From positions 26,601 through 90,600 of the forward strand of contig RHPI01003491.1 of the NCBI GenBank assembly GCA_009103225.1: a stretch of DNA of 64,000 nt, in the 5' to 3' direction. The notes beneath the pieces were generated by a model. It did not search any database and was not told the origin of the DNA. It was given only the letters and a program-made list of their open reading frames with translations. This stretch comes from Chlorokybus atmophyticus. Taxonomy: Eukaryota > Plantae > Mesostigma and Chlorokybus algae. Shown here in pieces: positions 1 to 64,000 of the stretch; positions within the stretch are counted from its first letter, which is position 1, and each line of letters begins with the position of its first letter. The position numbers and the translations under genes are program-made.

Positions 1-999
1 TGAATGGGGCAATCCCATAATCTGGCAAATGATCGTGCAATGCTGGTCTTACGCCGTTACTACACCTGGTCGCCGGCAGCTGACAGTCAACCACCTCGCA
101 TACCTGTTGCTTACGGTGAGCACTCTGAACTCCATCATTAGCAATTCAGGAATGCTGTAGCCCCAAACTACAGGCTTGCAGACGCGTTGCAGTGAATAGT
201 GGCTTTCGATGCCACTAAGACATGCCTGTAAACTACGCAGGTGGAGCGCATCTCAAAGGGCAAGGATGGAGACCCTCTCCTAGCTGCCAGCATAGACACA
301 CATGAAGAGTACCTCAGCGAAATCAACACCATGATCAATGAAGCGGGAGATGAGGCAACGGTACGCAGCCCTCCAGCCATTCACCCTTGTGAAATGCCGC
401 ACTGCATCTTGTGTTGAAAATCTGAAAGATCCCAATCAACACCGGCCGCAAGAGACAGCAGCTCGTGACCCGCTCGCTGAGGCAGAAGCGGCATTGGATT
501 GGCTGGCACAACCGTTTGAGGAGGAAGAGCAAGCTCCGGCGTCTCCTCCACAGGCCCCAGCGCGTGGTGCTTTGTTCCATAATGACGAGACCAGCGATGA
601 TGGAGAGGAGCTGTAGCGCAGTTGGTAGTCCGTTTAGCTGGTAGTGTACATAGCTACAAGGCTCTTGTGACTGAGTGTTGTGGATCTTAAACCAGCTCAG
701 TCAATCGTCATTATGCTCATGCATGTCAATACTTGCATCCCTATGATATACAACAGAACTGCAGTCGAGTCACATAATCGAACTACAAGCCTTGGCAAGT
801 GACTGAGAGACATTGCACACATTTCATGTACCTGTACACAGCACATGCACATAACAATGTTGGCAGTCAGTGACAGTCGCGTGTAGTCAAGCTATGCAAA
901 TACTTATGACGACAGTTAGGCATTGGTCACCTTCAGTTGTTTTCAAGAATGCCTCAACTTGTCGATAATTACCTAATTGGTGCTTGTGAATTAGGCTTA

Positions 1000-1280
1000 G
1001 TCGCCTGCGCTGGACTGGTGTGTAACCTGCAGGTGCCTGTCACATAAGCTGAGTCACCTAAATAAGACTGATGTGTAATTTGCAAGTGCCTGCTAATTAG
1101 GTGTAGTCACCTGTTAAGGTCTGATGTGAAACTTACAGGTGCCTGTAAAATATATAAAGTCACATGTTAAGGCCTGATGTGTAACTAACATGTGCCTGTA
1201 AACTATATAAAGTCATCTGTTAGGGCCTGATAGGTAACTAACAGGCGCATGTTAATTAGGCATAGTCAACTGTTAAAGAT
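1000..1280. repeat. Degenerate 53-bp tandem array (5-6 units)
   Basis: GTC(A/G)-initiated units start at 1000, 1053, 1106, 1159, 1212 and 1265 (period 53), e.g. gtcacctgttaaggtctgatgtgaaacttacaggtgcctgtaaaatatataaa / gtcacatgttaaggcctgatgtgtaactaacatgtgcctgtaaactatataaa. Confidence 0.85.
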
Positions 1281-1296
1281 TAAATTGTAACAAAAA

Positions 1297-1331
1297 GGGC
1301 CTAATAGTAACGAAAGTTACTATTAGGTCCC
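1297..1331. other. Hairpin with 12-bp perfect stem and GAAA loop
   Basis: gggCCTAATAGTAAC gaaa GTTACTATTAGGtccc. Confidence 0.8.
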
Positions 1332-2554
1332 TGTATCAAGATTACAGGTGGACTCAGCCACAACAGTCTAGATTAGTGTCCTCGGGTGCACGGCCGTTGC
1401 CAATATTTAGTCGGCCGGCAGGGAAGACATATTTCGACGTAAACTGCTGCGTCGCCATGTGTGTGGACCGTGGACAAGTTGCTTCATATGCACGAGCCTA
1501 AGGGCGCACAGCCTAAGGCATGAGGAAATGTGTTTATCCTCACGCCCGAGAAGCAGGGCTCAACATTCACATATTCAAGGAAATATCCACAGCTATCCGC
1601 ACGACTCTCGTGACTACAGCAGCATGCAGACCATCGCTGCACTGCTTCCTCACCCCCAGCATAGTTCCTCTAATGCTCTTTAACATAGTTCAGCGCTTGA
1701 CTCCGCGCAACACAACAGCTGTCATGCTAACCGGCCAGAAGAGTTCAAGCTCTTCGTGTATGCCTACATCCGGCTTGCCTCTCGAGCTATTAGCATCACA
1801 ATTCCCTTCAACAAGTTCAACTCTCCCACGCTACTGGCGTCAGTTTTTTACCAGTTTAATGACAGTCCTCGTAGGCACCCCATGTAGCTGATACGTTGAA
1901 GTTTCAACCCTACACCCTCGACTTCCTAGCAATTCATTGGAAACGTCACGACCACCCAGCCTCGCAATCCAATCACGACCTTAAAACTTCCGAACATGAG
2001 GTCTTTCGATCCTAGCTGACCCATCGCGAGTCCACCACGCTGCCCGTAGACGGACTCGCCTCTGCCTGTGTACACCAGTTAGTGCAGTAGTGAACAAACA
2101 ACGAATTACTGTGACTAGACCGGTTAAGGTTGCTGAACTAATGGCTCAGATGAGTTCATATGAGTATAAGTAGACAGACCGTTTACTTGTATAGTTGGTG
2201 AAACTATGAGTGCATATGAATATGAGCGCATATAAACTTGAGAAAGTGTGATAGCAACTTATGTTTTGAAGCCTGGAATTTGCTATTGCATGCTGTGATT
2301 GTTATGCTGAACGAGACTCAAAGACAACACGTTGTGAAGGGGTGCGACTACACACAGCAAGCCGTCCCAGTTGCCAAGAAGCCTTCATACCCATGAGAGA
2401 GTGCAGCGTCTGCAGCGCGTGCACTGTTTCTCAATGCTTGTGAGCTTGATTGCATTGTGGGCACGGTGTGAACACTTACCATCCGGGTGTGGCATCACTT
2501 TGTTGCTACATTCATTAACCTCACTTATTAGTTTATATACCCAGTTTCACTCAC

Positions 2555-2570
2555 GCAAGGTTTCGTAGTG
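2555..2570. mobile_element. Possible right terminus of a CACTA (EnSpm) element
   Basis: gcaaggtttcgtagtg followed by aca resembles the right end of the CACTA at 38007 (gcaagatttctgtagtg, aca). No matching left CACTAC end was found in 1-2550. Confidence 0.3.
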
Positions 2571-4328
2571 ACAGCACTAAATCTAGTAGCGGTTTATTGA
2601 CTTGCAGTTAATCAGTAGCTAAGTATCATGACTCCTCGTTCTACCTCATCCTTGGCATCATAGTCACCTTTCCACACTTCCAGCAGGGGGGGTACTCTTT
2701 TGCCTTTACCCATGACTACAGCAGCACGCAGACCATCTCGCTGCACTGCTTCCACCCACAGCACAGTTCCTCCAATATTGTTTGAGCCAGTTAAACGCTC
2801 GACCCTGCACAACCCGACAAAGGTCATGGCCGTTACATTGTGTGTGCGTGTGCGTGTATGTCTTTTGTATTAGATGACATATTAATCGTAGAGCAGATAG
2901 ATGGCAGCCTGCTTGGAGGGACGGCAGTCGCCAAGCTGAAGAAGCACTTCGTTGTTGCGCTGGATCCTAGATTGCAGCGGATGTGTCAATCCCGCGCTCG
3001 CGTCCGTTAAGAGGTGGGTTCGGCAGTCCAGCAGTGGCCGCATCCACGACTTCGCTCGCTGCTTTGTCGTGCAATTGCTGGACGCCGTGGCTTCGCCGGG
3101 CGTCTAGCAGTTGCAAAGGCGCGAGAGTAGGGCCTTCTCTTGCGCCTTTGCTGGACATGTCCTCGATCTCGTCGCTGCCATCCGGAGTGATGCCTTCGCA
3201 ACAGCCCGGCGTGAAGGACTTTGCAATGTTTTTAAGAGATGCAAGATTTGGCCCGCCTTTTGGTGATGACATGCCAGCTGTAATAACACAATTGCTTAAG
3301 GGTGTGAACTAGTCGATGCATTCTGATTGATCTTTCCACTCTTCACTCACCAACAAGTGCGGCAACATTCTCTTATATTGAGCTATCAGCTTTGTCAAGC
3401 AACGTCGAAGGGAGAGAAGAGAACGCGTGTTGTGGCAGTCAACATCGCTGCTTGTGGGGCGCAGCTACATGTTCAACCTTACGTGCACGTACTGGGATAG
3501 CAGGTGATGGAGGAGGAGAAGGAGCGGCCCCCGGGCCAAGCGCTAGAGTTGGTAGAGGCAAACGGGGCGGGCAATGCGGTGCAGTGCAGGGGGAGGGCTG
3601 GCGAAGGAGGGGGGGAGGGGACGGACGCGGATAAGGGATGGGAATGGGGTGGAGAAAGGGGAAGGGGAGGGGGGGGGGGCTAAACTATATCCATAGTATC
3701 CGTGTGAATGCTGAAGTGGCGCTTGAGATTGGCCAGCGCTGTTTGGAATGATTCACGCCACGCACCAAGCAGTGTACGCCATTGCCATTACCTTTCATTC
3801 ATTCAGAATCGCCTGACACAATCTACTGATGCCTTGGCCGCACATGCGTCATCTTTTCCGCACGCGTCCTGCTGGCTTGCTTGCTTGGTAACCCAATCCA
3901 ACTCGTATCAGGCCGGAACGACGCGTTGGTCGTAGCCGCGGCGCCCTCCTTACGAAGCAAACCGCCGAGTGCTTGCTAAGCAGACCGCCGCCAACATCCA
4001 TTGCAAAAATTGCGAAGTCGCCAGGCCGCGGCCTTCTTGCCGACAAGCTGTTTGATAGCTAATAGCAAGGCCGGACTGGAGCTGGGTAAGCTCTTACTGC
4101 AAAGAGTATGCGCTGCTGTACCCAGCTTGCGGGCGTTGCAAGCAGAATGCTTGGCGGGCTGCCAGGCGCAGTCAACCTAGGCTGGCTCAGCAGGCCTGCT
4201 GAGGCATTGCGGGCAGCGCCCATGCTGCTGCAGCGTATAAATGTCTAGCTCGCTCGCTCCTTCTTTGTATGTGTGGGTGGGTAGGTGCGCGGTTCTGGCT
4301 GCCTGTTGGCCGTCATTCCCAAAGCACG

Positions 4329-6649
4329 ATGATGGCGCCGGCTTGGCGTCTGCCTCTGCTGCTGCCGTTACTGTTGCTGCTGCTCGGCTCAGGTAAGAGC
4401 TGCCTGTTTAGCTGAGTGCTTGCAGCTGGCTGTCGACAAGAAACTGCATAACTCCGGCTGCCTTCGCCGCAAAGCTTTTGCATGGTTGCTTACGCTCATG
4501 TTTGCTTGAATGCAGCCCGCAAGGCGTCTGCTGTATCCGACCAGGAAGGTGAGTGTGATTGCAAGTCTGCCACATGCACACGCATGCCGCTCGCGTGCAA
4601 TGTCCTCAGGTTTTGCATGGACTGTGATACACGGGGATGTGCAGTCACACTCCTATGCTCACGCTCTGTTGCACCATTGGCAGTTGCGGCTATTCAGTCG
4701 CTGCAGGCGGCCGTCTACTATGTGGATGGCGCCGGCAAGCAGGTGCAGGGGCCTCCCCTCTGGCCTTCCACCCTGACCGGCTACAACGTCTGCAACCTTT
4801 CTGGGATCTCTTGCACCAACGGAGCCATTACGACCTTGTGAGTGACAACTGCGTGCTCTTGTTGGAACTAACTTGCTGTTGTCACTGAGTCACTCAGTTC
4901 TGATACATTGCATATCTGTCAGGGACTTGTCCTATAAGACAAGCAAGTACCAAAAGCTCCAGAATAACCAGCCCTTGACCGCGCTCAACAAACTCACTAA
5001 CCTGCAAAAACTGTAAGTTTGCTGCACAACGGCATTGATTGTTCTTACAGGTTGTTCGGCAACATGTTCATAGGCTGCTGGCTTCGTGGGCCGACCCTCA
5101 TGCAGACATCTCTCAATCACCATTACATGCTCTTTGCTACGCAGATACCTCCAAGGCAACGCTTTTACTGGTCCGCTACCCAATCTAAGCGGTCTCACCG
5201 GCTTGGTCGAATTGTAAGTTGCTACTGAGGTTTAACTATGAGATCCGTGCCATGGGCTACTATTTACTGCAGCTGCCTCTGAGATTGCGCATTGCCAGAC
5301 ACTCTTCTTATTGACCTTATTATGTTGACATGTCATTGATGCACTGCGGGCATACTTTAAGAAATTGTATATGTGGGTGCAGGTTGCTGGGTTACAACGC
5401 ATTTTCTGGAACATTGCCGCCCGAGTGGAGTAACCTCAACAACTTGAAGTTCTTGTAAGTGCATGACAGGGTTCTACTGGTAGCACTCATGCTTCTCTTG
5501 TTTGCGATGACCGATGTTGTTGAGGCTGACATGCATACATCATGATGCAGATCCCTTAGTGACAACCCGCTCTCGGGGCCGTTGCCGCCAACATGGGGCA
5601 GTTTGATCAACCTACAGCGGCTGTAAGTAACATACCGTGCATGTTCAACGGGTTGTCATACCCATGACACATTGTTCCACTCGATCTCTTATATGTGTTT
5701 GTAGCATGTATTACTATGTGTGACATATGGTGCATACTTGTGGTTGTGCAGCGAAATGTCGACGAACAGATTAGTTGGCGAGTTACCGTACGAGTGGGGT
5801 AGCTTGACAAACCTCAACTACATGTAAGTGCTAATCAAGAGTAAGCATTTTTGTTCATGATTGGCCTGGTGATCACCAGGCAAACTCGCTTGTTTTGCAT
5901 ACCAGTGAAAGGACTTCTCTCATGGTAACACTTACATACATGAGCAGGTATCTGAGCAAGAACCAGCTTGCAGGACCTTTGCCAAGCGCACTGAGCAATC
6001 TGGTCAACCTAAGCTATTTGTGAGTCATAAGATGTTTCAGCTAACGAGCTGTTGTAGCTATCAGCGTGATGCATGTGTTGATCTATATGATTGATGCACG
6101 ACAGTTTCATGATGTGTACACAAGCACATGTGCTTCATGCAACTTACGATGCAGAATGGTGGTTTTGCAGAGATCTGACAGGCAACAAGTTTTTTTGGGT
6201 GATACCGTCCGAGTGGGGCAGATTGACCAATCTGCGCACCATGTAAGTAATGGCGGTCATGAATGCGGACGTGTTTTCTTTGCAAGAGTGACTCAATTGT
6301 CTATGGACTGTTCACTAGCAAGGCAAGAGTCCTGCATGCTAACATTTGGCTGCATGGTTAGATATCTTGGTAACAACCAACTTTCTGGACCATTGCCGAG
6401 CACATTGAGCAAACTGGTCAGCCTACAAACTTTGTAAGTTGCAACTCTTGCTCATCAACCCTTGCTATGTACCAGTCGCTGTAATGCACGTATGACTCTG
6501 ACTCTCATATGCACAATGACATGCTTCACTGTGCGCAGTGATGTACACGGCAACGCTGAACTTTGCGGAAATTCTCCCGCCCTCAGTCCAAGCGTGCGTT
6601 ACACCGATTACAGTGGCACTAGCATTGGCAGCAACTGCCCATCGTCCCG
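4329..6649 (+). CDS. Secreted plant-type leucine-rich-repeat protein, spliced, copy 1 (3' end uncertain)
   Basis: Exons 4329-4392 (signal peptide MMAPAWRLPLLLPLLLLLLGS), 4516-4548, 4684-4837 (LRR N-cap ...VCNLSGISCTNGAITTL), 4923-5012, 5145-5213, 5383-5454, 5551-5622, 5752-5823, 5948-6019, 6171-6242, 6362-6433, 6539-6649 (C-cap DVHGNAELCG...C). All introns are GT-AG with consistent phase. The 72-nt exons each encode one LxLxxNxLsGxLPxxWxxLxxL repeat. Confidence 0.9.
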
Positions 6650-6709
6650 GTGGGTGTGCAGCTGGCAGCCATGATGGAAGTGTGGGTGCAGTAAGACCCG
6701 CTCTCTCAG

Positions 6710-6883
6710 TCTTTCACCAATCGACTAGAGCCTCTTCGAGTGTATTGCCAGCAGAAGGCCTGCTGCTTCAAGTGCCAGTGCACACCCCATCATCTGTTCT
6801 TTTCCTTCAACCGGAGCAACCGCGTCTGCAATCTGTATGCCTTGGCTGCGCGGACCCCTACCTGCCTCCCTTGCAGTACATAG
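6710..6883 (+). other. Cys-rich reading frame resembling a PAN/Apple module, possible downstream exon of the LRR gene (paralog 32580-32753)
   Basis: Translates SFTNRLEPLRVYCQQKACCFKCQCTPHHLFFSFNRSNRVCNLYALAARTPTCLPCST* after a ctctctcag acceptor. Splicing phase to exon 12 is unresolved. Confidence 0.3.
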
Positions 6884-7065
6884 TTGCCACCTGGGGTGGT
6901 GATAGAGCTTGTGGTAGTTACTCAACCCGTGCATTGCATCTCCCTCCCAAACCTGCTTCCTTGGCGGTGTTGTTGTAGTCATAAACGTGGTGTCGCACAT
7001 GCCCAGTAGTCAAGCTTACTTAGATTTCAAGAGACATCCCACCATAGTTTGCATACCCAAACCCA

Positions 7066-7083
7066 ACTCTCTCTCTCAAACCC

Positions 7084-7150
<67 letters not shown>

Positions 7151-7151
7151 G
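7066..7151. repeat. (CT)n/(GT)n compound microsatellite
   Basis: Read directly; longer paralog at about 32943-33076. Confidence 0.95.
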
Positions 7152-7335
7152 TGCCAACATTAGAGTACGAACTCTTCAAACAATGTCACGTACATGTGCA
7201 ATCTGCAGTACTGCGCTACAGCTTTCAGTCTGCCAGTGGCCTTCTGGTCAGATAGTTGGATGCCTCATCATGGTTGTGGGTGAGCGCTGATGTATACATG
7301 TGAATCCATGCACATCTCGCTGCAATACTAAGCAG

Positions 7336-7430
7336 CCTGCGGTCCCAAGGACCATGCCAGCAGCTTCTCCTCCTCTTCCTTCTCCTCCTCAAATGTCTCC
7401 TCCTTCGCACGCACCTCCACGCGCATGTTC
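7336..7430 (+). other. Pro/Ser-rich exon-like segment (paralog from 33262)
   Basis: After taagcag: PAVPRTMPAASPPLPSPPQMSPPSHAPP, like linkers of LRR cell-surface proteins. Splicing is not established. Confidence 0.3.
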
Positions 7431-8439
7431 ATGCAACCTCGCTGTTGTGCAACAGTGCAAAATCAGCACTACCTGCTTGCTTCGTGTTGTAATTCTGTGT
7501 CTGTGTTACACAAACGAGCAACATGCACGCAATCATGCACCTTCCGGTGCAGCGCAGCGCAACCAGCAGCATCTGGCTCCAAGGTCTCTCCCCTGCGCAA
7601 GGAGTTTGCCGCCACCTCCTTGTGGGGAGAGTCTCTGCGCTGTGTAGGGTGTGTTTCTATAATTACCTCCAACGGTGAAAGCAGTTGCAAGCACGTACTT
7701 GCAACTCAGTATTGAGGAAGGTAGTTAGCATATTTGAATGCCTACTTTACTTATATGTGACTTGTGGTAGGCATTGATGTGAGTGAGTGCGACACGCTCC
7801 TTGAACATTCCACGGTTTGACGTATTCAACATCCCGTGGTATGCATGCGCAAGCTGTTGTATCACGCACAGCACCAGCTACCAAAACAACCATGCGTTGA
7901 CAAGCTTCAATGTAGGAGGCATCATGATGTCCCTTGGGTTATATTGGATGTTCAACTCTACATATACCGTGTGACATGCTTTCAACAATCCCCCTTAGTA
8001 GACAACGTCCAGTTGTACATACAGAGCGTTAAGTTGCACGTGTTCCAACAGAAAACACCAGCGCCACCAACAACGACCAGACCGCAGACCCAAAGGACTC
8101 CACCCGCTGCATCTAAGTGTGTGCGCTGGTGTGTGTGCACACGGGAGCTTGTGCATAAGTGTTTGCATGTCCGCATGTACGTGCATGCTCTCCCAAGAGA
8201 GTGTGCACACACTTGTATGGCTTGCTGGTGCTTTCTGCACAGGGCCCAACCAAGGCCTGTCCAGAAGGATTTGGGTATATCGCCATGTGGGGCATGCATC
8301 AATGTCCGCACATGGTGCATCAAGCAGTCTGTGTGCAACTCACTAGGCTGCCTCAATGTGTGTGCAGCACCAAGATTTTGTTACTTACGATTCTCCACAC
8401 TTTGTATGTAATGTGGCGACTCTGAGTTGTCTGGCAGTA

Positions 8440-10444
8440 AGCCTTGTCGGCATTATTTCGGCTTCACTGTAGCAGCTGGATGCGAGCGCATTTGCAAAAG
8501 TGCAGGTTGCCTCCTTGCTGAAGCTCACCTACCCTAATCCTGCCTGTTTTCCTCATTGCTTTGACCTCTACAAAGTTCCAGTCCCCTCCAACTACTGCCC
8601 AACCCGCCGGTGGAAGGGATGAGGAAAGCGAAGAGAAAAAAAAAACGGCGCTCCTCCGAAGAGTTTGGTGAGTAGACATAAATCAAAATGAGGATGCCCC
8701 CCTCCCAACAAAAACGTACCCAGCAGCAGCGAGAGGGGACTGCCACCCCCCTCATCAGTCAGCATGTGTTGCCACGAGTGGGGGTAGAGTATTCCAACAC
8801 CTCCACTGTTGCCGTGCGACGCAGCCCATACTGACCGGCCTGCCCAGAAGCGCTTGAGCCAGGAGGCGTGCCTAGAGTTAGTGATCTTAGTTCCCTGAAG
8901 AGAGAGAGCGTGAAAGCGCCCGCACCGCCACTCCTGTAGGCGCGCAAGCAAAGCTAGACGCTTAGAAACGCCAGAGCTGGAACGCACATTGGCAATGCCC
9001 TGCACATTTTAGGAAGTAAATGATAGCAAGGTTTATTATGGTATCAGCGGAAGAAAGGAAAGTAAAAACCTAGACGCCGGGGGGTGCTTGCAGAAGTGAG
9101 CCCGTGTGGTAGTCGTCAGCAGCCAAAGCCGTGGCAACCGCGTCCTCATAGGTGACGCAACAAAGGAAAAAGACACAAAGCCTAGGCCTGCTAGTGCAGC
9201 GCATGTCGCAATCATGGTGACATACCGTCATGCTTGCGTTTGGCGGTTCTGAGTTGGGCACCTGCTGGAGCTGCTCCGAAGAGAGGGCTCGGGGGCGGAG
9301 CCGCTCGACGTGCGGAGGGCCTGCAGTTGGCTCACGGGGGGAGTGCTGTACGAACTGCGTGCGTCCAGCTCTGAGCCGGCGTGATGCCACTGCCCGACTG
9401 CGTTCAGGAGGGCTTGACCCAGAGACTGAGATCTGCCCAGAGTGCGAGAGGCCACATGATTACTCCACTCGGAGAGCGTGCACCACTTTTGCAAAGAGTG
9501 TGGGAGGGCCATCATGTTCTCTGGAGCAGCCACAGGGACAAGCGCGTACGCGGTGGACACGCCTGACACCTCAAGACAACGGAGGGTCACGTTGTTCATC
9601 CAGTACTCCAGCTCCAGCTCAAAGCTGGTCTGAGAGCGGGGCATGGACACTTCACCAAGGGCGTCCAGCACCTACTTGCGCCACCAGCCTTCCGGAGAGT
9701 CATGTGTGTGTGAAGGAGGCGGGGCACGGATGAACTTGGGGCCGGTAGTGTGCCCAGGGTTAGTGAGGAGCATTGCCGCCGGTGAGGCAGTAGAGTGCGC
9801 TCTGCGGGTGACCACAGGGACAAGCAGTAGGCGGTGGGAATCCGCCTCAATGCTGAGTCCTGCTGCGCGGAGCCAAGAAGAGAGGGGTTGAGACTGCGGG
9901 GCCACCTTCACAAGCGGTGGCGGGCTTGGAAGGGGTGATGGCGCCGTTGATATGGCCGGCGGCGGGGGCATGCGATGTGCCTCCTCCGCAGCTGTATCCT
10001 CGATGAGGAGGTCTTTATCATCTTCTAGCATGTCCGCCCTTGAGGACGACTCTTGGAGAGGAGAAGAGCGGCTAGCCGACTGGCTGGCTTGAGCTGCTTG
10101 CGCAGGTGACAAGTCCTGCTGGGGAAGATCCCCACACTGAGTAGCCATCGGCTGTGAGAAAGGAGGAACTGGCTGCGGGCCAACCGTGGGCATAGAGCCG
10201 AAGTGAAACCCTTCAAACTGAGTGGGGGGAGGGCGGGAGCGGTGCTCTGCACCCACCTGCTGCGCGGGCCCGCGTGCTGCTGCGCACCAAAGTTGGCACG
10301 TCCGCTTGCTGGCTTTGTAATAGCCGGGGTCTTACGCTTCGCTCGCTTGGGGCGCTGAGTCTGCCATCCTTCCGAATCCCGAAGGGGGAGGGGGATGGAG
10401 TGGCTCTGTCGTAGCAGACAGACACTCCACAAAGCCCGCGGCAT
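8440..10444 (-). mobile_element. Decayed L1/Tx1-like non-LTR retrotransposon (ORF1 remnant plus APE endonuclease), copy 1
   Basis: Minus-strand motifs across frameshifts: FTS*NVQGI (stop 9009-9011 where W is expected), SLQGTK (LQET-like), GGVGIL, LIYVYSPN, VVGGDWNFV. Upstream ORF1-like fragments include CPECERPH. No RT is recognisable. Confidence 0.75.
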
Positions 10445-11001
10445 TTTAGACAGTTGTTTATCTAAACATTTGTGTCCATAGTTCAGTTAACTGTGTTGTC
10501 AGTTAATTGTGAATGGCCAGTGATAGCTGAATGTTGAAACATTTGTATCTATATTACATGCAAATGTGTTTGTAATAGAGACTAACACGGATAGACACAT
10601 GCAGCTTGCATTCAGATGCTACAAATGCATTCTTGGATGCAATAGTCTAAGAATGTTTGCCCTTTTTTAAGTATGTCAATCTGTAGTATAGATGTTTGCA
10701 TCTATAATTGGAATGCCTATGAGGTTTTTTCCAATGTACTTATGAGTATTTCAGATGCAAAAAGACATGATATGGATTGCAAATGAGCCATGACATATGC
10801 AATTGGTACAACAATATTTGTTCTGAACACTTGGGCCTACTGCTTGGCAATGGTACCTAACCAGCACTGTAGTGAACATACATATGTCCACCCAACTAGC
10901 ACAAGCACTACGTCCAGACACTCTTGTACGACATGTAGACACTGGGCTCCGTATCTGACTCCACCCCACTGGCTCCATGTAAAACCCTGCCACGCACCTC
11001 C

Positions 11002-11515
11002 TGTAACAATTGGGGCCCGACCACAAGGCTATGGTAGTAAAAGACACTACCATGAGTGAGGTCTGTCACAATCTATCCCATGTGTGACATTCCTCCCCAA
11101 TTTAACCCATGAGTTCCTTATAATAATCCATTAAGGCACTAGCCCACATCGCCGTGTTCGCGGCTGTACCACGATGGTCTACCCGCGGCCTGTTGGATCC
11201 GGGCCACGAACGGTCCTAACCGATCGAACGGAGATCTGCCATCGCAGCGCGACCGCTCACGCAGCCTTAGGTTGAACTGGCTCGGCGCGCAGGTCGTGAT
11301 CCCGCGTTCAGCCTAAGGCAAGCCGCCCCAAATGTTTTTATTTATTTGTTTTTGCCTTGGATCTGCATCACTCCCCTACGGGAATTAAACCTGAGACGTC
11401 AAGCTCCGTTACCATTGTAACAATTGGGGCCCGACCACTAGGCTATATAGTATATATGGTAGTAAAAGACACTACCATGAGTGAGGTTTGTCACAATTTA
11501 TCCCAATTCGTGACA
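11002..11515 (-). mobile_element. TRIM (miniature non-autonomous LTR retrotransposon), copy 1
   Basis: Terminal repeats 11002-11089 and 11416-11515 with TG..CA ends. TSD CCTCC at 10997-11001 and 11516-11520. PBS TGGTAACGGAGC at 11403-11414 (minus) and PPT GGGGAGGAA at 11090-11098 (minus). Confidence 0.9.
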
Positions 11516-13524
11516 CCTCCCCTTGCAGTCGCATCCCGCTCCAGGCTATGTGCCCAACAATATCTGCATTTTAATAAGATATGTTTTAAGAAAGTACATG
11601 GGAAACACTATTTACCTCAGTTATATGACGAGTTAGAGCATGAAATGCAATCAACAGCATGCGCGCGTGGACTCGGAAGTGACAAGTGGAACACGTGCAT
11701 GCGCTTATGTGAAGTGCAGCAGAGTGCATGTGTGCGTATGTGTCCAAGCAAGAAGGGTGGATACCTGTATGCAAGTCAAGTGCATAGGACGATATGTGCG
11801 TTTACGCGTGTGTGCGCGCAATGTGCAACTGCGTGTGCATACCTATGTGCAGGCTCATTAATGTCTCCCGCAATGCTGAATATTGCCGCTACGTTGCCTT
11901 GCATATATAAGCTGTCAAGACTCTGCAAAGCGCGAGTTAACATAGCAAAAAGTAGGTAGCACCGGAATTCAATCAACGTAGCAGCGCAAGCAATGATGGC
12001 TCACAACATCCCGTTTGTACTCATGCTGTCACATGCGTGAATAACAACTTCACAATACAAGTACAACTCTTCCGGCTGTAAATACCCTTTGTTAGTTGAC
12101 ACATGGTAGAAGTGCGATAGCATTGCACCCTATCGTGCGCACAAGGAACAAATAGAATGTGCAATGGCACCGCTTAAGCAAAGTTTTTGCCGCATGTACA
12201 GCACTGAGTGACAAGTAATGTAAAGCAGGCACAGCAGCTGGGCATTACCTTGTCACCACACTCTAAACTCAAACATGTCGAGACTGTTACATGTTTTGCA
12301 CTTTGCTGACAATGACAAAGTGCGGAAAGTACACGGCCACACTTGATAAACGCACTGCACACCATGCCCACTACAGTGCAAAAGAGCTGTCACATCAGAG
12401 GCCAAAAGAACGGACACACAGCATGCGCACTGCTCAGCCAACAGCTGAACACCAGATGCACAGCACCAACCATGCCCCTCGCCCCGGTAGCGCCTGACCC
12501 AAGTGCATCTGCCTTAAGTAGAACGGTAAGCTTAACTTCAGCACTGAGCATGGTGTCTACAAGTGGCACTGTGGTACCTGCTGACACCAACATCACACAC
12601 GCAAGTGACAAAGCTTAAGTCACAGTGCAAGCCAACACAAAGGGGTTAGATCAACCTCATGCACACTTTACAAGTTTGACAGGCTGGTTGCCAACAAATA
12701 TGCCTTTCATGCTCCGTGAATGGTCACCTCGATGGTCCTGACGGCACAACATGCATGCGAAGCACGCTGCACGTGCATTTAAGCAGCGCATTGCATGCAG
12801 GTTGGAAGACATGTGGCACATGGCTTGCATAAGCTATGCATTCTACGCACGATAATGCACCTGTTGTTTGTACTGCACGGATTACGCATGCAATTGCTTC
12901 TGCGGGGTTCTCTCATCATTTTGAAAGCATGTTGTTGCCATCACGCGTTTTATATTGCTAGGTTGTTGCAAAGTTGTTGCTCATTGCCAGCAATGCACAC
13001 GAGCAAAGCGTACCAACAGCAGCTATAGCAACAGATTTCACCTCACCTCATCGGTAAAGTCATTCAGCTGCCAGCAAGCAGCTGGCCAGACGGTGGTCCA
13101 GGCGTGATAGCCTCAGCCTTTGCCGTAGTCAAGCTTGCTTTGGCAAACGTAGCACCTCGGCGCTGGCTCTCCCCATGGCTATGACGCCGCCACCGCCGCC
13201 GCCAAGAATGGCGAGCACTTCCATGCACTGTCAGTTGCCGCCCAACGCATTGACAGCTGGCATTATCAAGTGCGTCACCCCGGCACACTGCCGGCCCACA
13301 GCCGCGACCGGCAGTGCCGGTCGAATTTGCCGCAGATTGCCGGTGTCAGCTTCTCATTAACTAGCAGGTCCAGACTTGTTGTGCGGCCGTTGGATGGTAA
13401 GCTGGCAGATCTCGGCCTTTCGGTGTACGTACAGCCAGTCACTTAACCACGTGTAGTTCCTGATAAATACCTGTGTAATGGTCACGACAAACATGGTGCG
13501 AACGCGCGCGCACACACAAGACAC

Positions 13525-13700
13525 ATATACATATACTTATCCATATATATACATATACATATGCGTATATATACATGTATTTTAGTATATATACATATAT
13601 ACATGCACATAATCATATATATTATTCTACATACGTATATGAATCGCAACATGCATGCTATTAAGTGCACATGTATGCGCATCTATGCATATAAAGCCGA
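13525..13700. repeat. AT/ATAC-rich simple repeat (paralog about 43617-43830)
   Basis: Degenerate (AT)n/(ATAC)n tract read directly. Confidence 0.85.
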
Positions 13701-13852
13701 CCATTTTCCGTCACAATAACCTCAGGCAGATTATGCCATAAAGATTACCAATTTTGCGATGGGTGGCCAATTAATATCACGCTATCTGTACACACAGATT
13801 ATCATCGTTATAGATACCGTGCTTGGTGCTAACCCAATGGTTGTGCCTGAAG

Positions 13853-14520
13853 TGTAACAGTCGAGGCAAAGTTTCATGATATTAGGACCTTTTTTGGCCC
13901 ATTTATCAAGCACCACGCTTTTATGACTTGTGGCAGATATCGGCTAGTTATGAGTCAGCCGCGGATATCGACCGGGGCCCCAGGACCAGTCCGGAAGGCC
14001 AGAAAACGGAGGGCCAGTCGTGAAGGGCTTGACCAGATTTCTAGAAGGGCCTGGCGCCAAGTAGTATAACTTGACCATGTGAGCACCTAATCAAGAGATT
14101 TTTGGTGCTTAAGAAAGGTCTAGTAGTATACTACAAGGTTATGCAATAACATCTTAGCTTCTAGTTCCGTCTAGCGCTAGAATCGTCTAGACAATAGCAT
14201 GTGCAGACTGGTAGGTATAAAAGTGACATTCTACAATGTGCAATACAACCTTTGGCTCCCTAGTTTCTGGTGTGCAAGCTTGGTGGTGGTTAGCAGGGGT
14301 TGCTCGCATGTGCCCACTGGTATGTGCTTGCTTGTGTGACGATCCAAGGCGCTACACAAGTCGGTGTGTAGCTTCGAGCGCATGCGCGTGCGTACGCGAG
14401 TGGCGGGGCGCGCGTGTGTGCTTGGCAGAGGGGGCAAGGTTTCGGTGTGAACACCGTGTCTTGGTGAGAGGGTTGTTGATTGGACCAACTCACAGGTGAC
14501 AAGGCACGAGCACCGTCACA
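13853..14520 (+). mobile_element. Solo LTR of the chromovirus family, opposite orientation to the neighbouring element
   Basis: tgtaacag...caccgtcaca, the reverse complement of the LTRs at 14932, 16974 and 22351. Flanks TGAAG / TAAAG are a 4/5 TSD match. Confidence 0.9.
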
Positions 14521-17500
14521 TAAAGTGTCCAACATGTAGACAACATGCCGACGCCTTAATAAGCAATCAGACGCATATATATAATAAGGATATTGCAAGA
14601 TGAGTGTTCGTCGATGATCGCAACTTATAATGTTTGATATATAGATGCATCTATGCATAGCCTGTTATTTCAATACTTTCATCTGTGTATTGGACTTTTG
14701 TACCTTGAGATCAATATGTCCTTCGAAAGGGTCGGATGCACACTTACAACTGCATGCATAAAACAGATACAATGCACATATTCTCAGACAGTGCGTATTT
14801 TAGCGGATGCACATAGCAATGTTATATATGTAAATTTCAAAAGAATAGGTGACTAAAACACGTGTGTTAATTTGTAGTGGGAGGGTGCGGCTGCTCATGG
14901 TCACCTAACCCGGGGTGGACGAGAGGGCAGCTGTGACGGTGCTCGTGTCTTGTCACCTGTGAGTTGGTCCAATCAACAACCCTCTCACCAAGACACGGTA
15001 TTCACACCGGAACCTTGCCCCCTCTGCCAAGCACACACGCGCGCCCCGCCACTCGCGTACGCATGCGCATGCGTTCCAAGCTACACGCCGACTTGTGTAG
15101 CGCCTTGGATCGTCACAAGCAAGCATATACCAGTGGGCACGCGCTAGCAACCCCTGCTGACCACCACCAAGCTTGCACACCAAAAACTAGGGAGCTAAAG
15201 GCTGTATTGCAAATTGTAGAATGTCACTTTTATACCTACCAGTCTGCACATGCTACTGTCTAGACGATTCTAGCGCTAAACGGAACTAGAAGCTAAGATA
15301 TTCTTGCAGACTCTTGTAGTACACTTTTAAAACTTTCCAACGCACCAAAGATCTCCTCATTTGCTGCTCATATGGTCAAGTTATACTACTTGGCGCCAGG
15401 CCCTTCCAGAAATCTGGTCGAGCCCTTCTCGACTGGCCCTCCGTTTTCTGGCCTTCCGGACTGGTCCTGGGGCCCCGGTCGGTATCCGCGGCAGACTCAT
15501 AACTAGCCGATATCCGCCACAAGTCATGAAAACATGATACCTCACAAATAAGGCCTAAAATGGCCATGAAAATCACGAAATTTGGCCTTGACCGTTACAC
15601 TCCTTCCCCCCTAGGTGAGCTTCGTCCTCTCGAAGCTCGCGAGGTTGGCGTCGAGCAAGATAGTCACGCACAACGTCTCGAGCATTAGCCAAGTGTGCCT
15701 CTGGCTCCTAGGTTGCTTCATGCAATGGATAGCCCTTCCATTGCACTAAGAACTTGCGCATGCCATGCACAAACTTCTCACCAAGGATGTCTTCTACCTC
15801 CCACTCTAGTTCACCATCCGTGCCAACTTCGGGGGGCGGTCTTTCTGGCGGTTGTCCTCAATATGCCTTTAGAAGGGAGACGTGAAAAACGGGGTGCACA
15901 CGCATGTCGGGTAGCTCCAGCTTGTACGCCACGTCCGAAATAATTTTGCTGACCTTAAATGGTCCCATTCAGCGTTCATTCAGCTTGCGAACTCCCGTAC
16001 GCACCTGTACATGCTTTGCGGAGAGTAACACAATGTCGCCTTCTTGAAATGTGAGGTGTCGGCGATGCGCGTCCGCGTACTGCTTCTGCCGATTTTGTGC
16101 CACCAATAGCGCCTCCCTAGCTGCCTTATTAATGTCCGCGCACTTTGTGAGGAAGTCATAGCTGCCTCCACACGCACTTCATGTCGCCGCGGTGTCCATG
16201 CTGTCAACGGGGTCAATGGATGTTGCCCGTAGTTCATAAGGAAGGGAGTGACACCTGTGCTTGCATTACGGTTGTTGATCGCAAACTCCACCAACTCAAG
16301 CAGCTCCGCCAAATTGTTTTGTCGCGCATTAACGTAGCAACGCAGCATGTCCTCGATCACACGGTTGGCCCGTTCCGTTTGCCCATCAGTTTGCGGGTGG
16401 CATGCCGTGCTAAACTTCAGCGTGGTACCTAGTGCACTATGCAGCGCCTCCCAAAACTTACTTGTAAAGCGCGGGTCGTGATCACTTACAATGCTTTGTG
16501 ATAATCCATGTGAACGAAACACATTCTTCACGAACAAGCGTGCTGCCTCCGGTGCCGTGCAAGACTCACCACACGGTGCCAAGCGTACCATTTTGCTGGT
16601 TTTGTCAGCAAACACAAGTATAGCGTCGTACCCTTCTTTTGTCTTTGGTAGCCCCGTAATAAAGTCCATGGTAACTTGCTCCCACTTGGACAATGGCACA
16701 GGGAGGTTGCAGCAACTTGCTTGGCTTTTAGTTGCTTGCCTTCACCCTTTGGCATGCGTCGCACAACGCCACGTAGTCGCGCACATCGCGATGCATCTCT
16801 CGCCAATAAAAAAGCTGCTTCAAGCTTGCCAAAGTCCTCTGTAACCATTGGTGACCAGCAATGGGCACGTCATGAACTTCTTGCAGCAACTTCACACACC
16901 ATAGCCACAGTAGTCCCAAAATCCCGTCGAACCCGTTCCGTAGGGTGATGCAGCAAAATCGCATGTTCACCTTTGTGACGGTGCTCGTGCCTTGTCACCT
17001 TTGAGTTGGTCCAATCCACAACCCTCTCACCAAGACACGGTATTCACACCGGAACCTTGCCCCCTCTGCCAAGCACACACGCGCGCCCCGCCACTCGCGT
17101 ACGCACGCGCATGCGCTCGAAGCTACACACCGACTTGTGTAGCGCCTTGGATCGTCACACAAGCAAGCACACACCGGTGGGCACACGCTAGCAACCCCTG
17201 CTAACCACCACCAAGCTTGCACACCAGAAACTAGGGAGCTAAACGTTGTATTGCAAGTTGTAGAATGTCACTTTTATACCTACCAGTCTGCACATGCTAC
17301 TGTCTAGACGATTCTAGCGCTAGACGGAACTAGAAGCTAAGATATTCTTGCAGAATCTTGTAGTACACTTCTAGACCTTTCCAACGCACCAAAGATCTCC
17401 TAGTTTGCTGCTCATATGGTCAAGTTATACTACTTGGCGCCAGGCCCTTCCAGAAATCTGGTCGAGCCCTTCTCGACTGGCCCTCCGTTTTCTGGCACCT

Positions 17501-17640
17501 TCCGGACTGGTCTTGGGGCCCCGGTCGATATCCGCGGCAGACTCATAACTCGCCGATATCCGCCACAAGTCATTAAAAACATGTACCTTACAAATAAGGC
17601 CTAAAACGGCCATGAAAATCACAGAATTTGGCCTTGACTG

Positions 17641-20600
17641 TTACACTCCTCCCCCCCCAGGTGAGCTTCGTCCTCGAAGCTCGCGAGGTTGTCGTCGAGC
17701 AAGATAGGCACGCACAACGTCTTGAGCATTAGTCAAGTGTGCCTCTGGCTCCCAGGATGCTTCATGCAACGGATAGCCCTTCCATTTCACTAAGAACTTG
17801 CGTACGCCATGCACAAACTTCTCACCAAGGATGTCTTCTACCTCCCACTCGGGTTCACCGTCCGTGCCAACTTCGGGGGGTGGCCTTTCTGGCGGTTGTC
17901 CTCGATATGCTTTCAGAAGGGAGACGTGAAAAACGGGGTGCACACGCATGGTGTCGGGTAGCTCCAACTTGTACGCCACGTCCGAGATAACTTTGCTGAC
18001 CTTAAATGGTCCCAACCAGCGTTCATTCAGCTTGCGAACTCCCGTACGCACCTGGACGTGCTTCGCGGAGAGTAACACAATGTCGCCTTCCTGAAACGTG
18101 AGGTGTCGGCGATGCGCGTCCGCGTACTGCTTCTGCCGATTTTGTGCCACCAATAACGCATCCCTAGCTGCCTTGTTAATGTCCGCGCACTTTGTAAGGA
18201 AGTCATTAGCTGCCTCCACACGCACGTCATGTCGTCGCGGTGTCCATGCCGTCAACGGTGTCAATGGATGTTGCCCGTAGTTCATAAGGAAGGGAGTGAC
18301 ACCTGTGCTTGCATTGTGGTGGTTGTTGATCGCAAACTCAACCAACTCAAGCAGCTCCTCCCAATTGTCTTGTCGCGCGTTAACGTAGCAACGCAGCATG
18401 TCCTCGATCACACGGTTGGCCCGCTCCGTTTGCCCATCAGTTTGCGGGTGGAATGCCGTGCTAAACTTCAGTGTGGTACCCAGTGCACTATGCAGCGCCT
18501 CCCAAAACTTACTTGTAAAGCGCGGGTCGCGATCACTCACAATGCTTCGTGGTAATCCATGAGAACGAAATACATGCTTCACGAACAAGCGTGCTGCCTC
18601 CGGTGCCGTGCAAGACTCACTACACGGTGCCAAGCGTACCATTTTGCTGGTTTTATCGACGAACACAAGTATAGCGTCGTACCCTTCTTTTGTCTTTGGT
18701 AGCCCCGTGATAAAGTCCATGGTAACTTGCTCCCACTTGGACAATGGCACAGGGAGAGGTTGCAGCAACCCACCTGGCTTTTGGTTGCTTGCCTTCACCC
18801 TTTGGCATGCGTCGCACAACGCCACGTAGTCGCGCACATCGCGATGCATCTCTCGCCAGTAAAAACGCTGTTTTAAGCTTGCCAAAGTCCTTTCCAACCC
18901 TTGGTGACCAGCAATGGGCACGTCATGAGCTTCCTTCAGCAACTTCACACGGATATGCGCGACGTTGGGGATGTACAAGCGCCCATGGTGCCACAGCAGC
19001 CCGTCGCGCATTGACCAGTGCCCACTTGTGTCCGTAGCTGTATTTTCCAGCTCTTGCAACACTTTCATACCCTCCGTGTCTTCACGAAGCACTTGCCGAA
19101 TCTGGTCGGTCCACTCGGGCTGCACTTGAGCGAGTGCCTCAATTGCATTAAGCCGGCTCAGCGCGTCAGCAACACCATTTGACGTACCGGGCTTGTACTT
19201 GATATCGAAGTCAAAAAGTTGAAAGAACTCAAGCCATCGAGCTTGTCTGCGACTCAGATGAGGTTGTGTTTGTAAGTACCTCAGTGGAGAGTGATCCGTC
19301 TCAAGCACGAACTTTTTGCCTTCCAGAAAACAACGCCATTGTCGTAGCGCCATGACTTGCGCTAAAAGTTCCTTCTCGTGCACGGGGTAATTCAGCTCCG
19401 CACCACTCATCTTCTTGCTGAAGAATGCTACTGGTTGAAGGCCGTTGCCATGGTCTTGCTGCAAAACAGCTCCTACGGCTGTGTCGGACGCGTCGCAAGC
19501 CAAAATAAATGTCTTTTCCATGTTGGGGTGAGCCAGGACTGGTGCCTCCGTCAGCGCCTTCTTCAACGCAGCAAATGCATGTTCCTCTGTTGCTGACCAG
19601 CTCCAATGCTTTCCCTTCTTGAGTAGGGTAGTCAAGGGAGCAGCTATGCGCGAAAACCCCATGATAAACTTGCGATAATACCCCGCAAGGCCTAAAAAGG
19701 ACATCACCTCCTTTACATTGGTCGGGGCAGCCCACTCGCGCACCACCTGCACTTTGTTGGGGTCCGGCTTGATGCCTTCATGCGACACAATGTGGCCTAG
19801 GTACTCCACCTCTCGAAGCAAGAATTTGCACTTCTGTAGCTGGGCGTACAACTTGTGTTCGCGCAAACGCTGCAACACGCGCCGTAGAAGTGCCACGTGC
19901 TCCTCCTTTGTTGTCGCGTACACCAAAATGTCGTCGAGGTACACGAGGACTCCCTTACCAATCAAGTCAGCAAAAACGCTGTTCATAAGCGTTTGAAATG
20001 TTGCCGGTGCGTTCGTAAGTCCGAAGGACATGACCAACCACTCGTAGTGCCCATAACGTGTGTTAAAAGCTGTTTTCTCCACATCCTCGGGCGCGATGCG
20101 AATTTGGTGATAACCTCCAGCAAGATCAAGTGTTGTGAAGTACTGCGCACCTTGCAATTGCTCCAGCAACTCGTCGATACGTGGGAGTGGAAAGCAATTC
20201 CTCTTCGTGATGTTGTTGAGAGCTCGGTAGTCGACGCACATGCGCAAGCTCCCGTTCTTCTTTCGTACAAACAAAATAGGTGCACCATAGGGGGACTTAC
20301 TAGGCCTGATGTAGCCTCTTTTCAGCAAGTCCGCCACCTGCCTCTCGGCCTCTTCCAGTTCCAAAGGTGACAACTTGTATACGGGTCGATACGGTGGCTT
20401 GTGCACGCCCTCAATCAGCTCCACACGGTGGTCTACGCTCCGTGGAGGTGGTAGACCAGATGGAAGTCCGTCCACCATGATATCTTGGTATTCTTTAACA
20501 AGTTTACACACCTCGGGGTCCATAGTAGCCGTCTGAACATCGTCACTCAGCTCCGGTGCTGACTTTGCAGTGTTTTCGCGCACCACGCACAACCATGCAG

Positions 20601-21174
20601 CCTTTGCCTTCCGTGGAGACAATAACTTCCTCAATTGCACATAAGAGATCTGGGCAATTGTCGTACCACCTAATTGTGCGTGCCGCGCCTCGATGACGTC
20701 CGATGCAGCTTGAATGGACTCTCCACCGTTTCGCTCGATGGTGAGCACGCGCTTCCTCCAATTGATGGCTGGATTATGTTGCCATAGCCACGGTAGTCCC
20801 AAAATCCCATCAAACCCGTTCCGTAGGGTGATGCAGCAAAATCGCATGCTCTCCTTCATCTTCCCAATGCGAACGCACAACTCTTTGGTCATAAACGCAG
20901 CGCCATCACCTCCAGAGGGTGGCTCTCCATCAGCGAGCTTCACTTCACCTCCTCGTAATGACGAAAGCCAACCGTAACGCCGCGCGATATCAATACTCAT
21001 GAAGTTGCTGTTGGCACCGCTATCAATCATGAGCTTACACTCTCTCCATCGTCCTTGGTCATCGCAAATGTGTGCTCGAAGCCCGAAGTACTTTGTTGTC
21101 TCCTCTTTTGCATAACTCACCACCATTGGCGCGTTCAAAGCCATCTCCTCTTGCTTCTTTAATGGAAATGTCAC
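17641..21174 (-). CDS. pol: Pol polyprotein: protease, RT, RNase H, integrase, chromodomain
   Basis: 1177-aa ORF with LMIDSGA, RMCVDYRALN, YLDD, ACDASD, HDVPIAGH...CDACQ, MDFITGLP, DRDPRFTS, DGQTERANR and WEVEDIL...FLVKWKGYPLHEASWEP. Confidence 0.97.
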   Translation of the reverse strand: MTFPLKKQEEMALNAPMVVSYAKEETTKYFGLRAHICDDQGRWRECKLMIDSGANSNFMSIDIARRYGWLSSLRGGEVKLADGEPPSGGDGAAFMTKELCVRIGKMKESMRFCCITLRNGFDGILGLPWLWQHNPAINWRKRVLTIERNGGESIQAASDVIEARHAQLGGTTIAQISYVQLRKLLSPRKAKAAWLCVVRENTAKSAPELSDDVQTATMDPEVCKLVKEYQDIMVDGLPSGLPPPRSVDHRVELIEGVHKPPYRPVYKLSPLELEEAERQVADLLKRGYIRPSKSPYGAPILFVRKKNGSLRMCVDYRALNNITKRNCFPLPRIDELLEQLQGAQYFTTLDLAGGYHQIRIAPEDVEKTAFNTRYGHYEWLVMSFGLTNAPATFQTLMNSVFADLIGKGVLVYLDDILVYATTKEEHVALLRRVLQRLREHKLYAQLQKCKFLLREVEYLGHIVSHEGIKPDPNKVQVVREWAAPTNVKEVMSFLGLAGYYRKFIMGFSRIAAPLTTLLKKGKHWSWSATEEHAFAALKKALTEAPVLAHPNMEKTFILACDASDTAVGAVLQQDHGNGLQPVAFFSKKMSGAELNYPVHEKELLAQVMALRQWRCFLEGKKFVLETDHSPLRYLQTQPHLSRRQARWLEFFQLFDFDIKYKPGTSNGVADALSRLNAIEALAQVQPEWTDQIRQVLREDTEGMKVLQELENTATDTSGHWSMRDGLLWHHGRLYIPNVAHIRVKLLKEAHDVPIAGHQGLERTLASLKQRFYWREMHRDVRDYVALCDACQRVKASNQKPGGLLQPLPVPLSKWEQVTMDFITGLPKTKEGYDAILVFVDKTSKMVRLAPCSESCTAPEAARLFVKHVFRSHGLPRSIVSDRDPRFTSKFWEALHSALGTTLKFSTAFHPQTDGQTERANRVIEDMLRCYVNARQDNWEELLELVEFAINNHHNASTGVTPFLMNYGQHPLTPLTAWTPRRHDVRVEAANDFLTKCADINKAARDALLVAQNRQKQYADAHRRHLTFQEGDIVLLSAKHVQVRTGVRKLNERWLGPFKVSKVISDVAYKLELPDTMRVHPVFHVSLLKAYRGQPPERPPPEVGTDGEPEWEVEDILGEKFVHGVRKFLVKWKGYPLHEASWEPEAHLTNAQDVVRAYLARRQPRELRGRSSPGGGGV

Positions 21175-21227
21175 AGCATCCGTCCGTGCATGAGGCTCCT
21201 TCCTATCCCCAGCAGTAGCCTCCTCAC

Positions 21228-22307
21228 CTACTGGGGGAAGTCGTTTTCCTGCTCCACGCCATTTTGCTCCATGGTGTTGACGCGACGATCACGGCGAGGG
21301 TTGCCATCCGGTGTTGGCCTTTGCGTGCTTCGTTTGGGGCATCCGTACGCCAAATGCTCCGTCGACCCACACGCATAACACTTGCGCACACCTTTACCTC
21401 TTTCACCACGTCCGCCGTGCTTCGCCTCACTTCCATGCGTGTGTATGGCACCCACCTCCATTGGTGCAGGCCCAGAGTCAGCTCCACCTCCATTGGCAAG
21501 TGCTGAACTTGGTTCTCCTCGTCTCCATGCATGTTGAAAGCCTCCCCGGGGCTGATCACCATGCCTTTGCCTCCAGTCAGTGTTTCTTGTGGTGGACTTG
21601 AAGTACAACGCGTCGAGACGCTCCGCGAAGCGTATAGCCTCCGCGAGTGTCTTCGGGTCCTGTAGCTCCACTTCTTTACGCCCCAAAGGTTTTAAACCAC
21701 GTGTATACCTGTCCAACTGCTCCTCCTCGGTCATATTGGGTATGGACATCACCAATCGCTGAAACGCGGCCGTGTACGCCATCACCGACCCCATTTGCAC
21801 AAGGGCTGCAAGTTTGTCGCGTGCGGCCTTCACGCTCTCAACGGGAACAAATTGATGCCTGACCTCCAGTGCCAACTCTTCCATGGTGGTCAATGGTAGC
21901 GCCAACCCGTTTGCAACACGCGTACATCGATGCCTCCACCACACAAGTGCTGCACCTTCAAGCAATGTCGCTGCAACCTCCACGTGCAGATGCGTGGGCA
22001 CCTCCGTGAGCTTCAACCAAGACGATACTTGAAAAATCCATTCATCCACTGCATCTCCATCACGTTGACCCCTGAATGGCTTGGGCTTTGGCACCTTCAC
22101 ATGCACGCGCGAGCTTGATGCCATGGGAATTTGTACACGCGCCATCGCATGCTCATACGCCTCGCGTTGTGCTTGTGCCGCCGCTTGAGTGTGATGAAGC
22201 TCTTCTCTCAGTGCCAAGATGGCAGCTTGAAGCTCTTCCATGCGAGCATCCTCCATCTCCACTAACACACTACACTCCGCTTCCGAATGAAAAGTGTAAA
22301 CGCCCAC
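21228..22307 (-). CDS. gag: Gag (retrotransposon gag domain plus CCHC knuckle); probable ATG at 22256
   Basis: 359-aa ORF with PKPFRGQRDGDAVDEW, ALVWW and CYACGSTEHLAYGC. Confidence 0.93.
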   Translation of the reverse strand: MGVYTFHSEAECSVLVEMEDARMEELQAAILALREELHHTQAAAQAQREAYEHAMARVQIPMASSSRVHVKVPKPKPFRGQRDGDAVDEWIFQVSSWLKLTEVPTHLHVEVAATLLEGAALVWWRHRCTRVANGLALPLTTMEELALEVRHQFVPVESVKAARDKLAALVQMGSVMAYTAAFQRLVMSIPNMTEEEQLDRYTRGLKPLGRKEVELQDPKTLAEAIRFAERLDALYFKSTTRNTDWRQRHGDQPRGGFQHAWRRGEPSSALANGGGADSGPAPMEVGAIHTHGSEAKHGGRGERGKGVRKCYACGSTEHLAYGCPKRSTQRPTPDGNPRRDRRVNTMEQNGVEQENDFPQ

Positions 22308-23393
22308 ACACTTCCTCTCTCACCTTCGTAAACCGTGCTCCGATACCAGTTGTGACGGTGCTCGTGCCTTGTCACCTGTGAGTTGGTCCAATCCACAACC
22401 CTCTCACCAAGACACGGTATTCACACCGGAACCTTGCCCCCTCTGCCAAGCACACACGCGCGCCCCGCCACTCGCGTACGCACGCGCATGCGCTCGAAGC
22501 TACACACCGACTTGTGTAGCGCCTTGGATCGTCACACAAGCAAGCACACACCGGTGGGCACACGCTAGCAACCCCTGCTAACCACCACCAAGCTTGCACA
22601 CCAGAAACTAGGGAGCTAAAGGTTGTATTGCAAGTTGTAGAATGTCACTTTTATACCTACCAGTCTGCACATGCTACTGTCTAGACGATTCTAGCGCTAG
22701 ACGGAACTAGAAGCTAAGATATTCTTGCAGAATCTTGTAGTACACTTCTAGACCTTTCCAACGCACCAAAGATCTCCTAATTTGCTGCTCATATGGTCAA
22801 GTTATACTACTTGGCGCCAGGCCCTTCCAGAAATCTGGTCGAGCCCTTCTCGACTGGCCCTCCGTTTTCTGGCACCTTCCGGACTGGTCTTGGGGCCCCG
22901 GTCGATATCCGCGGCAGACTCATAACTCGCCGATATCCGCCACAAGTCATTAAAAACATGTACCTTACAAATAAGGCCTAAAACGGCCATGAAAATCACA
23001 GAATTTGGCCTTGACTGTTACAACCTTTATCTTTCCAATGCGAACGCACAACTCTTTGGTCATTAACGCAATGCCATTACCTCCAGAGGGTGGCCATCAG
23101 CGAGCTTCACTTCACCTCCTCGTACTAACAAAAGCCAACCGTAACGCCGTGCAATATCAATACTCATAAAGTGCTGTTGGCACCGCTATCAATCATGAGC
23201 TTACACTCTCTCCATCGACCTTGGTCATCGCAATTGTGTGCTCGAAGCCCGAAGTACTTTGTTGTCTCCTCTTTTGCATAACTTACTACCGTTGGCGCGT
23301 TCATAGCCATCTTCTCTTGCTTCCTTGATGGAAATGTCACAGCATCCGTTCGTGCATGAGGCTCCTTCCTATCCCCAACAGTAGCCTCCTCAC

Positions 23394-24467
23394 CTACTGA
23401 GGGAAGTCGTTTTCCTGCTCCACGCCATTTTGCTCCATGGTGTTGACGCGACAATCACGGCGAGGGTTGCCATCCGGTGTTGGCCTTTGCGTGCTTTGTT
23501 TGGGGCATTCGTACGCCAAATGCTCAGTCGACCCACACGCATAACACTTGCGCACACCTATACCTCTTTCACCACGTCCGCCGTGCTTCGCCTCACTTCC
23601 ATGCGTGTGTATGGCACCCACCTCCATTGGTGCAAGCCCAGAGTCAGCTCCACCTCTATTGGCAAGCGCTAAACTTGGTTCTCCTCGTCTCAATGCATGC
23701 TGAAAGCCTCCCCGGGGCTGATCACCATGCCTTTGCCTCCAGTCAGTGTTTCTTGTGGTGGACTTGAAGTATGGTGCGTCGAGACGCTCCGCGATGCGTA
23801 TAGCCTCCGCGAGTGTCTGCGGGTCCTGTAGCTCCACTTTTTTACACCCCAAAGGTTTTAAACCACGTGTATTCCTGTCCAGCTGCTCCTCCTCGGTCAT
23901 ATTGGGTATGGACATCACCAATCGCTGAAACGCAGCCGTGTACGCCATCACCGACCCCATTTGCACAAGGGCTGCAAGTTTGTCGCGTGTGGCCTTCACG
24001 CTCTCAACGGGAACAAATTGATGCCTGACCTCCAGTGCCAACTCTTCCATGGTAGTCAATGGCAGTGCCATCCCACTTGCAACACGCGTACAACGATGTC
24101 TCCACCAAACAAGTGCTGCACCCTCAAGTAATGTCGCTGCGACCTCCACGTGCAGATGCATAGGCACCTCCGGGAGCTTCAACCAAGACGATACTTGGAA
24201 AATCCATTCATCCACTGCATCTCCATCACATTGACCCTTGAATGGCTTGGGCTTTAGCACCTTCACATGCACGCGCGAGCTTGATGCCATGGGAACTTGT
24301 ACACGCGCCATCGCATGCTCATACGCCTCGCGTTGTGCTTGTGCCGCTGCTTGAGTGTGATGAAACTCTTCCCTCAATGCTAAGATGGCAGCTTGAAGCT
24401 CTTCCATGTGCGCATCCTCCACTAACACACTACACTCCGCTTTCAAATGAAAACTGTAAACGCCCAC
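23394..24467 (-). pseudogene. gag: Gag of the old chromovirus, copy 1
   Basis: Open 357-aa frame closely matching the young gag; the associated pol is broken. Confidence 0.85.
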
Positions 24468-27290
24468 ACACTCCCGCTCTCCCTTCGTAAACCGTGCTCC
24501 GATACCAGTTGTGACGTTGCTCGTGCCTTGTCACCTGTGAGTTGGTCTAATCAACAACCCTCTCACCAAGACACGGTATTCACGCCAAAACCTTGCCCCC
24601 TCTGCCAAGCACACACGCGCGCCCCGCCACTCGCGTACGCACGCGCATGCGCTCGAAGCTACACACCGACTTGTGTAGCGCCTTGGATCGTCACACAAGC
24701 AAGCACACATCAGTGGACACACGCTAGCAACCCATGCTAACCACCACCAGGCTTGCACACAAGAAACTAAGGAGCTAAAGGTTGTGTTGCGAATTGTAGA
24801 ATGTCACTTTTATACCTACCAGTCTGCACATGCTACTGTCTAGACGATTCTAGCGCTAGGAGAAACTAGAAGCTAAGATACTCTTGTAGCATCTTGTAGT
24901 ACACTTCTAGACCTTTCCAACGCACCAAAGATCTCCTCATTTGCTGCTCATATGGTCAAGTTATCCTACTTGGCGCCAGGCCGTTCCAGAAATCTGGTCG
25001 AGCCCTTCTCGACTGGCCCTCCATTTTCTGGAGTCTTCCAGACTGGCCCTGGGCCGGTCGATATCTGCGGCAGACTCCCAACTCGCCGATATCCGCCACA
25101 GTCATGAAAAACATGATACCTCACAAACAAGGCTCAAAATGGCCATGAAAATCACGACATTTGGCCTTGACTATTACAGCTGTGGGGAGATCCTCCGAAT
25201 CTGCTTGAGCAGGAGAAACTGGGACTGGCAGTACGGGCCTGCGAGGGGGGGCTGGTTGTCGGCATTCAATTGGAGCAGCCGGCCTGCGCGCCTGCAGCTA
25301 AGGGCACGCTTCTCTGTCGTGGCCTTCCTGTGCACAGTTGAAGCAGGTGAGAGGGGATTTCGGTGTGAGAACCGTGACAATGGTCTCGCACGCAACGCGT
25401 AATTTCTTGTAAGTGAAGTGCGGCTTCTTGGGAAGCGTGCGCCCGGGGATGGGAAGGAACAAAAACCGGCAGCCAGAGTGGAGAAGAGTGCAACATTTGA
25501 TGACGAAAGCATGGGGCGACCAAGCTCACCATAGCTGCGCAGTGCCTCTTTAAGAAAAGGCTCAACCATCTCCGTAGCCCCAAGAAAAGAGACCCAGCCC
25601 CGCAACTCAGCCCGTGCTGCGTCCCGGAGAACACGCACTGGCTGTCCATGGAAGGATGGAAGAGAGCGTGTGTCTGCTCTTGACAGGATTTCAAAGCAAG
25701 CCGTAGGGAGAATGGAGATTACAATGAAACTCCCCGCGTAATACATCATGGATAGAGAAGATCATGGAGCTGCCATAACCAGCCATGCACGCAATGTAAC
25801 CATGCAATCCGGACAGATGTAACCAAGGCTAGAGATGGTGTAAATGGGAAGATAAAAATTACGCAACAAGCACGCATATGTGTATGCCACATGTCTACGT
25901 GCGCATGCACAGACAGTGAGAATCTAGCCATGCTAGAAGCATCATCTAGCATAGCAGCAGCGACGGAATCAGGTGAGTTATCTATTACTGCGCAAATCTC
26001 ATCTGTGCGGAGGCAGAAGAGGGGGAGGAGGATGGTGGTTCAGCTTCTGGAGGTGCAAAAGGCTTGATTGGACTGAGCGGAGGCGAGGATCGCCCTCCAT
26101 TGAGACAGGAGCAGGCAGACGGGGGAGAGAAGAGAGATTTCCATCCATGGGGGTAGGGGAAGGGGTGCAGAGGGAGAGGGGAGGCGAGGGACAGGTGGAG
26201 GGAGATCAGAAGACATATAGGGCATCTACGCCCGCCAAAGAAGCAGCAGGCTGCACTGCAGCTCCCTGTCCGACTGAGTGATGAAAATAGATTGGTCAAC
26301 GCCTGGTGCGACGGAAAAAGTCAAAGAAAGGACGAGGAGGGAGAGCGCAGGAGGCCTGGCATTAGCCATTAGCCATACCCTCCTCCCCCGAGTGAAGAGA
26401 CCGCGGAGGACGCGAAGGGGAAAGATGATCGCCGCCGCCGCTGCCCGCCAGCACCCAAGCCATGCAAGCATGCATACACGCACGGTGTGCTAGGTGCTCC
26501 TACTATAAGCCTTCATGCACAAATGATCTTAATTAATTATTAAGAGACCCACCGTAATGATTGTGTATACATAACGGTAGTTTAATTGCTGAGCTAGTAG
26601 TTGTTGATGACTGCATGTGTGCAAGTATCAGGTGTCATATCCTATTATGCGCAACGCAATCGCGCAACTTCAATACAACCTACATGTGTTCACTCGTGCT
26701 ACAAATGATTGAACATATGCAAATTGTGCAGAGTTAATATATTTGCACAATACATTACACAACATGTTTGCTATGCAGCGGGTATACCGATTGACTCAAT
26801 CCGTATAACCGCACACATTTTGGAGACTGGTGACTGCACGTGATACATCAAAAGTATCATGCAAATATTCATGGCACATACGAAGAACCCAACCATGCGT
26901 AATACTGTATGTGTGGACTAGAGCACACTCAAGGTGCACTTGATAAAGGCTTCACTCAAGAGAGCTCATGCATGTAAGTTGTCCGTTATTAACGAGCTAA
27001 TCATCGTTGATGTGAGTCATATTAACATAAAACATAACATAACATATCAAGTCAACAGAAAATATTTTATCAAATCAGTAATCTTTGCTGCATTGAAGAT
27101 GACAATGCTGATAGTTAGAAGAATTGCATTGTACAATTATTGTTATAGTACAATGTCTGTATGACAGTTGATACAATATCCACCCATTTTTGCAAACGAC
27201 GACGTCATTCAAGTTGCTATTCGTTATCAACGGTTGATGCTTATCACATCAACGCAACAACAGCTACTCGCCGTATCAGTGTTACGGTTG

Positions 27291-27375
27291 ATGCTTATCA
27301 CATCAATGCAACAACAGCTACTCGCCGTAACACTGATACGGCGAGTAGCTGCTGTTGCATTAGTGTGATAAGCAT
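27291..27375. repeat. About 39-bp-arm imperfect inverted repeat, 7-nt loop, preceded by a 54-bp duplication (27231-27284)
   Basis: atgcttatcacatcaatgcaacaacagctactcgccgta acactga tacggcgagtagctgctgttgcattagtgtgataagcat. Confidence 0.9.
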
Positions 27376-27945
27376 GAATCGACATTGCTCAAAAATGTTT
27401 GCTTTTCAAATTGTAAGCAAAATTTAATTGTGTAAATTATCATGCTCACATGTGAGTCGCATCCAAGGTTATTCGCCAGGGTTTAAAACATATAATGTAT
27501 ATGAGGGATGTTACTACCATAGCTCAATGGTCTGCGCTAGAACACATTGTTGCGTGGGAGGGCAGATTGGAGAACGTCCTGTACTTAGCAAATAACAGCG
27601 GTATGTTCATCCCATGAATTGATGACAAAGCTGCAGTACACGGAATCGTTAAATTCTCGTCGTTGAACCATACCAGTTCAACATTTAACTTGCAGCAATT
27701 GACATGTGTGATTTGGCAACCTTACCATATATATCAAAGCAACCACATGTAAAAAGTGTTGTGCGAGCCGCATCATCATAGTGTCTTCTCGGATCGTCAT
27801 GCAAGCGAGTATACTTATGCTGTGTTGAAATTGTTCTATAATGTACAATTAGCCACTCTTGGATCTATATATTGCCACCCTTGTAAGTTCATCATGTGTA
27901 TCATTTTCATTTGCTTACAAGCCTACAAACAAAGGAAGCCCTCCC

Positions 27946-28288
27946 NNNNNNNNNNNNNNNNNNNNNNNNNNNNNNNNNNNNNNNNNNNNNNNNNNNNNNN
28001 NNNNNNNNNNNNNNNNNNNNNNNNNNNNNNNNNNNNNNNNNNNNNNNNNNNNNNNNNNNNNNNNNNNNNNNNNNNNNNNNNNNNNNNNNNNNNNNNNNNN
28101 NNNNNNNNNNNNNNNNNNNNNNNNNNNNNNNNNNNNNNNNNNNNNNNNNNNNNNNNNNNNNNNNNNNNNNNNNNNNNNNNNNNNNNNNNNNNNNNNNNNN
28201 NNNNNNNNNNNNNNNNNNNNNNNNNNNNNNNNNNNNNNNNNNNNNNNNNNNNNNNNNNNNNNNNNNNNNNNNNNNNNNNNNNNNNNNN
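27946..28288. other. Assembly gap (343 N)
   Basis: Run of n, flanked by ctccc and ctctctc, so probably a CT microsatellite break. Confidence 1.
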
Positions 28289-30085
28289 CTCTCTCATGGA
28301 GCTGTGGCGCCACCCAAGCCGCTAAAGGCTTCCTCTCTGTTCCTCCGGAACCTCTTCAACACACGCAAGCAAGGCGGCGGTGCAATGGAGAGGGATCTCT
28401 GTGTACACGGACGGGTACCTCCATGTGCTAGCGTATTTTGCTTGCGCTAAGGCTGGTGATCGTATGTGGGTATGAGTGTGCACGTGTGCGCTCTCGCGGC
28501 TGTGCATGTGTGGGTATTGATGCGTGCACTTGTGTGCACGAGTACATGCGTTGTGTGAGTGTGCATGTATACCCGCACGTGCGTGCGAGCGTGTCTGCGT
28601 GCGTGAATGTGTATTGCATTTTGGCATTTGTTGAGTGCGATTGCAATTATGTTGCTGCTTGTATACTATATGGCAAAAGTGTACAGCAAAATGTGTACGC
28701 CCATCCAGCATGTGCGCATGACAATAGTGAGCGTGGAGGGGGTATTGATACAAAGCAAGCCGGTTTTACTGTAGTAGCCCTGTCCATTGCGCTTAAGATC
28801 ATGGAGATGCAGTCTTCCACCTCGCACGCTACTTTGTCGTGCATCTGCTAGATGCCATGGCCCCGCCCTTCTCTTGCGCCTTTGCTGAACATGTCCTCGA
28901 TCAAGGTGACCTCATCGGCCATCCGAGGTGATGCCTTGGCAGCGGCCCGGCATGTGGGACTTTGTGATGTTTTATAGAGATGCGAGATTTGACCCGCCTC
29001 TTAGTCGTGGTAGGACAGCTGTACTAATACAATTGCTTGAGGGTGTGAACTAGTCGTTGCATGCTGTTTGATCTTTCCACTCTTCACTTACCAATGAGTG
29101 TGGCAACATCCCTTATGTTGAGCTATCAGCTTTATCAATAGGAACGTAAAAGGGAGAGAGGAGAATGTGTTGCACCAATCAACATCGCTGCTTGTGGGGT
29201 GCATCTACATGTTCAGCCTTGCGTGCTGGGATAGCGATTGATGGAGGAGGAGAAGGAGCGGCCCCCGGGCCTGGCGCTAGAGTTGGTAGAGGCAAAGGGG
29301 GCGGGCAAAGCGGTGCAGTGCAAGGGGAGGACTGGCGAAGGAGGGGGAGGGGACGGACGCGGATCAGGGATGGGAATGGGGTGGAGAAAGGGGAAAGGGG
29401 GCGTGCAATATCAATACTCATAAAGTGCTGTTGGCACCGCTATCAATCATGAGCTTACACTCTCTCCATCGACCTTGGTCATCGCAATTGTGTGCTCGAA
29501 GCCCGAAGTACTTTGTTNCAAGCAGTGTATGCCATTGCCATTGCCTGTCAGAGGAATCGCCTGACACAATCTACTGATGCCTTGGCCGCAAGCATGCCTC
29601 ATCTTGTCCGCACGCGTCCTACTGGCTTGCTTGCTTGGTATACCAATCCAACTCGTATCAGGCGGGCACGACGCGTTTGTCGTAGCCGTGGCGCCCTGGT
29701 TACCAAACCGCCGAGTCCTTGCCAAGCAAACCGCCGCCAACATCCATGGCACTCTACTGTGACTGCGAAGTCGCCAGGCCGCGGCCTTCTTGCCGACAAG
29801 CTGTTTGTATATCTAATAACAAGGCCGGACTGGAGCTTGGTAAGCTCTTACAGCAAAGAGTATGCGCTGCTGTACCCAGCTTGCGGGTGTTGCAAGCAAA
29901 ATGCTTGGCGGGCTGCCAGGCGCAGTCAGCCTAGGCTGGTTCAGCAGGCCTGCTGAGGCATTGCGGGCAGCGCCCATGCTGCTGCAGCGTATAAAAGTCT
30001 GGCTCGCTAACTCCTTCTTTGTATGTGTGGGTGGATAGGTGAGCGGTTCTGGCTGCCTGTTGGACGTCATTCCCAGAGCACGATA

Positions 30086-32519
30086 ATGGCGCCAGCCTGG
30101 CGTCTGCCTCTGCTGCTGCCGTTACTGTTGCTGCTGCTTGGCTCAGGTAAGAGCTGCCTGTTTAGCTGAGTGCTTGCAGCTGGCTGACGACATGAAACTG
30201 CAACTCCGGCTGCCTTCGCGGCAATGCTTTCGCATGGTTGCTTACGCTCGTGTTTGCTTGAATGCAGCTCGCAAGGCGTCTGCTGTGTCCGACCAGGAAG
30301 GTGAGTGTGATTGCAAGTCTGCCACAAGCACACGCATGCCGCTTGCGTGCAATGTTCTCAGGTTTGGCATGGACTGTGATACACAGGGGTGTGCAGTCAC
30401 ACTCTCATGCTCACGCTCTCGTCGCACCATTGGCAGTTGCGGCTATTCAGTCGCTGCAGGCGGCCGTCTACTATGTGGATGGCGCCGGCAAGCAGGTGCA
30501 GGGGCCTCCCCTCTGGCCTTCCAACCTGACCGGCTACAACGTCTGCAATCTTTCTGGGATCTCTTGCACCAACGGAGCCATTACGACCTTGTGAGTGACA
30601 ACTGCGTGCTCTTGTTGTTGGAACTAAGACTTGATGTTGTCACTGAGTCACTCAGTTCTGACACATTGCATATCTGTCAGGGACTTGTCTTATAAGACAA
30701 GCAAGTACCAAAAGCTCCAGAATAACCAGCCCTTGACCGCGCTCAACAAACTCACCAACCTGCAGAAACTGTAAGTTTGCTGCACAACGGCATTGATTGT
30801 TCTTACAGGTTGTTCGGCAACATGTTCAGAGGCTGCTGGCTTCGTGGGCCGACCCTTATCCAGACATCTCTCAATCACCATTACATGTTCTTTGCTACGC
30901 AGATACCTCCAGGGCAACGCTTTTACTGGTCCGCTACCCAATCTAAGCGGTCTCACCGGCTTGGTCGAATTGTAAGTTGCTACTGAGGTTTAACTATGAG
31001 ATCCGTGCCATGGGCTACTATTTACTGCAGCTGCCTCTGAGATTGCGCATTGCCAGACACTCTTCTTATTGACCTTATTATGTTGACATGTCATTGATGC
31101 ACTGCGGGCATACTTTAAGAGATTGTGTACGTGGGTGCAGGTTGCTGGGTTACAATGCATTTTCTGGAACATTGCCGCCCGAGTGGAGTAACCTCAAAAA
31201 CTTGAAGTTCTTGTAAGTGCATGACAGGGTTCTACTGGTAGCACTCATGCTTCTCTTGTTTGCGATGACCGATGTTGTTGAGGCTGACATGCATACATTA
31301 TGATGCAGATCCCTTAGTGACAACCCGCTCTCGGGGCCGTTGCCGCCAACATGGGGCAATTTGATCAACCTACAGCGGCTGTAAGTAACATACCGTGCAT
31401 GTTCAACGGGTTGTCATACCCATGACACATTGTTCCACTCGATCTCTTATATGTGTTTGTAGCATGTATTACTATGTGTGACATATGGTGCATACTTGTG
31501 GTTGTGCAGCGAAATGTCGACGAACAGATTAGTTGGCGAGTTACCGTACGAGTGGGGTAGCTTGACAAACCTCAACTACATGTAAGTGCTAATCAAGAGT
31601 AAGCATTTTTGTTCATGATTGGCCTGGTGATCACCAGGCAAACTCGCTTGTTTTGCATACCAGTGAAAGGACTTCTCTCATGGTAACACTTACATACATG
31701 AGCAGGTATCTGAGCAAGAACCAGCTTGCAGGACCTTTGCCAAGCGCACTGAGCAATCTGGTCAACCTAAGCTATTTGTGAGTCATAAGATGTTTCAGCT
31801 AACGAGCTGTTGTAGCTATCAGCGTGATGCATGTGTTGATTTATATGATTTATGCACGACAGTTTCATGACGTGTGCTTCATGCAACTTACGATGCAGAA
31901 TGGTGGTTTTGCAGAGATCTGACAGGCAACAAGTTTTTTTGGGTGATACCGTCCGAGTGGGGCAGATTGACCAATCTGCGCACCATGTAAGTAATGGCGG
32001 TCATGAATGCGGACGTGTTTTCTTTGCAAGAGTGACTCAATTGTCTATGGACTGTTCACTAGCAAGGCAAGAGTCCTGCATGCTAACATTTGGCTGCATG
32101 GTTAGATATCTTGGTAACAACCAACTTTCTGGACCATTGCCGAGCACATTGAGCAAACTGGTCANCCTACAAACTGTTCACTAGCATTCAAGGCAAGAGT
32201 CCTGCATGCTAACATTTGGCTGCATGGTTAGATATCTTGGTAACAACCAACTTTCTGGACCATTGCCGAGCACATTGAGCAAACTGGTCAGCCTACAAAC
32301 TTTGTAAGTTGCAACTCTTGCTCATCAACCCTTGCTATGTACCAGTTGCTGTAATGCACGTATGGCTCTGACTCTCGTATGCACAATGACATGCTTCACT
32401 GTGCGCAGTGATGTACACGGCAACGCTAAACTTTGCGGAAACTCTCCCGCCCTCAGTCCAAGCGTGCGTTACACCGATTACAGTGGCACTAGCATTGGCA
32501 GCGACTGCCCATCGTCCCG
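30086..32519 (+). CDS. Secreted LRR protein, spliced, copy 2
   Basis: Exons 30086-30146, 30268-30300, 30437-30590, 30681-30770, 30903-30971, 31141-31212, 31309-31380, 31510-31581, 31706-31777, 31915-31986, 32232-32303, 32409-32519. The first ATG has become ATA. A partial extra copy of exon 11 lies at 32106-32175. Confidence 0.88.
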
Positions 32520-32940
32520 GTGGGTGTGCAGTTGGCAGCCATGATGGAAGTGTGGGTGCAGTAAGACCCGCTCTCTCAGTCTTTCACCAATCGACTAGAG
32601 CCTCTTCGAGTGTATTGCCAGCAGAAGGCCTGCTGCTTCAAGTGCCAGTGCACACCCCATCATCTGTTCTTTTCCTTCAACCGGAGCAACCGCGTCTGCA
32701 ATCTGTATGCCTTGGCTGCGCGGACCCCTACCTGCCTCCCTTACAGTACATAGTTGCCACCTGGGGTGGTGATAAAGCTTGTGGTAGTTACTCAACCCGT
32801 GCATTGCATCTCCCTCCCAAACCTGCTTCCTTGGCGGTGTTATTGTAGTCATAAACGTGGTGTCACACATGCCCAGTAGTCAAGCTTATTTAGATTTCAA
32901 GAGACATCCCACCATAGTTTGCATACCCAAACCCAAACCC

Positions 32941-32942
<2 letters not shown>

Positions 32943-33031
<89 letters not shown>

Positions 33032-33032
33032 N

Positions 33033-33065
<33 letters not shown>

Positions 33066-33076
33066 GTGTGTGTGTG
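32943..33076. repeat. (CT)n/(GT)n microsatellite
   Basis: Read directly; contains one n. Confidence 0.95.
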
Positions 33077-33832
33077 GTGCCAACATTAGAGTACGAACTC
33101 TTTGAACAATTTCACGTACATATGCAATCTGCAATACTGCACTACAGCTTTCAGTCTGCCAGTGGCCTTTTGGTCAGATTGTTGGATGCCTCATCATGGT
33201 TGTGGGTGAGCGCTGATGTATACATGTGAATCCATGCACATCTCTCTGCAATACTAAGCAGCCTGCGGTCCCAAGGACCATGCCAGCAGCTTCTCCTCCT
33301 CTTCCTTCTCCTCCTCCAATGTCTCCTCCTTCGCACGCACCTCCACGCGCATGTTCATGCAACCTCGCTGTCGTGCAACAGTGCAAAATCAGCACACTAC
33401 CTGCTTGCTTCATGTTGTAATTCTGTGTCTATGTTACACAAACGAGCAACATGCACGCAATCATGCACCTTCCAGTGCAGCGCAGCGCAACCAGCAGCAT
33501 CTGGCTCCAAGGTCTCTCCCCTGCGCAAGGAGTTTGCCGCCACCTCCTTGTGGGGAGAGTCTCTGCGCTGTGTAGGCGGTGTTTTTTTAATTACCTCCAA
33601 CGGTCAAAGCAGTTGCAAGCACGTACTTGCAACTCAGTATTCTGAGGAAGGCAGTTAGCATATTTGAATGCCTACCTTACTTATATGTGACTTGTGGTAG
33701 GCATTGATGTGAGTGAGTGCGACACGCTCCTTGAACATTCCACAGTTTGACGTATTCAACATCCCGTGGTATGCATGCGCAAGCTGTTGTATCACGCACA
33801 GCACCAGCTACCAAAACAACCATGCGTTGACA

Positions 33833-36800
33833 CACTACAGTTTTCTGGCTGGATTCAGACGTTGCAATATCAGTTGTATGCAGCTTGAAAACAGTTACAA
33901 AGTGTTGACACAAGAACGTCTTAAAATGTCAGTCTCGGTGTCAGACATTAACGACTTAAACGCATGCTCTTCGCTAGCTCTCCTACCATTAGCAGAGGTG
34001 CTAACTTTCAGTCGTAACGAACTGAAACTGCACTGCGTGCATGTTGAGGCTTACAATCACAATTTGGTTAATGAGCAATTCAATGAATTTCAATTCACAG
34101 GCAATGTCTTATACACATATCTATTATCAAATTGCTGCTAATCAGCGCTGACTAAGAGATTGTATTACTACACAAGCCTGCCGCATTGCCCAATACACGA
34201 GTAAAGCAGCTTGGCTCGTCTGAAGAATGCCGAAGTATACCAAACTCCCACGCTTCTGCAGTCAGACACAGCCATATACACAGCTGGATTAACATGCACA
34301 CATAACACACATGTACTCACCATCTGCGCGCGCGTGCGTGCGTGCGTATGCATGTGCGCGTGCGCGTGCGCGTGGGCATGTGTGTGTGCCTTCTCTTGCA
34401 TTGATAACGATGTTGCAGCAGCATAGCGGTGCCTTGCAGCACTCACGTCCAGAACCTTGCAACGAAAACCGGGATGCTCAAAGCCGCAAGCAACCACGCA
34501 TGCATATGTATACTGCTGCTCCGCTCATGCGCTCACCTGCTTTGCAGCACGTTCGGCCCGTTGTTTGCCATGTAACTGTCGTGAAACCCATCGCCATAGC
34601 ACAGTAGTGATGTACGATCTACCTGAAATGCGACCTTGTCATCATCGAGACAAACGCCTACCCTCTGGCATGGACCTGCCCGTAGCTTTGCAACTATACC
34701 TGGGGATATTGCTGCCGTTCGCTGCAAGCTCAGTCTCTCACAGCGCCAACGCCGTGTAGTACACGGTGTTGGCGATCTGAGAAATACAGCACTGCAATGT
34801 ATGGCGAGCAAGGGTGTGCTCGGCAGCAATGAAAGGGCGTGTTGCACAATAACTTAAATCCAGCGCTCTGAATAGCTCTTACGCAGCGAGCTCACCTGGC
34901 ACAGACTGACTGGAAGGGATGCACTCCTTGTGGTTCACATCCAATCCAACTATAAAATGGGAGATTCAAGAAACGTAACTTATGTTGAACAGCACTTTTA
35001 CAAATTGTCATGCAAGCTTGTACACCGTGTAGTGGCTGCTTTGTTCAAGGCTTCAAGAGCAGAGAAAACAGCAGTCGGTGCCACACATTGTCTCTATTAA
35101 TGTTACAGCTACAGTTACAATAGCTTACAATATCTTTGACGACCTAGGTGCAAAGGCCTTTGAATTGTTCATAGCACAATGTCTACTGGTGCGCATAGAC
35201 ACTGGGGAAAGCAAGACGGAATTGCTGCCATTGAAAGAATAAGCATGCATGCAACTAACACCAAGCTTGCTGGCATAACACCTATGCACGTGCTGAAGCA
35301 TGCTGCAGTGCCGCGAGTACATAATTTCAATAACTGCAAAACGCAGCAAGCAAAGTTGTCACGCAGGAAGCAGAGCGTCACCAACACAAAGCCAGCAAGC
35401 ACTCCAACAAAAAAGTTAGCGTAGTATACTCACTAGCTGTAGCACTACGTAGTGAGCAAGCAAATTCCAACTGCAGCGGCAAGCTTACAGTTGTCACCAA
35501 CAGAAACAAAACTATCGCTCCATCAGTATATGACATGATGGTCATGTGCTGCAGCTAGCTGAGCAGCAAGCAACTCTCAATCAACTTGGTTGACAGTTGC
35601 TTGCTGCATACAGCTAGCTGGTTCCTAGTTCCAGCTGTCGTAGAGCTGGAACTACAGGCACCAATGAAACAAACCTAGCAAGCACTTGTTTCAGGAACAT
35701 GAGCTGCGTGCTACAGCTAGCTAGCTGAACATAAAAGCGTTCATTAGGGTGCTTTCACGGTAAGCTGCAATCAATGTCACACTGACGGTCATGTGTTTTC
35801 ACCTTCAAGGTTTTCATGATGTGTGACTGGAGCACGCTCTTCAAGCCATACGGTGTGAGGAGACTGCAGCTGCAGACTGCCGCTCGGTGCTTGTCGGCGC
35901 TTAGCTAGCCGTGCGTCCAGCTGAAGCAAGCGCAGTTTGCTTTCTCCTTCTCCTTCTCCTCCGCCTCTGCTACTACTACTGCTACTACTTGTCTAGCATC
36001 CTCCATTGTCATGGGATGATTGCATGAAACACTGGCAGATTGTTTTATACAAACCTGGCTGCGCTTTCAACAGCTCCTGCCCAAGCTATGCCCCCCTGCC
36101 TGGACGTCGCCTTTGCCTGCTACTGCTTACAATTTGCCGCCTGCTTGCAGTTGCTACCTACTGCTGTAACTGCCGCCTACTACCACCGCCGGCTGAAAGC
36201 AATCACCTGGTATGCTGCTCAGGCTCTGGGCCCTTCCCATGCATGCGGCCATGCAATGCTTGTACACTAACGGGAATAACGATGGGCATTACCGCTAGAT
36301 GTACATGCAAAAGAATGAAGTCACATCATTGGCACCCGAATCTATGAAAGCAACAGGCGTAATTAGGGTTTGCCACGTGCATGCGGCAGCATGCATGTGG
36401 TGCAGGGTTGTCGCCGCGCCGGAGGGGGAGTGGCTGCAAGAGCATGGGGACGAGGAAGGAGGTGGAAGAGACGTAGAGCAAGGAGAGAGCAGGAACGCTG
36501 GAAGCGAGCAGGCCCCACTCATTATTGCCATGATGGCCACGGTATGTTTGATTGCTTTTTGCCTTGGCCGATGTTATAGTCTGGTGCAACGAGCATGTTT
36601 GACATCAGGAGTATCCTACACAGTGCATTGACAGATCTGATTGAAGCGTAGTACCAGAATGACACATGCGCATCATGCGCTTGCTTAAACGCAGTCAGCA
36701 GCCGCCAAGAACGGCGATGTGCACTGATGCTCGTTGTGCCGGAGCCCACCTCTTGGCCTGAATCACTGCCATGCACGCAATGCAAGTCATGCATGGCATG

Positions 36801-38007
36801 CGGTGGTAGTCACTAGCAGCGTTTCGTCCACACTTGTGCAACATACCTGTGTCCCATGTACACAGTATGCATACCAGTATGGTTTTCAATCGCCGCACAC
36901 AATGCGTTCACGTGGACAATCACACCGTGTGATGGGCCACAGCTACAGACGCACACATCAGGATCCGTGCGTGCTCATACCACGCATGCGCCATGCAACT
37001 GTCATTGCACCCGAGCACGCATGTGCATGCCCGCGCGTGCACAAGCCCACACACATGCGTGCACACAAGCGCACCCACATATAGGTGCTGATGAACGGTT
37101 TCTGCTATTTCGGGAGCAGTCTCAGCAACTGTAGAAATGGTAGAGCACGTGGTGATTGTTATCCGTGAGGTCGCGTAATGTGTGTGTGTGTGTGTGTGTG
37201 TGTGAAGAAAGGGAGAAGCAAACATTTGCGGGATTGAAGGACTCCTTCAATGGCGGCCATCAGCGTGCAACAACAATAAAGACAGTTCTATCAGCAGGGG
37301 CGTTGGCAGGTTTGTGTCTTGTGTTGGTTTGTGTGTGTGCGCGCGTGCGGGTGCGCGCGTGGGTGAGAGATAGTTAACACAGACGGGCAGCCTTTGTCAA
37401 CAGCAGCTTCATTCAATACTGCGCACATTGAAGGCTCACCAGCCGCAGCAGTTGAAGGTGAGCCTGCAATGGCGGAACCGGCATCAGCGTACTTCCAGCA
37501 GTGTGCTCGCGATTGCTGGTCGTCAGTTTGTGGTCGGCTGCTATCAACACTACTTGCATTGCCCCTGCTGCTCCCGCCAGGCTGGGATGGCTGCAGAGGG
37601 CGTCAAACTGTCGACAAGACAGAAGGGCAAGGCAAAGGCGAAATCAGTAATTCAACGCAGACCTCTCAGTCCTCTCGTTACTTCACGTTCATCCACGCAT
37701 ACATACATGATGACTTGGTTTCAGTCACAGTTATTCTGTAAGGACTCGGACCTTGAGCATTGGCCCTCTCGCTGATCAGAAATTTCACCGCTGAAAATCA
37801 GTTATGCAGCTGATAATCAGCACAAAACTACTGACTCAAGGGATGACCAGTGGACAAGATGAGATACTAACTACTGAGTTTCAGCTGTTCGTTCAGATGT
37901 GAACGTCGGACACCTGCTATTGCACTTAAGTTCAGCAGCTGACAACTTACTTTAAGACGGCAAGGACTGACATTCAAGTGTCTGAAACAGGCAAGATTTC
38001 TGTAGTG
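33833..38007. mobile_element. CACTA (EnSpm) DNA transposon, non-autonomous or decayed, 4175 bp
   Basis: Ends CACTACAG...CTGTAGTG with a 28-bp imperfect TIR (21/28). 3-bp TSD ACA at 33830-33832 and 38008-38010. Empty site with single ACA at 7900-7902 in copy 1. Confidence 0.93.
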
Positions 38008-38589
38008 ACAAGCTTCAATGTAGGAGGCATCATGATGTCCCTTGGGTTATGTTGGATGTTCAACTCTACAGATACCGTGTGACATGCTTTCAACAGTCCC
38101 CCTTAGTAGACAACGTCCAGTTGTACATACAGAGCGTTAAGTTGCACCAAGTGTTCCAACAGAAAACGCCAGCGCCACCAACAACGACCAGACCGCAGAC
38201 CCAAAGGACTCCACCCGCTGCATCTAAGTGTGTGCGCTGGTGTGTGTGCGCACGGGAGCTTGTGCATAACTGTTTGCATGTCCGCATGTACGTGCATGCT
38301 CTCCCAAGAGAGTGTGCACACACTTGTATGGCTTGCTGGTGCTTTCTGCACAGGGCCCAAGGCCTGTCCAGAAGGATTTGGGTATATCGCCATGTGGGGC
38401 ATGCATCAATGTCCGCACATGGTGCATCAAGCAGTCTGTGTGCAACTCACTAGGCTGCCTCAATGTGTGTGCAGCACCAAGATTTTGTTACTTACGATTC
38501 TCCACACTTTGTATGTATTGTGGCGACTCTGAGTTGTCTGGCAGTAAGCCTTGTCGGCATTATTTCGGCTTCACTGTAGCAGCTGGATG

Positions 38590-40548
38590 CGAGGGCATTT
38601 GCAAAAGTGCAGTTTGCCTCCTTGCTGAAGCTCACCTACCCTAATCCTGCCTGTTTTCCTCATTGCTTTGACCTCTACAAAGTTCCAGTCCCCTCCAACT
38701 ACTGCCCAACCCGCCGGTGGAAGGGATGAGGAAAGCGAAGAGAAAAAAAAAACGGCGCTCCTCCGAAGAGTTTGGTGAGTAGACATAAATCAAAATGAGG
38801 ATGCCCCCCTCCCAACAAAAACGTACCCAGCAGCAGCGAGAGGGGACTGCCACCCCCCTCATCAGTCAGCATGTGTTGCCACGAGTGGGGGTAGAGTATT
38901 CCAACACCTCCACTGTTGCCGTGCGACGCAGCCCATACTGACCGGCCTGCCCAGAAGCGCTTGAGCCAGGAGGCGTGCCTAGAGTTAGTGATCTTAGTTC
39001 CCTGAAGAGAGAGAGCGTGAAAGCGCCCGCACCGCCACTCCTGTAGGCGCGCAAGCAAAGCTAGACGCTTAGAAACGCCAGAGCTGGAACGCACATTGGC
39101 AATGCCCTGCACATTTTAGGAAGTAAATGATAGCAAGGTTTATTATGGTATCAGCGGAAGAAAGGAAAGTAAAAACCTAGACGCCGGGGTGCTTGCAGAA
39201 GTGAGCCCGTGTGGTAGTCGTCAGCAGCCAAAGCTGTGGCAACCGCGTCCTCATAGGTGACGCAACAAAGGAAAAAGACACAAAGCCTGCTAGTGCAGCG
39301 CATGTAGCAATCATGGTGACATACCGTCATGCTTGCGTTTGGCGGTTCTGAGTTGGGCACCTGCTGGAGCTGCTCCGAAGAGAGGGCTCGGGGGCGGAGC
39401 CGCTCGACGTGCGGAGGGCCTGCAGCTGGCTCACGGGGGGAGTGCTGTACGAACTGCGTGCGTCCAGCTCTGAGCCGGCGTGATGCCACTGCCTGACTGC
39501 GTTCAGGAGGGCTTGACCCAGAGACTGAGATCTGCCCAGAGTGCAAGAGGCCACATGATTACTCCACTCGGAGAGCGTGCACCACTTTTGCGAAGAGTGT
39601 GGGAGGGCCATCATGTTCTCTGGAGCAGCCACAGGGACAAGCGCGTACGCGGTGGACACGCCTGACACCTCAAGACAACGGAGGGTCACGTTGTTCATCC
39701 AGTACTCCAGCTCCAGCTCAAAGCTGGTCTGAGAGCGGGGCATGGACACTTTACCAAGGGCGTCCAGCACCTACTTGCACCACCAGCCTTCCGGAGAGTC
39801 ATGTGTGTGTGAAGGAGGCGGGGCACGGATGAACTTGGGGCTGGTAGTGTGCCCAGGGTTAGTGAGGAGCATTGCCGCCGGTGAGGCAGTAGAGTGCGCT
39901 CTGCGGGTGACCACAGGGACAAGCAGTAGGCGGTGGGGATCCGCCTCAATGCTGAGTCCTGCTGCGCGGAGCCAAGAAGAGAGGGGTTGAGACTGCGGGG
40001 CCACCTTCACAAGCGGTGGCGGGCTTGGAAGGGGTGATGGCGCCGTTGATATGGCCGGCGGCGGGGGCATGCGATGTGCCTCCTCCGCCTCCGCAGCTGT
40101 ATCCTCGATGAGGAGGTCTTTATCATCTTCTAGCATGTCCGCCCTTGAGGACGACTCTTGGAGAGGAGAAGAGCGGCTAGCCGACTGGCTGGCTTGAGCT
40201 GCTTGCGCGGTGACAAGTCCTGCTGGGGAAGATCCCCACACTGAGTAGCCATCGGCTGTGAGAAAGGAGGAACTGGCTGCGGGCCAACCGTGGGCATAGA
40301 GCCGAAGTGAAACCCTTCAAACTGAGTGGGGGGAGGGCGGGAGCGGTGCTCTGCACCCACCTGCTGCGCGGGCCCGCGTGCTGCTGCGCACCAAAGTTGG
40401 CACGTCCGCTTGCTGGCTTTGTAATAGCCGGGGTCTTGCGCTTCGCTCGCTTGGGGCGCTGAGTCTGCCATCCTTCCGAATCCCGAAGGGGGAGGGGGAT
40501 GGAGTGGCTCTGTCGTAGCAGACAGACACTCCACAAAGCCCGCGGCAT
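38590..40548 (-). mobile_element. Decayed L1/Tx1-like LINE, copy 2
   Basis: Near-identical to 8440-10444 with the same endonuclease motifs and lesions. Confidence 0.75.
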
Positions 40549-41098
40549 TTTAGACAGTTGTTTATCTAAACATTTGTGTCCATAATTCAGTTAACTGTGT
40601 TGTCATTGTGAATCGCCAGTGATAGCTGAATGTTGAAACATTTGTATTTATATTACATGCAAATGTGTTTGTAATAGAGACTAACACGGATAGACACATG
40701 CAGCTTGCATTCAGATGCTACAAATGTATTCTTGGATGCAATAGTCTAAGAATGTGTGCCCTTTAGTGAGTATGTCAATCTGTAGTATAGATGTTTGCAT
40801 CTTTAATTGAAATGCCTATGAGTTTTTTTCAATGTACATATGAGTATTTCAGATGCAAAAAGACATGATATGGATTGCAAATGAGCCATGACATATGCAA
40901 TTGGTACAACAATATTTGTTCTGAACACTAGGGCCTACTGCTAGGCAATGGTACCTAACCAACACTGTAGTGAACATACATATGTCCATCCAACTAGCAC
41001 AAGCACTACGTCCAGACACTCTGTACGACATGTAGACACTGGGCTCCGTATCTGACTCCACCCCACTGGCTCCATGTAAAACCCTGCCACGCACCTCC

Positions 41099-41609
41099 TG
41101 TAACAATTGGGGCCACAAGGCTATGGTAGTAAAAGACACTACCATGAGTGAGGTCTGTCACAATCTATCCCAATGTGTGACATTCCTCCCCAATTTAACA
41201 CATGAGTTCCTTATAATAATCCATTGAGGCACTAGCCCACATCGCCGTGTTCGCAGCCGTACCACGACTGGTCTACCCGCGGCCTGTTGGATCCGGGCCA
41301 CGAACGGTCCTGACCGACCGAACGGCGATCTGCCATCGCAGCGCGACCGCTCACGCGGCCTTGGCTTGAACTGGCTCGGCGCGCAGGTCGTGATCCCGCG
41401 CCCAGCCTCAGGCAAGCCGCCTCAAATGTTCTTATTTATTTATTTTTACCTTGGATCTACATCAGTCCCCTACGGGAATTCAACCTGAGACGTCAAGCTC
41501 CGTTACCATTGTAACAATTGGGGCCCGACCACTAGGCTATATTTTATATATGGTAGTAAAAGACACTACCATGAGTGAGGTTTGTCACAATTTATCCCAA
41601 TTCGTGACA
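41099..41609 (-). mobile_element. TRIM, copy 2
   Basis: TSD CCTCC at 41094-41098 and 41610-41614; same terminal repeats, PBS and PPT as 11002-11515. Confidence 0.9.
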
Positions 41610-43988
41610 CCTCCCCTTGCAGTCGCATCCTGCTCCAGGCTATGTGCCCAACAATATCTGCATCACAATAAGATATGTTTTAAGAAAGTACATGAGAAAC
41701 ACTATTTACCTCAGTTATATGACGAGTTAGAGCATGAAATGCAATCAACAGCATGCGCGCGTGGACTCGGAAGTGACAAGTGGAACACGTGCATGCGCTT
41801 ATGTGAAGTGCAGCAGAGTGCATGTGTGCGTATGTGTCCAAGCAAGAAGGGTGGAAACTTGTATGCAAGTCAAGTGCATAGGACGATGTGTGCGTTTACG
41901 CGTGTGTGCGCGCAATGTGCAACTGCGTGTGCATACCTATGTGCAGGCTCATTAATGTCTCCCGCAATGCTGAATATCGCCGCTACGTTGCCTTGCACAT
42001 ATAAGCTGTCAAGACTCTGCAAAGCGCGAGTTAACATAGCAAAAAGTAGGTAGCACCGGAATTCAATCAACGTAGCAGCGCAAGCAATGATGGCTCACAA
42101 CATCCCGTTTGTACTCATGCTGTCATATGCGTGAATAACAACTTCACAATACAAGTACAACTCTTCCGGCTGTAAATACCCTTTGTTAGTTGACACATGG
42201 TAGAAGTGCGATAGCATTGCACCCAATCGTGCGCACAAGGAACAAATAGAATGTGCAATGGCACCGCTTAAGCAAAGTTTTTGCCGCCTGTACAGCACTA
42301 AGTGACAAGGAATGTAAAGCAGGCACAGCAGCTGGGCATTACCTTGTCACCACATTCTAAACTCGAACAAGTCGAGACTGTTACATGTTTTGCACTTTGC
42401 TAACAATGACAAAGTGTGGAAAGTACACGGCCACACTTGATAAGCGCAGTGCACACCATGCCCACTACAGTGCAAGAGAGCTGTCTCAGCAGAGGCCAAA
42501 AGAACGGACACACAGCATGCGCACTGCTCAGCCAACAGCTGAACACAAGATGCACAGCACCAACCATGCCCCTCGCCCCGGTAGCGCCTCACCCAAGTGC
42601 AGCTGCCTTAAGTAGAACGGTAAGCTTAACTTCAGCACTGAGCATGGTGTCTACAAGTGGCACTGTGGTACCTGCTGACACCAACATCATAGACGCAAGT
42701 GACAAAGCTTAAGTCACAGTGCAAGCCAACACAAAGGGGTTAGATCAACCTCATGCACACTTTACAAGTTTGACAGGCTAGTTGCCAACGAATATGCCTT
42801 TCATGCTCCGTGAATGGTCATCACGATGGTCCTGACGGCACAACATGCATGCGAAGCACGCTGCAGGTGCATTTAAGCAGCGCATTGCATGCAGGTTGGA
42901 AGACATGTGGCACATGGCTTGCATAAGCTGTGTATTCTACGCACGATAATGCACCTGTTGTTTATACTGCACGGCTTACGCATGCAATTGCTTCTGCGGG
43001 GTTTCCTCATCATTTTGAAAGCATGTTGTTGCCATCACGCGTTTTATATTGCTAAATTGTTGCAAAGTTGTTGCTCATTGCCAGCAATGCACACGAGCAA
43101 AGCATACCAACAGCAGCTATAGCAACAGATTTCACCTCACCTCATCGGTAAAGTCATTCAGCTGCCAGCAAGCAGCCGGCCGCTGGACAGACGGTGGTCC
43201 AGGCGTGATAGCCTCACCCTTTGCCGCAGTCAAGCGTGCTTTGGCGAAAGTAGCACCTCGGCGCTGGCTCTCCCCATGGCTATGACGCCGCCACCGCCGC
43301 CGCCATGAATGGCGAGCACTTCCATGCACTGTCAGTTGCCGCCCAACGCATTGACAGCTGGCATGCTTATCAAGTGCGTCACCCCGGCACACTGCCGGCC
43401 CACAGCCGCGACCGGCAGTGCCGGTCGAATTTGCCGGTGTCAGCTTCTCATTAACTAGCAGGTCCAGACTTGTTGTGTGGCCGTTGGATGGTAAGCTGGC
43501 AGATCTCGGCCGTTCGGTGTACGTAAAGCCAGTCACACTTAACCACATGTAGTTACTGATAAATACCTATGTAAAGGTCACGACAAACATGGTGCGAACG
43601 CGCGCGCACAAACACGATACATATACATATGCTTATACATATACACATATATATATATATACATATACATATGCGTATATATATACATATACATATGCGT
43701 ATATATATACATGTATTTTGGTGTATATACATATATACATGTACATAATCATATATATTATTCCACATATGTATATGAATGGCAACATGCATGCTATTAA
43801 GTGCACATGTATGCGCATACATGCATATAAAGCCGACCATTTTCCGTTACAATAACCTCAGGCAGATTATGCCATAAAGATTACCAATTTTGCGTTGAGT
43901 GGCCAATTGATATCACGCTATCTGTACACACAGGTTATCATCGTTATAGATACCGTGCTTGGTGCTAACCCAATGGTTGTGCCTGAAG

Positions 43989-44656
43989 TGTAACAATCGA
44001 GGCCAAGTTTCATGATGTTAAGACCTTTTTTGGCCCATTTATCAAGCACCACGTTTTTATGACTTGTGGCAGATATCGGCTAGTTATGAGTCTGCTGCGG
44101 ATATCGACCGGGGCCCCAGGACCAGTCCGGAAGGCCAGAAAACGGAGGGCCAGTCGAGAAGGGCTTGACCAGATTTCTAGAAGGGCCTGGCGCCAAGTAG
44201 TATAACTTGACCATGTGAGCACCTGATCAAGAGATCTTTGGTGTGTAAGAAAGGTCTAGTAGTATACTACAAGGTTATGCAATAACATCTTAGCTTCTAG
44301 TTCCGTCTAGCGCTAGAATCGTCTAGACAATAGCATGTGCAGACTGGTAGGTATAAAAGTGACATTCTACAATTTGCAATACAACCTTTGGCTCCCTAGT
44401 TTCTGGTGTGCAAGCTTGGTGGTGGTTAGCAGGGGTTGCTCGCGTGTGCCCACTGGTATGTGCTTGCTTGTGTGACGATCCAAGGCGCTACACAAGTCGG
44501 TGTGTAGCTTCGAGCGCATGCGCGTGCGTACGCGAGTGGCGGGGCGCGCGTGTGTGCTTGGCAGAGGGGGCAAGGTTCCGGTGTGAACACCGTGTCTTGG
44601 TGAGAGGGTTATTGATTGGACCAACTCACAGGTGACAAGGCACGAGCACCGTCACA
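43989..44656 (+). mobile_element. Solo LTR, copy 2
   Basis: Ortholog of 13853-14520 with flanks TGAAG/TAAAG. Confidence 0.9.
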
Positions 44657-47600
44657 TAAAGTGTCCAACATGCCGACGCCTTAATAAGCAATCAAACGCA
44701 TATATCTATAATAAGGATATTGCAAGATGAGTGTTCGTCGATGATCGCAACCTACAATGTTTGATATATAGATGCATCTATGCATAGCCTGTTATTTCAA
44801 TACTTTCATCTGTGTATTGGACTTTTGTACCTTGAGATCAATATGTCCTTCGAAAGGGTCGGATGCACACTTACAACTGCATGCATAAAACAGATACAAT
44901 GCACATAGTCTCAGACAATGCGTATTTCAGCGGATGCACATAGCAATTTATAAATGTAAATTTTAAAAGAATAGGTGATTAAAACACGTGTGTTAATTTG
45001 TAGTGGGAGGGTGCGGCTGCTCATGGTCACCTAACCCGGGGTGGACGAGAGGGCAGTTGTGACGGTGCTCGTGCCTTGTCACCTGTGAGTTGGTCCAATC
45101 AACAACCCTCTCACCAAGACACGGTGTTCACACCGGAACCTTGCCCCCTCTGCCAAGCACACACGCGCGCCCCGCCACTCGCGTACGCACGCGCATGCGC
45201 TCGAAGCTACACACCGGCTTGTGTAGCGCCTTGGATCGTCACACAAGCAAGCACATATCAGTGGGCACACGCGAGCAACCCCTGCTAACCACCACCAAGC
45301 TTGCACACCAGAAACTAGGGAGCCAAAGGTTGTATTGCAAATTGTAGAATGTCACTTTTATACCTACCAGTCTGCACATGCTATTGTCTAGACGGTTTTA
45401 GCGCTAGACGGAACTAGAAGCTAAGTTATTCTTGCAGACTCTTGTAGTACACTTCTAGACCTTTCCGAGGCACCAAAGATCTCCTCATTTGCTGCTCATA
45501 TGGTCAAGTTATACTACTTGGCGCCAGGCCCTTCCAGAAATCTGGTCGAGCCCTTCTCGACTGGCCCTCCGTTTTCTGGCCTTCCGGACTGGTCCTGGGG
45601 CCCCGGTCGGTATCCGCGGCAGACTCATAACTAGCCGATATCCGCCACAAGTCATGAAAAACATGATACCTCACAAATAAGGCCTAAAATGGCCATGAAA
45701 ATCACGAAATTTGGCCTTGACTGTTACACTCCTTCCCCCCTAGGTGAGCTTCATCCTCTCAAAGCTTGCGAGGTTGGCGTCGAGCAAGATAGTCACGCAC
45801 AACGTCTCGAGCATTAACCAAGTGTGCCTCTGGCTCCCAGGTTGCTTCATGCAATGGATAGCCCTTCCATTGCACTAAGAACTTGCGCATGCCATGCACA
45901 AACTTCTCACCAAAGATGTCTTCTACCTCCCACTCTGATTCACCATCCGTGCCAACTTCGGGGGGCGGTCTTTCTGGCGGTTGTCCTCAATATGCCTTCA
46001 GAAGGGAGACGTGAAAAACGGGGTGCACACGCATGGTGTCGGGTAGCTCCAGCTTGTACGCCACGTCCGAAATAATTTTGCTGACCTTAAATGGTCTCAA
46101 CCAGCGTTCATTCAGCTTGCGAACTCCCGTACGCACCTGTACATGCTTTGCGGAGAGTAACACAATGTCGCCTTTTTGAAATGTGAGGTGTCGGCGATGC
46201 GCGTCCGCGTACTGCTTCTGCCTGTTTTGTGCCACCAATAGCGCCTTCCTAGCTGCCTTATTAATGTCCGCGCACTTTCTGAGGAAGTCATAGCTGCCTC
46301 TACACGCACTTCATGTCGTCAACGGGGTTAATGGATGTTGCCCGTAGTTCATAAGGAAGGGAGTGACACCTGTGCTTGCATTGTGGTTGTTGATCGCAAA
46401 CTCCACCAACTCAAGCAGCTCCGCCAAATTGTTTTGTCGCGCATTAACGTAGCAACGCAGCATGTCCTCGATTACAGGGTTGGCCCGTTCCGTTTGCCCA
46501 TTAGTTTGCGGGTGGCATGCCGTGGTAAACTTCAGCGTGGTACCCAGTGCACTATGCAGCGCCTCCCAAAACTTACTTGTAAAGCGCGGGTCGCGATCAC
46601 TCACAATGCTTTGTGGTAATCCATGTGAACGAAACACATGCTTCACGAACAAGCGTGCTGCCTCCGGTGCCGTGCAAGACTCACCACACGGTGCCAAGCG
46701 TACCATTTTGCTGGTTTTGTCGACAAACACAAGTATAGCGTTGTACCCTTCTTTTGTCTTTGGTAGCCCCGTAATAAAGTCCATGGTAACTTGCTCCCAC
46801 TTGGACAATGGCACAGGGAGGTTGCAGCAACCCACTTGGCTTTTGGTTGCTTGCCTTCACCCTTTGGCATGCGTCGCACAACGCCACGTAGTCGCGCACA
46901 TCGCGATGCATCTCTCGCCAATAAAAAGGCTGCTTCAAGCTTGCCAAAGTCCTCTCTAACCATTGGTGATCAGCAATGGGCACGTCATGAACTTTCTGCA
47001 GCAACTTCACACGGATATGCGTGACGTTGGGGATGTACAAGCGCTCGTGGTGCCATAGCAGCCCGTCGCGCATTGACCAATGCCCACTTGTGTCCGTAGC
47101 TGCACTTTCCAGCTCTTGCAACACTTTCACACCCTCCGCGTCTTCACGCATCACTTGCCAAATCTGGTCAATCCACTCGGGCTGCACTTAAGCGAGTGCC
47201 TCAATTGCATTAAGCCGGCTCAGCGCGTCAGCAACACCAATTTATGTACCGGGCTTGTACTTGATATCAAGAAGTCAAAAAGTTGAAACAACTCCAGCCA
47301 TCATGCTTGTCTGCGACTTAGATGAGGTGTGTTTGTAAGTACCTCAGTGGAGAGTGATCCGTCTCAAGCACGAACTTTTTGCCTTCTCGAAAACAACGCC
47401 ATTGTCGTAGCGCCATTACTTGCACCGAAAGTTCCTTCTCGTGCACGGGGTAACTCAGCTCCACACCACTCATCTTCTTGCTGAAGAATGCTACTGGTTA
47501 AAGGCCAATGCCATGGTCGTGCTGCAAAACAGCTTCCACGGCTGTGTCGGACGCGTCGCAAGCTAAAATAAATGTCTTTTCCATGTCGGGGTGAGCTAGG

Positions 47601-48420
47601 ACTTGTCATGCCTATCGTCCAAGCATGCCAGTCGTCATCGGGCATGCCTACAGCGAGACCCTCGCCCGGCTTACCAGCATGGTGACCCGCGCGCGTCTCT
47701 GACCAGTAGCTAGGTCATGTCTCTAGAGTAGCTCATGACCATAGCCTACATAGGCACCGCGCGTAGCTGTTTAATTGTGAGCTCAGTTATAAGTTGGGTT
47801 CTATACCGAGTGGGGATTTCCTGTGGAAATAGCCTCGATATGACCGTTAGCTTATGTTCTGGACAGTCATGAGTTGACTTGTATAAGTAGGCACAGTGTT
47901 CACCGGATCAGCTGGTGACACTGTAAGTAAGAAAGCTAAGAGCTTGTGAAGCGATTTGAGCTACGAAACACGCCGTCCTGGTTCCCAAGAATCCCCTCAC
48001 CGTGTGAGAGCCTGTGCATGTTCTTGTGCACTGTGCTTGTCTTTGCTGTGAGTATTGGTGTACTTGGTCGCGGCGTGCTTGTTGGCATCAGTCTGGGCAT
48101 AGCATCCACGTGTTGCTTGCTCATTCACCTCACTTAACAGTGTAATTTCTCTTCCACTCATGCAAAGAACTGTGTAAACAGCACTACCTATAGTAGTGGC
48201 TTGTTGACTTACAGTGTCACCCTCTTTGCTCAAGTGAGTGTAGTTGCAGGCTGTACATCAGCATCGCAATCTGTAGTTGTACATGTCGCAGTGCAGTGTT
48301 GTCACCGTCATCGCATAGCGCGCACAAGCGCTAGTGTGTTGGGTGATAGCAACACTGGAGATCCCATTGTAGAGCACAAATACTCTACCCTTCATCCACT
48401 TTCACCATCGCATCAGCTGT

Positions 48421-50121
48421 ATGAGCAGGCCCACCCCTTTCTCGCCAATAGAAGAAGGGGACCTCAACAGCTGGAGCCCAACCTCCAACCCTACCTACGA
48501 GCGCGCAAGTGAAGGGAGCGATTTTCGTAGCAGCAGAGGCTCACGCCCCGTCTCCGGCTTCACCTCCTCTCACTCCACTCCTCAACAACGAGCATCTCCA
48601 CCACCGTCGGACAGTGACGACGAGGAGATGGAGCCTTCCATCTCAACCAACTCCCTACGCTTCTCCGGACGCCCTGGCACCACCTCACTTGACGAGTTCA
48701 TCATTAAGTTCCACTCCAAGATGCGGCAGCAAGCCCTCAAGAGCAAGGACTGGACAGATGAGGTATCGTTTCATGTGTCCGCTCAACACCTTGATCACGA
48801 AGCACATGATGTGTGGAAGTCCGTCGCTGAGTTGCACAAGATTGATGGCTATGGCGAACTGGCCAGCACAATATCCTCCACGTCACTGCATAGCCCATCG
48901 GTTACTGTCCCTGTAGCAGCGGTCCCACCAGCCTCAATCATGGGTCTCACTCTAGCTGCAACCATAGAGAAGGCAGAGAATGAAGAAGTTGAGGTGGTAG
49001 TGGCCTCATTGACTCCTGCAGAGATCGAAAGCAAGAAGGCCGAGCGCTGGATCAGGATACTCAACCGCACCGCTGCCATTATCAGGGAGCAACAAGAGGA
49101 GCAGCAAGCTGCAGCGTTGGAGATGGGTACGCCCCTGCTACCAACACCGAACTCGCGTGCTCCAGCGGGAGGCAGTGTTTTCACCCTCGGCTCAGTGGCA
49201 TTGCGTGCACCCGCGCTTACGGTGGGCGCGGCCATGTCGGACTCCCCGTTGAAGAACCTCTACGCCGCACTCCGGCGCACCTTCCCACCTCAAATCAACA
49301 GCAAGGTGGAGGAGTTGAGGCGTTTTCGACGAAAGCCCAACGAGGACCCTCTCCGACTGTATGCTTGGTTGGAAGGGTTGCTTAAAGACACTGACTACAA
49401 GATCGTCCGTGAGGAGGCGGCAGCAGTGGTGTATGTGGCCGAGTTGGATCCCACCCTGAGTGAGTCAACGCGCCTGACGCTGAACTACAGCAGGCCCCTC
49501 GGCTACACCCTCAAGGAAGCTTTCGAAACTGCACAAGCCATCCACAAGCGCGCAGTGTATGAGAAAGCGGTGCTGGACACCAACCGCAGTGCCTCGCGGC
49601 CTATGGCAGGCACAAGTGCAGAGCCTCTTCGGCGAGACCGCAGCCGAGAGCCGCAAGGCATCCACAACAAGGATAAACGGTCAGCTCATGCTGCCCTTGT
49701 GGCTCTAGTGCTGTGCCACCGGTGTGGTCGACATGGCCACTACCAAAAGGAGTGCACTAAAGATTATGGCAACCTTGTGTGCGACTACTGCCACAAGACG
49801 GGACACTTGGAGACAGAATGCTGGCTCAAGTTCCCTGAGCTGCGGCCCTCTATTGACTACAACAACGGCAACAACGCTGTTGGCTACCGCGGCAACAACA
49901 ACAACAACAACGGGGGCTACAACAACAGCAACCACGCTGGCGGCTACAACAACAGCAACAACGCTAGTGGCCACAACCCCAACAACAACAATGACGCTGG
50001 CGCTCGAAAAGCTGGCTACAGAGGGAAAAACCGCCCTCCACAGCACAAAGGACTTGAGGGACGTCCTCGCGCTGGAGCTGCTGCTGTAAAGGCACCAGCC
50101 AATCCACCAACTATTAACTAA
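48421..50121 (+). CDS. gag: Gag-like ORF with two CCHC zinc knuckles and an N/G/Y-rich tail
   Basis: 566-aa ORF with CHRCGRHGHYQKEC and CDYCHKTGHLETEC. The same frame continues past the stop (VAALMARVAQLEEKK). Confidence 0.85.
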   Translation: MSRPTPFSPIEEGDLNSWSPTSNPTYERASEGSDFRSSRGSRPVSGFTSSHSTPQQRASPPPSDSDDEEMEPSISTNSLRFSGRPGTTSLDEFIIKFHSKMRQQALKSKDWTDEVSFHVSAQHLDHEAHDVWKSVAELHKIDGYGELASTISSTSLHSPSVTVPVAAVPPASIMGLTLAATIEKAENEEVEVVVASLTPAEIESKKAERWIRILNRTAAIIREQQEEQQAAALEMGTPLLPTPNSRAPAGGSVFTLGSVALRAPALTVGAAMSDSPLKNLYAALRRTFPPQINSKVEELRRFRRKPNEDPLRLYAWLEGLLKDTDYKIVREEAAAVVYVAELDPTLSESTRLTLNYSRPLGYTLKEAFETAQAIHKRAVYEKAVLDTNRSASRPMAGTSAEPLRRDRSREPQGIHNKDKRSAHAALVALVLCHRCGRHGHYQKECTKDYGNLVCDYCHKTGHLETECWLKFPELRPSIDYNNGNNAVGYRGNNNNNNGGYNNSNHAGGYNNSNNASGHNPNNNNDAGARKAGYRGKNRPPQHKGLEGRPRAGAAAVKAPANPPTIN

Positions 50122-52500
50122 GTGGCAGCCCTGATGGCGCGCGTGGCACAGCTGGAGGAGAAAAAGGAGCAGGACTATCAAGCCTGCTATGCTGCTAGGT
50201 GGGCACTGATTGCACCAAAACGGGATAGGGACACTCCCACGCCGTCACGCGTACAACCATCAAGACGTGCGCGTAGAGAAGCTGGCGCGTCGTCAACAGC
50301 GGCATGATCGGACGCCACAAGTGGTGCTGCCTCAGCGGCCACAACTTCTGCCGGGATGACGCCGTCGACGACACCGTCGGCGTCCACACCGGCCACGACA
50401 GCATGTGTCAGCACTCGTGGCACCACGCAGTCCCCGGTGATGGCAAGCACCCACGCTGCAACAACCATGGTCGTTGGGTTTGTGGGTGGTGAATCCACCA
50501 CTCCTGCCTCCATTGAAGCGACCACATCGGCCGCAACTGCTGCCATCCTCACAGCCGCCACCTTAGTAACGAGGACTGCTGCAGGTGCCACCACCATCGT
50601 CTACAGTAGTGCTGCCACACCCACTGCACCACTTCCTGAGATTCGAACGGCACCGCCACCAGCGCTTGACGTTACACAGCAAGTGCCACGCGGACCACAA
50701 GCACAACGCGCCTGGGCGTCGGTTCCACGCAACGTGGAGCCCACCACCATTGCGTACGGACCAGGGGGGCAACGCACCACGCGCGTGGCACGCGATGATC
50801 GCATCTTGCCCCTACCACCTCCAGAGTACCACACGCTGCCGGAACCCACAACAGCAGCTGGAGGATAAAATCCTCGCCGGCACTGCGCCAGAGATGAGGG
50901 ATCGTCTTTTCGGGGTCACCTACCGGCGACCTGCAGTATTATAGCTGGCCATTCAGTTGTTCTTGGCATTACACGCACGATTGCAAGGCGCACCCAGTCA
51001 AACGCGGCAACCCATGCCCGCTCAACAGATCGACTTCGAGCCTTCGCCACTAAACCCACTCGGACTTCAGCGCCACAAAATACAAGACCTCGTGGTCACC
51101 ATGTCAGACATCGCGCTGGGCACTGATCCCGCTCTCCGGGGGCTCACTCCAGGCAGCCGACAAGAGCGTTTCTCTACCCTCGAACATGCACATCGTTATC
51201 AGATGGACCAAGCTGCCCAAGTGGACGCGCGCCGACAAGCGTACGACGCAGCACACGCCGTTATCGCACCAACCATAGCTCCGGCAGATGTTGCCAGCGC
51301 CTCCACAACGCTGACAACAGGGTACTCCACGGTAGTCGCCATCGAACAGCCAGGGCAAGCAACTGTTGCAGACCAAGCGAGGGCGTTGGCACAACAATTG
51401 AGGGGGGTAATCGCCCCGCTGCTGCCTTTTTTGGTCAAAGACATGCCCGAGGATCAACGATGCAGGGCGAGGGTACCTCACCCCGCAAGGGGACACCACA
51501 CAACGAGGAGGAGCTGGTATGGTGGGGGAGCAACAACTCCGTACCGCACTCATCCGGCAAGCAGTCATGTTGCACAGGCCTGAGGGCAACACGTTGAGAC
51601 AGATGATGGGGATGCAAGAGGGCAGCGCCGCTCGTGCCCGTCTCGTGACATGGCTCGTTGCCAGTCACCCTGCTGTCCCCCTGTTTGCCTTTGGCAACCG
51701 AGCATCATGGTTGGGGGCGTTCGTTCGTTCGCTGCGACAAGCATATGACGAGGCTGCCACCACAGCCCCGGACACGCTGGAGGGAGTGCAAGAGGCAATG
51801 CTGCGGCTGCCAGGGGTGGAAGCCGCGCGACAACGGCGGCGCATCGCCATTGCTCATGAGCTACACGCATAGCAGACTGACCTCCAGCGCACCCTACGCG
51901 CGCGCGCCATGACCGTGCTCGATGTGGGAGTGGTACAAGGAAGGTGGGATGCCTACATGGCAGGGATCTTGCGAGTCCCCACCATCACTCACGACATGCG
52001 GCGACAGCTACTACGCGCCGTATACCTGCAGCCCATGCCTCAATATTATCATTCGACCGACACGGACACCGAGCCCACGGCCACGTGGGAAGGGACGTTG
52101 ATCAGAGAAGCAGCTCATGCTGTCCGATGGACGTACGCCGCGGAGCAAGCTGAACGCGAGGCAGGCCCACAAACACCGGGGCCGCCGGGGTTTCCTCCAC
52201 AGCCATTGGGTACACCCGCGGGCATGATTCCCTCTTCGCAAAGGCGGCATCCACTTGCGCCGCCACCACAACCAGCGCCGGAACCTCCAGCACCGAGGCC
52301 CCCCCGTGTCTACCAACCACCACGCCAAGGTCGGTTCGGCAGAGGAAGAGAGCAAGGAGGGGGTTCTCCGGACCCAGCGGGCAGAGGAGCTCTGGCTGCA
52401 ATGCGCTCAGCACCCCCAGCTAAGAGAACAGAGGCAAAGGAGCAGACAGCTCGTATGAAGAGGCTGCATATCGACGCCACCGCTGCCATGGTGGCCAACC
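50122..52500 (+). pseudogene. Interrupted coding region of unknown function between Gag and protease
   Basis: ORF pieces 50122-50307, 50356-50868, 50957-51583, 51519-51872 and 51909 onward chain through in-frame stops and about two frameshifts. Confidence 0.6.
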
Positions 52501-52509
52501 AAGACAAGC

Positions 52510-52830
52510 ACGTTACCATCAACGGCCTGGCACCCAAGCGAGTAATGTTGGACATCGGAGCACAGCCTGTCATCATCGGGTGCTTCCTCGCGCGGTCTCT
52601 CGGCACAACCAGCTCCGACTTGGTGCCTTGCCCGTACGTGTTGGACACCGCCACAGGTAGCCGAGATAAGGTGATGGGAGTCACCAGGGAGGCCTTTTGC
52701 ATTTGGTTGACAGGGCTGGACCCAACCCACACAACCGAGATCGTCCAGCAATGTGTGGTCACCAATGCCGGCTCCTTCGACTTTCTGCTTGGGCAGGACT
52801 TCAACTTCCTTGTGGGCATGGGCCTCGACT
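52510..52830 (+). pseudogene. Retropepsin-like aspartic protease domain
   Basis: VTINGLAPKRVMLDIGAQPVIIG ... SFDFLLGQDF; DIG replaces D(T/S)G. Confidence 0.8.
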
Positions 52831-53279
52831 GCTGGACAGAGCGAGCGTGGATTCGGCCCCATTGGGATGAGGATGACGGGGAGGTGCAGGGTTTCCTGCC
52901 TCTCGAGTTGGTCTCGCGCACGCGCGCCCAGCGCAGAGTGGCTGCCGTGGCCACACGCAGCCACGCTCGCACACGGAAGGCTGCAACGGCCACATACGAC
53001 GGCGCTCGGACGCAAGTCGCTGCTGGTGCCACGGTCCCGTGTCGGATCGTCGACTCCTCTCCCACCCCGTACAACGAGGAGCAAGAAGATGCGATCGTGG
53101 AAGTAGCATTACAAGACCCAGCCGAACGGCGCTGGCGCGCACAAGTGGATGCGCACGTCTTGCTCAGCCATCCACTGATCACCACGCGATTCCCCAACTA
53201 CCGACGCCACGTCAAGGTGCAGGACCACCATATGGTGGCCACCGGAGTGGTGGAGTTCCACACCTTTCGCAGGCAACAG

Positions 53280-54243
53280 GGCATCACAGTGTTGGAGCTG
53301 TTTGGAGGCATTGGCAGCGGTCTTGCTGCGGTCCTCAACACAGGGGTAAAGGTTGTCAAATACTATTACTGTGACCAAGACCCACACGCGCAAACAGCCC
53401 TGAAACACCACTTACGCCAACTGCACGAAAGGTATTCACGTCAACTACCCCTCTCAGCGTTGCACGGCAGCCTCAAAGCATTGCCACAAGACATCCGGCT
53501 GATCACTGAAGATCACCTACTGTCCCTCGGCAACGTCGACCTGTGAATAGCTGGGTGGGAATGCCAAGGGCACTCCAGGGCAGGCAAGGGGCACGGCCTC
53601 GAAAACCCTCGCTGCGGGCTGTTTTGGGAGCTGATGAGAATTATCCACCTCCTTTAACACCACCAGATCTCCAGACCCCTGGGGTATGTCATCAAAAATG
53701 TGCATTCAGAGGACGACAGGCGTCCGCACGTGGCCTCCAGCTACCGACAAGTTTGCTCCATTCTGGGGCACCCACTCAAGGTGAACGCTGCACGACATGG
53801 CTCGCGCGCGCATCGTGTACGTGCCAAGTGGACAAACTTGGCCACCGTGGAAGAACTCATGACCGCAGAATACACGCGCAGCGCTCGGCCGCGCAACCTG
53901 CTGGTCGATGACATCCTTGACCCCGGCCGCACAGCACAACCTGTCCTGCGTCATGACCACCACCACTTCTACCCGTGCAATCAGCCCGGGCAGCCCCGTC
54001 GCGCACTGCCCACATTGGTGTCCTACCCGGGCTCCTATGCATTCCGGAACGGTGGTAACGGGATGGTGTTTGATGCGACCACCAACAGGTTGGAGGAACC
54101 CAACGCACGCGAACGTAAACGCGCCATGGGATTCTTCCCCAACAGCATCACGGGTTCATCGCTGACAGATAGCCAGCAATGCCAACTGCTTGGCCGCGCC
54201 ATGGACCAGAACAGCATGGTATGGCTGCTGGAGCTGAGCTTCG
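53280..54243 (+). pseudogene. C5 cytosine DNA methyltransferase domain (two in-frame stops)
   Basis: One frame: ITVLELFGGIGSG (motif I), YYYCDQD (II), QDIRLI (III), VDL*IAGWECQGHS (IV), GLFWEL (V), YVIKNV (VI), AHRVRAKWTNL (VIII), EPNARERKRAMGFFPN (IX), QLLGRAMDQNSM (X). Stops at 53544 and 53655. Confidence 0.92.
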
Positions 54244-54539
54244 CATTACAGGACCGCCACGTGTCCTTCGAGGATCTCGAACACTTGGCTGGGGGGTGGG
54301 CTGATCGCGTAGCCGACACCAAGGCAGCTCACACAGCCCTCGAGGTGGTCCACATGGAGGAGCAAGCAGCAGTGACAGTGGAGGACATTCCCGTGGTCGC
54401 CAATGCAACCTCCTGGGACCATGCCATTGGCCCGTTGGCCACAGAAGACACTCGAGAGAAGCTGGAAACTCTCCTCAACAAATGGAGGAGCCAATTCAGC
54501 TTCAATGTGAAGGAATTAGGGACGTGCTCAGTGTACCAG

Positions 54540-55830
54540 ACGGACATCGAGCTGGTGGACACTGAGCCGGTGTTCCGGCGACAATACATGCTCTCCAAGT
54601 TGGAAGAGGACCTGGTGGAACAAAGATGTAAGGCGCTGCTTGATGCAGGCTTATCGAAGAGTCCACATTGGACTTCGCAGCAGCAACTGTCATGCCACTG
54701 AAGAAGGATTCAGCAGGCAACTGGACAGAACGACGCATGTGTGGCGACTATCGCCCCCTCAACAACAAGACCAAGCAAGACAGGTACCCCATGCCCACAG
54801 CGGAGGGTATCTTTGATGATGTGGGAGACTGGACCGTCTTCAGCATCCTGGACATGCGTCAAGGGTACAACCAAATTGCCATTAAGGACGAGGACAAGCA
54901 CAAGACATCCTACTGGGGCAACCGACAGTTGTACCAATGGAAGGTAATGCCGTTCGGGCTGCAGAACGCCCCTGCCAAGTTGCAACGCGTCATGGACAAG
55001 GCCTTAAATGGGCTGGACTGCGCGCGGTGCTACATCGATGACATCCTCATCTTCAGCCGCAGCAGCGAGGAGCATCTTCAGCACATCGAAGCGGTGCTGG
55101 AACGACTCAAAGGAGTGGGGATGACCGTACACCCCGACAAGTGTACCTTCTTCACCCACAAGGTGCCATACTTAGGGCACATGATTGTGCCCCATGGTGT
55201 GTATGTGCAGCAGGCAAAAGTAGAGGCTCTGGCAGCTATCCCTGCCCCGACAGACCTCACACGTCTGCGCGCTTCCTTGGGACTTGCCAACTACTATCGC
55301 CGGTTCGTGAAGGACTTCGCGAAGATCGCCAGGCCCCTCAATGAGCTACTGAAGAAGGAGGTGGAGTTCGCATGGCTTGAGCCGCAACAGCAGGCCTTCA
55401 AGGAGCTGAAGAGCAGGCTCACCAGCGCTCCCATCCTTCAACGTCCAGACTACGCCAAGCCTTTCATCCTTCACACCGACTGGAGCAAGCTGGGGATGGG
55501 AGCGGTGCTGGTGCAGCACGATGAGAATAAGAAGGAGCGGGTGGTGTCATACGCCCGCCGAAGCAACAACAGCGCCGAGGCCAACTACAGCAGCTACGAA
55601 GGGGAGTGCCTCGCTGCAGTGTGGGCCATCTCCTTCTTCCGACCTTTCCTCTTTGGTCGACAGTTCCAACTAATCACCGATCATGAGCCCCTCAAGTGGC
55701 TGATGACCAACCAACACCTGACAGGGAAACTTGCTCGATGGGCCCTGCTGTTGCAGGAATACGACTTCGAGATCGACCACCGCGCTGGCCTCACCAACCA
55801 GGACACCGATGGCCTCAATCGCAACCCTCA
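54540..55830 (+). pseudogene. pol: Reverse transcriptase and RNase H (Ty3/Gypsy type)
   Basis: RMCGDYRPLN, LDMRQGYNQI, MPFGLQNAPA, CYIDDILIFS, FILHTDWS, YEGECLAAVWA, ITDHEPLKWL. A 1-nt frameshift near 54650 separates it from the DNMT frame. Confidence 0.95.
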
Positions 55831-56289
55831 CCTCAGCACCAACGACGCAACTGAAGCTCGGCATGAGCTCGTCCCTGCAGCAACAGCCCCCACCATGGCA
55901 GCTATGTTTGCTGCTGCCGCGTTGCGCTCAGGGCGCAAGACCAACACCACGGCCTCAGCAATAGCAGAGGAAATTCCTGCCCTTGAGCCGACAGACCCTG
56001 CTACAACCCCACCCTTGGGAGACGCCCATGCAGCCGACATTGACGTCGATAACACAGAGGCGCCCACTGACACCAGGCAGGACATATGGCAGGACCAGCC
56101 ATCACTCTCCTTTCTTCAAAGTGGCCAGCTTCCCTCCGGCATGAGCGCTCGAGAGAAGGACCGAGTCAACCAACGCACCCGTCACTATCAATGGGCAGGT
56201 GACAAGCTGTATCGCCGCTTCCACGACGAAGACAAGGAAGTGCCGACCCGGTCACGCGCGAGGGCATCATCACTTCCCTCCACACTAAG

Positions 56290-57542
56290 CTTGGACACTT
56301 CGGTGTCAAGCGTATGTTAGCCTAGTGAGGGCACAATATTGGTGGTATGGACTAACAAAACAAGTGCAGGGGTTCGTCAGCCACTGCCAACAGTGTGACA
56401 TGGTGCGCGCCAGCCTCAACACGCGTAGCGCCACCTTGCACCCACTCCCCATCTCCGGTCTCTTTTACCGATGGGGACTCGACATATTGGGGGACTTGGC
56501 ACCCTCAGCGCGTGGCAACCGGTACAACCTGGTCATGATCGAGCACTTCTCCAAATGGGTGAAGCTGGTACCATTACCTGACAAGAGCAGCAGGGGGGTG
56601 TCTCAAGCCTTCCTCTCTCACGTTCTCAGCCGATTTGGCAGCTGCGCCGAGGTCGTCACTAACCAAGGTACTGAGTTCAGAGGGGAATTCGACACCCTCT
56701 TGGACAAATGTTACATCGACCACCGCCGTACCTCGCGCGATCACCCTCAAGCCGACGGCCTCGCCGAGCGTACAGTACAGACCATCAAGAAGGCACTCCG
56801 CAAGTACGTGCTGGAGTACGAAAAGAACACTTGGGATGATCACCTCCCGTGGGTGGCCCTCGGATATCGATTGTCAAAGCAGGCGGCTCTGCGGGAGTAC
56901 AGCCCGTACTACCTGCTGTTCGGGCGACCACCATTGCTCCCCTTCCGTGCGCAGCAGGAGGTGGATCGCGTCGTGAACAACCTCGACGACCCTGACTGGA
57001 TGCACCACGACATCACCACGCACGCCGCGCTTTTCGAGCGCACCGTCCCCATGGCCTTCAACAACGTGCGTATCGCGCAGCATCGCGACACGCTGCGCTA
57101 CGAGCGCGTACGCAGCGGCTTCTACCAGGAGCGCCAACGGCGGTTCCAAGCGGGGGACTTTGCGTATCGCATGGCGGCCACCAAAGACACGCTTAACACC
57201 TCCGTAAGCCGCACCGTCTACAAGGTACTCAAAGTGTACCCCACAGGGGTGCTGGACCTCCTTGGTCAAAACGGAGAGAGGTTGAAGGACAACATGGTGA
57301 ACTGTGCGCCATGTCACCTTCCTTATGTAGCCGGCTTCGGGCGTATCCAGCACCCTCGTCCCGCGCGCAGCACACGCTGGGAACGCGGCGGCAGCGCCGA
57401 CGATGACGCACTCATGATGCTCTGCGATGGCTGCAACAAGGGCCTGCATTGCTACTGCCTGGAGCCACCTCTTGACGCAATACCTATGGAGGAGTATTGG
57501 TGCGACGATTGTCGCACCAACGGCCCTCCTCACTTGCGCTAG
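56290..57542 (+). pseudogene. DDE integrase with C-terminal PHD finger
   Basis: GHFGVKR, YWWYGL...CQQC, WGLDILG, VTNQGTEF, ADGLAERTVQTIK, then LMMLCDGCNKGLHCYCLEPPLDAIPMEEYWCDDC (about 57410-57520). Frameshift near 56255. Confidence 0.92.
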
Positions 57543-60500
57543 CAGCTGAGCTCTGGAGCTGGAACCTCCCCCAGAGCCCAGGGGGGGTGGCTTGCTGACT
57601 TTGTGTGCTACAGCACAGCATGTATACTAGGGAGAACACCGACTCCACCTGCCGGTACTACCCAGCAGCAGCAGACCAGCTGCACAGAGCACTTGTCACC
57701 ATGAGGGTTGGGTCATCTTTTGCTTTTTTTACTTTTTGCTGCACGTTGCACAGGTGGCGCAGCAGCATGTCCAGCACGGCATGGCTGTCCATGCAGCTGT
57801 CCGAGACAGCGTGACCCTCGACTCTCCTCGACCCGACAGACTGGTGCCTCCGTCAGCGCCTTCTTCAACGCAGCAAATGCATGTTTTTCTGTTGCTGACC
57901 AGCTCCAAGGCTTTCCCTTCTTGAGTAGGGCAGTCAAGGGAGCAGCTATGCGCGAAAACCCCATGATGAACTTGCGATAATACCCCGCAAGGCCTAAAAC
58001 GGACATCACCTCCTTTACGTTGGTCGGGGAAGCCCACTCGCGCACCACCTGGCCTTTGTTGAGGTACGGCTTCATGCAACACGATGCCTTCATGCAACAC
58101 GATGTGGCCTAGGTACTCCACCTCTCGAAGCAAGAACTTGCACTTTTGTAGCTGGGCGTACAACTTGTGTTCGCGCAAACGCTGCAACACGCGCCGTAGA
58201 AGTGCCACGTGCTCCTCATTTGTCTTCGCGTTCACCAAATTGTCGTTGTGGTACACGAGGACTCCCTTACCAATTAAGTCAGCAAAATGGCTGTTCGTTA
58301 GCGTTTGAAATGTTGCCGGCGCGTTTGTAAGCCCGAAGGACATAACCAACCACTCGTAGTGCCCATGACGTGTGTTAAAAGCTGTTTTCTCCACATCCTC
58401 GGGCGCGATGCGGATTTGGTGATAACGTTCAGAAAGATCAAGTGTTGTGAAGTACTGCGCACCTTGCAATTGCTCCAGCAACTCGTCAATACGTGGGAGT
58501 GGAAAGCAATTCCTTTTTGTGATGTTGTTAAGAGCTCGGTAGTCGACGCACATGCGCAAGCTCCCGTTCTTCTTTCGTACAAACAAAATAGGTGCACCAT
58601 AAGGGGACTTACTAGGCCTGATGTAGCCTCTTTTCAACAAGTCCGCCACCTGCCTCTTGGCCTCTTCCAGCTCCAAAGGTGACAGCTTGTATACGGGTCG
58701 ATACGGTGGCTTGTGCACGCCCTCAATCAGCTCCACACGGTGGTCTACGCTCCGTGGAGGTGGTAGACCAGATGGAAGTCCGTCCACCATGATATCTTAG
58801 TATTCTTTAACAAGTTTACACACCTCGGGGTCCATCGTAGCCGTCTTAACATCGTCACTCAGCTCTGGTGCTGACTTTGCAGTGTTTTCGCGCACCACGC
58901 ACAACCATGCAGCCTTTGCCTTCCGTGGAGACAATAACTTCCTCAATTGCACATAAAAGATTTGATGAATTGTCGTACCACCTTGAATGGACTCTCCACC
59001 GTTTTATTCAATGGTGAGCACGCGCTTCCTCCAATTGATGGATGGATTATGTTGCCATAGCCACAGTAGTCCCAAAATCCCGTCAAACCCGTTCCGTAGG
59101 GTGATGCAGCAAAATCGCATGTTCACCTTTATCTTTCCAATGCGAACGCACAACTCTTTGGTCATTAACGCAGCGCCATTACCTCTAGAGAGTGGCCATC
59201 AGCGAGCTTCACTTCACCTTTTCGTATTAACAAAAGCCAACCATAACGCCGCGCAATATCTCTACTCATAAAGTTGTTTGGCACCGCTATCAATCATGAG
59301 CTTACACTCTCTCCATCAACCTTGGTCATTGCAATTGTGTGCTCGAAGCCCGAAGTACTTTGTTGTCTCCTCTTTTGCATAACTTACCACCGTTGGCGCG
59401 TTCATAGCCATCTTCTCTTGCTTCCTTGATGGAAATGTCACAGCATCCGTTCGTGCATGAGGCTCCTTCCTATCCCCAACAGTAGCCTCCTCACCTACTG
59501 AGGAAAGTCGTTTTCCTGCTCCACGCCATTTTGCTCCATGGTGTTGACGCGACGATCACGGCGAGGGTTGCCATCCGGTGTTGGCCTTTGCGTGCTTTGT
59601 TTGGGGCATTCGTACGCCAATAGCTCAGTCGACCCACACGCATAACACTTGCGCACACCTATACCTCTTTCACCACGTCCGCCGTGCTTCGCCTCACTTC
59701 CATGCGTGTGTATGGCACCCACCTCCATTGGTGCAAGCCCAGAGTCAGCTCCACCTCTATTGGCAAGCGCTAAACTTGGTTCTCCTCGTCTCCATGCATG
59801 CTGAAAGCCTCCCCGGGGCTGATCACCATGCCTTTGCCTCCAGTCAGTGTTTCTTGCGGTGGACTTGAAGTACAGTGCGTCGAGACGCTCCGCGATGCGT
59901 ATAGCCTCCGCGAGTGTCTGCGGTTCCTGTAGCTCCACTTTTTTATGCCCCCAAGGTTTTAAACCACGTGTATACCTGTCCAGCTGCTCCTCCTCGGTCA
60001 TATTGGGTATGGACATCACCAATCGCTGAAACGCAGCCGTGTACGCCATCACCGACCCCATTTGCACAAGGGCTGCAAGTTTGTCACGTGCGGCCTTCAC
60101 GCTCTCAACGGGAACAAATTGATGCCTGACCTCCAGTGCCAACTCTTCCATGGTGGTCAATGGCAGTGTCATCCCACTTGCAACACGCGTACAACGATGT
60201 CTCCACCAAACAAGTGCTGCACCTTCAAGTAATGTCGCTGCGACCTCCACGTGCAGATGCGTAGGCACCTCCGGGAGCTTCAACCAAGACGATACTTGGA
60301 AAATCCATTCATCTACTGCATCTCCATCACATTGACCCTTGAATGGCTTGGGCTTTAGCACCTTCACATGCACGCGCGAGCTTGATGCCATGGGAACTTG
60401 TACACGCGCCATTGCATGCTCATACGCCTCGCGTTGTGCTTGTGCCGCCGCTTGAGTGTGATGAAGCTCTTCCCTCAATGCTAAGATGGCAGCTTGAAGC

Positions 60501-63341
60501 TCTTCCATGCGAGCATCCTCCATCTCCACTAACACACTACACTCCGCTTCCGAATGAAAAGTGTAAACGCCTACACACTTCCTCTTGCACCTTCATAAAC
60601 CGTGCTCCGATACCAGTTGTCACGGTGCTCGTGCCTTGTCACTTGTGAGTTGGTCCAATCAACAACCCTCTCACAAAGACACGGTATTCACACCGGAACC
60701 TTGCCCCCTCTGCCAAGCACACACGCGCGCCCCGCCACTCGCGTACGCACGCACATGCGTTCCAAGCTACACACCGACTTGTGTAGTGCCTTGGATCGTC
60801 ACAAGCAAGCATATACCAGTGGGCACACGCTAGCAACCCCTGCTAACCACCACCAAGCTTGCACACCAGAAACTAGGGGGAGCTAAAGGTTGTATTGCAA
60901 ATTGTAGAATGTCACTTTTATACCTACCAGTCTGCACGTGCTACTGTCTAGACGATTCTAGCGCTAGACGGAACTAGAAGCTAAGATATTTTTGCAGACT
61001 CTTGTAGTACACTTCTAGACCTTTCCGACGCACCAAAGATCTCCTCATTTGCTGCTCATATGGTCAAGTTATACTACTTGGCGCCAGGCCCTTCCAGAAA
61101 TCTGGTCGAGCCCTTCTCGACTGGCCCTCCGTTTTCTGAAGTCTTCCAGACTGGCCCTGGGCCGGTCGATATCTGCGGCAGACTCCCAACTCGCCGGTAA
61201 CGTCGCAGTCATGAAAAACATGATACCTCACAAATAAGGCCTAAATGGCCATGAAAATCACGACATTTAGCCTTGACTATTACAGCTGTGGGGAGATCCT
61301 CCGAACCTGCTTGAGCAGGCGAAACTGGGACTGGCAGTACGGGCCTGCGAGGGGGGGCTGGTTGTCGGCATTCAGTTGGAGCAGCCGGCCTGCGCGCCTG
61401 CAGCTAAGGGCACGCTTCTCTGTCGTGGCCTTCCTGTGCACAGTTGAAGCAGGTGAGAGGGGATTTCGGTGTGAGAACCGTGACAATGGTCTCGCACGCA
61501 ACGCCTAACTTCTTGTAAGTGAAGTGCGGCTTCTTGGGAAGCGTGCACCCGGGGATGGGAAGGAATAAAAACCGGCAGCCAGAGTGGAGAAGAGTGCAAC
61601 ATTTGATGACGAAAGCATGGTGCGACCAAGCTCACCATAGCTGCGCAGCGCCTCTTTAAGAAAAGGCTCAACCATCTCCGTAGCCCCAAGAAAAGAGACC
61701 CAGCCCCGCACTCAGCCCGTGCTGCGTCCCGGAGAACACGCACTGGCTGTTCGTGGAAGGATGGAAGAGAGCGTGTGTCTGCTCTTGACAGGATTTCAAA
61801 GCAAGCCGTAGGGAGAATGGAGATTACAGTGAACTCCCCGCGTAGTACATCATGGATAGAGAAGATCATGGAGCTGCCATAACCAGCCGTGCACGCAATG
61901 TAACCATGTAATCCGGACAGATGTAACCAAGGCTAGAGATGGTGTAAATGGGAAGATAAAAATTATGCAGGAAGCACGCATATGTGTATGCCACATGTCT
62001 ACGTGCGCATTTAACAGTGAGAATCTAGCCATGCTAGAAGCATCATGTAGCATAGCAGCAGCGACGGAATCAGGTGAGTTATGTATTACTGCGCAAATTA
62101 CATCTGTGCGGAGGCAGAAGAGGGGGAGGAGGATGGTGGTTCAGCTTCTGGAGGTGCAAAAGGCTTGATCGGACTGAGCGGAGGCGAGGATCGCCCTCCA
62201 TTCAGGCAGGAGCAGGCGGACGGGGGAGAGAAGAGAGATTTCCTTCCATGGGGGTAGGGGAAGGGGTGCAGAGGGAGAGGGGAGGCGAGGGACAGGTGGA
62301 GGGAGATTAGAAGACATCTAGGGCATCTACGCCCACCAAAGAAGCAGCAGGCTGCACTGCAGCTCCCTGTCCAACTGAGTGACGAATATAGCTTGGTCAA
62401 CGCCTGGTGCGACGGAAAAAGTCAAAGAAAGGACGAGGAGGGAGAGCGCAGGAGGCCTGGCATTAGCCAGTAGCCATACCCTCCTCCCCCGAGTGAAGAG
62501 ACCGCAGAGGACGCGAAGGGGGAAGAAGATCGCCGCCGCCCGCCAGCACCCAAGCCATGCAAGCATGCATACACGCACGGTGTGCTGAGTGCTCCTACTA
62601 TAAGCCTTCATGCACAAATGATCTTAATTAATTATTAAGAGACCCACCGTAATGATTGTGTATACATAACGGTAGTTTACTTGCTGAGCTAGTATTTGTT
62701 GATGACTGCGTGTGTGCAAGTATCAAGTGTCATATCCTATCATGCGCAACGCAATCGCGCAACTTCAATACAACCACATACATGTGTTCACTCGTGCTAC
62801 AAATGATTGAACATATGCATATTGTGCAGAGTTAATATATTTGCACAATACATTACACAACATGTTTGCTATGCAGCGGATATACCGATTGACTCAATCC
62901 GTATAACCGCACACATTTTGGAGACTGGTGACTGGTGACTGCACGTGATACATCGAAAGTATCATGCAAATATTCATGGCACATATGAAGAACCCAACCA
63001 TGCGCAATACTGTAAGTGTGGACTAGAGCACACTCAAGGTGCACTTGATAAAGGCTTCACTCAAGAGAGCTCATGCATGTAAGTTGTCCGTTATTAACGA
63101 GCTAATCATCGTTGATGTGAGTCACATTAACATAAAACATAACATAACATATTAGGTCAACTGGAAATATTTTATCAAATCGGTAATCTTTGCTGCATCG
63201 AAGATGACAATGCTGATAGTTAGCAGAATTGCACTGTACAATTAATGTTATAGTACAATGTCTATATGACAGTTGATACCATATCCACCCATTTTTGCAA
63301 ACGACGACGTCATTCAAGTTGCTATTCGCTATCAACGGTTG

Positions 63342-63426
63342 ATGCTTATCACATCAATGCAACAACAGCTACTCGCCGTAACACTGATACGGCGAGAAGC
63401 TGTTGTTGCATTAGTGTGATAAGCAT
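63342..63426. repeat. Inverted repeat/hairpin, copy 2 (no preceding duplication)
   Basis: atgcttatcacatcaatgcaacaacagctactcgccgta acactga tacggcgagaagctgttgttgcattagtgtgataagcat. Confidence 0.9.
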
Positions 63427-64000
63427 GAATCCACATTGCTCAAAAATGTTTGCTTTTCAAATTGTAAGCAAAATCGAATTGTGTAATTTATCATGCTCAC
63501 ATGCGAGTCGCATCCAAGGTTATTCGCCAGGGTTTAAAAACATATAATGTATATGAGGGATGTTACTACCATAGCTCAATGGTCTGCGCTATAACACATT
63601 GTTGCGTGAGAGGGCAGATTGGAGAACGTCATGTACTTATTAGCAAATAACAACGGTATGTTCATCCCATGAATTGATGACAAAGCTGCAGTACACGGAA
63701 TCGTTAAATTCTCGTCGCTGAACCATACCAGTTCAACATTTAACTTGCAGCAATTGACATGTGTGATTTTGCAACCTTACCATATTTATCAAAGCAACCA
63801 CATTTAAAAAGTGTTATGCGAGCCGCATCATCATAGTGTCTTCTCGGATCTTTATGCAAGCGAGTATACTTATGCTGTGTTGAGATTGTTCTATAATGTA
63901 CAATTAGCCACTCTTGGATCTATATATTGCCACCCTTGTAAGTTCATCATGTGTATCATTTTCATATGCTTACAAGCCTACAAACAAAGGAAGCCCTCCC

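Follow-up and report, generated by a model that had tools for sequence, protein, structure and literature searches.

Retrotransposons that carry a cytosine DNA methyltransferase (DNMT) have been described before. The closest to the element analyzed here is KnitGypsy-Dnmt3 of Klebsormidium nitens, in which intronless DNMT3-related domains lie inside the Pol open reading frame (ORF) of Gypsy elements (de Mendoza et al. 2018, PMC5890265). Key residues were reported to be conserved in these domains, with Ka/Ks below 0.2 between copies, and the domains were placed in the DNMT3 clade on the reference tree; the Klebsormidium elements have DIRS-like repeats in an A...B-A-B layout. In yeast, the isolated K. 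nitens Gypsy DNMT domain yielded no methylation, a result regarded by the authors as inconclusive, human DNMT3B having failed too. The DIRS-Dnmt3 domains of Symbiodinium, the capture of which was regarded as independent, performed de novo CG methylation in yeast, and self-methylation of cDNA by a packaged methyltransferase (MTase) was put forward by the same authors as a hypothesis (PMC5890265). The "Gypsy-DNMT3" of streptophytes is treated as known in PMC12344493 and in bioRxiv 10.64898/2026.05.21.726589.

The present element is located in a stretch of 64,000 nucleotides of Chlorokybus atmophyticus (contig RHPI01003491.1 of assembly GCA_009103225.1), referred to as the window, with a GC content of about 51%. 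It belongs to the Gypsy-DNMT3 type published in 2018, as a further member of a kind already known. The first-pass annotation, made from the sequence alone, had pointed to the 2018 precedent for retrotransposon DNMTs, which PMC5890265 confirms, and had proposed a further or distinct lineage; its suggestion that a packaged MTase methylates the cDNA of the element corresponds to the hypothesis of the 2018 authors. Only the former applies: the element is one more member but not a new kind, since a DNMT3-like domain in a Gypsy Pol without a normal pair of long terminal repeats (LTRs) fits the published type.

Both KnitGypsy-Dnmt3 and the window element are Ty3/Gypsy-type, and the Pol ORF of each is intronless and includes a DNMT3-like domain with motifs in non-rearranged order. 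In both, the catalytic residues are conserved among family copies, the host belongs to the green lineage, and the repeat structure is other than a normal LTR pair. In contrast to KnitGypsy-Dnmt3, the window copy is a short form with two unlike ends, without the A...B-A-B layout, and its integrase carries a PHD finger, which is unmentioned in the 2018 text (PMC5890265). The likeness rests on the published description rather than on K. nitens sequences, the nearest public proteins being about 47% identical in the MTase and 54% in the reverse transcriptase (RT). SymbioDIRS-Dnmt3 of Symbiodinium likewise has a DNMT3-like domain inside a retroelement Pol, and split direct repeats are present in it; however, it uses a tyrosine recombinase and not a DDE integrase, and both its backbone and its host lineage differ from those of the window element.

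As a whole, the locus is likely to represent a decayed full-length Ty3/Gypsy-type copy in which the MTase is a module of Gag-Pol, with methylation of the cDNA or of the insertion site as the role that we infer for it. The layout gag, protease, DNMT3-like MTase, RT, RNase H, integrase and PHD finger identified the element as Ty3/Gypsy-type with high confidence. Protease, RT, RNase H and DDE integrase, the domain set of Gypsy-DNMT3, were found in order, with the DNMT inside the Pol frame. The coding parts and ends of the element are the following (window coordinates):

47604-57838, plus strand: whole retroelement, 10,235 bp, with TGTC...GACA termini, GACT duplicated on either side, and no LTR pair
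47600-47603, no strand: left copy of the target site duplication (TSD) GACT; the right copy is at 57839-57842
48421-50121, plus strand: gag-like ORF with a CCHC zinc knuckle at about 49714-49761 (Pfam zf-CCHC, E 8.9e-4); its resemblance to the gag of relatives is weak
50122-52511, plus strand: low-complexity linker from gag to protease, in three frames, broken by stops and frameshifts according to the ORF list
52512-52802, plus strand: aspartyl protease (Pfam Asp_protease_2, E 1.9e-4, residues 202-298 of ORF 51909-53546)
53271-54255, plus strand: DNMT3-like C5 cytosine methyltransferase domain, motifs I-X in order
53562-53564, plus strand: catalytic Cys codon of motif IV (GWECQ), aligned to the PC cysteine of DNMT3A
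54668-56320, plus strand: ORF with RT (about 54728-55186; Pfam RVT_1, 5.6e-30) and RNase H (about 55373-55762; RT_RNaseH, 1.7e-36)
56325-57542, plus strand: integrase ORF (rve at about 56469-56744, 8.3e-6; Integrase_H2C2, 2.6e-5), in a frame other than that of the RT ORF
57396-57512, plus strand: PHD finger at the integrase C-terminus (Pfam PHD, 1.8e-8)

No Pfam domains were found in the linker (50122-52511). It comprises about 900 codons, is rich in Asn, Thr, Ala and Pro, and far exceeds the corresponding part of relatives (about 250 aa in the intact relative P0005). A 27-nt coding tandem repeat was observed at 49857-49991, inside the gag ORF and just 5' of the linker. The protease and the corresponding region of relatives were 42-46% identical. 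The integrase PHD finger is common to most relatives, whichever of the two Pol architectures described below they have.

Translation of 53280-54701 in the frame of 53280 gave, in one frame and in canonical order, LELFGGIG (motif I), GWECQG (IV), VIKNV (VI), HRVRAKWTNL (VIII), ERKRAMGF (IX) and LLGRAMD (X). All six strings had been quoted in the first-pass annotation and were found at the coordinates given there. When aligned with the family consensus and with DNMT3A, motifs I, IV, VI, VIII, IX and X also followed the canonical order of C5 MTases. The earlier statement that the MTase shares its frame with the protease and is out of frame with the RT was likewise correct: ORF 51909-53546 is in the MTase frame, and the RT ORF 54668-56320 has been put into another frame by the loss of a single base at 54649/54650 in this copy.

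A family profile was built from 26 intact relatives (alignment A1) and compared with all PDB sequences. The strongest match was DNMT3A (E 4.5e-23), followed by DNMT3B/C (about 1e-21), plant DRM (1.3e-12), M.HhaI (1.6e-9) and DNMT2 (4.7e-6); DNMT1 did not appear among the PDB profile matches at E ≤ 0.01. In the profile alignment, the family strings "aGWeCqdlS" (motif IV), "llENv" (motif VI), "sraHRlRnyWtNL" (motif VIII) and "llGramDan" (motif X) stood opposite "GGSPCNDLS", "LFENV", "SAAHRARYFWGNL" and "LLGRSWSVPV" of DNMT3A, respectively.

The AlphaFold model of the P0005 domain reached a pLDDT of 94.9 and a pTM of 0.92. In Foldseek, the top 50 PDB matches of this model were all DNMT3B, DNMT3A or DNMT3C, with E values of about 1e-18 and TM scores of 0.70-0.73 by query and 0.80-0.85 by target. 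The motif order of the family MTase is non-rearranged, unlike that of DRM. Judged by the ranking of profile matches, motif signatures and predicted fold, the domain is DNMT3-like.

Mammalian DNMT3A and DNMT3B, the best match of the family domain in both profile and fold, share with it AHRxRxxWxNL in motif VIII, LLGR in motif X and the non-rearranged order. In contrast to these enzymes, to which it is only about 21% identical, the family domain lacks PWWP and ADD domains, has a motif VIII-IX interval about 45 residues longer, often shows Glu-Cys instead of Pro-Cys in motif IV, and sits within a retroelement polyprotein.

Conservation was assessed over 152 distinct full-length family domains. 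The catalytic Cys and the ENV Glu were each found in 152/152, the two Arg residues of the motif VIII RxR in 152/152 and 151/152, and the Gly and Asp of motif X in 152/152 each. These domains are only about 35-47% identical, and the Cys, the ENV Glu, the RxR (with the single exception just given) and the glycines of motif I are invariant among them. The alignment shows the catalytic residues to be under purifying selection across a very diverse family, and, given their invariance, the MTase of working family members is most likely active in DNA cytosine-5 methylation, with S-adenosylmethionine as the methyl donor.

The residue preceding the catalytic Cys (window 53559-53564) was more variable, with Glu in 100 of the 152 domains and Pro in 44; the window copy has Glu, and at least 11 changes were counted on the DNMT tree. 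Other C5 MTases carry Pro-Cys almost universally, and a Glu at this position might alter or abolish activity on DNA. This variation between Pro and Glu next to the catalytic Cys provides a concrete variable for probing the putative activity of Gypsy-borne DNMT3 domains.

Among the alternatives, the one that survives best is that the domain is kept for something other than DNA methylation, either as a DNMT3L-like module for DNA or chromatin binding or for oligomerisation, or as an enzyme for another substrate (RNA, an RNA:DNA hybrid or single-stranded cDNA). The prevalence of Glu-Cys over Pro-Cys and its repeated change on the tree are in line with such a role, as is the K. nitens Gypsy DNMT domain that gave no methylation in yeast (PMC5890265). 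Against it stand the catalytic Cys, ENV Glu, RxR and motif I glycines, invariant across 152 sequences of such divergence, and the match to the tRNA enzyme DNMT2, which was 17 orders of magnitude weaker than that to DNMT3A. Dead paralogues of the DNMT3L kind lose their catalytic residues. A non-methylation role was considered unlikely.

Under the preferred reading of an active DNA methyltransferase, the MTase of working family members would be translated within the Gag-Pol polyprotein and would travel with the replication and integration machinery. It would methylate the element's own new cDNA or the insertion site, and this methylation would set the epigenetic state of the element, and the PHD finger of the integrase, by recognizing histone tails, would select the integration site. 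This role, from synthesis with Gag-Pol to PHD-guided integration, is offered tentatively, as the likeliest one; particle packaging, sites of cleavage by the protease and the target of methylation are likewise presumed. The window copy itself is incapable of these steps, having integrated cleanly into another Gypsy element and decayed afterwards. A transposon equipped with its own writer of DNA methylation and with a histone reader in its integrase would invert the customary view in which methylation is a weapon of the host against transposons.

The distribution of the domain among other copies was determined in public sequencing runs, with contigs matched to 53100-54800 at ≥80% likeness. Contigs of three runs from two independent studies covered all 30 bins of this region, and one run alone contributed 203 contig pieces, including 22 with a likeness of at least 99%. 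The other copies, wherever they covered the sites, differed from the window at 53545 and 53655, which belong to stop codons, and at 53694, in the Lys codon of motif VI; contigs from three runs also contained one extra base behind 54649. Contig joints skipping the MTase were not found among the public-run contigs over 53100-54800. These differences at the stops, the Lys codon and the frameshift site mark the breaks as private to the window copy or to its closest relatives; the MTase domain itself is a family trait.

Relatives with an uninterrupted Pol pointed in the same direction. Pfam assigned CCHC, protease, DNA_methylase, RVT_1, RNase H and integrase to a single ORF in P0005, and protease, DNMT, RT, RNase H and integrase (PR-DNMT-RT-RH-INT) to a single ORF in P0187 and P0183, P0187 also being terminated by a PHD finger and having the same layout as the window element. 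The view taken in the first-pass annotation, that the MTase is integral to Pol and not a passenger, was borne out by the shared protease frame, by these three single-ORF relatives and by the public-run copies without the breaks. Family copies lacking the domain, which it had named as the observation that would overturn this view, were not seen in a region covered by many diverged copies.

A one-off passenger, in the sense of a host or viral gene fragment inserted in a single copy, is accordingly very improbable; nothing favors it beyond the broken state of the window copy. The identity of the MTase and protease frames speaks against it, and it was ruled out by the single-ORF relatives with the same domain at the same place, by the many diverged public-run copies that cover the region without a joint skipping the MTase, and by the existence of a PR-DNMT-RT clade.

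Similarity searches with the window domain were affected by its interruptions. The Pfam model PF00145, proposed earlier as a check, was matched only by the 36-aa piece that lies between the stops and contains motif IV (24.9 bits against a cut-off of 22, E 1.6e-5), so that the expectation held for this piece; the N-terminal piece (53280-53543) and the C-terminal piece (53658-54243) gave no match on their own even at E 10. As these two pieces are too short or too divergent for PF00145, the family alignment was relied on instead. The intact relative P0005 passes PF00145 at 46.1 bits.

An exhaustive phmmer search with the C-terminal piece 53658-54698 against a library of 1.84 billion representative proteins returned 753 cluster representatives at E ≤ 1e-3, of which 72 reached E ≤ 1e-30 and the best 5e-54. 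Many of the matches were Gypsy polyproteins of about 2,000 aa in which the MTase match lay mid-protein. When the whole domain was read through, with X at both stop codons, it was colinear over 320-340 residues with 100 proteins at 210-273 bits. By these scores, the MTase resemblance is far above chance. Motif matches arising by chance or as an artefact of a GC-rich frame, in favor of which only the restriction of the Pfam match to a 36-aa piece could be cited, were ruled out by the phmmer value of 5e-54 in a library of 1.8 billion proteins and by the 273-bit colinear alignment across the full domain, and their probability is negligible.

In a protein-atlas look-up, the annotation returned was "DNA methylase, Streptophyta/viruses". 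Exact look-up of two window ORFs among public gene calls gave no match, and the stretch was absent from every RNA run among the public runs.

Protein searches of public data returned nothing near-identical; no match bore a Klebsormidium name or exceeded 56% identity. The nearest public proteins showed 47% identity in the MTase, 49-54% in the RT and 48% in the integrase. Named relatives came from Closterium spp., Scenedesmus sp. PABB004, Monoraphidium neglectum, Haematococcus lacustris, Hariotina reticulata and Spirogloea-type records, and many further ones from metagenome contigs.

Two arrangements of Pol were distinguished among the relatives with a readable order: RT-RH-DNMT-INT (n = 127; for example, P0004, P0014 and P0038) and PR-DNMT-RT (n = 41; for example, P0005 and P0187). 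The chlorophyte and Zygnematophyceae relatives share with the window element the MTase clade and a Gypsy backbone with integrase-PHD; however, in most of them the MTase lies between RNase H and integrase, whereas in the window it lies between protease and RT. On the DNMT trees, the placement within Pol needs only two changes, and one split, with an SH-aLRT support of 100%, unites 25 of the 26 protease-side sequences, including that of the window.

In one protease-side subclade, represented by two unrelated contigs, gag-PR-DNMT is followed by a single in-frame stop and then by RT-RH-INT-PHD in the same frame:

L002, 1055-8542: stop-bearing contig, gag-PR-DNMT of about 1,330-1,450 aa
L005, 1022-8170: stop-bearing contig, gag-PR-DNMT of the same size range

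Going by this arrangement, the DNMT of the subclade would be produced together with Gag-PR, and RT-IN would require readthrough. Approximately a dozen sequence clusters of comparable length (about 1,330-1,450 aa) have the same appearance, and the six that were checked end about 95 residues past the MTase. Contig L001 (1-18357; ENA ERZ25067493, ctg159469_5x_c) consists of 2.2 perfect head-to-tail PR-DNMT-RT-RH-INT-PHD copies with a period of 8,262 bp. Its suffix "_c", compared with "_l" on L004 of the same assembly, suggests a circle called by the assembler, and the contig may represent an extrachromosomal circle or a tandem array.

The public data reached via the window copy suggest a group far broader and more varied in architecture than the single 2018 description. 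Its breadth would amount to at least 753 clusters, formed at 50% sequence identity, from chlorophytes and streptophyte algae, and the window family is at most 47% identical to any public protein in the MTase. A joint reading of these data, speculative and somewhat doubtful as a whole, would make Gypsy-DNMT3 an old and very diverse lineage found across the green lineage, not a Klebsormidium curiosity. Its module would have moved once or twice inside Pol and Pro-Cys would have changed repeatedly to Glu-Cys, with the window element as an undescribed protease-side branch in which the substrate or chemistry of the enzyme has perhaps changed.

The state of the window copy itself was evident from the following positions:

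53544-53546, plus strand: first in-frame stop, just 5' of motif IV
53655-53657, plus strand: second in-frame stop, between motifs IV and VI
53694-53696, plus strand: Lys codon in motif VI at the position of the family ENV Glu, which is Glu in 152/152 relatives
54649-54650, plus strand: loss of one base that puts the RT out of the DNMT frame, identified by frame comparison with L002, within the RT N-terminal "LLDAGL-I/V-E" stretch

Further frame changes were found between gag, PR, RT and INT. Of the 29 domain columns that are at least 95% conserved, five were mismatched in the window copy (E>K, D>N, E>K, T>I and R>Q); other sequences have at most 3 such mismatches (median 0). The catalytic Cys is retained, Lys stands in place of the ENV Glu, and two stops interrupt the ORF. 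The copy is a pseudogene of a C5-MTase-bearing family; it had been called dead in the first-pass annotation, in agreement with the two stops, the several frameshifts and the five changes at near-invariant residues, the ENV glutamate included.

All five substitutions of near-invariant residues (53271-54255) are G>A or C>T in the DNA. Window-specific transitions fell on sites that are CpG in other copies in 6 of the 17 listed cases, too few to call methylation-driven decay, which is possible for this copy. The dead copy alone adds little, its kind being published; it is one more data point for a multi-copy family in the genome.

Concerning the ends of the element, a repeat search of the window revealed no direct repeats of at least 18 nt joining both ends of 47604-57838, and within 47000-58500 only the 27-nt coding tandem repeat turned up in the search for LTRs or split repeats. 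The long terminal direct repeat pair of canonical LTR retrotransposons (Ty3/Gypsy, Metaviridae) is absent; TG...CA termini and a 4-bp TSD are present. The missing LTR pair would agree with the DIRS-like repeats noted for the Klebsormidium Gypsy-DNMT3 (PMC5890265). The short form of the window copy also has no internal B-A-B block.

The surrounding sequence belongs to another Gypsy element, the parts of which are:

45054-45578 and 60614-61138: LTRs of the host Gypsy element, 95-97% alike
59495-60535, minus strand: gag of the host element
57843-58790, minus strand: RT of the host element
46311-47187, minus strand: integrase of the host element

In-silico excision of 47604-57838 brought the RT and RNase H of the host element into one open minus-strand frame. 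Because excision restores this frame and a 4-bp TSD is present, the DNMT element is nested in the other Gypsy element by a clean integrase-type insertion. The host Gypsy element was inserted first and the DNMT element later.

A separate chromovirus-type Gypsy element was observed at 17641-24467 on the minus strand. It has an intact Pol of 1,176 aa with RT, RNase H, integrase, SH3 and chromodomain, as well as two upstream gag-like ORFs at 21228-22304 and 23394-24464.
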